Notes under the pieces: model-generated
The model's input: only the letters and a program-made list of their open reading frames with translations
What the model was told of the DNA's origin: nothing
Databases searched by the model: none
Shown here: piece after piece, positions 1 to 53,324 of the stretch
Layout: each line of letters starts with the position of its first letter
How positions within the stretch are numbered: the stretch's first letter is position 1
Made by a program: the position numbers and the translations under genes
Source of the DNA: a virus
Taxonomy: Duplodnaviria; Caudoviricetes
IMG/VR virus record: IMGVR_UViG_3300035670_000280
Location: 1 to 53,324 of that record
Length of the DNA: 53,324 nt
Strand: one strand, 5' to 3'

Positions 1-99
1 CACGTAGCAGCGTGGCAGTAAGCACCACGTAGCAGCGTGGCAGTAAGCACCACGTAGCAGCGTGGCAGTAAGCACCACGTAGCAGCGTGGCAGTAAGCA
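1..99. repeat. Tandem repeat, 25-bp unit CACGTAGCAGCGTGGCAGTAAGCAC x4 (may extend beyond the window edge)
   Basis: Identical units begin at 1, 26, 51 and 76; no spacers. Confidence 0.97.
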
Positions 100-197
100 A
101 AGAGAACAGCTGTATCACCGCCGGCCGTAGAGTGGGGCGGTTGTACTACAGGCGCCTAGCTACTGCTAATGCGACTCAGTCGCAATAGGCCTAGTTT

Positions 198-255
198 ACC
201 CGTACTATGGTGCACCCGTACTATGGTGCACCCGTACTATGGTGCACCCGTACTA
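198..255. repeat. Tandem repeat, 16-bp unit ACCCGTACTATGGTGC x3.6
   Basis: Units at 198, 214, 230; partial unit at 246. Confidence 0.95.
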
Positions 256-302
256 CACTAGGCGCCCCTTAGGGCTTATGCGTAGCGCATAGTGTGCGTA
301 GC

Positions 303-407
303 AGCCTATGAAAAAACCCCTTAAGAACCGGCCTAGTGCAAGTCCCTTAGGGGTTTGGGTTTATGTAAGTTTATGCTTAAAGAACCGACCTAGTGCAAGT
401 CCCTAAG
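303..407. repeat. Paired ~57-bp element, core AAGAACCG(G/A)CCTAGTGCAAGTCCCT(T/A)AG; a second pair lies at 2760-2864
   Basis: Cores at 323-350 and 380-407 align with 2782-2808 and 2838-2864. Confidence 0.85.
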
Positions 408-424
408 CCGTGGGGCTTAGCGGC

Positions 425-1012
425 TTAAACGGTCTCTAGAACTTCGCTTAGCGGCTTATCGGAATCATAGGTGGGGCCATCAATAACGGGCGGTAGGTCG
501 GCGTATTCGTGGCTGCCGTACATAGCTTGTTGCCACCTAGCGCTGCCTACGTTGGAGCTGCCCCAAAGCCCCTTAGCGATTATGCGGGCTAGTTCGTCTA
601 GTAGGTCGCGGTAAGGATCGCTACCTAGTTCTAGCTCGGCTGACATAGGCAGGCATGTATCCTTGCCGCCGTGAAAGCGGGCGAGGCGCCATACATAGTA
701 GGCGCGGGTTTCGTCGGGGCGCTTAGAGCGAAGGCTACGAGGTTTACGCCCCTTAGTGGCGCGTACCAGCTCACTAAGGTCGGGCGCGTGATACCAACCC
801 GCACCATCACAGCTAGAGCATTTAAGCCAACGTGAGGGAAAACGCTTATCCTCGGTGGTAAAGCCTTTGCTTAAGATGAATCCGTCGCCTTTGCAGCGGC
901 CGCATTCAAGGATCGCGGGAACGTGCTCGTTAAGCCCTAAGGGGAGTGGGCGCGGCGTAGGCGGCTCCGGCTTAACGGGTTGCGGGGGAAAAACCGTGTC
1001 GTAAGTGAGCAT
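425..1012 (-). CDS. Hypothetical protein with DnaJ-type CxxCxGxG zinc finger
   Basis: CGRCKGDG and CSSCDGAG motifs; 195-aa ORF. Confidence 0.7.
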   Translation of the reverse strand: MLTYDTVFPPQPVKPEPPTPRPLPLGLNEHVPAILECGRCKGDGFILSKGFTTEDKRFPSRWLKCSSCDGAGWYHAPDLSELVRATKGRKPRSLRSKRPDETRAYYVWRLARFHGGKDTCLPMSAELELGSDPYRDLLDELARIIAKGLWGSSNVGSARWQQAMYGSHEYADLPPVIDGPTYDSDKPLSEVLETV

Positions 1013-1056
1013 TAGCTTCGTGGGGTAATTGGTGAATAGTAAGGTAGGCTTAGGGC

Positions 1057-1188
1057 TTAGCGGTGCGGCTTAGTGCTAGTGCCGATGGGCTTAGCGTCAC
1101 GAACTTTAATGTAGAGCCTATAAAGAGAGTCGAACGTAGGGCTCCCTAGTGTATGGGTAGCGAGCTGCGCTGCGATTAAGTCTGCCAT
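1057..1188 (-). CDS. Small hypothetical protein (43 aa, MADLIAAQ...)
   Basis: Hand-translated; fills the gap between two co-oriented genes. Confidence 0.35.
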   Translation of the reverse strand: MADLIAAQLATHTLGSPTFDSLYRLYIKVRDAKPIGTSTKPHR

Positions 1189-1235
1189 AAGTTGCTGTTC
1201 TTCTGTTGTTAGGTTTGGGCGGTGATAAGTAGCCA

Positions 1236-1709
1236 TTAAGCAGCTTCCTCTGGCTTAGCTTCCTGCTTAGCCTCGCTTTGCTGCTTAGCGTGGCTGAGCG
1301 CAAAATTACGAACGGCGGTGCAATCGAGTGATTCTGCCCAGCCTTCCCATAGGTCTTCTGCTTCATAGTTCCAGCGTACGTTAATACCCTCTTCGATGAG
1401 GCAATACAGACCGGCGGCGAACGGGCCTGATGGCCAGTCACCATCAGCGGAGCCAAAGATTGCGACTAAGGTGGCGATTGCAGCATCATGGTGGAAGTAA
1501 GCCAGCTCGCTGAGATCGCTTGTGTAGATCGGCACGGCGCTATCTATAAGCGAACTTACATCGCCGTTGTAGTCAAGATCATTATGTAGGCAGGGCAGAT
1601 CGCCGCCGTTAGCTACGAAGTATTCGCGCAAAAGGTCGGTTACATCCTGCCAGGCGGATTCGATGATCTCGGGCAAACGGTCGGTAAGCTGAACGGTAGA
1701 GGCGGACAT
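1236..1709 (-). CDS. Ocr-like (T7 gp0.3-like) acidic DNA-mimic anti-restriction protein
   Basis: IDSAVPIYTSDL resembles T7 Ocr ADNAVPHYYADI; EAEDLWEGWAE resembles DAEDLLNEYLE; strongly acidic. Confidence 0.65.
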   Translation of the reverse strand: MSASTVQLTDRLPEIIESAWQDVTDLLREYFVANGGDLPCLHNDLDYNGDVSSLIDSAVPIYTSDLSELAYFHHDAAIATLVAIFGSADGDWPSGPFAAGLYCLIEEGINVRWNYEAEDLWEGWAESLDCTAVRNFALSHAKQQSEAKQEAKPEEAA

Positions 1710-1768
1710 CGGTTTAGTAAGTGGAAGGGTAAGAGGGTGGGGGCTTAGTGGTTCGGCAGCGGGGTTAA

Positions 1769-2293
1769 CTAAAACCCGATTGTGTGGGCGTAGGGTTCTT
1801 CCTGCCCTGTAACTATTGCTGCAGCGGTCTGCATAGAGCGGATGCGATTATCTAGGGCGGCGGGAATGTAGGCGCAAGCTTGACGGCTTAGCTGGCGGAT
1901 TACGTCTAGGAAGTGGTCGTAGGATTCGCGCTCGGTTGTTGCGTTTGTGCCGTCTAAGCAGCAGGCCCATAGGGATTCGTGGCTTAGTAGAACACCGCTG
2001 CAGGCAACCTCCACCATCAGGCCTAGGTGCCAAAGGTTGGCGGAATCTTGCGCGGCGAATAGGCCGGGAGAATCCTCGCGGGTTGTCCAGTCGCTAAGCG
2101 AGGCATCATGATCGGTGGCGGCACGGGCCAGCAAGCTAAGCGGGCCAGCGGTGGCGATTGTCCAGTAGCGATCCCGCTCGTCTAGGGGCAGGAGATCGCG
2201 GACGGTCTGCCAGGTAAGGCGATCCAACGCAAAGGTGAAGAGGTCGGCAGGCTCCGTAGGGAGAGGGGCGCACACGCGGATCAGTTCAGGCAT
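1769..2293 (-). CDS. Hypothetical protein
   Basis: 174-aa ORF co-oriented with its neighbours. Confidence 0.6.
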   Translation of the reverse strand: MPELIRVCAPLPTEPADLFTFALDRLTWQTVRDLLPLDERDRYWTIATAGPLSLLARAATDHDASLSDWTTREDSPGLFAAQDSANLWHLGLMVEVACSGVLLSHESLWACCLDGTNATTERESYDHFLDVIRQLSRQACAYIPAALDNRIRSMQTAAAIVTGQEEPYAHTIGF

Positions 2294-2523
2294 AAGGCAA
2301 CGGTGCTAAGGGGCAGCGGGGGCTTAGCCCGCTTGCACCGAACAATAGGCCCTAGGTGGGCAGCGGGGAATAGGTCGCGGCTTAGGCGTTAGCAAACCGT
2401 AACAATCGCAATAAGCCGCGCTGCAGCTGCGTTTATTGATTCGCAATAGGGGGCGGTGTTGATTCGCAATAGGCGGTGCGGGGGCCTGGCTGTTGATTCT
2501 CAGTAGACTGGCGGTGTTGCGAA

Positions 2524-2638
2524 GCAATAGGCGGCGTAGCTGAGTCGCAATAGGCGGCGTAGCTGAGTCGCAATAGGCGGCGTAGCTGAGTCGCAATAGG
2601 CGGCGTAGCTGAGTCGCAATAGGCGGCGTAGCTGAGAC
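2524..2638. repeat. Tandem repeat, 23-bp unit GCAATAGGCGGCGTAGCTGAGTC x5
   Basis: Units at 2524, 2547, 2570, 2593, 2616; degenerate TCGCAATA copies at 2400-2475. Confidence 0.97.
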
Positions 2639-2698
2639 GCAGGTGAGACGCAGGTGAGACGCAGGTGAGACGCAGGTGAGACGCAGGTGAGACGCAAG
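2633..2698. repeat. Tandem repeat, 11-bp unit TGAGACGCAGG x6
   Basis: Directly abuts the 23-bp array. Confidence 0.97.
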
Positions 2699-2759
2699 AG
2701 CGCCTAGTGAGACGCGCAGCGCAGCACCTAGCACGTAAACAAGCACCTATAAGCCGCGC

Positions 2760-2864
2760 AGCTTATGTGAAAAAACGCCTAAAGAACCGTATGTGTGCAA
2801 GTCCTAAGACTGCGCGGCTTATGCGAAAAAGCCGTATAAAAACCGGCCTAGCCCAAGTCCTAAG
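2760..2864. repeat. Paired ~56-bp element, matching 303-407
   Basis: GCTTATG-A-tract-AA(G/A)AACCG...CAAGTCCTAAG occurs twice. Confidence 0.85.
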
Positions 2865-2924
2865 TTTCTGCGCTAAGCAGCCTGGGACGAGATAACTTAA
2901 AACATTTTAACTTAGCTACTCAGG

Positions 2925-3185
2925 CTAAGTTCCACCAAGACTTAGCGGCCTAGACATAACGCACACGTGCCTGTCGCGGTAGTAACTTACCCAGTCGGCA
3001 CGGCAGAGGTCAGCAAGGGATTTTGTGGGGAAGCTGTATTCGGACCAAGGTTGCGTGGGGGTGGCGGGGTATTGGATTTTGAAGTGGAAGCCGGATGAGG
3101 AGGGGCGGACGCGGGTGATGATGGCGCAGCCTGGGTTAAGGGCGACGGCGGCGGCGGAACTGCAACGTGGAGGCGTGAGACTCAT
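2925..3185 (-). CDS. Hypothetical protein
   Basis: Likely start MSLTPPR at 3185, just after the upstream stop. Confidence 0.5.
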   Translation of the reverse strand: MSLTPPRCSSAAAVALNPGCAIITRVRPSSSGFHFKIQYPATPTQPWSEYSFPTKSLADLCRADWVSYYRDRHVCVMSRPLSLGGT

Positions 3186-3193
3186 GAGACTCA
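3176..3193. promoter_or_regulatory. TGAGACTCATGAGACTCA site; exact reverse complement at 3739-3756
   Basis: 18-bp sequence made of two TGAGnCTCA palindromes; regulatory role is inferred. Confidence 0.45.
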
Positions 3194-3373
3194 GTTTGCG
3201 GAGACAGGGCCGCTTAGCCACTCGATGGCAGACCAGTTAGCTAGGAAGGCTGCAGCGGCTTCCTGTTTAGCTTCGGTGAAGCTGACAGCGTGGATGCAGT
3301 GGACTGTGTTGGTTGCTTTAATTTGAAACCAGTAGCGCTGAAGTGAAGCAACAGGCGGATTAGATGCTGACAT
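3191..3373 (-). CDS. Small hypothetical protein
   Basis: 60-aa ORF in a run of minus-strand genes. Confidence 0.6.
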   Translation of the reverse strand: MSASNPPVASLQRYWFQIKATNTVHCIHAVSFTEAKQEAAAAFLANWSAIEWLSGPVSAN

Positions 3374-3387
3374 AGGTAAGGGGCAGC

Positions 3388-3522
3388 TTAGCGCTTAGCG
3401 GGGCGGACGAGGGGTTGGGTGCCGCTATGAGTTGGCTGAGACTGCAGGCCGAGGTCGCTTACGAGGACGGCGAAGAAGCTGGATGTAAGCAGGGTGCAGA
3501 AGATGTTGGTGAGGGTTTGCAT
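3388..3522 (-). CDS. Small putative membrane protein (44 aa, MQTLTNIFCTLL...PTHSGTQ)
   Basis: Hand-translated; hydrophobic N-terminus; fills the gap. Confidence 0.55.
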   Translation of the reverse strand: MQTLTNIFCTLLTSSFFAVLVSDLGLQSQPTHSGTQPLVRPAKR

Positions 3523-3529
3523 GGGTGAT

Positions 3530-3748
3530 TTAGAGGTGAATGTCGAGGCTTACCAGGTAGCGGTGTTGTTTGGTGGAGTAGCTGGAGATGTCGAGGGAGG
3601 ATACGTTTACGGCATTGATGCGCAAGGACGTGGAATCGCTGAAAGCTTCGAGCAGCTGCTCAATGTCGGAGGCGAGCTGGAATTTGGCGGCGCGTAGATC
3701 GTCGAGGTCCATAAGGGGTAGGGTAAGCGGACTGGGGATGAGTCTCAT
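3530..3748 (-). CDS. Small hypothetical protein (start may be 3712)
   Basis: ORF MDLDDLRAAK...LDIHL. Confidence 0.55.
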   Translation of the reverse strand: MRLIPSPLTLPLMDLDDLRAAKFQLASDIEQLLEAFSDSTSLRINAVNVSSLDISSYSTKQHRYLVSLDIHL

Positions 3749-3809
3749 GAGTCTCAGCCCCTAGGTGGCCACGCAACTTGATGGCGTGGCAGCTTAGCAG
3801 CGCCGCAGC

Positions 3810-4571
3810 CTAGGGCTTCAAACTTATGGCCCAGCGGGGGGCACGGGAATTGGAGCCGAGGTCTTGTTGTCTGGCGAGGGAGTTGAGTTTGACGGTTAGG
3901 CCGTCGCAGGGGAAGGGGAGCGTGTCGCGGCTGAGGCAGAAGGCGGCGAAGGTGGTGAGTACGTCGTCGGGGGTCTCGCAGAGGAGGCCATCAAGGACGG
4001 CGAAGCCGGCGCACTTGAGCCACTGCAGAGCGTCGAGCTGAGTGGCGATGGAGTCCACACCGCTTAGCTCGAAGGCGAGCATGGTGAGTTTGAGGGGGTC
4101 GTGCAGACCTTTGCGGCGCAGGGCGGCGGCGCAGGCGTTACGGGTGGGGTGCTTGGTGGTGTCGTCCGGTTGGAGCTGGGCGAGGGCCATGGCCTCGCAT
4201 CGGATTTCGATGCGACCCGAGCTTACGCCGGGGAGGTCGAGGATGATGCCGGAGCGCAGGGCGGCGTCGGTGCAGTCGCGCCCGCTGCGCAGGTGGGCGT
4301 GGCTGAAGCGTCCGTCGAGGTAGACAAGGTTGACGCTCACGCCGTCTGCTTTGAGCTGGATGGCGTAGGGGCCGGGGTTGCTATCGAGCCAGTCGGTGGG
4401 GTCTGGGGGGCAGTCGAGGCTGAGCAGTGTGGTGAGTGGGGGCAGGGCGTTAGGGGCTAAGCGGGTGAGGGCGTCGAAGGCTTTGTCGGACATAAGGGGT
4501 AGGCCTGCGCGGTAGGCGGCGTCGGCTAGGCGGATAAGGGGTGTAAGCATTGGTGCTAAGGGATGTGACAC
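3810..4571 (-). CDS. ligA: Stand-alone NAD+-dependent DNA ligase adenylation domain (no OB, Zn-finger, HhH or BRCT domain)
   Basis: Ia-like YRAGLPLMSDKAFD, motif I KADG, EIRCE, TRNACAAALR, DGLTVK, terminal APRWAISLKP. Confidence 0.85.
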   Translation of the reverse strand: MSHPLAPMLTPLIRLADAAYRAGLPLMSDKAFDALTRLAPNALPPLTTLLSLDCPPDPTDWLDSNPGPYAIQLKADGVSVNLVYLDGRFSHAHLRSGRDCTDAALRSGIILDLPGVSSGRIEIRCEAMALAQLQPDDTTKHPTRNACAAALRRKGLHDPLKLTMLAFELSGVDSIATQLDALQWLKCAGFAVLDGLLCETPDDVLTTFAAFCLSRDTLPFPCDGLTVKLNSLARQQDLGSNSRAPRWAISLKP

Positions 4572-4658
4572 GGTGCAGTGTAGCAGGTTGCTTAAGCGGG
4601 GGTGTAAGGGGTGTAAGAAAAATTTGCGTAAGGCTAGGTGGTGTGATTGCTACGCAGC

Positions 4659-5351
4659 TTAGCGTAGCGCTTTGGCCAGTTCTTCGCCTAGCAGCTTAGG
4701 GAGGCGTTGTTGGGCGAGGCGCTGGCTGATGCCGTAGAAGTCGAAGGGAGTGCTGACCTGTGGGGGGCGGTCGAGCAGGGCGAATAGGAGGTAGGCGGAG
4801 CGGCCACGGCGCTTGTAGATGCCTGGGGATAGGAGGCCGCCTGGGGAGCCGTTGGGGAGGGCAAAGATGTTAGAACCCTTGGTTTGCAGGCCCCTTAGGG
4901 TTTCTTGGTATTGGCTAGGGAGCATGTTGCCGTAGCTGTTGCGGCGAACCTCGCGGCCCTGGGCGTAGGCGACAGGGAATTTGTTGGTGATGCCCGCTTT
5001 GCTTAGGCCTCTGCCGAAGCGGGTGGTATAGGCGGTGTTATCGGCGCTACCGCGATCAGCAGGGTAGATGTAGGAGGCGGGGGAGTTGCCCTTAGAGCCT
5101 TCGGGATTGATAAATAGGCGTAAAGCTAGGCTGCTGTTCTCTTCAATAATGTTTCTATCATAACGTGGTGAACTAAGCGTAAAGCTTACGGGGTTCTCAA
5201 AGCGGCCTGCCATCTGGAGGCCCAGGTGCTGTTGGGCCTCAAAACCGAAGCGCTGCAAGGACCGCTTAGCGGCGTATTTGATCTGTGTGCCTTCTAGCGC
5301 GTTCAGCCTACGGAAGATGCGCTCAACGTCGAATTCGATTGTGCGAGCCAT
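4659..5351 (-). CDS. Putative tail-completion/neck protein (lambda gpZ / HK97 gp10-like)
   Basis: Basic helical protein with ends typical of the family (FDFYG...ELAKALR); no gpZ-like gene seen in the morphogenesis cluster. Confidence 0.5.
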   Translation of the reverse strand: MARTIEFDVERIFRRLNALEGTQIKYAAKRSLQRFGFEAQQHLGLQMAGRFENPVSFTLSSPRYDRNIIEENSSLALRLFINPEGSKGNSPASYIYPADRGSADNTAYTTRFGRGLSKAGITNKFPVAYAQGREVRRNSYGNMLPSQYQETLRGLQTKGSNIFALPNGSPGGLLSPGIYKRRGRSAYLLFALLDRPPQVSTPFDFYGISQRLAQQRLPKLLGEELAKALR

Positions 5352-5387
5352 AAGCTGCGCTGCCGCGAGGCCCTGGGTACCTAGAGG

Positions 5388-5564
5388 CTAGGAGGCGTGA
5401 GTGTCAAGGGCGGGGGCTAGGGCGTAGCAGGTGCCATCACTGTTGCGTAAGGAGGCGACGTGGGTGTAGCCGGTGTCCCGAGTGAGCCAGCGGAGACACA
5501 CTGCGCGATTGGGGCATTGGTCATCGTGACAGCGGCAGATGTCGTTGAGGAGGCGAGGAGTCAT
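5388..5564 (-). CDS. Small Cys-rich protein (58 aa, DICRC...CPNRAVCLRW)
   Basis: Hand-translated; ATGA overlap with the exonuclease stop. Confidence 0.65.
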   Translation of the reverse strand: MTPRLLNDICRCHDDQCPNRAVCLRWLTRDTGYTHVASLRNSDGTCYALAPALDTHAS

Positions 5565-6430
5565 GGAGTAGTAGGTGCGGTAAGGGTTTGGTGCAGCGCG
5601 TCGAAATACTTGTTGCAGCGCTCTAGGTAACGCGATTCGGCACCGCGTACCTCCAACGCGCTTAGTTCGCGCACGTCCGGCTTACCGGCGCGGCGTGCTA
5701 CGACAATTAGGCCGCCGATTGCTTGAATGCCGGTGAGGTGGCGTAGGCCGAGGCTGTATGCGCCGATTTGATCGGTGTAATCGGTAAGGAGTTCTTCGGA
5801 ACGTTTGTTGAAGGATGTTTTCCAGTCTGCTACGAAGGGTCCCTTGCCTCTGTAGTCGATAAGAGCGTCGCAGGTTCCGGCGAAGCCTGCAGGATGATGC
5901 ACGCTAAACTCAATGGCGTGGATTGCGGTTACGTTTTCGCTTATCCAGCCGAGTAAGCCGCGTCGGTAACCAGATGCGCTAAGTCCGACTTTGGGGACGC
6001 TTGGAAGCACTTGGGTAAGCGCCCACTTAGTGAGTGGAGCGGGGGCGCGGCCTAGGCCGTCAGGTTTGACGTACCAGGAGTTGCGCTTCTTAGCGGTTGA
6101 GTCGGCCATGCGCTTGGCGGTGCGCAGCAGGTACTCGGCGCAGTTGTGTGTGAGGGTGCCGCGCTGTGCTGCGGTGTCGCGTTCTTGGGCGGCACGTTCT
6201 TCGCCTAGGCGGGCGGCCCATGCCTCTATCACAGCTTTGCTAAGGCTCGTATCTTTAAGGATGCGCGTAACGCTATGGTAAATTTCGCCCTGCTTATCGT
6301 GGTAGATGCGGCCACCCGGATCGCTTACATCGTCGCGCTCCAGCTGCCACTTGGCGAGGTGCTGCAGTGCTTCCTGCGGGTCTGTAAGGGGCACTGCATA
6401 ACGAATCAACTTATGTGAGTATAAGCACAA
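5561..6430 (-). CDS. PD-(D/E)XK exonuclease (start probably GTG at 6394)
   Basis: SVTRIL, RGTLTH, FAGTCDAL, DWKTS, QIGAY motifs. Confidence 0.85.
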   Translation of the reverse strand: MCLYSHKLIRYAVPLTDPQEALQHLAKWQLERDDVSDPGGRIYHDKQGEIYHSVTRILKDTSLSKAVIEAWAARLGEERAAQERDTAAQRGTLTHNCAEYLLRTAKRMADSTAKKRNSWYVKPDGLGRAPAPLTKWALTQVLPSVPKVGLSASGYRRGLLGWISENVTAIHAIEFSVHHPAGFAGTCDALIDYRGKGPFVADWKTSFNKRSEELLTDYTDQIGAYSLGLRHLTGIQAIGGLIVVARRAGKPDVRELSALEVRGAESRYLERCNKYFDALHQTLTAPTTP

Positions 6431-6462
6431 AAAAGGGATAAGTGCAATAAAGCACTTACCCC
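6429..6462 (-). terminator. Rho-independent terminator downstream of the SSB-like gene
   Basis: Stem GGGGTAAGTGC/GCACTTATCCC followed by a T run on the minus strand; TATACT (-10-like) follows at 6418-6423. Confidence 0.7.
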
Positions 6463-6551
6463 CTAAGCGTACTTCATGCCTAGGAAAACCTAGGCTGTAA
6501 ATCTGAGCGCTAAGCGGTTTGTATTGAAACGCCTACCTAGCGCTTAGGGGC

Positions 6552-7133
6552 TCAGTTGGTGTCGGCCTTGAAGGGGTCGCCGCCTTCGAGGAGGCGGTTG
6601 ATGTCGAAGCCGGCGGAGCGGGATTCCTCCCAGGCTTCGGCAATGGCCTTGTCGGCGCCCTTTTTGCGGGGGACGGGGGTGAGCTTGTATTCGGTGTTGA
6701 GGCCGCTGCCCTCCTTACCGAGCAGGAAGTCGATGGCCAGGATGTCGGAGTAGTCCTCCATCTGACTTACCGCGTCGAGTTCGCGGATGATCGACTTTTG
6801 GCTGAGCTGCAGGACTTGGACCTGGGCCGCCTCGAAGTTGTAGACGGGGAGGGCGAGGCAGAACTTGGTGGGTTCGACGCTGGTGCCCTCGCGGTTCATG
6901 CGGCGCTTGTAGTCACCGAATGCCAGCGCGATCTCGTCGGGGCTGGGCTCGGAGTCAAAGCGGAAGGGTTTGGCCTTGCCGTCGGGGCCTTCGCCCCAGC
7001 ACTCGTAGAACTCAAGGGGTTCTTCGGTGAGCAGGCAGAAGCGGACAGAGGAGCCGGCAGCGATTTTGCCGGGGTTCAGGTAGGCGCCACCGCCAGCGAC
7101 GGCGGCTTGAGCGTTCTTGGAAAGGAGTCCCAT
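6552..7133 (-). CDS. Putative single-stranded DNA-binding/annealing protein
   Basis: GGGAYLNPGKI N-terminus, acidic GGDPF C-terminus; lies between exonuclease and primase. Confidence 0.55.
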   Translation of the reverse strand: MGLLSKNAQAAVAGGGAYLNPGKIAAGSSVRFCLLTEEPLEFYECWGEGPDGKAKPFRFDSEPSPDEIALAFGDYKRRMNREGTSVEPTKFCLALPVYNFEAAQVQVLQLSQKSIIRELDAVSQMEDYSDILAIDFLLGKEGSGLNTEYKLTPVPRKKGADKAIAEAWEESRSAGFDINRLLEGGDPFKADTN

Positions 7134-7208
7134 AGGTGGTTGTGGGGTGTGGGTGCAGATGGCGGTGCCTTAGTGGCGGTGCCTGAGCGAGGTGCTGGCT
7201 GCCTAAGA

Positions 7209-7237
7209 AGCGTAGGCGAGCAAGGGGGAGCGGTCAA
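7209..7237 (-). promoter_or_regulatory. Sigma70-type promoter TTGACC-N17-TACGCT
   Basis: Near-consensus hexamers at 17-bp spacing upstream of 7133. Confidence 0.6.
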
Positions 7238-7299
7238 TAGGCAGCGCAAACCTTGGGGTTGGACTTACGTGACACGTTTTGAGACTTAGGGGCAGAAGC

Positions 7300-7584
7300 G
7301 TGAACCCGTGACTAACCCGTGAGTGGGGTTTTCACGGGTTTGGCGAACACAAGAACCTAGGCAGGAGAAGGGGTTTAGAGAGAAAAGAGAGTAAACCCGT
7401 GAACCCGTGAAGGTTTTTCCCGTAGCTCATCTGTCAGTCTCATCAGTCTCCCGCTCACCTGTCGATTTTTTTCCTTCCTACCCGTTCACGCGTCGCGGGT
7501 TCACGGGTTGCCTCACTCCCCTTGCGCTGCAGTCGATTTGCCTACTCACGGGTTGCCCTACCGACCCGTGACTTTTCACGGGTT
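7300..7584. promoter_or_regulatory. Putative replication origin with AACCCGTGA iterons in both orientations
   Basis: About 9 copies of (A)ACCCGTGA/TCACGGGTT around a purine-rich tract, downstream of the primase-helicase. Confidence 0.6.
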
Positions 7585-7603
7585 GACAGCGCCGCTTTTT
7601 TGC

Positions 7604-7724
7604 TGCTAAGCTGCCGCGTGGCAGCTCGACACGAGCGCACGGGCTGACCTGCCAAACCGCCTGTCTCAGTTGAGACACATGAGACGGCCGCGATATGGCT
7701 GTGCTAAGCTGCCGCGTGGCAGCT
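7604..7724. repeat. 23-bp direct repeat TGCTAAGCTGCCGCGTGGCAGCT x2 (near-palindromic)
   Basis: Copies at 7604-7626 and 7702-7724; partial inverted copy at 3784-3799. Confidence 0.85.
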
Positions 7725-7762
7725 GAGCGACACCGCAGCCAAGCCACCACGCAACAAAGCCC

Positions 7763-7913
7763 CTTAGCTGCGTAAGTGCCAAGGGGCTTAGCTGCGTAAG
7801 TGCCAAGGGGCTTAGCTGCGTAAGTGCCAAGGGGCTTAGCTGCGTAGGTGCCAAGGGGCTTAGCTGCGTAAGTGCCAAGGGCTTAGCTGCGTAAGTGCCA
7901 AGGGGCTTAGCTG
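7763..7913. repeat. Tandem repeat, 24-bp unit CTTAGCTGCGTAAGTGCCAAGGGG x~6.3
   Basis: One substitution and one 1-bp deletion among the units. Confidence 0.97.
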
Positions 7914-7968
7914 TGTGGGGCGTGGCGGCCTAGCTGCATGGCGGCTTAGCCGCGTGGGGCGTAGCCGC

Positions 7969-10545
7969 CTAGCTGCTTACCCAGCGGATTTGGTCACGGC
8001 GCACGGCGTTCACCAAGCGGCCTACCCCGTAGTCGCTTACGAGGCGTTCGAGCATTCCGCGTGCCTCGGCGCCGTTCTTGGCCCACTTCTTGATCACGAG
8101 GTCGCGGTGGGTAACGACGCCAGTGCCATTGGTCTCGGCAAAGTTGACGATCTTGACGACCCAGTGCGGGAGATCGCCGCCGCCGACCTGGGGAGCGAGC
8201 ACGTCGAACTGGCAGATGAAGTAGCGACAGAGGATGACGGCGCGTTCCATCACGGCGCGGTCGATTACGTCGCCCATGGGTTCGCCGGGGGCTTCGGCGG
8301 CATAGTCGAGGGCGTGGAGGAGGCCGGCGGTGCGAGCGAGGTAGCCACGCATCTTGCCCAAGAAGGCTGCGCGACTGGCGTAGGTGGCATCGGCCTCGGC
8401 GCTCCACTCATCACACACCTCAGCAAACAAGCTCCACGCCTCAGCGCTGAGCCTTACGACCTTCCGCTTACCGATTGACGTATCCAACTCGTAAATAAGT
8501 TGCTCAAGTTCCCGCGTGATTTCCACTTCACTCAGGTTCTGCTTAGGGAAGACGTATTCGGGGACGATCCAGAGGAAGCGGGCCCAGAAGCCGTCGCCGG
8601 ACTTGGCGGTGGCGTCGTCGCCGTGGAGGAGTTCGGTGAGCTTGTCTTGTTGGATGGCGCCAAAGACGTTGACGGCGGTGCGGTCCACCATGATGGGATC
8701 GCAGCCTTTGCGGACGATGTTGACAGAGCCGCCGCTCCACATGCTTAACCAGTGGGCGCGGTCGGAGTTGTTGCTGCGGTATTTGTCCATGTCGCCTATG
8801 AAGGCAGCCAGCTCGTCGTGGAAGCTCACCACGCCGTGGACGGTTTCACGCTCAAGCAGGGTGCATAGGCCTTCGAGGGTTGCGTCCATCACTACGCGCT
8901 GGCGTGGCAGTTCGGGTGGTTCCTCGCGGTCCTCCTTAGGTAGTGCCTTGTAGCGCATCAGCTCACGCTTGTAGGCACGTTGGTCGTTGGCGTCGAGGGT
9001 GAGCAGAGGGCCTAGGAACTGGTTGGCAACAGGCGTTTTCAGCGATGAGGCGGGGGCGACGGTGCCCATCCAGAAGACGAGGGGCTCGCGCCACCCCTCC
9101 TTGATCTGCACACGAAACCGCTTTCCAATTACGGCGCACATTGTTGTGATAAAGGGCGCGATGAGCGCAGTGTGGGCTACGGGGAAGGCTTCAGCACGCC
9201 CACCGAGTAGCTCTGCAATGCGGGGGTGGAAAACGGATTTCAAGGTCAGATGCGCTGCGGCAGACTTAGACCACTGCTTGAAACTACTATGACGCAATTC
9301 CCGCAGGAGTTCATCATCCTCGCTGTTGCGCTGCTCCTTACGAATCTCCCGTAGTACAGGCCACGGCCTGGACCACCCGTTGAATTCGGCAGTGTCGAAG
9401 ACGTGGTAGATGCGCTTATACGCGGCGCCTTGTCGGTCTTGGCTGCTGCGGCGGATGGCATCTGCCTGCTCCTCTAGGTTCCAGTGCTCCGTAGACCAAT
9501 TAGCACTCTCCGCAATACTTACCGCCTGCTTAGCTCCGAATTCGTTGACTATTGCGGCGTAGATTGTGAAGGCGGTTCCATAGGTGTTGCTGCCGGGTTC
9601 TAGGCGCTGAGGGCAGTAGGTGAGGGCGGCTGTTACAGTGCGGACCTTTTCATCGTGAGTTAGGGCGCTGTAGTGGAGGCCGGCTGGGCGGTATTCGTTG
9701 TCGTAGGCCTCTTGGGCGGCGACGAAGGCGGCGTAGGCCGAGGCGTCGATGTCGCGCTCAGGTAAGGGGGAGGCGGTGCGCGGAGCTTCAGTGCGGGGGA
9801 GGGCCTTACCGACGTGGGCGCGTGCCGAAGCGCTGAGCAGACCGCTGCGCTGTTGAGCCCACTTAGGGGGTTGGGGTGTCGTGGTGCCGGGACTAAGTAG
9901 AGCGAGGAGCTGAGCTAGGGGAAAGCGCTCGCCTGTGGCGCTGATTACGCGGCTTAGTTCGCCGGTTTCGGGGTGGGTGCCCCCGGCGAGGCGCATGACA
10001 CGGGCAGGGTTGCAAAGCTTTTCGTCGAGCTGGACACCGGGAACAGTGGCTTTGACATGCGCGAAGAGGGCTTTCTGGCCTTGGCGGAACTCGATGCCGC
10101 TGCAGGGCGTTTCAAGGATCCAGTAGTTGTGGACCGACTTACCGCCTGTCCACACCTGCAGTGAGGGGTGGGGGAGGCCGGCGGTTTCCCATTGGCTGCG
10201 CTTGTGGTCGAGGTCAGTATCGGGATTGTCGTCCTCGTAGAAGAGGGCACGGCAGAAGGCGATCTCGGCGTTCTTGGTGCCGCCGTGGTTAGGGATGTAG
10301 CCAAAGCCGTAGCCGGGCAGAGCGGCCACGCGCCGTTCAATGGCCTCGCGGTTGAGGGCGCCGCTTACGTGGATGTGCTCGCAGGGCAGGCCCTCGCGGT
10401 TGTGCTTGGGCGGGAACAGGGCAAGCACAAAACCCTCATCAGCACTGATGCCCAGGTGGGTGAGCTGCTTTTCGGCTTGGGACCAATCCACCATGGGACG
10501 CTTAGGGGGTTCGCTCACCGTACTGGGAGTTGCCACGACTCGCAA
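7969..10545 (-). CDS. Primase-helicase (RepB-like primase N-terminus plus DUF3987/YfjI-like C-terminus)
   Basis: TGGKSVHNYW and NPARVMRLAG primase motifs; DATLEGL, FHDEL, GDGFWARFL in the C-terminal domain. Confidence 0.8.
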   Translation of the reverse strand: MRVVATPSTVSEPPKRPMVDWSQAEKQLTHLGISADEGFVLALFPPKHNREGLPCEHIHVSGALNREAIERRVAALPGYGFGYIPNHGGTKNAEIAFCRALFYEDDNPDTDLDHKRSQWETAGLPHPSLQVWTGGKSVHNYWILETPCSGIEFRQGQKALFAHVKATVPGVQLDEKLCNPARVMRLAGGTHPETGELSRVISATGERFPLAQLLALLSPGTTTPQPPKWAQQRSGLLSASARAHVGKALPRTEAPRTASPLPERDIDASAYAAFVAAQEAYDNEYRPAGLHYSALTHDEKVRTVTAALTYCPQRLEPGSNTYGTAFTIYAAIVNEFGAKQAVSIAESANWSTEHWNLEEQADAIRRSSQDRQGAAYKRIYHVFDTAEFNGWSRPWPVLREIRKEQRNSEDDELLRELRHSSFKQWSKSAAAHLTLKSVFHPRIAELLGGRAEAFPVAHTALIAPFITTMCAVIGKRFRVQIKEGWREPLVFWMGTVAPASSLKTPVANQFLGPLLTLDANDQRAYKRELMRYKALPKEDREEPPELPRQRVVMDATLEGLCTLLERETVHGVVSFHDELAAFIGDMDKYRSNNSDRAHWLSMWSGGSVNIVRKGCDPIMVDRTAVNVFGAIQQDKLTELLHGDDATAKSGDGFWARFLWIVPEYVFPKQNLSEVEITRELEQLIYELDTSIGKRKVVRLSAEAWSLFAEVCDEWSAEADATYASRAAFLGKMRGYLARTAGLLHALDYAAEAPGEPMGDVIDRAVMERAVILCRYFICQFDVLAPQVGGGDLPHWVVKIVNFAETNGTGVVTHRDLVIKKWAKNGAEARGMLERLVSDYGVGRLVNAVRRDQIRWVSS

Positions 10546-10796
10546 TGGGTTGTAGGGTAGGCCGGTAGCGATCTCACTTCAGAGTGTCCCCCGTCAAACG
10601 GACCCGAATCCAGGCTTACTTGGATCAGGAGCTTGCTGAGCTGGTAAGGCGACGCGCTGCGTCGAACGACAGGTCGGCAAGCAGGGAGATCACGAGACTC
10701 GTGCGTCTAGGTCTTGAGGCGGATAAGTCCGGGCCTTGGTCCGATGACCTAGACGACTAGGCTACTGCGTTCTAAGTAACTTCTTTTCTGCAATTC

Positions 10797-12647
10797 ATGG
10801 ACCTTTTGTTTGGTTTGGAGAATCTGTGTTGTCTAGATGCGGCGCAGATCATTGCATTTGATACAGAAACCACTGGCTTAGCACCGGTTTACGGTGGTTT
10901 GCGGCTTATGCAGATGACGGCAGAGGGGTGTCCTGTTGTCGTTGTTGATCTGTGGGAGCTGGATGAGCAGGGGCTGGACACGCTGCGGGAATGGTGTGCA
11001 GCTAAGCACCGTGTCTGGGTCGCGCATAATGCCACGTTTGATTTGGGCTGGTTACAGGAGCACCGGATTGATCTGGCGGGAGATGTGCATTGCACGATGC
11101 TTGCTTCACGGCTATGCACCAATGGCGAGATCAATCTGCGGCATGGCTTGGCCCCTGTCGCAGAGCGCTTGCTCAAGATTGAGTTGAGCAAGGAGCAGCA
11201 AGCATCTGATTGGTCTGCTGCGGTACTTAGCGCTGAGCAAATCACCTATGCCGCTAAGGATGTGGAGGTGCTGATGCAGCTCTATCCTCTGCTTATGCAA
11301 CGGCTGCAGAAAGGCGAGCTGCTTAAGGCTTATGCGATTGAGTGCGCCGCGCTGCGGCCTATTGCGCACATGCAGCGCACAGGGCTTCCGTTTAATAAGC
11401 AGAAATTGTTGGATCTGCAGGCTGATTATGAAAAGCAGATTGCTGAGCTGGGTGTGCAGTTTGTTGAAAAGCTAGATGCAGCATTGCCGGAAGGCGATAA
11501 GCTGCCGCGTGATGAGGATGGCAGCTTCAACCTACGGGCTAAGGCGGAAGGGTCGGTAAGGCTTGGTACCAAGCGCCTAGCGGGTTTCAACCTCAACTCA
11601 CCTAAGCAGTTGGTGGAGAAGTTCACGGTTTTGCTTGGTACTGCTCCCGTTGAGGAGAAGACAAATAGGCCTAGCGCTAGTACGGCTGCTCTGCGGTCCT
11701 ATGCTGCGGATCACGAGGTTATTCAGATTTATCTGGCGTGGAAGAAAGCGGAGAAGCGTAGGCAGATGGTGTGCGCTCTACTTGAGCATCAGCAGGAGGA
11801 TGGATTTATTCGTGCTGGGTATATGCAGCTGGGGGCAGATACAGGTCGCATGAGCTGTAGGAATCCGAACCTTCAGCAAGTGCCTCGGGATAAGGGGTTC
11901 AGGGCTGCTGCTGAAGCCCCAGAGGGGTGGAGCTTTGTGGTGTGTGATTTCGGGCAGATGGAACTCCGCCTAGCTGCAGCGATTAGCAAGGATCAGCGGA
12001 TGATTAAAGCGTTTCAGGATGGAGAGGATCTGCATACGATTACGGCTGCGGCTATTTATGGGCAGCCGGTTGAGGACACCGCAGAGATGAAGCAGCGTAG
12101 GCAGGTAGCTAAGTCTGCTAATTTTGGTCTTTTGTTTGGTTCTGGGGCTAAGGGGTTGCGTAATTATGCTGGTGCGATGGGAATTACTATGGATATTGAG
12201 GAAGCCGACCAGATCCGCAACACTTTCAGAGACACTTATGTAGGTATCACTAAGTGGCAGATGTGTAATGCGCGTGAGGCTGATGATACTCAGCATGACA
12301 GGTGGGCTCAGGTAAGAGTTCCGGTGAGTGGGATGCGGAGGTATTTGCCCGGTGATCTCAACCGGCTTACGACGCGGTGTAATACGCCGGTGCAAGGAGC
12401 AGGTGCAGCTGTGCTTAAGGTGGCGCTTGCGTCGCTGTGGAGAGAGCTGTGTGCTGCTGGTGAGGACACTGCACGCTTAGCTGCTGTGGTACATGATGAA
12501 GTGGTGCTACTTGTACGCGAAGGCTTAGAGGAAAAGTGGCTGCTTACATTGCAGCGGTGTATGGAGGACGCTGAGGCTATGTGGCTTGGCGATATTCCTG
12601 CGCTGGCGGAGGGCGCCTACGGGAAGACCTGGGCTGACGCAAAGTAG
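10797..12647 (+). CDS. polA: Family A DNA polymerase with 3'-5' exonuclease
   Basis: FDTET, HNATFD, YAAKD exonuclease motifs; motif A DFGQMELR, B KSANFGLLFG, C VHDE. Confidence 0.95.
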   Translation: MDLLFGLENLCCLDAAQIIAFDTETTGLAPVYGGLRLMQMTAEGCPVVVVDLWELDEQGLDTLREWCAAKHRVWVAHNATFDLGWLQEHRIDLAGDVHCTMLASRLCTNGEINLRHGLAPVAERLLKIELSKEQQASDWSAAVLSAEQITYAAKDVEVLMQLYPLLMQRLQKGELLKAYAIECAALRPIAHMQRTGLPFNKQKLLDLQADYEKQIAELGVQFVEKLDAALPEGDKLPRDEDGSFNLRAKAEGSVRLGTKRLAGFNLNSPKQLVEKFTVLLGTAPVEEKTNRPSASTAALRSYAADHEVIQIYLAWKKAEKRRQMVCALLEHQQEDGFIRAGYMQLGADTGRMSCRNPNLQQVPRDKGFRAAAEAPEGWSFVVCDFGQMELRLAAAISKDQRMIKAFQDGEDLHTITAAAIYGQPVEDTAEMKQRRQVAKSANFGLLFGSGAKGLRNYAGAMGITMDIEEADQIRNTFRDTYVGITKWQMCNAREADDTQHDRWAQVRVPVSGMRRYLPGDLNRLTTRCNTPVQGAGAAVLKVALASLWRELCAAGEDTARLAAVVHDEVVLLVREGLEEKWLLTLQRCMEDAEAMWLGDIPALAEGAYGKTWADAK

Positions 12648-12670
12648 CAGAGGCGTGGTATTGGTAGGTA

Positions 12671-12910
12671 TTGGCGTTTACGCTGTACTTACCAATACTT
12701 CGCAGCTTGGTGCGTACGGGACGCGAAATTATGGTTGCGTGGCTGCGCGATGAGATCCGGCAAGCCAGTGTGGCGGATCTGCAGAGGGCTGCTGAGTTCC
12801 TGGAGTTTGCGCGGCAGGTCCGTAAGGGGTGTGCTAGGCAGCGTGGCCGAGCGCGTAGGCAGCAAAGTAATGCGTGGCGCAAGTATGTGGATTCTGATTT
12901 GCGTTGGTAG
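12671..12910 (+). CDS. Hypothetical protein (start uncertain)
   Basis: RTGREIM...ADLQRAAEFLEFAR helical ORF. Confidence 0.6.
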   Translation: MAFTLYLPILRSLVRTGREIMVAWLRDEIRQASVADLQRAAEFLEFARQVRKGCARQRGRARRQQSNAWRKYVDSDLRW

Positions 12911-12922
12911 TGTCGCCTGCGC

Positions 12923-12951
12923 TTGACGCTTGATTGGATTCCGTGTAAGCT
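12923..12951 (+). promoter_or_regulatory. Sigma70-type promoter TTGACG-N17-TAAGCT
   Basis: Near-consensus hexamers 30 bp upstream of 12982. Confidence 0.65.
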
Positions 12952-12981
12952 TTTGCTTTCCATGCGTTTTACGCACAGCTT

Positions 12982-13317
12982 ATGACTTTCCCGGTTCTTT
13001 CAGCTGCGGAAGTGCCCGCACGCGCAACAAGGACATCTAAGACCACACCGTTGCGCACTGCCTTGGCTGCGCTCCAGATTGGAGAGGCCATCGAGGTGGA
13101 TTACGATTCACACGATCCTGAGGCGGGCTACAGGCCTACGACCATCAGCCAGATCGCCGGTACAATGACGGCGCGTTCCAGTGATGTGAAGTTCTCGGTG
13201 CGCAGAAAGGCTGATGGCACTGGGTGTTATCTGATTGCTGGTCCGAAGCCGGAGCCCGGTGCTCCTAAGCGTGGCCGCAAGCCCAAAGCGGCTAAGGCTG
13301 AGCTAGAAGCAGTTTGA
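12982..13317 (+). CDS. Small basic protein, possibly DNA-binding
   Basis: 111 aa; KRGRKPK tail. Confidence 0.65.
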   Translation: MTFPVLSAAEVPARATRTSKTTPLRTALAALQIGEAIEVDYDSHDPEAGYRPTTISQIAGTMTARSSDVKFSVRRKADGTGCYLIAGPKPEPGAPKRGRKPKAAKAELEAV

Positions 13318-13379
13318 CCGCAATGCTGGCTGCGCTTGGTTTGCCAGGCGCAGCTACTACTTACTAAGTTTCTGAGATT

Positions 13380-13823
13380 ATGCTTAAGTTTTTCAGTAAT
13401 GTTTTGTCTGTTGAGGTCGAGTTTGAGCGGATTGGGAGCCTGACGAAGCATGAGTTGGAGGTCTTCCATGATGAGCTGTCCGAGATGGTTACAACACTTA
13501 ACTCGGTGCTCACAGAGGCCAAGGCAAAGGAGCGGGCCAGTGGTGTGCCGTTGAATGGTGACTGGTTGCACCGTGTGAATACGAAGAAGCGTATCGCGCT
13601 TAAATTTGCTACAGAAGTGCATAGTTGCCTGCAGGGGGGCACGACGGTAGAGCAACGGTCTGAATACGACCGTATTTACAAGGCCCAATTACGTGCTATC
13701 CTCTTAGAGGAGTTCGGTGAAGCCGGGCTTCAGGAGCTAGAGCAGGAAGTGCTGGACAAGGCGCGAGCTGCGTACCAGACCTGGATCGACTCCACAAAGC
13801 AGCGCATGTGGTTTGTCCCTTAG
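13380..13823 (+). CDS. Hypothetical protein
   Basis: 147-aa helical ORF. Confidence 0.65.
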   Translation: MLKFFSNVLSVEVEFERIGSLTKHELEVFHDELSEMVTTLNSVLTEAKAKERASGVPLNGDWLHRVNTKKRIALKFATEVHSCLQGGTTVEQRSEYDRIYKAQLRAILLEEFGEAGLQELEQEVLDKARAAYQTWIDSTKQRMWFVP

Positions 13824-13863
13824 GCGCTGCGCACACACGCCCCATCTTGCAATCACTCGTCTT

Positions 13864-14052
13864 ATGACACCAGAACAGACAGTACACATGCTGCTAAGTG
13901 CAGCGCATTTTGGAGGAAGTTTTATGCGTAACATTGCACAAGCCGGGCTTGTAGCAGATCCTGTAAATCGACAGCGCTTAGTTGATGCTTTTCCTGAGTT
14001 GTGCGCAACTTATGGCCCGCATACCGCTTTGTATAGAGAGGACTTGGGCTGA
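13864..14052 (+). CDS. Small hypothetical phage protein (GGSF...ADPVN...AFPEL)
   Basis: Motif pattern recalled from phage hypotheticals; stop abuts the next start. Confidence 0.65.
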   Translation: MTPEQTVHMLLSAAHFGGSFMRNIAQAGLVADPVNRQRLVDAFPELCATYGPHTALYREDLG

Positions 14053-14528
14053 TGGACGACCTTGTACGCACCGATCGTCAGTGGCAAACACCGGCACATG
14101 GGGATCCTTTAGCTGCAATTCTGGAGCTGCGCGCTCGCGTGGAGGCGCTAGAAGCTACTCGGCGCCCCGCTTCAAAGGTCCACGAAATCAGCGAACCTCT
14201 GCAGCTCACGCCGGAGCAAGCGCAGCAGGTGAGGGATCTGCTTGCGCCCAACTCCAAACCAACTCCTAATCTCAGTCAAATTAGGAGTTCGCTGCAGCTA
14301 ACCCCGGAGCAAGAAACGGAAATCGCCGCGCTGCTGCGGCCTGACCATTTTGGTCAGGCCAACAAAATGGTCGCCGGCTCGCTGGTGGAGCGATTGATGG
14401 ATCTGTTCGGTCACCAGGGGGCCGGCGCATCCCGCGCCGCGATCCGCGAGGTGGCGGCGTGGTTGCGGGAAGCCCACGGATGGGAACAAGGCGCCCAAGG
14501 GCTTGAGCGGGAGGCCGAGCGTGGCTGA
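14052..14528 (+). CDS. Hypothetical protein with internal LQLTPEQ duplication
   Basis: Near-identical DNA at 14199-14220 and 14292-14313. Confidence 0.65.
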   Translation: MDDLVRTDRQWQTPAHGDPLAAILELRARVEALEATRRPASKVHEISEPLQLTPEQAQQVRDLLAPNSKPTPNLSQIRSSLQLTPEQETEIAALLRPDHFGQANKMVAGSLVERLMDLFGHQGAGASRAAIREVAAWLREAHGWEQGAQGLEREAERG

Positions 14529-14736
14529 CATCACCACCTACAAGCTCGATGCAGCCTTTGCGCCGCTGCGCGAGTTTGACCACCTCGCCAAGCCTGACGA
14601 CTTCATTGAGGTGTCGCTATGGCACAACGGTGAAGGCTTTGATGCTCACCTGAGCAGCCATGCCGAGCAAACCATCAGGCTCTCCTGGGGAGAGTTCAAG
14701 GCCCTGAAGAAACTCATTAAGGAGCTGGATCAATGA
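14521..14736 (+). CDS. Hypothetical protein
   Basis: GTG start overlapping the previous stop (GTGGCTGA). Confidence 0.6.
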   Translation: MADITTYKLDAAFAPLREFDHLAKPDDFIEVSLWHNGEGFDAHLSSHAEQTIRLSWGEFKALKKLIKELDQ

Positions 14737-15041
14737 GCAACATCACCCCACCGCCGGAGCTATTACAGCTTTGGTTTGAGCAGCACCATGATTACAACAA
14801 AGGAATCAATGAGCTATTGATTGAAGCCGTTCAGTATGGCGCCGATCGGGAGCTGGAGGCGTGCTGTGAGCTGATGGACCGCGATTTCATGGCTGGTCCC
14901 TCCGACCTCCGCGCCGCCCGCCGCCCCAAGCCTCCGAGCTTGAAGGAGCAGGCGTTGGCTGAATTAGCCGAATGGGAGAACGTTATGGACATTGCACCCG
15001 ATAGCCCCATCCGCCGCGCCTTGGGGCAGCTCGATGACTGA
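14733..15041 (+). CDS. Hypothetical protein, paralog of 15102-15476
   Basis: Shared ITPPPEL, GAD.EL.ACC, LRAARRPKPPSL blocks. Confidence 0.75.
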   Translation: MSNITPPPELLQLWFEQHHDYNKGINELLIEAVQYGADRELEACCELMDRDFMAGPSDLRAARRPKPPSLKEQALAELAEWENVMDIAPDSPIRRALGQLDD

Positions 15042-15105
15042 CTATCAAGCTACTTTGCTTTTCGCAGCCGTGTTTCTTGCCATTATTGCGTGGAGTACCA
15101 AATGA
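15034..15105 (+). CDS. Putative 23-aa hydrophobic peptide MTDYQATLLFAAVFLAIIAWSTK
   Basis: Overlaps both flanking genes through ATGACTGA junctions. Confidence 0.5.
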   Translation: MTDYQATLLFAAVFLAIIAWSTK

Positions 15106-15476
15106 CTGACCACACCATCACCCCACCGCCGGAGCTGGTACAGCAGTGGGCGCACGAGTGGAACACGCTCGGAATCCGGCACCCAGACGCCACGAACACG
15201 GCCTCGTACGTTGCCACACGCGCTTCCCAGTGGGGAGCCGACATGGAGCTGGCGGCCTGTTGCAGACAACTTACGGATCCCAAGTGGTACGACGAAATCA
15301 AGAACTTGCGTGGGCCTTTCCGCGCAGCAGAACTCCGCGCCGCCCGCCGCCCCAAGCCGCCGAGCTTGAACAGCATTGCGCTGCAGATGCTGGGGACGAT
15401 TGAGCGCGACGCGCACTACTTACCCGAGATCACCGACACCATACGCCGCGCACTTAACCAGCTTTCTGATAGCTAA
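15102..15476 (+). CDS. Hypothetical protein, paralog of 14733-15041
   Basis: Shared motif blocks. Confidence 0.75.
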   Translation: MTDHTITPPPELVQQWAHEWNTLGIRHPDATNTASYVATRASQWGADMELAACCRQLTDPKWYDEIKNLRGPFRAAELRAARRPKPPSLNSIALQMLGTIERDAHYLPEITDTIRRALNQLSDS

Positions 15477-15483
15477 CATTACT

Positions 15484-15951
15484 ATGGAATTGACACTACT
15501 AGAGGTCCACCGTTTTTGGTCAAAGGTTGATGTAGTGACAGCCGATATGTGCTGGCAGTGGACTGGCTACTGCCTTCCGTTTGGCCATGGCCAGGCTTGG
15601 CTACAGGGAAAAACTTTTTTATCCCACCGTGTCGCTTACTCCTTGGCACAAGGACAAGTGCCTTCAAAGCTGCATGTTCGCCACCTTTGCGACAACCCTT
15701 GCTGTTGCAATCCTGCTCATCTTGCGCTTGGATCAGATCAGGATAATTCAGACGATAAATGTCGACAAGGTAGGCAGGCCCGTGGCTCTGGCAATGGGCG
15801 GTCAAAGCTTTCCGATCAAGAGGTGCTATGTATCTATAAATCAAGCAAGACACAAGAGGAGCTTGCATCGGAATTTGGCATACACCAATCAATGGTGAGT
15901 CGCATTAAGAACGGTGTTTACTGGAATTGGCTAACTGGAGCAACTCGATGA
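15484..15951 (+). CDS. HNH endonuclease with C-terminal HTH (homing-type)
   Basis: RFWSKV..CWQW, HRVAY, VRHLCDNPCCCNPAHL..G..QDN; lower GC than its flanks. Confidence 0.9.
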   Translation: MELTLLEVHRFWSKVDVVTADMCWQWTGYCLPFGHGQAWLQGKTFLSHRVAYSLAQGQVPSKLHVRHLCDNPCCCNPAHLALGSDQDNSDDKCRQGRQARGSGNGRSKLSDQEVLCIYKSSKTQEELASEFGIHQSMVSRIKNGVYWNWLTGATR

Positions 15952-16190
15952 CTGACTTCCGAACACTTTGCGCTGAGCTTGTTGACTGTTTGGAAAAAGC
16001 CAACTGGCCCTTGCGGCATAAGACTGTCTTTGGGATCTGCCTTGACGACGCCCGAGCCGCTTTGACTCAGCCCGAGCCGCAGGGGCCGACGGATGAGGAG
16101 CTGGTTGAACTCTTCAATGAGAACGACTGGAACTACATCAGCCCAGAAACTTTCCTTGACATTGCTCGTTCTGTACTGGAGTTACGATGA
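15948..16190 (+). CDS. Hypothetical protein, related to the N-terminus of 17398-18015
   Basis: MTDFRTLCAEL...QPEPQGPTDEEL. Confidence 0.7.
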   Translation: MTDFRTLCAELVDCLEKANWPLRHKTVFGICLDDARAALTQPEPQGPTDEELVELFNENDWNYISPETFLDIARSVLELR

Positions 16191-16432
16191 CTGAACCTTT
16201 CTCCCCCGCCGCGCAGGCGGTGTTGGATGCTGCCTTCACACTGGCCGACAACTTTGACCGTGATGTCACCGAAGCGGAAATGATCGCCGCCGCCCTCCGC
16301 GCTGCTGCTGATCAGATCGAAAACCTGTACTGCGACTCCGATGTGGAAGACAGCCCTGGCATTGTCTTTGCCATGCGCCACTTCCTAGCCATCGCCGCCG
16401 AGCTGGAAACCTCTACCACTGAAAACCGATGA
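16187..16432 (+). CDS. Hypothetical protein
   Basis: SPAAQAVLDAA...IAAALRAAADQ; ATGA overlaps. Confidence 0.7.
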   Translation: MTEPFSPAAQAVLDAAFTLADNFDRDVTEAEMIAAALRAAADQIENLYCDSDVEDSPGIVFAMRHFLAIAAELETSTTENR

Positions 16433-16692
16433 CTGATTCAACTCTCGAACACGTGACCTTCGACGAGTGGGCCATTGACGTGACCTGCGCCAAATACAGC
16501 GGTGCCATCGCCTTCGTACCGATCTGCGGCGATGAGGTGGTCTGGGGCCTGACCATGATCCAAGACCGCGCACCAGGCCCGCTGGTGGGTGTCGTCTCGC
16601 AAGACGGCATGGCTGACGTTGAAGAATGGGTAGCCGCCAACCCTGACTGGAAGCTGCGGTACACCAAAGCCGAGGAGCTGTGCGATGTCTGA
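16429..16692 (+). CDS. Hypothetical protein
   Basis: Translationally coupled on both sides. Confidence 0.65.
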   Translation: MTDSTLEHVTFDEWAIDVTCAKYSGAIAFVPICGDEVVWGLTMIQDRAPGPLVGVVSQDGMADVEEWVAANPDWKLRYTKAEELCDV

Positions 16693-17011
16693 TTACCTCA
16701 CCTCCCGCGCCCAGCGCCTGATCGACGAGTTCGAGGAAGGCGAGAGCATCCGCCATGGCATTGCCAGGGTGCTCACGCACCTGGCCTACGCCTTTGACAT
16801 GATCTGCGACGGTGATGGCGAAAGCATGGTCGGCGTTCCTGTATCAACGCTCGACGCGCTTGCCGCCGAACTCACCGCCCCATCCCTGCTCGACCGCGCC
16901 TTGGCTGGCGACCGCGCTGCCGCTCGGCAGTTCCTGCACGAGGCAGGCTTCACTGACGCAAATGGCCAGCTTTTGCCCCATTACCGTTCGGAGGATTTGA
17001 ATGATGACTGA
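16685..17011 (+). CDS. Hypothetical protein
   Basis: Translationally coupled on both sides. Confidence 0.65.
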   Translation: MSDYLTSRAQRLIDEFEEGESIRHGIARVLTHLAYAFDMICDGDGESMVGVPVSTLDALAAELTAPSLLDRALAGDRAAARQFLHEAGFTDANGQLLPHYRSEDLNDD

Positions 17012-17405
17012 CTACCTCTCGCTGCGCATAAGCGCCGTCAGCGCTCGGTGCAAATTTGGCGCCATGATCCAAGACTGGTACCGCTGCAACGGTTGGCAAC
17101 GCTGGACACTTGCGTCCTGGGCTGAATCGGCAGGCTTCTATGCCATTCCTTATGGCCGGATGCCTGACATCTTCGGCGGCACTGCCGGGGAGCTATCCCG
17201 GCAAGACTTTGAGGCCCTCGGTGAAGCGAACCGCCGGCTTGCCGCTAGGGACTACGGCACCTTCGCTAACTACCGGGATGCGCAGGCCATCAGCAATGCC
17301 GTGCCACTGCTCCATGAGAGCGGCGCCCCCTGGACTGCTTCTGATTTCTGGGCCTGCTATTGCGGGCTGCTTGCACCTACTCGCCCCATGACTCGCCATG
17401 ACTGA
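17001..17405 (+). CDS. Hypothetical protein
   Basis: Translationally coupled on both sides. Confidence 0.65.
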   Translation: MMTDYLSLRISAVSARCKFGAMIQDWYRCNGWQRWTLASWAESAGFYAIPYGRMPDIFGGTAGELSRQDFEALGEANRRLAARDYGTFANYRDAQAISNAVPLLHESGAPWTASDFWACYCGLLAPTRPMTRHD

Positions 17406-18015
17406 CTACCGCGCCCTGTGCGCCCGCATGGCTGACGAGCTGGATCATTACCACCAGCTCCTGATGGATGATCGCCGCGAGACTCATGCGTTGGCGGCTG
17501 AAGCCCGCGCCTCCCTGGCCCAACCCGAGCCGCAAGGGCCGACCGACGCGGAGCTACACCAGCTGTGGCAAAACCTCTACGCCTTTCACGACGGCCCCAC
17601 CAGCGGCGATGTTGCGGAAATCTCCCGAACTGCTCTGCAGCGCTGGGGCAACCTTGCTACTAAGCCAGATGGACCGGCTGTGCCTCATGGCAGGGAACCG
17701 GCCTCTGTCACTCACCAGCCTACCGATAAAGAGCTACACCGGCTAATGCACAGTTTTGTATTAGGCGGTGAATCACCAGAGTACTTCAGCTTTGATCACT
17801 GTGGCTTCGCCCGCGCTGCCTTAGCCCGCTGGGGCAGCCCCGCCATCGAGCCGGTGTCCGTCTCCGAGCGACTGCCGGGAGCTCAGCTCTGCTGGTGGTT
17901 TGAGGCGGACGAAGACGGAGGCTATGGCAGCAACTGGACCTTGCTGCGCATTCGTGGCAGCGCCACTGGCTACACCCACTGGCTCCCCCACCACGCGCTG
18001 CCGGTGCCGCAGTAA
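17398..18015 (+). CDS. Hypothetical mosaic protein (C-terminal THWLP motif)
   Basis: MTDYRALC, two PTD.EL units, VSERLP...THWLP. Confidence 0.7.
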   Translation: MTDYRALCARMADELDHYHQLLMDDRRETHALAAEARASLAQPEPQGPTDAELHQLWQNLYAFHDGPTSGDVAEISRTALQRWGNLATKPDGPAVPHGREPASVTHQPTDKELHRLMHSFVLGGESPEYFSFDHCGFARAALARWGSPAIEPVSVSERLPGAQLCWWFEADEDGGYGSNWTLLRIRGSATGYTHWLPHHALPVPQ

Positions 18016-18057
18016 GTCTTTGTACCTCGCACCAAACCACACGTACCCACACTTCCT

Positions 18058-18705
18058 ATGACTACAGCGCGACTTATCTGGATTACACCAGATGCCGAAA
18101 ACATGATCACATATACCGCCCGCGTTTCTAATCCCAGAAATCAAGCCAATACGGACACAGCCCCTCGCCTACTTAGATATTGCCTAGAGCATGGACACGT
18201 ATCTATTTTTGAGATGGCGAACATGTGTATAGAGATCGAAACAACAAGGGCTATCTCCGCACAAATACTTAGACATAGATCTTTTTCTTTTCAGGAGTAT
18301 AGCCAAAGGTACGCCAGTACAGAAGCCCTAGGTGCTGCTAAAGTGCCAGAGCTGCGTAGACAGGACACCAAAAATAGGCAAAATTCGATTGACGATTTAA
18401 GCGATGAAGTTCATGAGATGTACACTAATAGAATTGAAAACCTTTTCGCGGAAGCCGAGCATCTGTATGAGTGTATGGTGCAGGATGGAGTTGCTAAAGA
18501 GTGTGCGCGTAATGTTCTGCCGCTAGCAACGCCTACACGGCTATACATGAACGGTACAATTAGGTCGTGGATCCATTATCTACAGGTCCGTACAAGCGCT
18601 GGAACACAGCTCGAACACAAAAACCTAGCGCTCCAGATTCAGCGCATCTTCACTGAGCGGCTGCCTACCATAGCTGAGGCGGCCTTCCCCTCGGCTGCAC
18701 CGTAG
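18058..18705 (+). CDS. thyX: Flavin-dependent thymidylate synthase
   Basis: GHVSIFE, QILRHRSFSFQEYSQRY signature, KECARNVLP. Confidence 0.97.
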   Translation: MTTARLIWITPDAENMITYTARVSNPRNQANTDTAPRLLRYCLEHGHVSIFEMANMCIEIETTRAISAQILRHRSFSFQEYSQRYASTEALGAAKVPELRRQDTKNRQNSIDDLSDEVHEMYTNRIENLFAEAEHLYECMVQDGVAKECARNVLPLATPTRLYMNGTIRSWIHYLQVRTSAGTQLEHKNLALQIQRIFTERLPTIAEAAFPSAAP

Positions 18706-18759
18706 GTAAGCACTCGCCTGCTTATCGACACTCATGCACTATCTGTCTCCATACCGCTT

Positions 18760-18915
18760 ATGAACGCCGATTGCAACCCTGTAGAGCAGCAGCTTAGGCA
18801 GGATCATCTTGACCGTCTGTACGAGGAGGATGGTCGCCACGACCCTGCCCATCCATTCCATGCCGTGTACACCGGCCTTGTTTATAAACCCGACGAAGCT
18901 CCTCGCCGTGCGTAA
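18760..18915 (+). CDS. Small cyanophage-type protein (51 aa, RQDHLDRLYEEDGR..HPFH..YTGL)
   Basis: Hand-translated; overlaps the next GTG start. Confidence 0.65.
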   Translation: MNADCNPVEQQLRQDHLDRLYEEDGRHDPAHPFHAVYTGLVYKPDEAPRRA

Positions 18916-19132
18916 ACGAGACCGCTTAGCGCTGAGTGCACACCAGTCCGTCGAGACTGGAATCGACCGCGCAGGCCGCTACTGGATCGCCTACAAAGGC
19001 GACTCCAGTATGTTCACGCGGCATGAATACGAATTGCAACGGTTTTTCAAGGGCATCCGGGATGCAGCAACACGCGCTGCCTTGGATTCGTGGCTTGTAA
19101 GTCTTGTTGCAATGGACAGGGAAACGCTCTAA
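18908..19132 (+). CDS. Hypothetical protein
   Basis: GTG start MRKRDRL...VETG..GRYWIAY. Confidence 0.6.
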   Translation: MRKRDRLALSAHQSVETGIDRAGRYWIAYKGDSSMFTRHEYELQRFFKGIRDAATRAALDSWLVSLVAMDRETL

Positions 19133-19135
19133 GCA

Positions 19136-19164
19136 TTGCCTTTACGCCTGGTAAGTGCTATTGT
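19136..19164 (+). promoter_or_regulatory. Sigma70-type promoter TTGCCT-N17-(TG)-TATTGT
   Basis: Extended -10 upstream of 19201. Confidence 0.45.
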
Positions 19165-19200
19165 ACCGCTGCTACAAAACATCACACAACTCAACTCCTT

Positions 19201-19422
19201 ATGAAATGTCCTGATTGTGGATGCCACCGCGTTGAGGTGGTAGTCACTACTTACAGTACCGATGAGCAGATTGTACGGAGGCGTCACTGCTTTGCGTGCG
19301 ACGCCAGGTGGTACACTCTGCAGGCCCAGGAGGTACTGCTTGACAAAAAAGATTTCACGTGGATAGAGCGTGTAGGAGGCCGGAAAGCCGTAAAACTGCA
19401 CACCAACGAGACCCTCGCTTAG
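19201..19422 (+). CDS. NrdR-like N-terminal zinc-ribbon protein (no ATP cone)
   Basis: MKCPDCG...IVRRRHCFACDARWYT. Confidence 0.75.
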   Translation: MKCPDCGCHRVEVVVTTYSTDEQIVRRRHCFACDARWYTLQAQEVLLDKKDFTWIERVGGRKAVKLHTNETLA

Positions 19423-19433
19423 TTACCTATCCC

Positions 19434-20324
19434 ATGTCCTACTCTGTTGATTCTTTTAAGTCCTATCTAACTGAAATAGCAAGATACCCTCTGCTTACGG
19501 TCGAGCAGGAGATCCAACTTTCACGACAAGTCGAAGCAGGTAGGCAGCTCAGTGGTAAGGAGGAGCTGAGTTCGGCTGAGCGGCGTACTGCACGCACTGC
19601 TGAAAGGGCTAAGCATAAGCTCATTAATTGCAACTTACGCTTAGTGGTAAGTGTGGCCAAACAATACACACGCCGTCTTAATGGCAGCAGCATGGAGCTT
19701 ATGGACCTCATCCAAGAGGGGGCTTTAGGGCTGCATAGGGCTGTAGAGCTATTTGATGGAGCTAAAGGCTATAAGTTTTCTACCTATGCTTATTGGTGGA
19801 TAAAACAAGCAATTACACGCGGGATTGATACCAAGGAGCGGCTTATTCGCGTTCCGCAGCACGGATTAGATACTGTTTATAGGGTGGTTAGGTTCCAGAA
19901 AGATTACATGCAGAGGCATGGACGGATGCCTACGCTACAGGTAATGGCAGAGGAAAACGATGTTAATCCTGAGTATTTAGAAATGCTTATGTCGCGTAAT
20001 TCGTGGCACAGGAGCTTGGACGCATTGGCGGTTGAAGACGGTGCTCCGATTATGGATTTGATACCGGATATAAGCGGTCTAGATGCCCAACAGGATCTTT
20101 TAGAAAAAGAAGAAAAGCAGGTAATGCTCAGCCTAGCGCTTGACTGCTTAAATGAAGCAGAACTTGACATGATCACTAAGCGGTATGGGCTTAAGGGCAG
20201 TCCCCCGATGTCATTATCCGGGATTGCAGCGGAAGCTGGTATTACCCGCGAAAGTATCCGCCAGCGCTTACTGCAAGCACACACAAAAATGCGCTTAAAA
20301 CTTAACACTGCACGTTACGTTTGA
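19434..20324 (+). CDS. RNA polymerase sigma70 factor, RpoD/group-2-like
   Basis: YLTEIARYPLLT.EQE, NLRLVVSVAK, DLIQEG..GL.RAVE.FD..KGYKFSTYAYWWIKQAITR, TRESIRQ. Confidence 0.93.
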   Translation: MSYSVDSFKSYLTEIARYPLLTVEQEIQLSRQVEAGRQLSGKEELSSAERRTARTAERAKHKLINCNLRLVVSVAKQYTRRLNGSSMELMDLIQEGALGLHRAVELFDGAKGYKFSTYAYWWIKQAITRGIDTKERLIRVPQHGLDTVYRVVRFQKDYMQRHGRMPTLQVMAEENDVNPEYLEMLMSRNSWHRSLDALAVEDGAPIMDLIPDISGLDAQQDLLEKEEKQVMLSLALDCLNEAELDMITKRYGLKGSPPMSLSGIAAEAGITRESIRQRLLQAHTKMRLKLNTARYV

Positions 20325-20327
20325 ACC

Positions 20328-20894
20328 ATGACTAAACAGCTTATTGGTCTCTATTCCCCCGCTCCCCAGTGCGGCAAAACTACAGTCAGTAGAGTGTTGG
20401 AAGGGAAGGGTTTTGTGCGCGTGCCTTTTGCTGAGGCGCTGAAACTGATGCTGCATCCTCTGTTAATGGAGCTGGGCTACACTCCTGCAGAGGCTACACA
20501 TCTGCTCTATGTCGCCAAGGAAGAGCGCCTCAGCTGCCTAGATGTCACGTCACGCCATCTACTTCAGACCTTAGGGACGGAGTGGGGAAGGCAGTGTGTG
20601 CATCCAGATATGTGGTTGCGGGTATGGGAGGTACGTGCAAGACGCTACGAGAGGGTTGTTGTCGATGATGTGCGCTTTGTCAACGAGGCAGAGCTTGTCC
20701 GCAGCCTGGGCGGTGAGCTTTGGAGGATTGATAGGCCTGGTACTGTGAATACAAGCACGCACGCATCGGAAGGAGGCCTGGATGCGTGTGATTATTTCTC
20801 CCAGTATATTTGTAACGATGGATCGCTAGACCAGCTTACTAATGCCGTCACTTCGCTACCACTCTGGGAAGATGGTACTAATCCCTCAGGATGA
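20328..20894 (+). CDS. Deoxynucleoside monophosphate kinase
   Basis: P-loop PQCGKTT, FAEALK, RHLLQTLGTEWGR, DDVRFVNE, HASE. Confidence 0.9.
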   Translation: MTKQLIGLYSPAPQCGKTTVSRVLEGKGFVRVPFAEALKLMLHPLLMELGYTPAEATHLLYVAKEERLSCLDVTSRHLLQTLGTEWGRQCVHPDMWLRVWEVRARRYERVVVDDVRFVNEAELVRSLGGELWRIDRPGTVNTSTHASEGGLDACDYFSQYICNDGSLDQLTNAVTSLPLWEDGTNPSG

Positions 20895-21153
20895 GGGGTG
20901 GTTATTGCGCTTAAAAACTAAGCAAGGACTTATTGAACTGCCACTTCTTAGCGAGAGCTTAGAGGTGGCATTGATGGAAGCTGAGCAGCTCTATGCGGAT
21001 GCGTGTGTAGCTGCTACTGGCAAGGTAAGGTGCCAGAAATGTGTGCATTGGGATTTTGTGGCCGGTGCCTGTAGCTTGGGCTTTCCCGAAGGCAAACGCA
21101 GCGGCGGCAAGCACGCGCAAGACTGCGCAGCTTTTTGGTTAAGCACGCATTAA
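20842..21153 (+). CDS. Hypothetical protein with C-terminal Cys cluster
   Basis: CQKCVHW..C.LGFPE..CAAF. Confidence 0.6.
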   Translation: MPSLRYHSGKMVLIPQDEGWLLRLKTKQGLIELPLLSESLEVALMEAEQLYADACVAATGKVRCQKCVHWDFVAGACSLGFPEGKRSGGKHAQDCAAFWLSTH

Positions 21154-21464
21154 GATGCAGGCTTATACTTGTCTAACAGCTCCTTAGCCCACTCATAATG
21201 TTGCTGCTTAGGTTTCGTAGAACTTACTGTGGATCCACTTAGTGCTAACTCGACTTCTAAACATCGTACACGTCGAAGTAGGCTGTCAATTAAAGTGCTG
21301 TGTGTGTACCAGTCTTGAATTAGCTTATCGGCAAGCTCTGAAAGCTGCAAGCGGGGAAGGGAGGCGGCGGCGCGGCGATCTAGCTCTTGCCGTAGCTGTG
21401 TAGCCAAGTCGAGCTGAGGTACAAACCACGGCTTAGGTTTATCAGCTTCCGAGGCAGTAGCCAT
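21150..21464 (-). CDS. Hypothetical protein
   Basis: Coiled-coil-like ORF converging on the plus-strand operon. Confidence 0.6.
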   Translation of the reverse strand: MATASEADKPKPWFVPQLDLATQLRQELDRRAAASLPRLQLSELADKLIQDWYTHSTLIDSLLRRVRCLEVELALSGSTVSSTKPKQQHYEWAKELLDKYKPAS

Positions 21465-21506
21465 ATAAGCGCTTAGATTGTTATTGATACAGCTTAGCAT
21501 AGTTCT

Positions 21507-21692
21507 ATGGAGTCGCCACGTCTAAGCTCTAGTGCGGGGCAGTCCGCGAGTATATGGGTCGTGTCTTATGCAGGTATGGAATGGGTGTTTGTGGAAGACT
21601 GGAGAGCCCTAGAGCTATTCAATAACATACTCAACCGTCCAACCAGCCCTGAATTCTTACTACGCGATCTAAGGTATATGAAGGCTGCTTAG
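21507..21692 (+). CDS. Small hypothetical protein
   Basis: WVVSYAGMEWVF.EDWRA motif; overlaps the HNH 3' end. Confidence 0.45.
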   Translation: MESPRLSSSAGQSASIWVVSYAGMEWVFVEDWRALELFNNILNRPTSPEFLLRDLRYMKAA

Positions 21693-21930
21693 CGTACCAA
21701 GACAGCCATTCTTCGCTGCCTTTTTTGCGGTTGCAATCGCGGCAAGCTGGTACAAGATTATTCGTTACTGTGGCACCTCCCTTATGGCGAGGTTTTACGT
21801 GGTCGAGAGTGTCAGCAGGGGAAGCGCAGTAGGCGCACACGTGTTGCCATGCGGTGAAGATTTGCTGCCTAAAGCGGTGCTTGGCACTTCTTTTGGGGAT
21901 GAGAGAAGAGCCATCAATCTCGTGGTCCAC
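21631..21930 (-). CDS. HNH endonuclease (McrA-like, zinc-binding)
   Basis: CAYC..TLDHVKPRHKGG..NLVPACRDCNRKKG. Confidence 0.92.
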   Translation of the reverse strand: MDHEIDGSSLIPKRSAKHRFRQQIFTAWQHVCAYCASPADTLDHVKPRHKGGATVTNNLVPACRDCNRKKGSEEWLSWYAKQPSYTLDRVVRIQGWLDG

Positions 21931-22096
21931 GCAGCTCAGGGATAGGGAGTGTCTGGACCGAAAGGCCCAGGATGTGATCGTCCGATGCAGCTAATTCAGT
22001 GAGACGAGAAATGAAATTGTCGCTGACGTGCTCGGGGTCGTTACCACAGCTCTCTACAACAACGGTGTACTCGATTTCAAGGACGTATTGTTTCAT
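21914..22096 (-). CDS. Small hypothetical protein
   Basis: MKQYVLEIEY start overlaps the phosphoesterase stop. Confidence 0.6.
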   Translation of the reverse strand: MKQYVLEIEYTVVVESCGNDPEHVSDNFISRLTELAASDDHILGLSVQTLPIPELRGPRD

Positions 22097-22944
22097 ACGG
22101 TTGGGGCGCAGGTGATCTCGACGCCGCCTCGGTAGCGTGGCTTCAGTGTAAGCCAGATACCGCCAAGTGATTTTGGCATCACGATGCGTTCGACCGCCCA
22201 GCCACCCGTTCCACCGAACTCCTCCTTGTAGGTTCCGCACTGCAGATGCCAGCGCTGCTCAACCCAGGCTTTCCCTGTGACATCAACGCGATAGCAGGAG
22301 TGGGCTACCATGCTCCGCTCGTGGTTGTGCCCATTGACGATCAGATCTGCGTCGGGAGCGATTGCGGCATAGCGACCTCCGCCCATGGTGCCCTTCGTGA
22401 TAATTCCGCCCCAAGCACCGTGATGGAAAAACAACATACACCGTCTAACTTTAGCGTTATTATTAGTAAACATAAACCTTACCCAGCCTTGGTAGCCCAT
22501 GTGCTCAATAGAGCTACCGTTATTGCGCATGGTACGCACGACGTTTTCTAGGGGGTCTATTTCTTGGTTATTTAGGACTGCGGTTTCGTGGTTTCCATCG
22601 CCTGCCATCAGGATGATGTCTTGCCAGGGCTTAAGAAAATCTGCTGCTTCGTTGAAGACCAGATCGAAGTAGTTTCCGCCCATGTGCTCGGGCCGCACGT
22701 CTCCCTTACCGCCGCGACGATCTTTTTTGCCCTGCATAAGGCATAGAATATCGCCAAACATAAGTACGTGGCCTTTGCGCTCTCTGCACTCGTCTAAATG
22801 CTTAGTGAGTAGTTTGCGGTTGCACTTAGGGTTATCTAAGTGGATGTCGCTAAGCAGGAGAAAAGTGGAGGAGTCGTTGAAGGATGTATAGGGTATGCGT
22901 AGCTCCAGTAGCTCAGGCGTTTTTCTAGATGTAGTTAAAGCCAT
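22093..22944 (-). CDS. Calcineurin-like metallophosphoesterase
   Basis: SDIH, GD, GNHE, HHG, GHNH motifs. Confidence 0.88.
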   Translation of the reverse strand: MALTTSRKTPELLELRIPYTSFNDSSTFLLLSDIHLDNPKCNRKLLTKHLDECRERKGHVLMFGDILCLMQGKKDRRGGKGDVRPEHMGGNYFDLVFNEAADFLKPWQDIILMAGDGNHETAVLNNQEIDPLENVVRTMRNNGSSIEHMGYQGWVRFMFTNNNAKVRRCMLFFHHGAWGGIITKGTMGGGRYAAIAPDADLIVNGHNHERSMVAHSCYRVDVTGKAWVEQRWHLQCGTYKEEFGGTGGWAVERIVMPKSLGGIWLTLKPRYRGGVEITCAPTV

Positions 22945-22970
22945 GAGTATCTGGTACAGATACGCTTAGT

Positions 22971-24155
22971 CTAGTTTTGACGGCTTACAAGCAATGCCCA
23001 GCCTGTGCCGGGGCCGTCCACTTCCCACCGACGTAGCCAATTTTTACGGCTATAGGCGATCCCATTACCTTTAGTATTATTCACATAACCGCCGTTTATT
23101 ATATCCGCTTCGCCGTTTGGGTCGTTGTGGATGAAAGCAGATAGTGTGCTACCGATGATGACGCTCCAATGGCCTCCACCTGTGGGCGCGGTCACTGGTC
23201 CTTTATGAAGCCAGCCAACCATGACGGGGCGCCCTGCCTGTAACTCGGCATCAATAAGCGCGGCTTTTGCATTTGTAACTAGGCGAGCGGACAAACCTAG
23301 GCTTTGTAGTGCCTTGATTTGCGCTTGTGCATCGGTTGTATCACCAAACTTAGCGCGGATCTTATTGTAGGCATCATCTCCAATAACCTTACCGTAAAAA
23401 GCGGCTACCATAGCTGCGCTACTGCTAAAGCACTCTCTATAGCCTGTGCCGCTGGTATTATCGTTCTGTGCGTAGTAAGGTACACGCAATAGAACATCTG
23501 TACTAGGGGTTTGTTGCGTGCTTAGACCGGAGCGCCATAGGTCCGCCTCTGCTTTTCTACGGCGAAGTAGGCCGGCTTCTACGTCTGTGCCTGGATTACG
23601 GTATAGGAGCAAGGCATCGGGCACAGAGGACCAGTCTTTAGCTTTAAGTTTGGCACTAAGCGTTTCAAAGCCTGCACTACCGTAGAAATTATCGCCCAAG
23701 TTGTAAGCAAAACTTACAAGTGCCGACTTCTGCTTATCGCCCATTTCGGGCCAATAGGGGACGGTAGAGCGTAGGCGTTCGGCTATACGGTCCACCTCAA
23801 GACGGAGCAACATATCCGCTTCGATAACGTTAATCTTATCGCCGCGTTTTACAGGTGTATTACCATTATAGCGTGTTGTGCCGTAGCCGATCGTCCAAGG
23901 AGCGTCGCCCGTGAGTGGATCGGGGTAGGCGCTGAGTCTGCAGCCTTCAAAAGATTTGATGAGCTGTATGGAGGTAGATAGGTCAGCCTGCTTACCGGCC
24001 ACACTCCAGGTTTTGAACCACGTCTGCGAACGATCTAGCAGCGTAGGTGCGTGTTTGAGTAGGGCCTCTTCCAGCTCACCTACTGCGGCGATTTGATGGG
24101 GTAAGCCCTTGTAATAACGGAACAGATCAATTAGGCGCAGGCGTTGTGTAGACAT
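22971..24155 (-). CDS. Endolysin: GH24 lysozyme plus C-terminal C39-like peptidase
   Basis: FEGCRLSAYPD..WTIGYGT, SFAYNLG, GLLRRR; VPYYAQ..CFSSS..GHW..HNDP. Confidence 0.88.
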   Translation of the reverse strand: MSTQRLRLIDLFRYYKGLPHQIAAVGELEEALLKHAPTLLDRSQTWFKTWSVAGKQADLSTSIQLIKSFEGCRLSAYPDPLTGDAPWTIGYGTTRYNGNTPVKRGDKINVIEADMLLRLEVDRIAERLRSTVPYWPEMGDKQKSALVSFAYNLGDNFYGSAGFETLSAKLKAKDWSSVPDALLLYRNPGTDVEAGLLRRRKAEADLWRSGLSTQQTPSTDVLLRVPYYAQNDNTSGTGYRECFSSSAAMVAAFYGKVIGDDAYNKIRAKFGDTTDAQAQIKALQSLGLSARLVTNAKAALIDAELQAGRPVMVGWLHKGPVTAPTGGGHWSVIIGSTLSAFIHNDPNGEADIINGGYVNNTKGNGIAYSRKNWLRRWEVDGPGTGWALLVSRQN

Positions 24156-24178
24156 TAGCTTCGACTTACCACTACGGC

Positions 24179-24364
24179 TTAGCGCTTGACGAGGGGGCTG
24201 ATCACGCCGGCCAGGATCTCAATAGCGCGATAGGCCTTTACGGCCAGGCGGGTGTAGGCGTCGAGGGCCTCATCATCACGCGGAGTTGGCGTAAGGTTCA
24301 CCACCACGACTGCAACGCCGTGAACGGCGACGGCCAGAGCCAGGTAGTCGGAGAGGTGGTCCAT
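24179..24364 (-). CDS. Putative holin
   Basis: Small hydrophobic protein with TPTPRDD motif, directly upstream of the endolysin. Confidence 0.55.
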   Translation of the reverse strand: MDHLSDYLALAVAVHGVAVVVVNLTPTPRDDEALDAYTRLAVKAYRAIEILAGVISPLVKR

Positions 24365-24367
24365 GGG

Positions 24368-24616
24368 TCAGCGGCCGGGGCGTGCTTCTAGCTTAGATAC
24401 CCGCTGTTCAACTGTTGAGAGGCGGCCGAAGGTTTCGCGGCGATCCTCTTTCATGTCTGTGTGTAGAACTTCTAGCTGAGCTGCTATGTGCTCTACTGCT
24501 GTGGTTAGTTTTATTACGGCGTCACGGGCTTCGTCGCTGCGTCTGCTAAAGCCCATGGCGCCCATCGCTGCGACTGAGATGGAGGCTCCCGCAATGGCGG
24601 CGATGACTTCGATCAT
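24368..24616 (-). CDS. Membrane-anchored coiled-coil protein (lysis cassette)
   Basis: N-terminal TM segment followed by a coiled coil. Confidence 0.6.
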   Translation of the reverse strand: MIEVIAAIAGASISVAAMGAMGFSRRSDEARDAVIKLTTAVEHIAAQLEVLHTDMKEDRRETFGRLSTVEQRVSKLEARPGR

Positions 24617-24680
24617 GAGCTTCGCGTTAGGGAAGCAGTCCTCCTAGGGGGCGGGTGGAGGACTGCATGGAGTTCACAGC

Positions 24681-24821
24681 CTAACGACCCTGCCCGCGTG
24701 ACTTCTTTTTGCCTACGCGGCGGGGTCTGCTGTGGAGGCCCTGGCCTTGGCTGGTTGTCTTGGGCGGTCCCTGTGTATGGCCGCTGCGGCCGAGGGATCC
24801 GGTCTTGGCTTTTACTGCCAC
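24681..24821 (-). CDS. Small basic protein (46 aa, ...PKTTSQG..KKKSRGQGR)
   Basis: Hand-translated from a GTG start; RGQGR C-terminus recalled from cyanophage small proteins. Confidence 0.65.
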   Translation of the reverse strand: MAVKAKTGSLGRSGHTQGPPKTTSQGQGLHSRPRRVGKKKSRGQGR

Positions 24822-25132
24822 GGCAGATCAGGCGAGATGATCGGCGGGTTAGCCAGCGCGGCCAGTTGGCCGGCGAGGTTCCGCTCAAGCTCCTCAACAT
24901 CCAGCTGAGCCTCAAGCCAAGCAATCACTTGGTCCTTGGTCAGTTCGGCGTAAGGGGTGAAGTTGTCAGGATCCACCTCGCCAACGCCGATGCTGCCGTA
25001 GCAGTCAGCGGTGTGCGTGCCATCCGTGGCCTGGTAGCGCCAGTGGACGGTTTTTACCACGTCCGCTAGGTTGTCCTCCTGGGGGGCGCAGTCCAGCTGG
25101 GCGATGACCCAGGTGTAGGTGATGTCAGGCAT
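24812..25132 (-). CDS. Tail-fibre-associated protein
   Basis: TWVIAQLD..VHW..FTPYAELT..VIAW..LPW pattern, downstream of the fibre gene. Confidence 0.7.
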   Translation of the reverse strand: MPDITYTWVIAQLDCAPQEDNLADVVKTVHWRYQATDGTHTADCYGSIGVGEVDPDNFTPYAELTKDQVIAWLEAQLDVEELERNLAGQLAALANPPIISPDLPWQ

Positions 25133-25316
25133 TGGCTTGCTCGGCTTCGGTTTCGGTCAGCTCGGCGTTAGCCGGCCGAGCTTCGGTGATCTCGACGCTT
25201 TCCAGGTAACCGACCAGCGTGGCGCCGGCGGACTGGATAAGGAGGGCGTTGCCGGTCGCTTTCGCGGTGGCATAGGCCTCGATTAGCTCCACGAGTTGTT
25301 GCTTGGATTCAGGCAT
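25125..25316 (-). CDS. Small hypothetical protein
   Basis: MPESKQQL...AKATGN; TATACT upstream. Confidence 0.6.
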   Translation of the reverse strand: MPESKQQLVELIEAYATAKATGNALLIQSAGATLVGYLESVEITEARPANAELTETEAEQANA

Positions 25317-25596
25317 TGATTGCGCTTGTAGCATCTGTAGTATAAGGCGATCGGCCCAGCAGCGCATCGGGCCACGTAGCTTTCAACTCGTCGGCTGTGG
25401 TGGCTGCGTCGATGCTGGGATCTGCGGGGGCGTCACGCAAGACCTGTTTCTGTGCAGCGATGGGTGCGGTGTTGGGTTCTGGGCGCTCCAGTTCACGCTG
25501 GAAGGCAGCGTCAAGCTGCTTGAAACGAGGTGTGCGAGCTGCACGGATATGGCTGCGGTGAATTTCCCGCGCCTTGTCCATGTTGATGCTGATCAT
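25309..25596 (-). CDS. Putative tail fibre assembly protein
   Basis: KAREIH..IRAAR..LD..KQVLRDAP..LKATWP. Confidence 0.65.
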   Translation of the reverse strand: MISINMDKAREIHRSHIRAARTPRFKQLDAAFQRELERPEPNTAPIAAQKQVLRDAPADPSIDAATTADELKATWPDALLGRSPYTTDATSAINA

Positions 25597-25835
25597 TGGG
25601 GGGTCTCCTGTTGAGCAAACCAAGCAACGGCTCCGATGCCATAGCCATCCGGGTCCGTGAAATCAGCGTCCCAAGCGGCCCGGAAGTCACGGTCTTGGGG
25701 CAGGTCGTCGGAGTCGATGAAGCGGTAGGGCGTGCCGGCGGGCACGTCCTTAGCGGCTACGTCTTCAATGGACAGCTCGCCCGTGGGGATGATGACAGCA
25801 ATGCCGTCAGCGGTGGGGTAGATAATGCGGGTCAT
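25593..25835 (-). CDS. Putative tail fibre assembly protein
   Basis: KDVPAG.PY..DLPQDRDFRAAW. Confidence 0.65.
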   Translation of the reverse strand: MTRIIYPTADGIAVIIPTGELSIEDVAAKDVPAGTPYRFIDSDDLPQDRDFRAAWDADFTDPDGYGIGAVAWFAQQETPQ

Positions 25836-25838
25836 TGT

Positions 25839-28382
25839 TTAGCGGGTAATTGCGACAGATACAGTTGCAGAATCAACAAAGTTTGTTGTGTCGTAAGTGT
25901 AGACGCCAACAGAGCCAGTGGCATAGGAGTGTGGGCGGGCTGCAACAACGTCTACCGCGCTAACTAATGCTGCATAATTTGCGTCAGAAATAGCCGAGGT
26001 AAAGTTTACGGTGTATTGGCCAACAGTATTATCCGTAATACTACTCACATTGCCACTAGCTCTAATTGCGACGGTTCCGGTACCATTGAAGTTGACCCAG
26101 GCAACGGTCTTGAAGGATGACTGCCAAGACGGCGCCGATCCAGAGCCATTGCTGGTGAGCACCTGGCCGCTGGTGCCGTAGTTAGCGCCGGCGATGCCGA
26201 TTTGGCCGGAGGTCCCGATGCGCAGGCGTTCTGTTTCAGAACCAGCTACTTGGGTGCTGATCCGGAACTCATGATCGGTGCTGGTTCGTTGACCAAAGAT
26301 CCATTCAGCAGTGCTGCCGCCGTTGTAGAGGTGGAAGCGCGCTTGGCCGGCTGTAGATGGTGCAACGTAGACGTTACCGATTGAGGCGCTGGTTGTTGGC
26401 AGAGCGAAGTGAACAGGCGCTGCGGGGCTGGAGGTGTTGTGGCCAAGGAAGCCGGCTGAGGTGATGCGGAGGCGTTCGACACCATTAGGATAAAATACTA
26501 AGTTGGCATCAGTAGCGTTGCCGCTATTTTTTATATACGAAAGGCCGCCTAGTCCGTTTCGCAAAACCATTTCATAATTATCTGAAGCGTCTCGATAAAA
26601 GCCAGACTCGTTTGCAAGACCAATGCTGTCAAGACGTAGTTGCCAGCCAGCCGTTGTTGCAGGTGTTTTAACATGAAGAAAGCCACTCGGACTGCTCGTC
26701 CCAATCCCCACGCGGCCGGAGCTGTCGATGCGGAGGCGTTCATTATTTCCTGCTCCAAACTTAAGGTTAGATGAAGTATCACAAGCAATAAATCCATATT
26801 GCGTAGAAACTGGATTATTTGTAAACTGTAGCGCTCCAGCACCAGCTGTTGTATTAGTTCTTATCCGCAACGCATAGCCAAGGCCAGCCGTTGCGTCAGC
26901 GCTGGAGATGTCTAGCGCGTATCCAGGATCAATGTTGCCTATTCCAATGGCGCCGGTGGTGGTAACTGTCAAATAGTCATTCTCAACACCAGCCACCATC
27001 TTGGACAGTTTGAATGCGTGGTCGGTGATGGTCTTCTGGCCGAATAGCCACTCGGCCTGACCGCCGCCATTGAACAAGCGGTAGCGTGCTTGGCCGCTGT
27101 TGGCGATATAGATATTGCCGGAATCTGCATTGGGCGGGTTGCCTGATACCTGAAGGATTGTCCCTGGGGCGGTGGTGCCTAGGCCGACGTATCCGCCTGC
27201 GCCGTTGAGAATGAGGGAGCTTGGGTTGTGGGCGTCGTAGGCTTGAATAGAACCCACGTACGATGTAGGCCCTTGAAAATACCCAACCTGAAGCCTATAT
27301 CCAGAGTTTGCTGTTGCTTCGCCAACCGTAATTTGATTGGCAGCTGCAGGAGTGGATGGACTGGATGCTGGGACTACGGTAAAGCGGCTGTAGGGAGCGG
27401 TGGTGCCTAGGCCGAGGTTGCCAGAACCGTTGATCCTAAGTCGCTCAAATGTTCTTGCCGCAGCATCATTACCGGCTCCGTTACGACCAACGCCAACCGA
27501 TAGAAACTCACTTCCCCACGCTCCCCCATTGAAGCCAGCTACAACATCCGCAGTTCGTCGAGGTACATTATCAGCAGTCCCTTCAAAGGTTGAGTAGAGA
27601 GAAAAAGTAGCCCTACGTCCTTGCGCAGTGCTAGGTGCTGTAAGCTTCAGCGTCATTCCATCTGTTGTCCCGTCCGCGACAACATCTAGGCCAGCGCTCG
27701 GACTTATGGTGCCTATGCCAACACGACCACTTGTGTCAACAGTCAGATAATCAGTCTCCGACCCAGCAACGCTCCTGCTGAGCTTGAAGCTGTGGTCTGT
27801 GCTCGTTTTCTGGCCAAACAGCCACTCGGCTGTGCCGCCACCGTTGAACAAGTGAAAGCGAGCTTGACCGGCAACGCTTGGTGCGATACGGACGTTGCCA
27901 ATCGTTGCACTCGCCGCCGCTAGTGTGACATCAACGCTTGTACCTGGTGTTGCGGTGCCGACGCCCAGCTCACCAGCAGCGTCAATAAACACGCGGCCGG
28001 CACTATTGGTGGCCAAGCCAATCGTGTTGGTGCCCGCTAGGTAGAGCCCGTTAGCTGGCGCGGAGCTGCCCGTGGGTATCAATGCGGTGCCACGTACGCT
28101 GCCGGTGCTGGTAATCGCCCCAGAGCCCAGCGTGCCGCCGATACTGGCGTTGCCAGTGGTGCTGAGACCGGTCAGCGCATAGGTACTGGTCAGCTCAGCC
28201 CAGCTGCTGCCATTCCACTTCTGCCAGCGGTTGACCGAGCTGTTCCAGCGGATGGCGCCGGTGGGGATGTTGCTGCTGGTCGTGCCGTCAAACTGCAGCG
28301 CCAAGTCCGTGTCGCGGTCCTTCACCTCCGTAAGGAAGTTGGTATAGGTGCTGGTCAGCAGTGGGTTGGACCAGTTGGCCAT
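25839..28382 (-). CDS. Tail fibre / receptor-binding protein with repeated modules
   Basis: Recurrent RLRI..G.VGIGT..P units; C-terminal AWVNFNGTG..NVSSITD domain. Confidence 0.85.
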   Translation of the reverse strand: MANWSNPLLTSTYTNFLTEVKDRDTDLALQFDGTTSSNIPTGAIRWNSSVNRWQKWNGSSWAELTSTYALTGLSTTGNASIGGTLGSGAITSTGSVRGTALIPTGSSAPANGLYLAGTNTIGLATNSAGRVFIDAAGELGVGTATPGTSVDVTLAAASATIGNVRIAPSVAGQARFHLFNGGGTAEWLFGQKTSTDHSFKLSRSVAGSETDYLTVDTSGRVGIGTISPSAGLDVVADGTTDGMTLKLTAPSTAQGRRATFSLYSTFEGTADNVPRRTADVVAGFNGGAWGSEFLSVGVGRNGAGNDAAARTFERLRINGSGNLGLGTTAPYSRFTVVPASSPSTPAAANQITVGEATANSGYRLQVGYFQGPTSYVGSIQAYDAHNPSSLILNGAGGYVGLGTTAPGTILQVSGNPPNADSGNIYIANSGQARYRLFNGGGQAEWLFGQKTITDHAFKLSKMVAGVENDYLTVTTTGAIGIGNIDPGYALDISSADATAGLGYALRIRTNTTAGAGALQFTNNPVSTQYGFIACDTSSNLKFGAGNNERLRIDSSGRVGIGTSSPSGFLHVKTPATTAGWQLRLDSIGLANESGFYRDASDNYEMVLRNGLGGLSYIKNSGNATDANLVFYPNGVERLRITSAGFLGHNTSSPAAPVHFALPTTSASIGNVYVAPSTAGQARFHLYNGGSTAEWIFGQRTSTDHEFRISTQVAGSETERLRIGTSGQIGIAGANYGTSGQVLTSNGSGSAPSWQSSFKTVAWVNFNGTGTVAIRASGNVSSITDNTVGQYTVNFTSAISDANYAALVSAVDVVAARPHSYATGSVGVYTYDTTNFVDSATVSVAITR

Positions 28383-28385
28383 GGT

Positions 28386-31300
28386 TTAGCTTCCTCGGGC
28401 TTGCCAGCTGAAGGGGCCGCTCACCCGGTTGCCCGAGGTATCGAACAGCAGCACCTTGAAGCTGGTTGGGTTGGGGGCGTCAACAAAATCATAAATCGCA
28501 ATTCGAGGGGTCGTCCCGCTCGGCGTTACGGCAATGCTTTCGATGTCCACGAAAGGCACGTTGAAGTTGACCGTTGTTCCGCCCGTGTCGGCAGCGTTAG
28601 CGGTGCCGTTACCCATGTCGTTCTTGATCTTCACGTCGAGGCGGACGTTGAGACCACTGAGCTGCAGCAGGTCGTCGCCGCCCACGCTGCTGAAGTCATA
28701 GCGGACCTTCACGTAGCGGAAGTTGGTAGCGTAGACCGACTCGGTGTTGGCGTAGTCGGTCCAAGCGCCCCCGGCTGTGGTTTTCACGCTGAGCATGGGG
28801 GTCACCGTCACAGAGCCCGCCACTGCCTGCCGTGTGAGTGTTGAGGTGATCTTGGTGCCGGCCAGCACGGTGCCGTAGTCGAACTCCTCGACATAGCTGC
28901 CGGTCGTCGTCGACGGCATGGCGTAGATGGTGAAGCCGGCGTTGACCTGATCCTGCGGGGTAGTCCAACCGCGTGAAGTGAAGTGCTGCTGCCAGGTCTC
29001 AGTCGGATCCACGGTGGCCAACAGGCCGCCGGCGTTGACCTTCAGGTTGGTGGAGGTGCCGGTGAAGGTGCTGTCAATGTTGGAGCGCAGCAGGTAGTCC
29101 GGCGGTTGGTTGACCTGCGCTGTCACACTGGCCGGTGTGCCGACGTTGCCGGCAGTGTCGATGCCCGCCAGCCAGTAGGTGTAGTTGCCTGAAATGGTCT
29201 CGAATACCGTGGTGAACAGGCCCTGCTTAGTGCCAACTGAGGTGCCGCCTGCGTAAGTTGCGCCACGGCGTAGCTCGTAGTAGACGATGGGCAGGGTTTG
29301 CGTGGAGTCGGTCCAGCGCAGCAGGACGTTGTTGTCGATGACCTGCTGGCTGATTGATGGTGCTGAGGGTGAAGTCACCACCACGTCTTGGAACTGCTGA
29401 GCGCCTTGATTACCAACAACGTCGAACGCGACGACCCAGAAGCGTTGCGTGCCGCCCCAATTCACCTTGAGGCTGTAAGCGGTGGACTTGATCTCGGCCA
29501 GCACCGTGGCTGACGCAAAGGTGCTGCCCCTGAGCACTCGGTAATAGGCCGTGTCGAGACTGCCCTGAACGGCGCCCCAAGTCAGCAGTACCTCTTCACC
29601 GGCAAACGTGTTGAGTACGGTGGGGGCTGGGGGCGCCTGTACCGTGGCCACGACGGAGCCGGGGGTGCCCAGATCGCCGTTGCTGTTGATGCCCGTCACC
29701 CAGAAGGTTTGGGCACCCAGCCAGCTTGCTTCAGTCTTGAACGTGGTGGATTGCACCCGTCCTAAGACTGTTGCGGTTGCATAGGTCGCGCCGCGTCTCA
29801 GTTCGTAGGCCGTAATGGGGAGCAGACTGCTGGCGCCACTCCAAACAAGGGTGAGCAGGTCACCGGCAAAGCTCGCCGTGATAGTCGGAGCAGTTACGGC
29901 AGTGATCGAGACAGTGCGCGGACCTGCGGCGCCGACATTGCCGGCCGTGTCCACCGCTGCGACGTAGAACGTGCGGTCTCCTGCCCACGCACCGTTGACG
30001 GTGAAGCTATTGGAGTTGATGATGCCAAGTGGTTGGCCGGCGGCAAAGCTGCTGCCGTAACGCACATCGTAGTAGGCAGTGGGTAGGGTGCCCTCAACGC
30101 TGTTCCACGACAGCACCACCTGAGCACCCGAAAAGGTGCTGCTGACAGTTGGCGCTGCTGCTGCTGCCGGGCTGACCGTGACTGTTGCGGCGGTGCCAAG
30201 GTTGCCGTTGGCATCAACAGCCTGGACGCTGAACGCCTGCGAACCCGTCCAGTCCACCTTCACGCTGAAGCTGGTGGTCTGGATCGTTGCGACTACCGTT
30301 GCCCCACGGCTGATTCGATAGAACCGGGTCTTCGTGGTGCCGTTGACTTCACCCCAGGTCAGCACCGCGTTCTGGCCTGCGTAGGCCACTGACACCGTGG
30401 GAGCCGGGGCTTGGGTCACGTTGACTACGACAGACCCTTCGGCGCTTTGGTTGCCTGCTAGGTCTACAGCCTTGACGTAGAAGGTTCGTGCGCCGTTCCA
30501 AGTAATCGGCAGCGAGGTGGTTGTGGTTTTGATTTCGCCAATCGCCCCAACGTTTGAGCGCACCACGTAAGCGGCGATGGAGTAGGTGCCGGTTGAAGCC
30601 GGCCAGCTCAGTGTCACTAGGTCGCCGGCCACGGTAGCGGTGACAGTCGGCGCAGTAGGCGGACTGATGGTGACGGTAGTGCTTGCCGCAGTAGCGCTGT
30701 AGATGTCCGATGTATCAATAGCGCGAATTGAATAGGTGAGGGTACCGGGGGCCAGCTGGCCAAGTTTGTAACTAGTTGCAGCGACCCTAGTAACGAATGA
30801 GGATGAGGCCCAGGTGCTGCCTTGGCGAATTTCGTACTCGCTTAAGTCGAGGTCCGCGATTGGGTTCCACGTCAACGTAACACCGATGTTCCCATCTAAG
30901 ACTGATGTAAAGCCGGTGACGTTGGCCGGAGGAGCGGTCTTGCCTAGTGCATTGATGCTGTCTGTTGCTGCGGTAGTGGACAGCTTCATTGCGGCGTTCA
31001 TTGAGAACACCTGTACCTCGAATAGGCCGGGAGTGATGTCTAGGATTTCGTAGTCATTGGTCAAGACATCAGCGATGCTCCAGTTGGCGTTGTCCTTACG
31101 CCACTTAACGCGGTACTGGGCGATACCTAGGACACTAGGCCATGAGGCAATTACCTTGGCGCGGACTTGGCTTTGGTATGTGTAGAGGGTTTCGCTGAGG
31201 TTTAAGGCGGTGGGGGCATCTGGTATTTCGTTTAGATCGGATACATCGCGCTGTGTTAAGGGGCGCCCCCGCTCGACGTAGGCGTATTTGCTTGAGTTAT

Positions 31301-33566
31301 AGGCTAGTGCGCTTATTTGATACTGTGCTTGGTCTTGCTCGGTGACGCTTAGGACACGCCATGTGGAGGTCTGAATACTGGCGTTTTCTAGGATCCAGAT
31401 GCTATTTGTGTTGGGGGCGGTAGGCAGCGCAGATGTGAGTGTGATTACCTTGCTAACGATTGTAGATACGTTTCGTGTTGCAACTGTTCCGTCTGGAAGA
31501 ATGACAGATAGAGTAGCGCCGGTTGCGCTAAGTCCTGTTGCGTCGTCAACTGTGACTGTGGTGGTAGTTGCGGCCGCGATGCGACCACCGCGACGGGCGC
31601 CAGCTCGCACGGGGTCACTGATCTCAATGATCTGGCCAGGACGCACCACCACACCCGCGTCGATGCTGGCGGTAAAGGTGACTACTTCGCCCTCATACTG
31701 CTCTGAGTAGAGCAGCCACTCACCGATACGCCCTGCCTGCGCTCTACTTGTACAGGCAAATGCACTAATCTCCGTAGTGATTGCTCCGTACTTGGCAATA
31801 GATGCCTGATCCTCTACTACCTCATAGGCTGTATCACGCAGCTCTAAGTCGATATAACTTACGACAGCTACGTTTGGACGGGTTTTTAGGCTGCTGCTTG
31901 AATAGGTGAATCCCTCTTCTGCGACGTTGGCAAGCGTGAATAGGTAAGCGGTATCGCCGGGCTTATCCTGGCTTAGGGTTAGTGCGCCTGCGCTCCAATA
32001 CGGCATAGCTCGAAATACCGAGCACATGTCATTGATGAGTTTGTAGGCTTCTTCTTGGGTTTGGATGTTTACGTTGCAAGAAAAGCGGGGTTCTTGGCCC
32101 CCGAAGCCATTGGGTACTAACTCCGCGCAGTATTGACTTGCGGAGTAGAAGGCCCACTTATCAAGCTGAGCGGCGTTGATATGGTTGCCGAAGCCGTAAC
32201 GAGTTGAGGTAAGTAGGTCGTAAAGGATCCAAGCGGGATCGCTACACCATTGGGCAGCTCCAAAGCTGCCGTTCCACATACCGGCGTAAATAAGACGACC
32301 GGTAGCGGAATCAACGGTCGCGTTTGATGGGATGCGGATTTTGATACCACGGATGAGGTAAGAGCGTGTAGGTATGGAGTTAAACTGCTCAGCATCAACG
32401 CGAAGAGCTACGAGGGCGCTGTTCGGGTACCGGAGCTTGGCATAGGTGAGTTCTGTGTAGCTGGCCCAGCTGAAGGCATTTGTGATTTTGGCGGAAGCAC
32501 CTCCAGGGGCATCCTGCTCTGAGCTGTCGCCTGTGATCCGCGTAACTTTAATGTTTACAGGCTTAGATCCGGTAAGAGGTACTAGGTAAGTGCGCTGGTA
32601 AAGGTCGGCGGTGCGCCCTCGTACAATTTCGTCGATGACTGTTGTGTAACCGCCGCCGGAATACTGCGTAGCGATTTGTAGCCTAAAAACGCTGCCTACA
32701 ATATCTCCTTGATCTGTAATGCGTTGTAGGGCGGGTACGTTAATGGTTACCCGTGCTGCATCGACAGTTGTATCTGTGATGGTGCGTACAACTGGGGTAG
32801 CTTGTAACACCGTGACGCCTACAGCTACTTCGTTCTCAACTGCATCTGTTGAGGGGATGTAGTTCTGGTCTTGTGTGCCGTTACGTGCCCATACAGTTAC
32901 GTTGGAGAAGTTGTAGGAACCGTCGGCATTCTGTAGGGGAGTATTGTTTAGGAAGATCGACTTATAGTTATCCTTCAGTCCCTCGATTTCGCCTTCACTA
33001 ATTAGGTCAATTAAACTGGCATATTGAGTGGAGTCAAGGGTGTCGGCGGCTTCAGTGGGGGTGTAGGTCTGACCGCCACCACTGCCTTTTGTCGGTTCTG
33101 GTCCGCCCGCGCCAGCGATGAGCCCGGTGCCGAGGCCGGCGTTATGGACGCGGAGGCCGCCGGCGATGAATGTGTGATGGCCCTCAACGGTGAGGTTGTA
33201 AACGGTATCGCAGCCGAGGGCTGTCCGCTCTACGATCGGCCGCAGATGCCCGTTTTCATCTACCAGGCAATCATCGCCGCCCAGCGTGCCAATCTCTACG
33301 AAAGCGTTGTATTGGTTAAGGACCCAATGGTTGGGGGTTGCGTCCAGTACGGCGCCGCCCCAAAGCCTGTAGCGAACTACCTCCTCGCCTTCATGAACGT
33401 GGACCTTGAGGATTTTGGCAGCATGGAGCTTGCCATGATCATCGAAGCTGAGTACCGCATCGCCTGGGTGCAGTTCGTCGATGCGGCGGTGGCCGTCTGG
33501 TGTGCGAACCAGCGTGTGGCCAAGAAAACAGCCACCTGCACCACCTGCACCGACGATCCGTGTCAT
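28386..33566 (-). CDS. Tail tip / central fibre protein J with N-terminal Hint domain and FN3/Ig-like repeats
   Basis: DLISEGEIEGL, YPNSAL, WCSDPAW, EPRFSCN, ACTSRAQA, PGQIIEISDP; Hint at aa 13-142. Confidence 0.92.
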   Translation of the reverse strand: MTRIVGAGGAGGCFLGHTLVRTPDGHRRIDELHPGDAVLSFDDHGKLHAAKILKVHVHEGEEVVRYRLWGGAVLDATPNHWVLNQYNAFVEIGTLGGDDCLVDENGHLRPIVERTALGCDTVYNLTVEGHHTFIAGGLRVHNAGLGTGLIAGAGGPEPTKGSGGGQTYTPTEAADTLDSTQYASLIDLISEGEIEGLKDNYKSIFLNNTPLQNADGSYNFSNVTVWARNGTQDQNYIPSTDAVENEVAVGVTVLQATPVVRTITDTTVDAARVTINVPALQRITDQGDIVGSVFRLQIATQYSGGGYTTVIDEIVRGRTADLYQRTYLVPLTGSKPVNIKVTRITGDSSEQDAPGGASAKITNAFSWASYTELTYAKLRYPNSALVALRVDAEQFNSIPTRSYLIRGIKIRIPSNATVDSATGRLIYAGMWNGSFGAAQWCSDPAWILYDLLTSTRYGFGNHINAAQLDKWAFYSASQYCAELVPNGFGGQEPRFSCNVNIQTQEEAYKLINDMCSVFRAMPYWSAGALTLSQDKPGDTAYLFTLANVAEEGFTYSSSSLKTRPNVAVVSYIDLELRDTAYEVVEDQASIAKYGAITTEISAFACTSRAQAGRIGEWLLYSEQYEGEVVTFTASIDAGVVVRPGQIIEISDPVRAGARRGGRIAAATTTTVTVDDATGLSATGATLSVILPDGTVATRNVSTIVSKVITLTSALPTAPNTNSIWILENASIQTSTWRVLSVTEQDQAQYQISALAYNSSKYAYVERGRPLTQRDVSDLNEIPDAPTALNLSETLYTYQSQVRAKVIASWPSVLGIAQYRVKWRKDNANWSIADVLTNDYEILDITPGLFEVQVFSMNAAMKLSTTAATDSINALGKTAPPANVTGFTSVLDGNIGVTLTWNPIADLDLSEYEIRQGSTWASSSFVTRVAATSYKLGQLAPGTLTYSIRAIDTSDIYSATAASTTVTISPPTAPTVTATVAGDLVTLSWPASTGTYSIAAYVVRSNVGAIGEIKTTTTSLPITWNGARTFYVKAVDLAGNQSAEGSVVVNVTQAPAPTVSVAYAGQNAVLTWGEVNGTTKTRFYRISRGATVVATIQTTSFSVKVDWTGSQAFSVQAVDANGNLGTAATVTVSPAAAAAPTVSSTFSGAQVVLSWNSVEGTLPTAYYDVRYGSSFAAGQPLGIINSNSFTVNGAWAGDRTFYVAAVDTAGNVGAAGPRTVSITAVTAPTITASFAGDLLTLVWSGASSLLPITAYELRRGATYATATVLGRVQSTTFKTEASWLGAQTFWVTGINSNGDLGTPGSVVATVQAPPAPTVLNTFAGEEVLLTWGAVQGSLDTAYYRVLRGSTFASATVLAEIKSTAYSLKVNWGGTQRFWVVAFDVVGNQGAQQFQDVVVTSPSAPSISQQVIDNNVLLRWTDSTQTLPIVYYELRRGATYAGGTSVGTKQGLFTTVFETISGNYTYWLAGIDTAGNVGTPASVTAQVNQPPDYLLRSNIDSTFTGTSTNLKVNAGGLLATVDPTETWQQHFTSRGWTTPQDQVNAGFTIYAMPSTTTGSYVEEFDYGTVLAGTKITSTLTRQAVAGSVTVTPMLSVKTTAGGAWTDYANTESVYATNFRYVKVRYDFSSVGGDDLLQLSGLNVRLDVKIKNDMGNGTANAADTGGTTVNFNVPFVDIESIAVTPSGTTPRIAIYDFVDAPNPTSFKVLLFDTSGNRVSGPFSWQARGS
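33141..33530 (-). other. Hint (BIL/intein-like) autoprocessing domain within J
   Basis: CFLGHTLV (block A), TPNH (B), VYNLTVEGHHTFIAGG (F), HN (G); +1 residue is Ala. Confidence 0.88.
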
Positions 33567-34153
33567 ACCGTCACCTGTACCGTGTCGATGCCTGCAGAGA
33601 TCACTACAGAGCCCACCAGGGTTTCGCCATAGACAATAGGCACCGGTACCCCTTGTCTAGACGTATTTTGGATTCCACTAAAACTGTAGGACTTGCGGGG
33701 ATCTTTGGCTGTATCTACCGTGGTTTGCGTTGTCGGTATGACTGGTACAGGGGTAAGTAATTGGGATACGCCACCTAAGACTAGGCTCGCTCCTAGACCT
33801 CCAATAAGAGTTGCAATACCTGAACCTGCGGCAGCAATACCTAATGGAATAATAAAAAAGGACAAGGCAACTAACCCTATTCCGGCAAGGATGCGACCTG
33901 TGGCACCAGCACCGGCAACGACGGGAATGATCTTGATTTCTTGCGTACCAGAGGGGTTGTGGATTTCGTCGAAACTTAGGTCGTAGCCTCCTACGCTTAC
34001 ACGGTAGTGCTGGTCAGCCATGTGCTTTTCCAGCTGAGGGAAATTGGTCACTAGAAAACGCACCGCCTCGGCAGCGCTGCTTATTTCGGCTTCAAATTTG
34101 CGGCGCTTCAGAAACTTAGCTAAGCGCCCGTAGATGCGAATTGTACGCAGCAT
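33563..34153 (-). CDS. Tail assembly protein I (ubiquitin-like N-terminus)
   Basis: IRIYGRL, AEAVRFL, IIPVVAGAG, SYSFSG..GVPVPIVYGE. Confidence 0.88.
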   Translation of the reverse strand: MLRTIRIYGRLAKFLKRRKFEAEISSAAEAVRFLVTNFPQLEKHMADQHYRVSVGGYDLSFDEIHNPSGTQEIKIIPVVAGAGATGRILAGIGLVALSFFIIPLGIAAAGSGIATLIGGLGASLVLGGVSQLLTPVPVIPTTQTTVDTAKDPRKSYSFSGIQNTSRQGVPVPIVYGETLVGSVVISAGIDTVQVTV

Positions 34154-34908
34154 TAGGTTAACCCAAGCCTTTCTGCATCGTAATGGCGGAGGCGGCGGCC
34201 TGTGCATTTCTGTAGCCAGCCCCCGTAGATATCGCGGCTGCTGAGGCGGCCTCGGATGTGATGCAGTACGAGCTGATCACCGATGTACACCCCGACGTGG
34301 TTGAGGCCAAGGCCGCTGATGCTCATCAGCACCGCGTCGCCGGGCTCCAACGGTTCCTCCTCTTCGTTCAGTTCTCGGAAGCCCGCGTCCTTCCAGTAGC
34401 GATCGAACAGAGGATCTGCCTCGAAGGCTTCAGGGGTAAGCGGACGCTCCCAATCTGGAAGATCTAAGCCGTTCTCGGCGTACCAATCCCGCGCCAGCGT
34501 CCAGCAATCGCTTAGTCCCCAGACCCACTCGCGGCCAATCAGCGGTGCTTTGTAGCCGGAAGGAAGCAACTCATCGCTCCACGCCTCGGTTTTTGGATTG
34601 ACGATCCACCAGGGGAGATCCGTGCGCTCAATGGCGAGAAGGTCGGCTTGGCTGGGGATCGGCGGTGTGACTGGATGGCTATGCACGACTGCTGTAATCT
34701 CACCAGCATCCTCGGCTGCGGCATAGTCCTGCGGATCGAGGATGAATTGTTCGGTGCCGGCAGCAAGGTTGCGGCAGGGCCAGTAGCGTTCGCGGCCTTT
34801 GACGACCACCACTAAGCCGCACGCCTCGCGCGGATCCTCTGCTTTTGCGTGCATGAGTGCAGCATCGCGCCAAGTAAGTGGTGTGGGATCCGTAGGTGAG
34901 GTGTTCAT
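34153..34908 (-). CDS. Tail assembly protein K (JAB/MPN plus NlpC/P60)
   Basis: EACG..HSHP..PSQAD; DCWTL..NHVGVY..LHH. Confidence 0.92.
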
Positions 34909-34914
34909 AGGGGC

Positions 34915-35637
34915 TTAGGCGAAATAAGTACCTACTCCAGGGAAAGACCCGAAGGGTAATTCAGCGTTTGCTCCAAACCGTACTTTACAGCTATTTAACC
35001 GCTTACCGCAAACGTCCTGTGCAGCACTGGCTACGGACTGATCGCTTTCGTTGAAATAGTTGGTTCCTGTGTATCCACATTCGGCAGAGCGATATACCCA
35101 CTGGCATATGTTACTGATGCACTGGCGCTTGGGGGCTCGAACACCGATGAGGTCAAAGGCGGCTGCCAGCTCAAACTCCACTACATCGCGGGTTTCGGCT
35201 GCTTTGCGATCAACGTAGTAGACCTCGCGGGGAAATTCAGCCGTGGGATCCGGGGTGCCGTAGGGATTAACCCCGCCGGGGAAGTTCACAGCGTCGATGT
35301 ACCGGGCTAGGGTGCGAATCCGCGTTACCTTTGCGCCCTCAAGCCCTGCAGGAAGACTCAACAGGATCGAGGTAATGGTGCCGAGGATGTTGCTGCAGCG
35401 AATCTTGGGTCGAGGCAAAGAACCCTTGCCTTCGTACGCAAACCCTTCAGCCTCGACGGGAAAACGTGTGTAGGAATTACCTGCCCACACCAGCTCGCCG
35501 TTGCTGTTGAGGCTTGTGCCCGCGTGGAAGCGGTATGTGGTTGTTACGCCATGCTGCAGTGCGTTTAGCTCTAGGGTAAATAGCTCGATTATGGCGCTTG
35601 GGGAAATCGCCTGTAGATCGGAGATAGGGACGGCCAT
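34915..35637 (-). CDS. Minor tail protein L
   Basis: IIELFTL, RIRTLARYID, CQWVYRSAECGY, DVCGKRLNSC, PFGSFPG. Confidence 0.92.
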   Translation of the reverse strand: MAVPISDLQAISPSAIIELFTLELNALQHGVTTTYRFHAGTSLNSNGELVWAGNSYTRFPVEAEGFAYEGKGSLPRPKIRCSNILGTITSILLSLPAGLEGAKVTRIRTLARYIDAVNFPGGVNPYGTPDPTAEFPREVYYVDRKAAETRDVVEFELAAAFDLIGVRAPKRQCISNICQWVYRSAECGYTGTNYFNESDQSVASAAQDVCGKRLNSCKVRFGANAELPFGSFPGVGTYFA

Positions 35638-35642
35638 AAATT

Positions 35643-35978
35643 TTAAGGTTCGTAGACCTGACGGAACGTGGCTCTAATCTGGTTATTATTGCAGTTACTA
35701 AGGGTCAGCTGCCAGTCGTCGCAAACGTATTTACCGGCGGTCCCACGGGGAGGAGTCCAGTCGAAGCTCTCTACTCCGCCTCGTGCGTCTAGGAAGGCGA
35801 GGATCAGATCGCGCTCGGCGTCTGTGCGGTTAGAAAATACCAACTGCCACTCCTTGGGGTTAGTGTTAAGACCGAATCGTATGCGTTGTTCGTAGCCATC
35901 TCCTGATGCAAATTTGCGTACACGAGGCTTACTTACCTCTGTGGGCTCGTAGGAACTGACGTAGGTAAATGTCGCCAT
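35643..35978 (-). CDS. Minor tail protein M (distal tail)
   Basis: GDGYEQR..GLN, FLDARGG.ESFDWTPP, ATFRQVYEP. Confidence 0.92.
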   Translation of the reverse strand: MATFTYVSSYEPTEVSKPRVRKFASGDGYEQRIRFGLNTNPKEWQLVFSNRTDAERDLILAFLDARGGVESFDWTPPRGTAGKYVCDDWQLTLSNCNNNQIRATFRQVYEP

Positions 35979-35987
35979 GATTACACC

Positions 35988-38900
35988 TTACCTATTCAAG
36001 AGGCCGCCAGGTCGGCGTTGCTTAATCAATTCTGCCTGAACTGCCTGGGCAACTACTCGGCCAAGTTGCTCGCCTTGGCCGGCGTCACCTTGAACTGCGG
36101 TACCGCTTGCGTCAACGCTGACGTTCACGGTAACAGGAGCGCCTCCACCTGCCTGCTCGACGCCTAGGCGGCCATTGGGGAGACGGCGGAGGGGCATGAT
36201 CGCCTCTGGACCGGCCTCGCCCATAAGGCCGAGGCGCCCGGCGCCGCCGTTGGCGAAGGCAAACATCGTGGGGCGCTTGACGATGCCGCCCATAGCGAAG
36301 GGCTGGATGCCGTTGGCGGCGTAGGCGTTACCTAGGGCATTGGGCATGTACTGCGCCGCAGCGGCATTGAAGCTACTTACTTGATCGGCCCCTGTAGCAA
36401 GCTTGGGACCACCCCCAATGGCGCCGATAATCTGCATCACACTACGCAAGATTAGCTGCTGAATAATCATACGTGCCGTATTTTCCAAAATACTCTTAGC
36501 GAATTCTTGGAAATTCGCTTTACCCGTCGTAGTTAGGCTGAAGATGGCGTCCTCGACACCCTTGATGCCGGTCTGGGCGAGCTGGGCCGTGGCCTCGCGC
36601 ATGGTGCCGATGGATTCGACGTATTTCTGAGCGCCTTCGCGTATGCCTGCACCTATATCACTATCTTGCCGTAAGCGTAGTAGACGCTGTTGCTTGTCTA
36701 GTTCTTCTGTTTGACGCATAAGCACACTATACTGATCGTTTAATATACTTAAGCGCCCTTCGTAAAGGGTGTTAATTGCCTGTACATCTAATCCTTGCCT
36801 TATGGCTTCCTGGCGTTCAGTGTCCAGACGTGCTTTACGTTTGCTGTAACTTAGCTCTTCCTGTGCAAACTGCCGGGCAAGCTCAGTATTCACGCCCGTG
36901 CTTAAGTATTTTGCCTGTAGATTGAGTAAAGCATTTTGTTCCTGTAAATTTTGTACCTGTTTATTACTTTCTTCTGTTATGGAAATAAAGCGATTCCTAA
37001 TAGCATCTGCTTCTTGTTCCGTTACTAGCCTTTTTGCTGTACCACGTTGCTCAGCTGTAGCGCGGTCGAGGGCGCTAAGGCTTGGTATATCTATTTGCTG
37101 CGATCTAGGTAGTGGACGGACAGGCCCGACTGCGGGAGCTGCAGGTAGACTAGGAGCGAGCTGCTGTAGACGGCCCTGTAATTGTTGTAACTGTTCGTCT
37201 ATTTGTATAATGCTACGGATAGGTAGCTGTGCAGGTGCGCCAATACGCGAGTTCAGAAGAGTTCCTGCAGTTACTGCATTCTCCCCTTTCTTATCCGGCT
37301 CAGAAACAACAACCCCAGTCGCCTGTGCTACCACAGCATTCAAGGAAGCCCGCTGCATGTAAAGAGCAGCGATTTTACTGGACACCTCTAACCGCTTACC
37401 TGCCGCGCCCGTACCTTCTTCGACAATCTTGGCTACATTTTTAGCGTACTCACGCTGTATGTTACCGATCTGCCTAGCGTAGGTTTCGTTGGCTTTATTT
37501 ATGTCATCGGCTACTTTTTTCTGAAAATCTGCAAGAAGGCGAGCGCGCTGAGTCTGCTTATCGCTATACTCCGCGTCAATACGGATACGCTCTTCTCTAC
37601 TTCTACGGAGGATCTCGCTGATCCCGCGCTCTGCATCAACAAGAAATGGGTTTTGTGTAGTTTCTGCACGGAAGGAAAGCTGTGCGGATGCCTGTAGATC
37701 GTTTAGCTCTCTGCGATTCTTAGCGATATCTCGCTCTACTGCAGTACGCTCGTCGGCAAACTGGCGTTCCAGTTGACGCGCCTGCTCGATCGCCTGCTTA
37801 CGAATCTCTGCAATCTGCTCTTCGCGCTGGATACGTGCTTGTGCAAGGGCTTCTTCGCGTTGTTCAATAGCACTTAAAAGCGATTTTGCGCGGTCTGCCG
37901 CAGCCCGATCTTCACTACCACTACCACTACCACTACCCGCACCTCGTTTACCGCGACGTGTGTAATCATCGGCAAGCTTTAGGGCTTCGCGTAAGCTCTG
38001 TATCCGCGACTCAAAAGAAGCTACAGTCTTACCTGTCTGTTGTTGAGTAGGTGTACCTTGTCCAAAAGTCTCGTCAAAGATAAATTGCAATATATTGCGT
38101 GTCTTTACTGCGTTAAGACGGTCCTTAGCTTCTTGTACTTTTCCTTCGTATGTACGAATAGCCTCTTCGATAGCTGCTACGGTCGTACCGCCCCCGATGA
38201 TGCGCTCCGCAATCTCCTTGGCATTTCCAGTGGGGCTTGGGGTTCCTCCAAGGGCGCGTTCGGCGGCATCCCCGAAGGCATACAGCTGCTGGCCCAGCCA
38301 GAGCAGAGATTCAGCGGTTTCGGCTGCAAAGTTTTGGAAGCCTGCGCCGCTTTCCTTAAGGCTTCTGCCAACAGCTAAGCGCATACTCTCAAGCGCCTTT
38401 TCCATACGCCTACCTGCGTACTCGGTGCTGTCAGCAAGGATTTCCGCATATTTACCACCGTCTTTATAATTCTTACGAGCAAACGTGATGAATTGTTCAA
38501 TAGTTACACTGCCGGCTTGGAACGCTTGATCAAGTTCTTGCACGGACATCCTGTTCGCCTGCGCGAATTTGATGACAGCACCGGGAAAACGCTCACCAAG
38601 CTGGCCCCTGACCTCCTCAGCTGCCACTTTTCCCTTGCTGAGAATCTGTACGACGGCACGCATAGCGCCATCTACATCAGCAAGACTTCCCCCTGTTCTA
38701 AATACGGCAGAGGCGGTACCTTCTAGGATTTGTCGCGTATCATTAGCGCTATAGTTAAGCTCTACAGTAGAAGCCCGCAGCTGTGTGTAGTACCTGTAAG
38801 TATCCGCAAGTGGTATAAGTAGCGACTGGCTAGCGCCTTCGACCGCCCTTGTAGACGCCTCAAACTCCCTTAGGTCTGTAGATACGCTTGCAAGTCCTAT

Positions 38901-40922
38901 GCGCAGTTTGCTTATCGCTGCTGCCTGTTCGGTAAACACGCCTATCTGTTGGCGTACCATGCCGACCTGCGCACCAAACGCCGCGCCGGCGAAAGCGCCT
39001 CCCACGCCTCCCACGGCCAAACCGCCGAGACCGCCGAGTAGGCCTTCGGGGCCGCCGAAGATGCCACCGCTGAGCGCTGCGCCAACGCCCTGGGCCAGCT
39101 GCATCCCACTAAGCCGGCGGCCCCCGGTAAGACGCTCGCGTCGTGCCGTGAGCTGCTCCAGTTTCTTAGTTGCTGTATCAAAAGCGGGCGCGGTACGGCC
39201 AACGGCATTGCGTAGTTCGGTCCAGACGCCTATCTGCGCTTCCAGACTATTTACGCTGCCGTTACTCGCTTTTGTAGTCTTATCAATATCGACGTAAATA
39301 TCACGCAAGGGGCGCCGAGAACGCTCCACTGACTTACCTAAGATGTCGTATGCTTGCGAGGCTTCAGTTATGACTCGCGTTCTGTTTTTGCTCTCCTGAT
39401 CTGGGGTCATCACAGGACCGATCGGAGTCACCCCACGACCAGGGGCATTAGCACCCCCAAGTTCGCCTCTGCCGAAGAAGCGCTCGACGCCGCCTCCAGG
39501 CTGTACGCCGTAGGCAGGAACTATTCCCTCAGCTCCAGGGGTTTGGTACGTGACGCTGGCACGCCTACCTCTACGCACTCGTACACCCTCGCCAGCGCTT
39601 ATTTCCAGTCCCGTACCACGGGCTGAAGTTTGCCCAGCGGCAGGAAGCAGAAGAGGTGTACCGCTTACACCAGCGCGTACACGTTGACCGAGTTCGGCAA
39701 GTGCAGCCTCCTGCTGGCGTACCATCCCTCGATTGAGGTAATTATCGCGGATACGCTTATTAGCGGCGTTCTGCTCGGCTGTGGCAGCCTGCGTCGCCAT
39801 ATCGCCTACATTACGGTATGCACCGGCAAGCTCATTAAGCTGCTTCTCTAGGCGATTGGCGGCGTTCGCGTTTTCGGCGTAGTGTCTAGACCCTTCTGCA
39901 GTTGTTGTATCTAGTTGCTCCATTTCAGCCCGCAAGGCTGTAATAGCTTCTTTAATGTTCTTTGCACTACTAGGAACTGTATTGGTGCGCAGACCCATTA
40001 CAAGCGACTGAGCATATCCCTGAGTAACGCTCGTAAGTTCGCGTTGTACTCCAGCCATCTGCATGGCTACGGTAAGATACTCTACTGTACCTCGTGTTGT
40101 ATTTGCTAAGCGATCACTTAGCTGGGATAGCTCTAAACTTAGTGCTGCTGTTGTGTTAGGTAATTCTAGATTAGCTGCACGCCCTTCTGCATACTGAGCG
40201 TACTGTGGACTTTCATACATTGCGTTACGCGCACGAACCTGCTGCCGAGATTCCGTAAGCGATCTAACCGTACCAATAAGTTGTATGCGTTGTTGGTAAC
40301 GAAGAAACTCGTCAGAACTTATGTTCAGCTTCTGCATCTGGCCTGTTAGGCGACCTATCTGAGCAGTAATTTTTTCCAGAGATGCGGCAGGAATTTGAGT
40401 GAGCGTAGCTGCAGCAGCACTAGCCTCATTTTTGAAACGGCCTAGGTTTTTAGTGGCTTGCTCAATATCCTTACCTAATTGCAGAAAGGCTGCAGATCCA
40501 GGACGAGTCTGTCGCTGCAGACGCTCCAGGCCATCTATTTGCTGCTGAAGCGACTTAGCGTTCTGAACTCCGGTGCGTGCGTGCTCAAGCAGAACTGCAC
40601 GCTGCCTATCAATAGCAACTGTAGAGCCGCGCAGCACGGATTCCATCCGTGTAATCTCTGCAGCAAGCTCTCCGTAAGCTTTACCGTTTACGTCTACTTG
40701 GGATTTAAGACCCTTAAAAGCTTCAATAAGTCCTTTGTTTACCGTTTCAGTATTACCCGCCTGCTTGGCTAGGTCGAGTAACTCTTCGCGTGTTCTTTTA
40801 ATCTGAGATTCAGAGGCATAAGTTACCTTGTTCAGCTCTCTAAACGAGCCGCGCAGTTTATCAATGTTCTCGAATCCTTCGGCCTTCAGCTTTAGAATCA
40901 GCTCCTCAATAGTCTTAGCCAT
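35988..40922 (-). CDS. Tape measure protein
   Basis: 1644-aa helical ORF; QILSKGKV.AEE..QLGE, GEAGPEAIMPL, QRRPGGLL. Confidence 0.93.
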   Translation of the reverse strand: MAKTIEELILKLKAEGFENIDKLRGSFRELNKVTYASESQIKRTREELLDLAKQAGNTETVNKGLIEAFKGLKSQVDVNGKAYGELAAEITRMESVLRGSTVAIDRQRAVLLEHARTGVQNAKSLQQQIDGLERLQRQTRPGSAAFLQLGKDIEQATKNLGRFKNEASAAAATLTQIPAASLEKITAQIGRLTGQMQKLNISSDEFLRYQQRIQLIGTVRSLTESRQQVRARNAMYESPQYAQYAEGRAANLELPNTTAALSLELSQLSDRLANTTRGTVEYLTVAMQMAGVQRELTSVTQGYAQSLVMGLRTNTVPSSAKNIKEAITALRAEMEQLDTTTAEGSRHYAENANAANRLEKQLNELAGAYRNVGDMATQAATAEQNAANKRIRDNYLNRGMVRQQEAALAELGQRVRAGVSGTPLLLPAAGQTSARGTGLEISAGEGVRVRRGRRASVTYQTPGAEGIVPAYGVQPGGGVERFFGRGELGGANAPGRGVTPIGPVMTPDQESKNRTRVITEASQAYDILGKSVERSRRPLRDIYVDIDKTTKASNGSVNSLEAQIGVWTELRNAVGRTAPAFDTATKKLEQLTARRERLTGGRRLSGMQLAQGVGAALSGGIFGGPEGLLGGLGGLAVGGVGGAFAGAAFGAQVGMVRQQIGVFTEQAAAISKLRIGLASVSTDLREFEASTRAVEGASQSLLIPLADTYRYYTQLRASTVELNYSANDTRQILEGTASAVFRTGGSLADVDGAMRAVVQILSKGKVAAEEVRGQLGERFPGAVIKFAQANRMSVQELDQAFQAGSVTIEQFITFARKNYKDGGKYAEILADSTEYAGRRMEKALESMRLAVGRSLKESGAGFQNFAAETAESLLWLGQQLYAFGDAAERALGGTPSPTGNAKEIAERIIGGGTTVAAIEEAIRTYEGKVQEAKDRLNAVKTRNILQFIFDETFGQGTPTQQQTGKTVASFESRIQSLREALKLADDYTRRGKRGAGSGSGSGSEDRAAADRAKSLLSAIEQREEALAQARIQREEQIAEIRKQAIEQARQLERQFADERTAVERDIAKNRRELNDLQASAQLSFRAETTQNPFLVDAERGISEILRRSREERIRIDAEYSDKQTQRARLLADFQKKVADDINKANETYARQIGNIQREYAKNVAKIVEEGTGAAGKRLEVSSKIAALYMQRASLNAVVAQATGVVVSEPDKKGENAVTAGTLLNSRIGAPAQLPIRSIIQIDEQLQQLQGRLQQLAPSLPAAPAVGPVRPLPRSQQIDIPSLSALDRATAEQRGTAKRLVTEQEADAIRNRFISITEESNKQVQNLQEQNALLNLQAKYLSTGVNTELARQFAQEELSYSKRKARLDTERQEAIRQGLDVQAINTLYEGRLSILNDQYSVLMRQTEELDKQQRLLRLRQDSDIGAGIREGAQKYVESIGTMREATAQLAQTGIKGVEDAIFSLTTTGKANFQEFAKSILENTARMIIQQLILRSVMQIIGAIGGGPKLATGADQVSSFNAAAAQYMPNALGNAYAANGIQPFAMGGIVKRPTMFAFANGGAGRLGLMGEAGPEAIMPLRRLPNGRLGVEQAGGGAPVTVNVSVDASGTAVQGDAGQGEQLGRVVAQAVQAELIKQRRPGGLLNR

Positions 40923-41283
40923 CCCGCTTATCCTCCCCCTTAGCCAACGCGCTGAGAGCGGCAGTTTCCATGGTTTGCAGGCCCTCCAGCATCCCGAGGC
41001 GATCTTCTACTGAGTATAGGTCCATTAGACCGCCTGGCATCAGCAGCACCTCGTATTTCAAACCGAGGTAGCCCGCCATGGTGGTGTTCCACTGCGTCTG
41101 CATTCTAAGGAACATCATTACGATGTCCCAGTTCTCGTCCCAGACCTCGTATATGGCGGCAGAGTCCTGCTTGGGGTCCTGCGGGAGAACCAGACCGAAG
41201 ACCTTGGCATCGTCGTCGGTCTTGTCCTCCTCGCGCTTGGTACTTCCACTTACCCAGAACTCTGCCGCGCCCTTCAGTTTCCC
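40915..41283 (-). CDS. Tail assembly chaperone T-like part (DUF1799-like), reached by -1 frameshift
   Basis: Frame is open from the slippery site: LKGAAEFW...EVWDENW..FLRMQTQW..GLKY..METAAL. Confidence 0.8.
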   Translation of the reverse strand, partial: GKLKGAAEFWVSGSTKREEDKTDDDAKVFGLVLPQDPKQDSAAIYEVWDENWDIVMMFLRMQTQWNTTMAGYLGLKYEVLLMPGGLMDLYSVEDRLGMLEGLQTMETAALSALAKGEDKRDG

Positions 41284-41600
41284 TGCTTAGCGCCGTCGAA
41301 GGTCTCGGTGTACGCCTTCAGGACACCGCGCACCCAGTAGGGATCGTCGGCAAACTCGGTGAGGGAGTCGATGGAGAAGAAGAGATCGGCGCCGTCTTCG
41401 TCGGTGATGCCGTTCCAGTCGAGCACGACGGCTTTGAGCAGGGGCAGGTCCCCTTTTTCGCTCAGTTTGCCAAACTCCTTGCGGCCGAGGCGCTTGAAGG
41501 TGATGTCGAAGGTGCTGGAATCAAATGTGCCACCGTCTGCAGGCTCCTCAATGGTTACAGGCCACTTGAAGGTTTTGACCTTTTTGCGCACAAAAGCCAT
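41274..41600 (-). CDS. Tail assembly chaperone (G-like)
   Basis: Position between tail tube and tape measure; ends AKQGN at the slippery site. Confidence 0.85.
   Translation of the reverse strand: MAFVRKKVKTFKWPVTIEEPADGGTFDSSTFDITFKRLGRKEFGKLSEKGDLPLLKAVVLDWNGITDEDGADLFFSIDSLTEFADDPYWVRGVLKAYTETFDGAKQGN
41277..41283 (-). other. -1 ribosomal frameshift heptamer G GGA AAC
   Basis: X XXY YYZ pattern directly before the stop codon of the chaperone gene. Confidence 0.85.
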
Positions 41601-41640
41601 AAGCTGGAAGGGGTGATAGGTGTATGTGTAGCTTACGCAG

Positions 41641-41674
41641 AAAAAGCCGCACTGCCAAGTGGAGCAGTACGGCT
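41641..41674 (-). terminator. Rho-independent terminator
   Basis: AGCCGTACTGC-loop-GCAGTGCGGC followed by TTTTT; TAAGCT follows at 41630-41635. Confidence 0.75.
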
Positions 41675-41701
41675 AAGGGGTGCTGCAATACGCTGTGTGG
41701 C

Positions 41702-41899
41702 TTATTCGGCGGCGGAGTCCGGAGCAGGAGAGGGGGGAGTAGGTTCCGTGGGGGCTGCGGGTTCGGGGCTAGAAGAAGGGAGAGGAGCTGGGAGAGTGCG
41801 GTCCAGCAGAATCCATTTGCCTGTTTGCTCGTCGAGTAGGTAGCTGCCTCCCTCAGATGGAAGGGGGTCTGGGGTGGGGGGTGTGCTGATCCGGGCCAT
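41702..41899 (-). CDS. Small Pro-rich protein
   Basis: GGSYLLDEQTGKWIL..RT core. Confidence 0.6.
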   Translation of the reverse strand: MARISTPPTPDPLPSEGGSYLLDEQTGKWILLDRTLPAPLPSSSPEPAAPTEPTPPSPAPDSAAE

Positions 41900-41951
41900 A
41901 AGTGCGTGGAGTAAGGGGGCAGAGAGCGACGCAGCGTGTAGGCGCCGCAGC

Positions 41952-42881
41952 TTAGGTGAACGCGAGGCTTACCTCGTCATTACCGGCGGTGGTGGGAACG
42001 GCGAGGTAGGGGATGTTCAGCATCTGCACACCGTCTTGATCGCCGTAGGAGGGGTTGCTGATGTCGCACTGAGCGGCGGTGAAGGTGACACGGTTACCGG
42101 CGGTGGTGCCGTGCAGGAAGGTCAGGTTGCCGGTCGTCTCGGTCTGGGCAAGGTTGAAGTAGTCCTTGGTGGCCAGGGTGGGAGCTTCGATCATGACCGT
42201 ACCGGCAGGCTTACGGTCAGTGATGATGACTTCCTTGGTGCAGCCGACCAGTTCGCGGTAGACGGTGCTGACGGCAATGTCGAAGGTGACGGACTGGAGG
42301 CAGCCAGCGTAGGAGAAGAACTGGAACGCCGAGGTGTTGCCCTGCTTGAAGACCAGGGGGCTGGCTTGGGCGCTGTAGGTGACGGCAGGGGCGGCGGTGT
42401 CGGTGGGAGCGTTGTACACGCCGGTCATCGTGAAGTCGATGGTGGGGATCTCGCCCACAGCAGCGTTCAGCGTGAAGGTGCCACGGCAGCCAGTGGCTTT
42501 GTGCAGCACGCCGTCGTTGTTGAAGTAGATCGTGGCGCTGGCGAAGGTAGCGCTGACTGGGGCGTAGGTGACGCTGGTGGTAGCGACGATCGTCTCGCTC
42601 ATGCCGCACGCTTGGAGAATGCTACCGAAGCGAGGAGCGGTCCCAGCGGTGCCAGAGCCGGCGAGTTCCACTTGGAACGTGATGCTTACGCGGCTATTGG
42701 CGAGCAGCTGGGGGCTGTTGCCGAGGTAAGGACGGATCAGGTCTCGGCTAACGAGATCGGCTTCGATGGGGGTGATGTCAAGGTTGCGCACCAGCAGCGC
42801 GTCGGTGCCTGCCGGCGAGCTATCGGTGCCGTAGGTGCTCTCCTTCTTTACGAGGATTAGACGCTTGCGAGTAAGTGCCAT
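41952..42881 (-). CDS. Major tail tube protein
   Basis: KKESTYGTD, ELAGSGTAGTAP, LQACG, GNDE C-terminus; position. Confidence 0.85.
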   Translation of the reverse strand: MALTRKRLILVKKESTYGTDSSPAGTDALLVRNLDITPIEADLVSRDLIRPYLGNSPQLLANSRVSITFQVELAGSGTAGTAPRFGSILQACGMSETIVATTSVTYAPVSATFASATIYFNNDGVLHKATGCRGTFTLNAAVGEIPTIDFTMTGVYNAPTDTAAPAVTYSAQASPLVFKQGNTSAFQFFSYAGCLQSVTFDIAVSTVYRELVGCTKEVIITDRKPAGTVMIEAPTLATKDYFNLAQTETTGNLTFLHGTTAGNRVTFTAAQCDISNPSYGDQDGVQMLNIPYLAVPTTAGNDEVSLAFT

Positions 42882-42970
42882 GTGTGCCTAGGAGGTTTAC
42901 CCTCCTGCCCGTGGTATGCAGACCTAAGCCTACGTGGAGGGGGTTGTAAGGATTAAGGGGTGCGGGGAGG

Positions 42971-43396
42971 TTAGGTGCTTAGATCGGTGACGGATGTGCG
43001 ATAGAGAATACGAAAATTGCAAAAAATTACGCCTACGGGTACGTCGGCGGATTCAAGAGTGAATTCGGTGGGACCGGGCTGTACGTCGATGCAGAGGCCG
43101 CCTAGGGTTAGATCGGCCATGAGTTTGCTGTGGAGCGACTCAACAACGGGGTCTGCTGCTTGATCGGGAGTGTTGTCACGTACAATCACAACAACACGCA
43201 TGTTTAATACGTGGTCGAGTGTGGGCAGCGATGTGTTTTGTGTGGGCACATCGTTTATGGGCTCGACGATGAGGGCGGGGCTCTCGGCGCGGGCTACGGG
43301 CTCTACGCGGCTGCGGTAGATGCGGGTACCTACGCCGACGGTGCCGACGAGCGTGGTCCGCACGGCGCTAAGGATTTGTTCGCGCTTGGTTGTCAT
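42971..43396 (-). CDS. Tail terminator (gpU-like)
   Basis: REQILSA, RIYRSRV, ADLTLGGL; upstream of the tail tube gene. Confidence 0.75.
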   Translation of the reverse strand: MTTKREQILSAVRTTLVGTVGVGTRIYRSRVEPVARAESPALIVEPINDVPTQNTSLPTLDHVLNMRVVVIVRDNTPDQAADPVVESLHSKLMADLTLGGLCIDVQPGPTEFTLESADVPVGVIFCNFRILYRTSVTDLST

Positions 43397-44010
43397 TAGC
43401 GCACCTCAGTGGCGACGAGACGGCCGCGACCAAAGCTGAGGTTCTCGGTGCCGCTGTGGTTGGCGATTCGCAGCGCCACTTCATCGCCGGAAGCCATGCT
43501 GATCATCCAGTTGGTGACGAGTTTGGCTTCGTCGCCAGCGGAGCCGGTGAAAGCGCGGCACTCCGTTTGGTCTATGGCAGTGCCGTTCTTGGCCAGCTTG
43601 ATGCCTAGGACTTTGTTATTACCGCTTACGGTCTTGGCGTCGATGCTACCGTAAATTTGCATTAGACGAGTAGCACCGCTTGTGTTCTTTATGGCGAAGG
43701 TGTCGGTGGTGCCGAGCGCCATGCCGCTTGTGGATGCGGTGTCGAAGATGCCGGTAAGTCCCGTGGTGACGTAGACGCCTTGGGTGGTGATCGTGATGGT
43801 GCCGGCGTCCATCTTGCTGGCCTGGCCGCGTACCAGGTCGGTGTCAGCGAAGATGTAGGGGAGGGCGGTCCAGGCTGTTGAGCCGGTGCCGACTTTGATT
43901 CTGCGGGTGTCGGACTCGATGCCCAGCTCACCGGAGAGGAGCGTAGGGTTGGCGGCAGTCCAGGCTGCGGCGGTGTCTGTGCGCAGTTGGATCTGGGCGG
44001 TGGTGCTCAT
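43396..44010 (-). CDS. Fibre/whisker-like structural protein with Mtd_N-like N-terminus
   Basis: IQLRTDTAAAWTAANPTLLSGELGIESDT..KVGTG..W..LPY. Confidence 0.7.
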   Translation of the reverse strand: MSTTAQIQLRTDTAAAWTAANPTLLSGELGIESDTRRIKVGTGSTAWTALPYIFADTDLVRGQASKMDAGTITITTQGVYVTTGLTGIFDTASTSGMALGTTDTFAIKNTSGATRLMQIYGSIDAKTVSGNNKVLGIKLAKNGTAIDQTECRAFTGSAGDEAKLVTNWMISMASGDEVALRIANHSGTENLSFGRGRLVATEVR

Positions 44011-44441
44011 GCTGTACCCCCACTGATGTCGTTGCCATCAATGTAAGTGGTGGAGGCAGTACCACCGCTGATTAGCGGATCGAGCTGATCCAAGCCGAGG
44101 TCGTCGATCGAGGCCGCAGCACCATTAGCGCTAAGCGGTGTGGTGGAGGTGGTGTGCGTGGTTTCTAGGTCGCGCTGTAAGGAGAGTTGCGTGAACACCC
44201 CGTCGCTAATTAGGACGTTGGCGCGTACTGTGTAGGCGGCACCGTTTACGGTAAGTTTTGAGCCGTAGAGTAGGTCGCCAAACTTAGCGGATTCGCAAGT
44301 AAGTGTGTATTCGGTGCTGATTACTTGGCCATCGACAATTAGTTCGCTGGGCATGTCTAGGATGCCCAGGCCGGATGCGGCGCCTGCCACGACGCTTACG
44401 CCGAAGTCGGCTAAGTAGAGGCCGGTGTCTTCGGTGATCAT
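44007..44441 (-). CDS. Head-tail joining protein (FII-like) with C-terminal extension
   Basis: ADFGV..GILDMP..TVNG..YTVR..DG. Confidence 0.7.
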   Translation of the reverse strand: MITEDTGLYLADFGVSVVAGAASGLGILDMPSELIVDGQVISTEYTLTCESAKFGDLLYGSKLTVNGAAYTVRANVLISDGVFTQLSLQRDLETTHTTSTTPLSANGAAASIDDLGLDQLDPLISGGTASTTYIDGNDISGGTA

Positions 44442-44580
44442 GACGCAAACACCCGCACCGGCTGCTCAGGGCTTACCACGTACTGCTCCCACCCATCCGG
44501 CAGCTCACCCACGTAGTTCACGTGCCAGCCATCCAGCACGGTCGGAGGGGTGCAAAACTGCTGTCGTATCCGAATGGCAT
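44438..44580 (-). pseudogene. Probable deletion remnant (gene start fused out of frame to another gene's end)
   Basis: ATG at 44580 gives MPFGYDSSF and stops after 20 codons; another frame carries TPPTVLDGWHVNYVGELPDGWEQYVVSPEQPVRVFAS with no good start. Confidence 0.45.
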
Positions 44581-44662
44581 GATAGCCTCGCTGATCAGTG
44601 CGTAAGTGCAGAGTGGTTAGGCTGCATGGCACGAACACCACGCAGCCAGGCTGTACAGCAGC

Positions 44663-45046
44663 TTAGCCGTACTTCTTCACGCCCACGCCGTTCACCGAGA
44701 AGGTGAAGGAGGGGTTGCTACCGCCCACGGTGTAGACGATACGGATCCAGCGGCGAGCTTCGTCCTTGGAGATAGTGATCGCCTGCTGAGCAGCAGTACC
44801 TGTGACTTGAGTAAAGACAGCGCCGGTGATGTCGGTGAATGTACCGCCGGAGGTGTCAGAGGACTGCACCTTAATGTCCAGAGTCGGGGCGGTGCCGGTA
44901 CCGGCGGCCGAGTCCAGGATCAGAAAGATGTCGCCGTCCAGGGTTTGAACGTCAACAGCGGCGCCGTTACCTGTAACCGGACGGGCAGCCGTGGGATGAA
45001 AAGAGGTCAGCTGGAGCTTGTCCAGTGCCTGACGGAGGATGGTCAT
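44663..45046 (-). CDS. Putative head decoration/cement protein
   Basis: Beta-rich; LDIKVQSSD..FTDITGA.F..RWIR; downstream of the capsid gene. Confidence 0.6.
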   Translation of the reverse strand: MTILRQALDKLQLTSFHPTAARPVTGNGAAVDVQTLDGDIFLILDSAAGTGTAPTLDIKVQSSDTSGGTFTDITGAVFTQVTGTAAQQAITISKDEARRWIRIVYTVGGSNPSFTFSVNGVGVKKYG

Positions 45047-45048
45047 GA

Positions 45049-45270
45049 TCAGTTCTCCTCAGAATCGGGGGTGGGTTGAGGCTTGCGACCGCGCTTGGAA
45101 ACCTCGCATACGGGCTGAGGGGCGGGCTCTGGTTCCGGCTCGGCGGGGGCAAGCTGAGCCTTGTTCATGCCAATCAGGAGATTGGCGTCGGCATCGCTGA
45201 CCTCAAGGATGGAGCCAGCCTGGACTGGCTCCCCTGAGATCACGACCGAGCGAAGAATCTCGATCTTCAT
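45049..45270 (-). CDS. Small capsid-associated protein (FI-like)
   Basis: G.ILEVSD.DA.LLIGMNKA followed by a low-complexity tail; directly after the capsid gene. Confidence 0.6.
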   Translation of the reverse strand: MKIEILRSVVISGEPVQAGSILEVSDADANLLIGMNKAQLAPAEPEPEPAPQPVCEVSKRGRKPQPTPDSEEN

Positions 45271-45275
45271 CTGGA

Positions 45276-48200
45276 TCAGGTGCCGTAGCAGAAGGCGCCA
45301 GGCTGCTTGACGGCGAAATCAACGTCCTGGAGGGCGATGATGCGCACCGTGCCAGCGGTGGAGCCGGCGTAGGGATCTACGGTAAGATCGAGGCCGGACC
45401 ACATGCCCACGATGAACTGGCTGAAGTCTCCGAACAGGGCGTCGTTGCTCTGCAGCTGGTTGCTCACGATCACGGGGTAGCCGTTGATCTGGTCGTCGGC
45501 GTAGACGAACTGAGCAGTCGAGGTGGTGGATTTCTCAGTGCTCTTCAGAGCGCCACGGGCGGCGGCGTTGATGATGTAGCGCAGGGCGCCTGCATCAGCG
45601 TTAGCGCTCGCCACATCGGTCTCCATGCCGATGTACTCGGCAAAAGTACCGTAGGTGGTGATGGTCTGGCTGCCGATGCCGGTGGTGTTCACCAGGCCCA
45701 GGGGCTGATTGGTGCTGCCGGTGCCGTAGATGGCTGCGCGGTCCAGTTCCAGGGCGATGACCTTGGCGAGGTCAGAGCGGATCATCGACTCCACGTCAAT
45801 GCTGGACTGGAGCAGCAGACGGCGGCTGTAGTCCACGAAGGCGCCCACGGTCTTAGGCGTCATGTTCACCTGGTCGATAGCCTGCTGGCTCTCGGTGGGC
45901 GAACCGGACTCACCGACCCAATAGGCGGTGGCGGCAGAGGTTTGGCGGGGGATGCTGACGTTGCCCTGGAGGCCACTCAGCATGGTCACGCCGGCCTGCA
46001 TCATCGCCATGCGATTGCGCAGCAGGTCGATGAAGCTGCCGCTCAGCAGATCGGTGGAGACGAGGTTGCCACCGGCGGTGGAGGTGCCCACCACGAGGTC
46101 GCGGCGCAGCACTTCGTTCGGGATGACGATACCGTTGGAGGAGCGCTCGTACTTGGCAGCGGCGGCCTTACCAACTTCGATCTCGAAAGCAGCGGCTTCG
46201 CGGGCAGCGCGGTCGCCAGGGTTGACGAGGTAGTTAAGGGCGCGGACGAAGGAGAAGCTACGGGTCTCCTTGTCGGTCAGACCGAGGGAGGTGGAGTTGT
46301 CGTCGTGGATGCGGCCTTGGATTTCCACGCGGGTACGTCCCAGTTGAGTCAGCACGGCTTCACGAGCTTGGTCGATGGTGGCGTCGTCGTTGATCAGGCG
46401 CTCAGCCAGATCAGCACCGACTTGGTGTTGGTCGCACATGGCGCGGATGGTCGCAACCCGCTCACGCTCGGACTGCCGAGCGGCGGCTTCGACCTCCTGA
46501 ACATTGATGGTTTGTTCCATGGATGGAGGAGTTTGGGTGGAGTCAGGTCCGCGCTCGGCGGTCTGCTTAGTTCCAAGTGTAGGGGTCGATGCTTGGATTG
46601 TCTTTTCTGTTGTAAGTGGTTGGGGATCTGGATTGGTTTCTTGATGTGAACGTCCTAGGCCCACGGTTTGGTCGGCAGGGACGCTCACGGAGGAGACCTC
46701 CAGAACGTTCCATTTGACGACTTGCATATCGCCATTTTGTGCTTCACGCACGTCGTTAATTTCGTAAGCAAAGGATACGTTGCGGACGATACCGGCTTCG
46801 ATGTCTTGACGGCGCTTGTATTCTTCGGTCCCTTTTTCGGTGGTATTTGGGCTCCATTTTGTTTTGACGTAGAGGCGGCGGTCGCTGCCGAGCCAAGCTT
46901 TCTCTGCTACACCGAGTACGACATCACGGTTGTGGTTCCAGAGCCAGGGGCCGCCATCGTTCATGCGGGCTAGATCCATTGCGCCGTCGTCGTGCATCAG
47001 CACTTCACGGCCCCACCAGCGTTCGACCGGAGCCTCAGAGCTGAAGCTGAAGGTGAGGCCGGCGTCGGTGGACTCTTCTACGCGGAGGCCCTGCGGTGCT
47101 TCGCGCCTAAGCACCTCTTTATTGATGGCTTTGATGTCGAGGCGGTCCTGCATGGCTTTGCCGGTGGCGGGCTCGAAGGAGACGGGCGTGAAGTCGTGAT
47201 CGCTTAGCCACTTCTTGGCTTCGGCGGGAGTGAAGCGGGCGGCGTCGAAGCGGAGAGCCTGGAGTTTGAGGGGGTTGTCGCCTTTGATGCCGTAGATGGA
47301 GTCGATGCCTTGGGCGAAGTCGTTGTTTTTGCGGCGGAAACGGTCGAACTGCGCGGGATCGAGGAGGCGAGCGGCGTGTTCGTTGGGGTAAGGGCGCTGC
47401 TCGGCGGTGCGGTCGTCCTCACTATCGCTGGATGGTGCCTTGAGGGCGTCGATTTTGCGCAGCGTTGAAAACTTATGGCCTACGAGAGTTTCGGTTTCGG
47501 CCCAACCGTCCTGCTTAGGGCGGTAGATGCGGATGAGGGCGGCGGGGTCATCAGAAGAGGCGTCGATGCTGAAATCGCTGCCCGGAACGCCGAGTGTGCC
47601 AGTGCGCATGATGTGTTCAATGCGGCCCCGGGCGGTTCCGCCGCTGGACTGCCATGCAACAAAATCACCTTCACTAAGTTCGCCGGCGGCGGCACGCACG
47701 GAACCAGCAGCGGCACGAACGGCGTCGGGATCAGCCAGGGCACGTCCGTCGGAGGAGGCGGAGGCTTCGGTGCTGAGCAGTTGCTCGGGAATGATCCAGA
47801 ATTTGCAGGCGCCTTCTGGGGCGATGTCACCAGAGACGACTTCACAAGCGCGGGGACCGGCGTAGAAGATGCAGTTGGAGCACTGCATTCCTTCGTTGGC
47901 GAAGGGGCTAGCAGGCATGTAGTGAGCGCCGTGAGCACCGATACCTTGATCAAACTGGCCAAGTTCATCGACGATTTCCTCTAGGGCTTCGTATAGGGCG
48001 ACCTGAGAAGCCGTGAGGTCCGGGGTCAGTTCGCGTGCTTCAGTGGGCCGGGCGCTCATATCTGTAGTGCCTGCTGTGTTGTGGAGTCTATCGGAAGCGT
48101 TTTTAATCGTTTTAGCCTTAGCGGTGGCCCAGGTCTGCCCGGGATCGCCGCCCCAAGCGGCCCAAGCGACGCGACCGGGGGATGGGTAGGCGGGGCTGTC

Positions 48201-48434
48201 GGGTGAGTAGCCTTCGCCTTGCTTGTCTACCTCGTGGCGGGCGAACCAAGCGGACATCGTGATGACGGTCGAGGGGCTCAGCTCGTTACCGCTGAGGATT
48301 TGGGTGGCGCGGCGGGCAGCCACGCTGGTTCCGCCTGCACGGCCCTCGCGCTTCCAAGCACGGTAGCGCTCGGCCTCTTCCCGCATACCTTCGGTAGGCA
48401 TCAGGTCGATTTCGGTGCCGTTGATGTTGGCCAT
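45276..48434 (-). CDS. Multi-domain prohead protease / HK97-fold major capsid fusion
   Basis: Protease FSSEAPV, LWNHN, VSFAY, EVSSVSVPAD; capsid AGGNLV, IPRQT, WVGE, SRRLLLQS, FGDFS; four extra N-terminal domains. Confidence 0.92.
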   Translation of the reverse strand: MANINGTEIDLMPTEGMREEAERYRAWKREGRAGGTSVAARRATQILSGNELSPSTVITMSAWFARHEVDKQGEGYSPDSPAYPSPGRVAWAAWGGDPGQTWATAKAKTIKNASDRLHNTAGTTDMSARPTEARELTPDLTASQVALYEALEEIVDELGQFDQGIGAHGAHYMPASPFANEGMQCSNCIFYAGPRACEVVSGDIAPEGACKFWIIPEQLLSTEASASSDGRALADPDAVRAAAGSVRAAAGELSEGDFVAWQSSGGTARGRIEHIMRTGTLGVPGSDFSIDASSDDPAALIRIYRPKQDGWAETETLVGHKFSTLRKIDALKAPSSDSEDDRTAEQRPYPNEHAARLLDPAQFDRFRRKNNDFAQGIDSIYGIKGDNPLKLQALRFDAARFTPAEAKKWLSDHDFTPVSFEPATGKAMQDRLDIKAINKEVLRREAPQGLRVEESTDAGLTFSFSSEAPVERWWGREVLMHDDGAMDLARMNDGGPWLWNHNRDVVLGVAEKAWLGSDRRLYVKTKWSPNTTEKGTEEYKRRQDIEAGIVRNVSFAYEINDVREAQNGDMQVVKWNVLEVSSVSVPADQTVGLGRSHQETNPDPQPLTTEKTIQASTPTLGTKQTAERGPDSTQTPPSMEQTINVQEVEAAARQSERERVATIRAMCDQHQVGADLAERLINDDATIDQAREAVLTQLGRTRVEIQGRIHDDNSTSLGLTDKETRSFSFVRALNYLVNPGDRAAREAAAFEIEVGKAAAAKYERSSNGIVIPNEVLRRDLVVGTSTAGGNLVSTDLLSGSFIDLLRNRMAMMQAGVTMLSGLQGNVSIPRQTSAATAYWVGESGSPTESQQAIDQVNMTPKTVGAFVDYSRRLLLQSSIDVESMIRSDLAKVIALELDRAAIYGTGSTNQPLGLVNTTGIGSQTITTYGTFAEYIGMETDVASANADAGALRYIINAAARGALKSTEKSTTSTAQFVYADDQINGYPVIVSNQLQSNDALFGDFSQFIVGMWSGLDLTVDPYAGSTAGTVRIIALQDVDFAVKQPGAFCYGT

Positions 48435-48465
48435 AGGAGGGAGGGGGTAGTGGGGCGGAGGCGCG

Positions 48466-50052
48466 CTACTTAGGGCGCTTGGCGGCAGCGCTTAGGTCGG
48501 TACGGAGCTTGAGGGGCTCATCCTCGCCCTCTAGGTAGAGGGGTTCGATGTCGCGGCTGGGAGTGTTAGTGGAGGCCTCGGCGGACGCGAGGGCACCGCC
48601 GCTTAGGCCGAGCTGCTGTTTGATTTCGTTTTCCTTGCTGATGGTTGTCATGGTGTTCATGAAGTCGTTTCCGGTATACTCCATGATCTGCTCGGCGTGA
48701 GTTTGAAGCTGAAGGGCGCGGCTCATTTCCATGGCCTTCATCTCCTTGGCGGGGTCAACCCAGCTCCAAGCGCGGGCTTGCCAGTGCGGGGAGTTGTAGC
48801 GCTCCGGGCGAGTCCAGATGTCGGAGAACATTGGCATAGGCAGCTCGGTGAGTGCGGCGGCCATGAGCCACTCCTCGAATACACGCTGATGTACTTGTTG
48901 GATTAGTACTGATTGGATGACGCGCCAGTGATCACGATCCTCCAAAATGCTAAGCCTGGAGGAGCTGTAATTTGTGTCCGAAAAATCGCGGCTGAGTGTT
49001 TCGTAGGAGCATCCGTAGCCGGCGGCAAAGCGGCGGGCGAGGGTGCGAACAACGGCTTCGTACTGACCGTCGTCGGGTCCGAAGTCAGGGGGGATTGCAG
49101 TTTCGCCGGGGAGGAGGAAGTTGTAGCTGCCGGGTTCGGTGTTCCAGAGGCGCTTGCTATCTTCGAGGGCCGGGGTGCCGTCGGGATTTGTGCTGCCGAA
49201 CGTTTCGGGCTCGGGTGTTTGGATCCAGCCCAGGCTGTTGGCTTGGACGCGCTTACGGGTCCAATGAGCCTCTTCGTACTTGCCGAGGTTCCAGGAGGTC
49301 GTGATGACGGGGGCGAACCAAGGTACGCCTCGTGTCTGGCCTACCCGCTCGGGGAGGTAGACGTGGATGAAGTCGGCTGCGTCGATAAACAGGTGCTTAG
49401 CGCCGGCCTCTACAGGGTTGGCAAATTCAACGTCGCCGGGATGCTTACGCAAAATTGCGTAGCGGGTTGGCCTACCCCATTCATTTAGTTCAACGCCCAT
49501 ACGCCAATAATGCTTAGGGCGATCACTTACGCCGGTGTACTCGTCGTCGATCTGATCCGATTCAATTAGTTCGAGACTTAGGGGGACTTTGCTGCGGCCC
49601 ATGGCTTGGCGGACCAAGCGGATGCCGATCTCGCCGGACTCGGGGAGGGCTCCTGTGATGCTGAGTTCGATTCCGTGGAAGCTGAGGCGACCTGTTACGT
49701 CGCAGGAATCAGCACGGCACCAACGGTTCCAGTAGGCGAGGAGGGCAGCGTTGCGGCGCTCGTCCTTTTCGCTGCCGTCAGGGCGCAGCACTTGGGGCTG
49801 CATTTGGATGCCGCGTGCGCCGATGACGTTGATCTGGGTGGTGCGTTTGGCTTGGCGGGCGTAGGGGTTGTCACGGACCAGTGCGCGGCTGCGGTTGCGC
49901 AGCGTTTTGAGGCTGCCACGGATCTCGGCGTCGGCGCTATTACCGGAGGCCAGGAAGTCGGCAGTAAAGCGGTTCCAGCGGGCGGCGTCGTAGGCGCGGC
50001 GTCCGTGGCGGACGGCTTGAAATTGGTTGCGGATCCAGGTGCGGAGGCCCAT
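48466..50052 (-). CDS. Portal protein, lambda family
   Basis: LRNRSRALVRDNPYA, GVELNEWGRP..Y, QTRGVPW, DFSDTNYSSSR, WVDPAKE. Confidence 0.95.
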   Translation of the reverse strand: MGLRTWIRNQFQAVRHGRRAYDAARWNRFTADFLASGNSADAEIRGSLKTLRNRSRALVRDNPYARQAKRTTQINVIGARGIQMQPQVLRPDGSEKDERRNAALLAYWNRWCRADSCDVTGRLSFHGIELSITGALPESGEIGIRLVRQAMGRSKVPLSLELIESDQIDDEYTGVSDRPKHYWRMGVELNEWGRPTRYAILRKHPGDVEFANPVEAGAKHLFIDAADFIHVYLPERVGQTRGVPWFAPVITTSWNLGKYEEAHWTRKRVQANSLGWIQTPEPETFGSTNPDGTPALEDSKRLWNTEPGSYNFLLPGETAIPPDFGPDDGQYEAVVRTLARRFAAGYGCSYETLSRDFSDTNYSSSRLSILEDRDHWRVIQSVLIQQVHQRVFEEWLMAAALTELPMPMFSDIWTRPERYNSPHWQARAWSWVDPAKEMKAMEMSRALQLQTHAEQIMEYTGNDFMNTMTTISKENEIKQQLGLSGGALASAEASTNTPSRDIEPLYLEGEDEPLKLRTDLSAAAKRPK

Positions 50053-50058
50053 GGCGGC

Positions 50059-50607
50059 TTAGGTGAAGCGAACGTAGAGGGAGCGGCCGTCGCCTTTGCC
50101 ATTGACGACGTTCTCAGCGAGCTGTTCGCGGGCCACGTCGGCCTTGAGGCGATCACGCCAGGCGATCAGCTGAGCGAGGTCGGCCCTCTTCACCATCCGA
50201 CCACCGGTAGCAGTCCCGATCCTGTATTCCTGTGCCCCTCCGACGAGGGCCCGGATCGCCGCTTCAACTGCTTCTAAGTCCTTTTGGGCTTGGCTACGCA
50301 GATCGAGGGCAGTGGGGGAGCCGGCATAGGACAGCGAGGTGGAGACGGTGAATTCGCCGGTGCGCTCTGTCTTAGGGGCGCCTGCTGTGGTACTTACTGC
50401 TTGGTAGAACCACGCGCCTGTGCTAAATCCTGCTGTAGTTGCTGCAGGTAATGTAAAAGTCCAAATGCCGTTGCTTAGGGTGCCGGACACTGTGGCTCCG
50501 GATGCAGCGTTAGTGCGAAAATAATAGGTATAGGAAGCGGCTGTAGGGGCGAGCGTATCTGTCCAGGTTACAGCATCTCCTGTGTATATTTCTTGTGGAA
50601 ATGCCAT
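50059..50607 (-). CDS. Head-tail adaptor (gpW-like C-terminus, extra N-terminal domain)
   Basis: LEAVEAAI..AQEYRIG..RADL..L; between terL and portal. Confidence 0.7.
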   Translation of the reverse strand: MAFPQEIYTGDAVTWTDTLAPTAASYTYYFRTNAASGATVSGTLSNGIWTFTLPAATTAGFSTGAWFYQAVSTTAGAPKTERTGEFTVSTSLSYAGSPTALDLRSQAQKDLEAVEAAIRALVGGAQEYRIGTATGGRMVKRADLAQLIAWRDRLKADVAREQLAENVVNGKGDGRSLYVRFT

Positions 50608-50691
50608 TTCCGGCACGCATTTCGCCTAAGTCTAGATGGTTTGGGGTGCGTTGTTTTTGTAAGTCGCGGGGCGGCTAGGCGGCGCCGCAGC

Positions 50692-52560
50692 TTAGCGGCC
50701 TAGGACGTTGAAGGCGGCGGCGGTGCGTGGCGTGGGGGGTGGAGTGTCGTCGGAGCTGGGGCGGAGTTTGCGCTCTAGCTGGTCCCAGATGGTGCGGCGG
50801 TCGTAGAGCTGGTAGAGGCGGTGCAGGGAGGCGTAGGCGTACACGAGTTCGTCGAGGGCCTCGTTGGGCTGGCTGCTCTTTTTTACCCAGACACGTTGGG
50901 GGTAACCGTTTTTGTAGCGCATTACCTGCTTTTCGGCGGTGAGTTCCTCGAAGTAGTCGAGGGGGGTTTTGGCGTGGAAGTGGAGGTAGCCGGGACCGGG
51001 ATCGTTGTGCTTTAGACGGCCGAACAGCAGCGATTTGATGGCGTCGGAGCCTACGGGGAACACTTGGGCGCCTTTGCGTAAGGTTTGGCCTTTGTGGTTG
51101 AGGTCTACCTTGCTGGCCTTGCCGATCGGCGGCTTCCCCTTAGTGGACATGCCTTTGATGGCGATGACGCCCTGGGCGGCACGGTCGCGGGCGTAGGCGT
51201 AGACCGTGGCGGTGTGGTGGCCGCCAGAGTCGATTGCGCACACACTTACACGTAAGTCGATGCCGTCTTCACTCAAGAACGGTCGGCTTAGCACTTCGTC
51301 GAGTTGTTTCCATACGTCGGGGCGGGAGGGGTCGCCGTAGAGCTTGCTGCGGTCGATGAGCCACGCCTCCTCTTCGCGTCCCCATGCCCACACGCTGAGG
51401 CTTAGGCGGTCGTCCTGGCAGTCGCAGCCGATAGTGAGCGCCAGGGCGGACGAGGGGATGATGAGAGGTTCGTAGGTTTCCTTGGCGGCGCGTTCCAGCA
51501 AGGAGGTGGCGCCAACCTTGGAAGCGTATTCGTCTTCCCAAACCTCGCCTAGGACGGTATTTACGAAGGTTTTTAGTTGCTCGGCGTCGTTCTTGGATTC
51601 TAAGAATTCTTCAACTAAATTTGACCAGGTGGCATTTGGCGAGTAAGAATAGGCGGCCCATATATGGAAACTTACGTGCTTGCCGTTGCCGGGAACTGTG
51701 GGGCGCCATTCGCCGCGTTCTACCATCCAACGCTTCTTAGAGTGGGGGATGAGTTCGTTGCAGGATTCGCATTTGTAGGCGGCGGTGGAGGGGTCGTTGT
51801 CGCTCCAGGTCATCTGTGACCAGCGCAGGTACTGCATGTGATTGCAGTGGGGGCAGGGCACGAAGTAGCGGCGTTGATCTCCTTGAGCGAAGAGGCGCTC
51901 GATGCGGCTGAAGTCTTTGATTGTGGGGGTGGAGCCGGCGACGATTTTGCGGTTCCAGTAATACTCGGTTCGGCGGATGCCGAGTTTGATTTGGTCGCCT
52001 TCGGTACCGGCTGATGGGGGATAGCCGTCCGTTTCGTCGAAGAGGACGACGCGGCGGCTAACACGGCGGAAGCCTCGTGGGGAGTTGGCGCCGACAAGGC
52101 TTAGTGTTCCCCCAGGAAATTGCTTCTGAAGGATCGTGTTGGCGCCATCCTTGGCTTTGGCGTCACTGACGAGACCGGCTAGGCATGGGGTATCGCGCAG
52201 CATTGGCGCAATCTCTTCCTTGGAATAGCCCTGCGCATCTTCAATGGTGGGCTGTACAAGCATTAATGGGCAAGGATCCTGGTGTATGTGGTAAGCAATT
52301 ACGTGGTTTAGAATTTTGCTGTAGCCCACACGGGCTGACTTCATTAGCGATATTTGTTCAATTAGCGGATCACTGATGGCATCCATGATGCCTTTCTGGT
52401 AGGGGAGGGTATGCCAGCGCCCGCCCTCGGCACTACTTTCGGAGCTGAGGTAGGCGTAGGTATCTGCCCATTCGCTGAGTGTTAGGCGGCGTGGAGGTTT
52501 GAAGGCGCTGTAGGCAGCGCGCTCTAGGCGGGTGAGGGTGGGCAGAGGGGCAGACTGCAT
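50692..52560 (-). CDS. terL: Terminase large subunit, lambda GpA family
   Basis: KSARVGYS, LFDETD, STPT, YFVPCPHC, FVNTVLGE, IDSGG, NEALD. Confidence 0.96.
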   Translation of the reverse strand: MQSAPLPTLTRLERAAYSAFKPPRRLTLSEWADTYAYLSSESSAEGGRWHTLPYQKGIMDAISDPLIEQISLMKSARVGYSKILNHVIAYHIHQDPCPLMLVQPTIEDAQGYSKEEIAPMLRDTPCLAGLVSDAKAKDGANTILQKQFPGGTLSLVGANSPRGFRRVSRRVVLFDETDGYPPSAGTEGDQIKLGIRRTEYYWNRKIVAGSTPTIKDFSRIERLFAQGDQRRYFVPCPHCNHMQYLRWSQMTWSDNDPSTAAYKCESCNELIPHSKKRWMVERGEWRPTVPGNGKHVSFHIWAAYSYSPNATWSNLVEEFLESKNDAEQLKTFVNTVLGEVWEDEYASKVGATSLLERAAKETYEPLIIPSSALALTIGCDCQDDRLSLSVWAWGREEEAWLIDRSKLYGDPSRPDVWKQLDEVLSRPFLSEDGIDLRVSVCAIDSGGHHTATVYAYARDRAAQGVIAIKGMSTKGKPPIGKASKVDLNHKGQTLRKGAQVFPVGSDAIKSLLFGRLKHNDPGPGYLHFHAKTPLDYFEELTAEKQVMRYKNGYPQRVWVKKSSQPNEALDELVYAYASLHRLYQLYDRRTIWDQLERKLRPSSDDTPPPTPRTAAAFNVLGR

Positions 52561-52583
52561 TGTTTAGTGGCTTACGTGGTGGC

Positions 52584-53168
52584 TTAGTCGGTGGCAGTAG
52601 TGGATAAGTCTTCTAAGGTTTCTCTTACGATGTCGTCTAAGACTGTGATTGCGTCTGTGTCTAGGTCTGGGATGCGCTGCTTGGCTTTGGTTGGGATGCC
52701 CAAAATCTTAGTGCGAGCTAAAGTAATAATTTCTACCCATTTTGATTCAATATCCTCGGCTTTTACAAGAATTTGCTCTTTTTGTTTGCGATCTAGCTCT
52801 AATAGCTCTGCTTTTAGGTGTTCTGTACGGGCTCGGGATTCCTCGTAGTCGGGGATGTGTTCGGCGGTGCGGGCGAGGTCAGAGGAGGCAGAAGAGGGGG
52901 GCTGCGCCTCGGCGCGGCGTTGCGTGGGGGTTAGCTCGCCGGGGCGAAGGGGAGTGCGTTCCACAGTTCCTGCAGGGGGTTTGGGGCCTCGACCGATGCG
53001 TTTTTGGGTGTTGCGCTGCCACTCCTCGCGCATGGTGGAGGAGTTGATGAGTTCTCGGCCGTCTCCTGTGCGTACTACAGATAGACGGTTTGTACGAATT
53101 GCTGCGTAGACCGCTTCCTTAGTAACGCCTAGGGCTCGTGCAGCGTCTGCTTTTGAGATCAATGCCAT
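52584..53168 (-). CDS. terS: Terminase small subunit (Nu1-like, N-terminal HTH)
   Basis: AARALGVTKEAVYAAI HTH; YEESRAR.E..KAEL; position; TACACT 7 nt upstream. Confidence 0.8.
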   Translation of the reverse strand: MALISKADAARALGVTKEAVYAAIRTNRLSVVRTGDGRELINSSTMREEWQRNTQKRIGRGPKPPAGTVERTPLRPGELTPTQRRAEAQPPSSASSDLARTAEHIPDYEESRARTEHLKAELLELDRKQKEQILVKAEDIESKWVEIITLARTKILGIPTKAKQRIPDLDTDAITVLDDIVRETLEDLSTTATD

Positions 53169-53324
53169 GTTTCTAAGTGTAGCGTTACTTGTAGGGCGGT
53201 GTGTGTTTTTCGTGGTATGATGGCCGGTTTTTCGTTTTTACGGGTAAGGGTAGGTCTGTTTTTACAAATAGCAAAACAACTTTTTACAGCTGTGCCTAGG
53301 AATAATTTGCGCTCCGAAACCCCT

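Follow-up and report, generated by a model that had tools for sequence, protein, structure and literature searches.

Gene content of the locus

The window, that is, the whole stretch of DNA analysed here (53,324 bases), is a complete phage genome (CheckV 100%). It carries a gene, designated LigNT, whose product corresponds to subdomain Ia and the nucleotidyltransferase (NTase) domain of the NAD+-dependent DNA ligase LigA, and this gene is the last recognisable one of a leftward replication/recombination operon (Table 1). The preliminary description of the locus had placed LigNT among terminal early genes rather than beside PolA; our analysis showed instead that it belongs to an operon with primase-helicase, SSB-like and exonuclease genes, at a distance of 6.2 kb from the gene for the family A DNA polymerase (PolA). 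At related loci, a primase-helicase gene was found 3-6 kb upstream of LigNT in 13 of 26 cases, and at locus L022 a PD-(D/E)XK nuclease gene lies immediately downstream of it. No NAD+-salvage, NAD+-related or defence-related genes were found among the ORFs covered by our general family-model scan. The gene context of LigNT points to DNA metabolism rather than to a role in NAD+ metabolism or defence.

Table 1. Positions of LigNT, its motifs and the neighbouring genes in the window
Feature	Position	Strand	Description or evidence
LigNT (253 aa)	3810..4571	-	Homologue of NAD+-dependent DNA ligase LigA, Ia and NTase only
Motif V, K252, and last residue P253; stop codon next	3813..3818	-	Read from sequence
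Motif IV, D223-G224-L-T-V-K228, aligned to E. coli D285, G286 and K290	3888..3905	-	
Motif III, E126, aligned to E. coli E173	4194..4196	-	Invariant in 44/44 clade members
Motif I, K74-A-D-G77, adenylylated lysine K74	4341..4352	-	Read from sequence
Shortened subdomain Ia with Y20, R21, D29, F32 and D33	4458..4556	-	Secondary structure of AlphaFold model
Spacer between X and LigNT, 87 nt	4572..4658	-	Contains TACACT
X	4659..5351	-	Leftward operon; phrog_1924, E 3.3e-23, full length
PD-(D/E)XK exonuclease	5561..6430	-	Leftward operon; phrog_298, E 9e-30; Pfam PDDEXK_1, E 4.7e-7
SSB-like protein	6552..7133	-	Leftward operon; phrog_1607, E 2.5e-6
Primase-helicase (DUF3987)	7969..10545	-	First gene of leftward operon; Pfam DUF3987, E 1.3e-47; PHROG DNA helicase
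Family A DNA polymerase (PolA) with 3'-5' exonuclease domain	10797..12647	+	Divergent; DNA_pol_A, E 2e-64; DNA_pol_A_exo1, E 1e-32

In the ORF list, LigNT starts with a GTG codon at 4571 and ends with a TAG stop codon at 3810-3812. An alternative start codon, the ATG at 4550 located seven codons in, is used by the 246-aa, 98%-identical cluster P0001. A TACACT hexamer had been pointed out 5 nt upstream of the GTG codon; it is indeed present (4577-4582, minus strand), but the same hexamer occurs 12 times in the phage genome against 18.4 times expected by chance, and no sigma-70-like promoter was predicted in 3000-5600, so that we gave it no weight and rejected it as a promoter element.

The LigNT protein matched Pfam PF01653 with an E value of 2.3e-22 (80.2 bits, the gathering cut-off being 27 bits; 79.5 bits in the six-frame search), its residues 69-252 corresponding to profile positions 44-249 of 253. 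LigA chains accounted for 27 of the 29 PDB sequences that it matched (E <= 3e-7), and every alignment to a PDB sequence ended at query residue 252. Matches to NAD-ligase families were also obtained with the PHROG profiles. An AlphaFold model of LigNT (pLDDT 87) was aligned by Foldseek with the NAD-bound adenylation domain of M. tuberculosis LigA (E 5e-18), and the shared Ia and NTase fold was likewise recovered against other bacterial LigA structures, including that of E. coli, at E values of about 1e-17. The predicted pI of LigNT is 5.9 in this phage, which is slightly acidic; the median across the family is 7.0.

Catalytic motifs and residue conservation

The locus had been described as encoding a stand-alone LigA adenylation domain with subdomain Ia and all nucleotidyltransferase motifs, including the KADG lysine, and we could read each of these in the sequence, subdomain Ia being shortened. 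The residues aligned to K115, D117, G118, E173, D285 and K314 of E. coli LigA are invariant in the 44 members of the LigNT clade, and those aligned to R136, D32 and D36 are kept in 42, 43 and 40 of them, respectively. The lysine, aspartate and glycine of motif I are invariant not only in the clade but also in 74 of 74 full-length LigAs. In motif IV, the aspartate and glycine are invariant (44/44), and the lysine is found in 32 members, being replaced by Ser in five and by Arg in another five. The motif V lysine, K252 (bases 3816-3818), is kept in all 44. The roles of the LigA catalytic residues are tabulated in PMC5052709, according to which the motif III glutamate coordinates ribose O2'.

Compared with that of bacterial LigA, subdomain Ia of LigNT (residues 6-38 in the AlphaFold model) is cut down to two helices, residues 6-21 and 29-38, and the stretch preceding motif I is about 40 residues shorter. 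Y20, D29, F32 and D33 align with Y22/H23, D32, Y35 and D36 of E. coli LigA, and R21 replaces H23; we take Y22, H23, D32, Y35 and D36 to be the residues of Ia that contact NMN in the E. coli enzyme. All 20 diverse members of the LigNT family that were compared share Y20, R21, G23 and D29, and D33 is invariant in the family alignment.

Several other positions, judged against the 74 full-length LigAs in which they are nearly universal, are relaxed or replaced. Among them are arginines that, together with R208, presumably contact DNA in E. coli LigA, namely R200, R218, R277 and R308. No more than 7 of 53 short rows have Arg at the R218 position, where Arg is not among the commonest residues in the 44 clade members; the R277 and R308 positions hold Arg in 10 and 25 of the 44, respectively. 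The R200 position is Gln in 31 of the 32 clade members outside the subclade that contains the LigNT studied here. Within that subclade, all 12 members keep R144, N145 and R152, the counterparts of R200, N201 and R208 of E. coli LigA in the alignment; this retention fits a nucleic-acid substrate. In addition, the clade has Arg or Lys at the E143 position in 41 of 44 members (R98 in this LigNT) and Gln at the E113 position, and its RGDG loop is deleted. If these DNA-contact roles are right, canonical nick binding would therefore not be conserved in LigNT.

Missing LigA domains

LigA is a multidomain enzyme in which the OB, Zn, HhH and BRCT modules form a DNA clamp together with the NTase domain. 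In E. coli LigA (671 aa), these modules comprise residues 317-404, 405-432, 433-586 and 587-671, respectively, according to PMC4797296. In LigNT, the stop codon follows one residue after the motif V lysine and no OB-fold domain comes after the NTase domain, which bears out the earlier remark that the ORF ends at the boundary before the OB fold. Six-frame searches of the whole 53,324-base genome at E <= 10 gave no match to OB (PF03120), HhH_2 (PF12826) or BRCT (PF00533), and none to the ATP-ligase domain PF01068; LigNT is the only ligase-like gene of the phage. A custom OB-Zn-HhH-BRCT HMM, derived from the 74 full-length LigAs, was also run without filters. It found nothing in the phage genome or in about 24-25 LigNT loci (+/-10 kb), the only match being the positive control L023, and nothing in 23 loci anchored on X. 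The absence of OB, HhH and BRCT sequences that had been claimed for this genome is thus confirmed by both the Pfam models and the custom HMM.

Two explanations for the missing domains were rejected. An incomplete genome concealing the rest of the ligase does not account for the absence of OB and HhH_2 from six of six CheckV-100% genomes (this phage and five complete relatives), and a frameshift or read-through into an OB domain is contradicted by the lack of OB-like sequence in any frame.

Age, selection and occurrence of the LigNT family

PF01653 is the sole domain in 76 of 77 near-length homologues. Relatives of the same length span 25-98% identity, and in 24 of 25 complete related ORFs the stop codon comes 0-7 residues past the motif V lysine. 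In our tree, 45 NTase-only rows fall on one side of a branch with an SH-aLRT value of 95, apart from full-length LigA. The dN/dS ratio was 0.03-0.41 in 12 of 12 informative LigNT pairs, indicating purifying selection. A recent truncation or a pseudogene, either of which would have undone the preliminary description, is rejected on these grounds, since same-length homologues extend down to 25% identity and dN/dS stays below 0.42; the gene is not evolving neutrally. As judged by sequence comparison, the LigNT family is a single old clade for which the truncated form is the native state. We thus observe a monophyletic phage clade under selection that keeps only Ia and the NTase domain, with every adenylylation residue intact.

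LigNT is carried by this phage and by many uncultured relatives. When this LigNT was used as the query against cultured phages (INPHARED), none of 85 matching records covered at least 80% of it, and a megablast search of bases 3000-6500 of the genome against cultured phages gave no match. With the family member L025 as the query, 257 of 295 matching records covered at least 80%; nearly all of the best 25 of these 295 are T5-like or Aeromonas phages in which the annotation reads DNA ligase or ligase subunit A. A pattern scan of bacterial genome contigs returned one match, at the end of a MAG contig. Our literature search for stand-alone or truncated phage LigA adenylation domains did not find an NTase-only LigA family. 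Within these searches, we found no description of the LigNT family in print or in cultured phages.

The upstream gene X

X encodes a 230-aa, strongly basic protein; the pI is 9.8-10.5 and the net charge is +11 to +33 in 20 of 20 members. Its gene immediately precedes LigNT in 24 of 26 loci found via LigNT, and LigNT is located directly downstream of X in 21 of 22 evaluable loci found via X. The two genes overlap by 4 nt at the closest and are about 175 nt apart at the most, except for one locus with an inserted ORF. No X-LigNT fusion was found among proteins of 456-2000 aa, an observation of little weight. The linkage of the two genes makes X a candidate trans-acting partner of LigNT.

A Pfam scan of X gave no match, and a scan of 20 members gave four chance-level matches, each in a single member, the best of them to ERF (E 0.05). 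A profile of 20 X sequences produced no match in the PDB at E <= 10, and a Foldseek search of the PDB with the AlphaFold model of X (pLDDT 84) returned nothing below E 0.05. On these negative results, X was rejected as an OB or HhH analogue recognisable by sequence.

Both PHROG, in which X belongs to phrog_1924, and GenBank label X homologues 'minor tail protein'. In the PDB, the model matched best to a chain from the neck structure of SaPI1, 9mu2_P, with 103 residues aligned at an rmsd of 3.7; the Z score of 7.2 lies within the range reported for models that have no true relatives. Among the BFVD rows, named ones matched at E 0.03-0.1 with a TM of about 0.3, and Atlas neighbour clusters carry DUF6441 or Minor_tail_Z. 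The Pfam families DUF6441, Minor_tail_Z and HK97-gp10_like had no match in the phage genome at E <= 10 and were absent from the 20 X members scanned. Any resemblance of X to HK97 gp10/lambda gpZ-like tail-completion proteins would be a weak one at the level of the fold, over 103 of the 109 residues of 9mu2_P; X differs from them in being about twice the size of that chain and in the position of its gene, which sits between the replication genes and the terminase and not in a head-tail joining block.

True homologues of X occur where LigNT is missing: just upstream of TerS in the cultured phage vB_Pae_U5 (HMM E 1e-25), as gp43 in the cultured phage S-CBS1 (HMM E 9e-21), and on the viral contig L050. 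The X protein of this phage, used as the query, had no match in cultured phages. The homologues that occur without LigNT show that the function of X does not depend on LigNT, and the adjacency of the two genes could be inherited gene order and not partnership. Since the model has no OB or HhH fold and is weakly neck-protein-like, X may be a virion protein or another protein unrelated to ligation.

Comparison with split and shortened ligases

The T5-type and PR1 heterodimeric NAD+ ligases resemble the situation found here in that the functions of LigA in phages can be split over more than one polypeptide. In T5-like phages, neighbouring genes are annotated as ligase subunit A (323 aa) and ligase subunit B (256 aa), and the titles of PDB entries 9hu3 and 9i5i read 'PR1 phage heterodimeric DNA ligase in complex with ... 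nicked DNA'; our literature search for heterodimeric phage ligases found no paper on the PR1 ligase. T5-type subunit A matches 91% of the family member L025 at 29% identity, and phrog_3359 aligned with this LigNT (E 1.7e-8) only over profile positions 7-247 of 325. Subunit A of vB_EcoS_AKFV33 (323 aa) has about 79 residues past motif V, a tail that LigNT lacks. Going only by lengths, position and annotation, we read this tail as the OB fold and subunit B as the carrier of the HhH module. Moreover, the 256-aa subunit B gene adjoins that of subunit A, whereas no such gene lies near LigNT (24 loci, +/-10 kb), and T5-like subunit A branches among full-length LigAs, outside the clade of 45 LigNT rows. 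The lack of a tail and of a subunit B, together with the separate position in the tree, led us to reject the identity of LigNT with a T5-like split ligase.

LigNT also resembles the adenylation-domain fragments of LigA prepared in the laboratory (PDB 1b04, 1tae, 1zau and 3pn1), whose C-terminal boundary is almost the same; alignments to fragments of 305-336 aa reach query residue 252. Judging by the titles of their PDB entries, these fragments bind NAD+, AMP or NMN. They are engineered truncations with a full-size Ia, whereas LigNT is a natural gene under selection. Other phage or metagenome proteins, such as L023 (368 aa, from a 252-kb viral contig) and P0076 (415 aa), are 'minimal' LigAs that, like LigNT, lack the C-terminal modules; unlike LigNT, they keep the OB fold, detected with the custom HMM in L023 (E 3e-23) and with PF03120 in P0076, and L023 falls outside the LigNT clade.

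Possible functions of LigNT

Only the NAD-using catalytic domain of LigA has been kept, so LigNT would either join nucleic acids with the assistance of a helper or do a different job. We tentatively favour the former, at somewhat less than an even chance: LigNT may be an active NAD+-dependent adenylyltransferase or ligase core to which nucleic-acid binding is supplied in trans, possibly by X, and which this siphovirus lineage would have kept within its DNA replication/recombination gene set. The shortened Ia would position the NMN moiety of NAD+, K74 would attack the adenylate phosphate to form LigNT-AMP, and the AMP would then pass to a 5'-phosphate end of a nucleic acid, followed by sealing of that end. 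Because LigNT is without the OB, Zn, HhH and BRCT modules and is slightly acidic, substrate binding would have to come in trans, and the basic X protein encoded directly upstream appears to be the best candidate for supplying it, which would in effect produce a two-protein ligase. The split T5/PR1 ligases are a precedent for a phage LigA made of two polypeptides. Also in favour of this reading are the intact catalytic residues, the purifying selection on an old clade of single origin, the truncated form as the native state, the DNA-metabolism context, the linkage to X and the retention of R144, N145 and R152 in the subclade of this LigNT. Counting against it are the absence of an OB or HhH fold from X, the occurrence of X without LigNT, the relaxed LigA positions and, with little weight, the failure to find an X-LigNT fusion.

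A rather unlikely but substantial alternative, in line with the repurposing proposed in the preliminary description, is that LigNT is an active NAD+-dependent AMP-transferase that uses an acceptor other than a DNA nick. It would self-adenylylate from NAD+ and hand the AMP on to that acceptor, which might be a protein side chain, possibly of X, a free 5'-phosphate DNA or RNA end that is capped and left unsealed, or, with the reaction running backwards, NMN or a small molecule. The invariance of the adenylylation residues alongside the relaxation or replacement of the positions of R200, R218, R277 and E143 would be expected of such an enzyme, and the absence of the DNA-clamp domain from all six complete genomes and the acidic pI of this LigNT are consistent with it. 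LigA adenylation fragments, as studied by Timson and Wigley, Sriskanda and Shuman, and Wilkinson et al., reportedly self-adenylylate and cannot seal nicks, in line with the same alternative. Against it, the conserved neighbours of LigNT are DNA replication/recombination genes, the retention of R144, N145 and R152 in its own subclade fits a nucleic-acid substrate, and none of our results indicated an alternative acceptor. It is quite unlikely that LigNT is a self-sufficient minimal ligase for a phage-specific substrate, such as cohesive ends that have annealed or nicks kept in place by the replisome, with family-specific basic substitutions offsetting the missing OB domain. The replacement of E143 by Arg or Lys does add positive charge to the NTase domain, and according to PMC4797296 the NTase domain is the only one that every step of the LigA pathway requires; however, the family is near neutral or acidic, and several conserved LigA arginines have been lost.

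A part for LigNT in NAD+-linked host takeover or counter-defence, through the binding, use or sensing of NAD+ or NMN or through interference with the host LigA and without any joining of nucleic acids, is in our view very unlikely. In its favour, the NMN- and AMP-binding residues are conserved, and NAD+ counter-defence pathways of phages, NARP1-3, are an active field, but these pathways employ unrelated enzymes (PMC13464706). Furthermore, the family-model scan yielded no NAD+-salvage or defence genes, the operon context is one of replication, and the invariant catalytic K, E, D and K would be superfluous in a sponge or sensor. Without an AMP acceptor, LigNT would turn over once and so could not deplete NAD+.

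Returning to the helper-assisted joining that we favour, its most far-reaching form would be a new kind of NAD+-dependent joining enzyme, in which X acts as a neck-protein-like DNA-end-binding subunit in place of the OB-Zn-HhH-BRCT clamp. As X genes adjoin the terminase and genome end in cultured relatives, the pair may in that case act on phage genome ends and seal or AMP-cap cohesive ends, either once the DNA has been injected or ahead of packaging, instead of working on nicks arising in replication. That this form holds, or else that LigNT is an AMP-transferase to an acceptor other than a nick, seems on balance unlikely to us. If true, a LigA catalytic core served by a non-homologous DNA-binding partner would amount to a ligase of new architecture and might be useful as a tool enzyme; alternatively, NAD+-dependent lysine adenylylation would have been recruited for something besides nick sealing.

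The family also matters for the annotation of metagenomes. Metagenome records give genes of the LigNT family the name 'DNA ligase (NAD+)', a label that probably overstates what LigNT can do alone.

LigNT is a stand-alone LigA adenylation domain

The window containing LigNT, the 253-aa LigA homologue limited to subdomain Ia and the NTase domain, is rated 100% complete by CheckV (whole IMG/VR record, 53,324 bases). An alternative in-frame ATG lies 7 codons after the GTG; the 246-aa, 98%-identical protein cluster P0001 points to this ATG as the start. LigNT matched Pfam PF01653 (NAD-dependent DNA ligase adenylation domain; E = 2.3e-22, 80.2 bits, cut-off 27), with residues 69-252 aligned to profile positions 44-249 of 253, and the PHROG NAD-ligase families phrog_3869 (positions 94-304 of 656) and phrog_3359 (positions 7-247 of 325). 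Twenty-seven LigA sequences from the PDB matched at E <= 3e-7, and all of the alignments ended at query residue 252. In a Foldseek search, the AlphaFold model derived from 20 family members (mean pLDDT, 87) matched LigA adenylation domains best, with E = 5e-18 to NAD-bound M. tuberculosis LigA. The N-terminus consists of two helices (residues 6-21 and 29-38) bearing Y20, R21, D29, F32 and D33, which align with the Ia residues Y22/H23, D32, Y35 and D36 of E. coli LigA, and the motif I lysine is 41 residues closer to the N-terminus than E. coli K115; thus, subdomain Ia is present but abbreviated.

Pfam models of the LigA OB fold, HhH_2, BRCT and ATP-dependent ligases gave no six-frame match at E <= 10 in the whole window genome; the same searches were positive in 9 to 14 of 14 control genomes. 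A custom HMM of all sequence C-terminal to motif V, made from 74 full-length LigAs, was used without any filters to search the window and 25 related loci, each split into all its stop-to-stop segments of 30 aa or longer. No window segment was detected at E <= 10, and the only match was to L023, a locus with a genuinely fused OB fold (E = 2.9e-23). OB and HhH_2 were likewise not found in five relatives with complete genomes of 51-58 kb (CheckV 100%), one of which has terminal repeats. Our domain, motif and six-frame searches bore out in full the preliminary description of a stand-alone LigA adenylation domain, with the rest of LigA absent from the window.

Coordinates of LigNT, X and other features (window positions unless another record is named)
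Feature	Position	Strand	Remarks
LigNT ORF	3810-4571	minus	253 aa, GTG start
LigNT motif I, K74-A-D-G77	4341-4352	minus	read from DNA
LigNT motif V lysine, K252	3816-3818	minus	then P253 and TAG stop (3810-3812); read from DNA
X	4659-5351	minus	230 aa, directly upstream of LigNT
HNH endonuclease with HTH	15376-15951	plus	rightward early block
ThyX thymidylate synthase	18058-18705	plus	rightward early block
dNMP kinase	20328-20894	plus	rightward early block
Probable protease-capsid fusion	45276-48434	minus	1052-aa ORF, protease-like segment and major head protein match
Tandem repeat, 25 nt x4	1-99		very start of record
Tandem repeat, 16 nt x3.6	198-255		
Tandem repeat, 23 nt x5.1	2524-2641		
Tandem repeat, 11 nt x5.8	2633-2696		
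Tandem repeat, 24 nt x6.3	7763-7913		just downstream of primase-helicase gene
X homologue, vB_Pae_U5	L055 5914-6651 (PP003917.1)		between primase gene and TerS, immediately upstream of TerS
X homologue gp43, S-CBS1	L054 5968-6654 (NC_016164.1)		at end of circular record

Family, phylogeny and selection

Among 5.8 billion proteins, a word-indexed search identified 77 homologues (139-443 aa). Of these, 76 carried PF01653 alone, and the closest 73 (51-98% identity) were 235-282 aa long. Our scan of viral contigs revealed 26 loci, with one ORF cut by the contig end. The stop fell 0-7 residues past the motif V lysine in 24 of the remaining 25 ORFs, and the other (L023, on a 252-kb contig) runs 83 residues further, into an OB fold. 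The maximum-likelihood tree had 131 rows and was midpoint-rooted for drawing only; in it, a branch with an SH-aLRT of 95 had on one side 45 NTase-only proteins, which took in the window and every NTase-only locus. The other side held 75 full-length LigAs, L023 with its fused OB fold, the T5-like subunit A and 9 further short rows, some of which we take to be fragments. Pairwise dN/dS values (Nei-Gojobori) were 0.03-0.41 in all 12 informative pairs. Recent truncation and neutral evolution, which the preliminary description had named as grounds for rejecting its proposal, are thus both contradicted by the same-length homologues, the single clade and these ratios. None of the 85 INPHARED records matched by the window protein covered 80% of LigNT, and, in 185,579 species genomes, scanning by pattern gave one match, at a MAG contig end; the family is essentially uncultured.

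Conserved and relaxed residues

With E. coli LigA (translated from NC_000913.3) as the reference, we built an alignment of 53 short and 74 full-length proteins, in which residues were then counted for the 44 clade members only. The positions of K115, D117, G118, E173, D285 and K314 were invariant (44/44), and R136, D32 and D36 were retained in 42, 43 and 40 members, respectively. PMC5052709 identifies such residues as the adenylylated lysine, members of the KxDG motif and the ribose O2' ligand, and assigns NMN binding to subdomain 1a. E113 was changed to Gln in 39 of the 44 members, as in 10 of the 74 canonical enzymes, and the K290 position held Lys in 32, Ser in 5 and Arg in 5. Positions that are universal or nearly so in the canonical enzymes were in several cases altered in the clade; the arginines among them reportedly contact nicked DNA in E. 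coli LigA, according to the LigA-DNA structure and the alanine scans of the Shuman laboratory. The picture is of a core that would hold NAD+-dependent lysine adenylylation chemistry under strict constraint, with a canonical DNA-binding surface that appears only partly retained in the clade and more so in the window's subclade.

Relaxed or altered positions (E. coli LigA numbering)
Position	Full-length LigAs (74)	LigNT clade (44)
E143	Glu 64, Asp 10	Arg or Lys 41
RGDG loop	G137 and G139 74/74	deleted
R200	Arg 74/74	Arg 12/12 in window's subclade; Gln 31/32 in others
R218	Arg 53/74	mostly lost; at most 7 of the 53 short rows have Arg
R277	Arg 73/74	Arg 10/44
R308	Arg 54/74	Arg 25/44

Genomic setting and upstream sequence

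The phage is a lambda-like siphovirus with genes for TerS, TerL, a head-tail joining protein, portal, tail terminator, tape measure and endolysin; its further structural genes encode a probable fused protease-capsid protein and M/L/K/I/J-like tail-tip proteins. LigNT, previously placed among terminal early genes, is instead the end of a leftward replication/recombination operon that is divergent from PolA (10797-12647) and encodes, in order, a primase-helicase (DUF3987), an SSB-like protein, a PD-(D/E)XK exonuclease, a 58-aa Cys-rich ORF, X and LigNT. Between LigNT and the left record end are about 3.4 kb occupied by small ORFs and tandem repeats, and TerS is at the right end. The TACACT hexamer noted earlier is indeed located 5 nt upstream of the GTG, but genome-wide it is rarer than expected, not enriched (12 observed vs 18.4 expected), and no sigma-70-type promoter was predicted near LigNT. 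At 19359-20324 (plus strand), the phage encodes a sigma-70 family factor in which Pfam recognises regions 1.2, 2, 3 and 4, in keeping with the lack of host-type promoter matches near LigNT.

The basic neighbour X

X, a strongly basic protein, was encoded directly upstream of LigNT in 24 of the 26 loci, the exceptions being L022 and the OB-fused L023, and the pairing holds on AT-rich marine contigs whose LigNT is just 25-29% identical to that of the window. An X-anchored search yielded 23 loci, including 8 on additional contigs. LigNT was directly downstream in 21; one locus ends 92 nt past X and is unjudgeable, and one locus (L050) has X without LigNT. The two genes overlap by 4 nt at one extreme and are about 175 nt apart at the other; the exception is L004, which has an ORF inserted between them. 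This 124-aa ORF (L004 9564-9938) has two CxxC pairs and by eye looks like an NrdR-type zinc ribbon. In L022 (6200-7605), a divergent 246-aa LigNT with no X upstream overlaps the start of the downstream PD-(D/E)XK nuclease gene. All 20 members of X had a pI of 9.8-10.5 and a net charge of +11 to +33; LigNT is near neutral (window copy pI, 5.9).

X matched no Pfam family and no PDB sequence at E <= 10, and Foldseek with its AlphaFold model (pLDDT, 84) found nothing in the PDB. The best VIA-align row (Z = 7.2, 103 residues to a 109-residue SaPI1 neck chain) is at a level common without true relatives. BFVD gave three significant unnamed matches, followed by weak rows labelled HK97 gp10 family or tail component, and the neighbour clusters in a protein-language-model search carry DUF6441 or Minor_tail_Z; the Pfam models DUF6441, Minor_tail_Z and HK97-gp10_like had no match anywhere in the window. 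Homologues annotated 'minor tail protein' occur without LigNT in Pseudomonas phage vB_Pae_U5 (HMM E = 1e-25), which has just three small genes between its capsid and major tail genes, and in Synechococcus phage S-CBS1 (gp43; HMM E = 9e-21). X might be a displaced neck or tail-completion protein. X is present in cultured phages that lack LigNT and thus has its own function; LigNT is an addition beside X in one lineage.

Possible function of LigNT

An active adenylyltransferase is the most economical reading, because the chemistry is invariant, the gene is under selection and the setting is one of replication and recombination; LigNT would act as an NAD+-dependent adenylyltransferase on nucleic acid. 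Since the clamp domains are missing and LigNT is not basic, a partner should be needed for substrate binding. Linkage and charge make X the obvious candidate, and X would supply this binding. Our fusion search found no X-LigNT fusion, which is weak evidence. We favour only tentatively an active NAD+-dependent adenylyltransferase or ligase core with nucleic-acid binding in trans, possibly from X, because X also occurs independently of LigNT and may have a structural fold, the LigA arginines are relaxed and no fusion was found. The main rival, in which the conserved chemistry would transfer AMP to an acceptor other than a nick, seems unlikely. A self-sufficient minimal ligase, which would have to hold its substrate without clamp domains or a partner, is improbable. 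No NAD+-related gene was found among the window ORFs scanned, and an NAD+-linked counter-defence or regulatory role appears the least probable.

Comparison with split ligases

T5-like phages, in which LigA is made as two polypeptides, subunits A and B, provide a precedent for a two-protein phage LigA. However, their subunit A runs about 79 residues past motif V, an extension that we read as an OB fold, and the B-subunit gene adjoins; LigNT has neither. A precedent also comes from PDB entries 9hu3 and 9i5i, which were released in 2026 and bear the title 'PR1 phage heterodimeric DNA ligase in complex with 21-mer nicked DNA'; a full-text literature search found no paper on this ligase. Full-text searching of main articles, mostly from open-access journals, found no description of a family of stand-alone or truncated phage LigA adenylation domains. 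A 2020 ligase-scaffold review lacks the terms 'stand-alone', 'subunit' and 'NTase domain only', and its phage passages are silent on such a form; a 2016 survey of viral replication genes describes viral ligases only as infrequent and mostly in large genomes. The NTase-only LigA of this phage clade is a real, conserved architecture that is apparently new to the literature. L023 9803-10909 encodes a 368-aa Ia-NTase-OB ligase, and an ORF 1.8 kb upstream (7202-7996) had a weak HhH-like match to the C-terminal LigA HMM (E = 0.16); L023 may represent a further T5-type split ligase.

Other features of the genome

The five tandem-repeat arrays are perfect or near-perfect, intergenic and located in the early region; they may represent iterons, an origin, packaging sites or regulatory sites. 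What looks like an ORF at 2324-2746 is probably merely repeats read as protein. The 1052-aa ORF looks like a protease-capsid fusion, with a head-maturation protease-like segment at residues about 474-707 and a major head protein match at residues 460-1052 (phrog_617, E = 3e-152).
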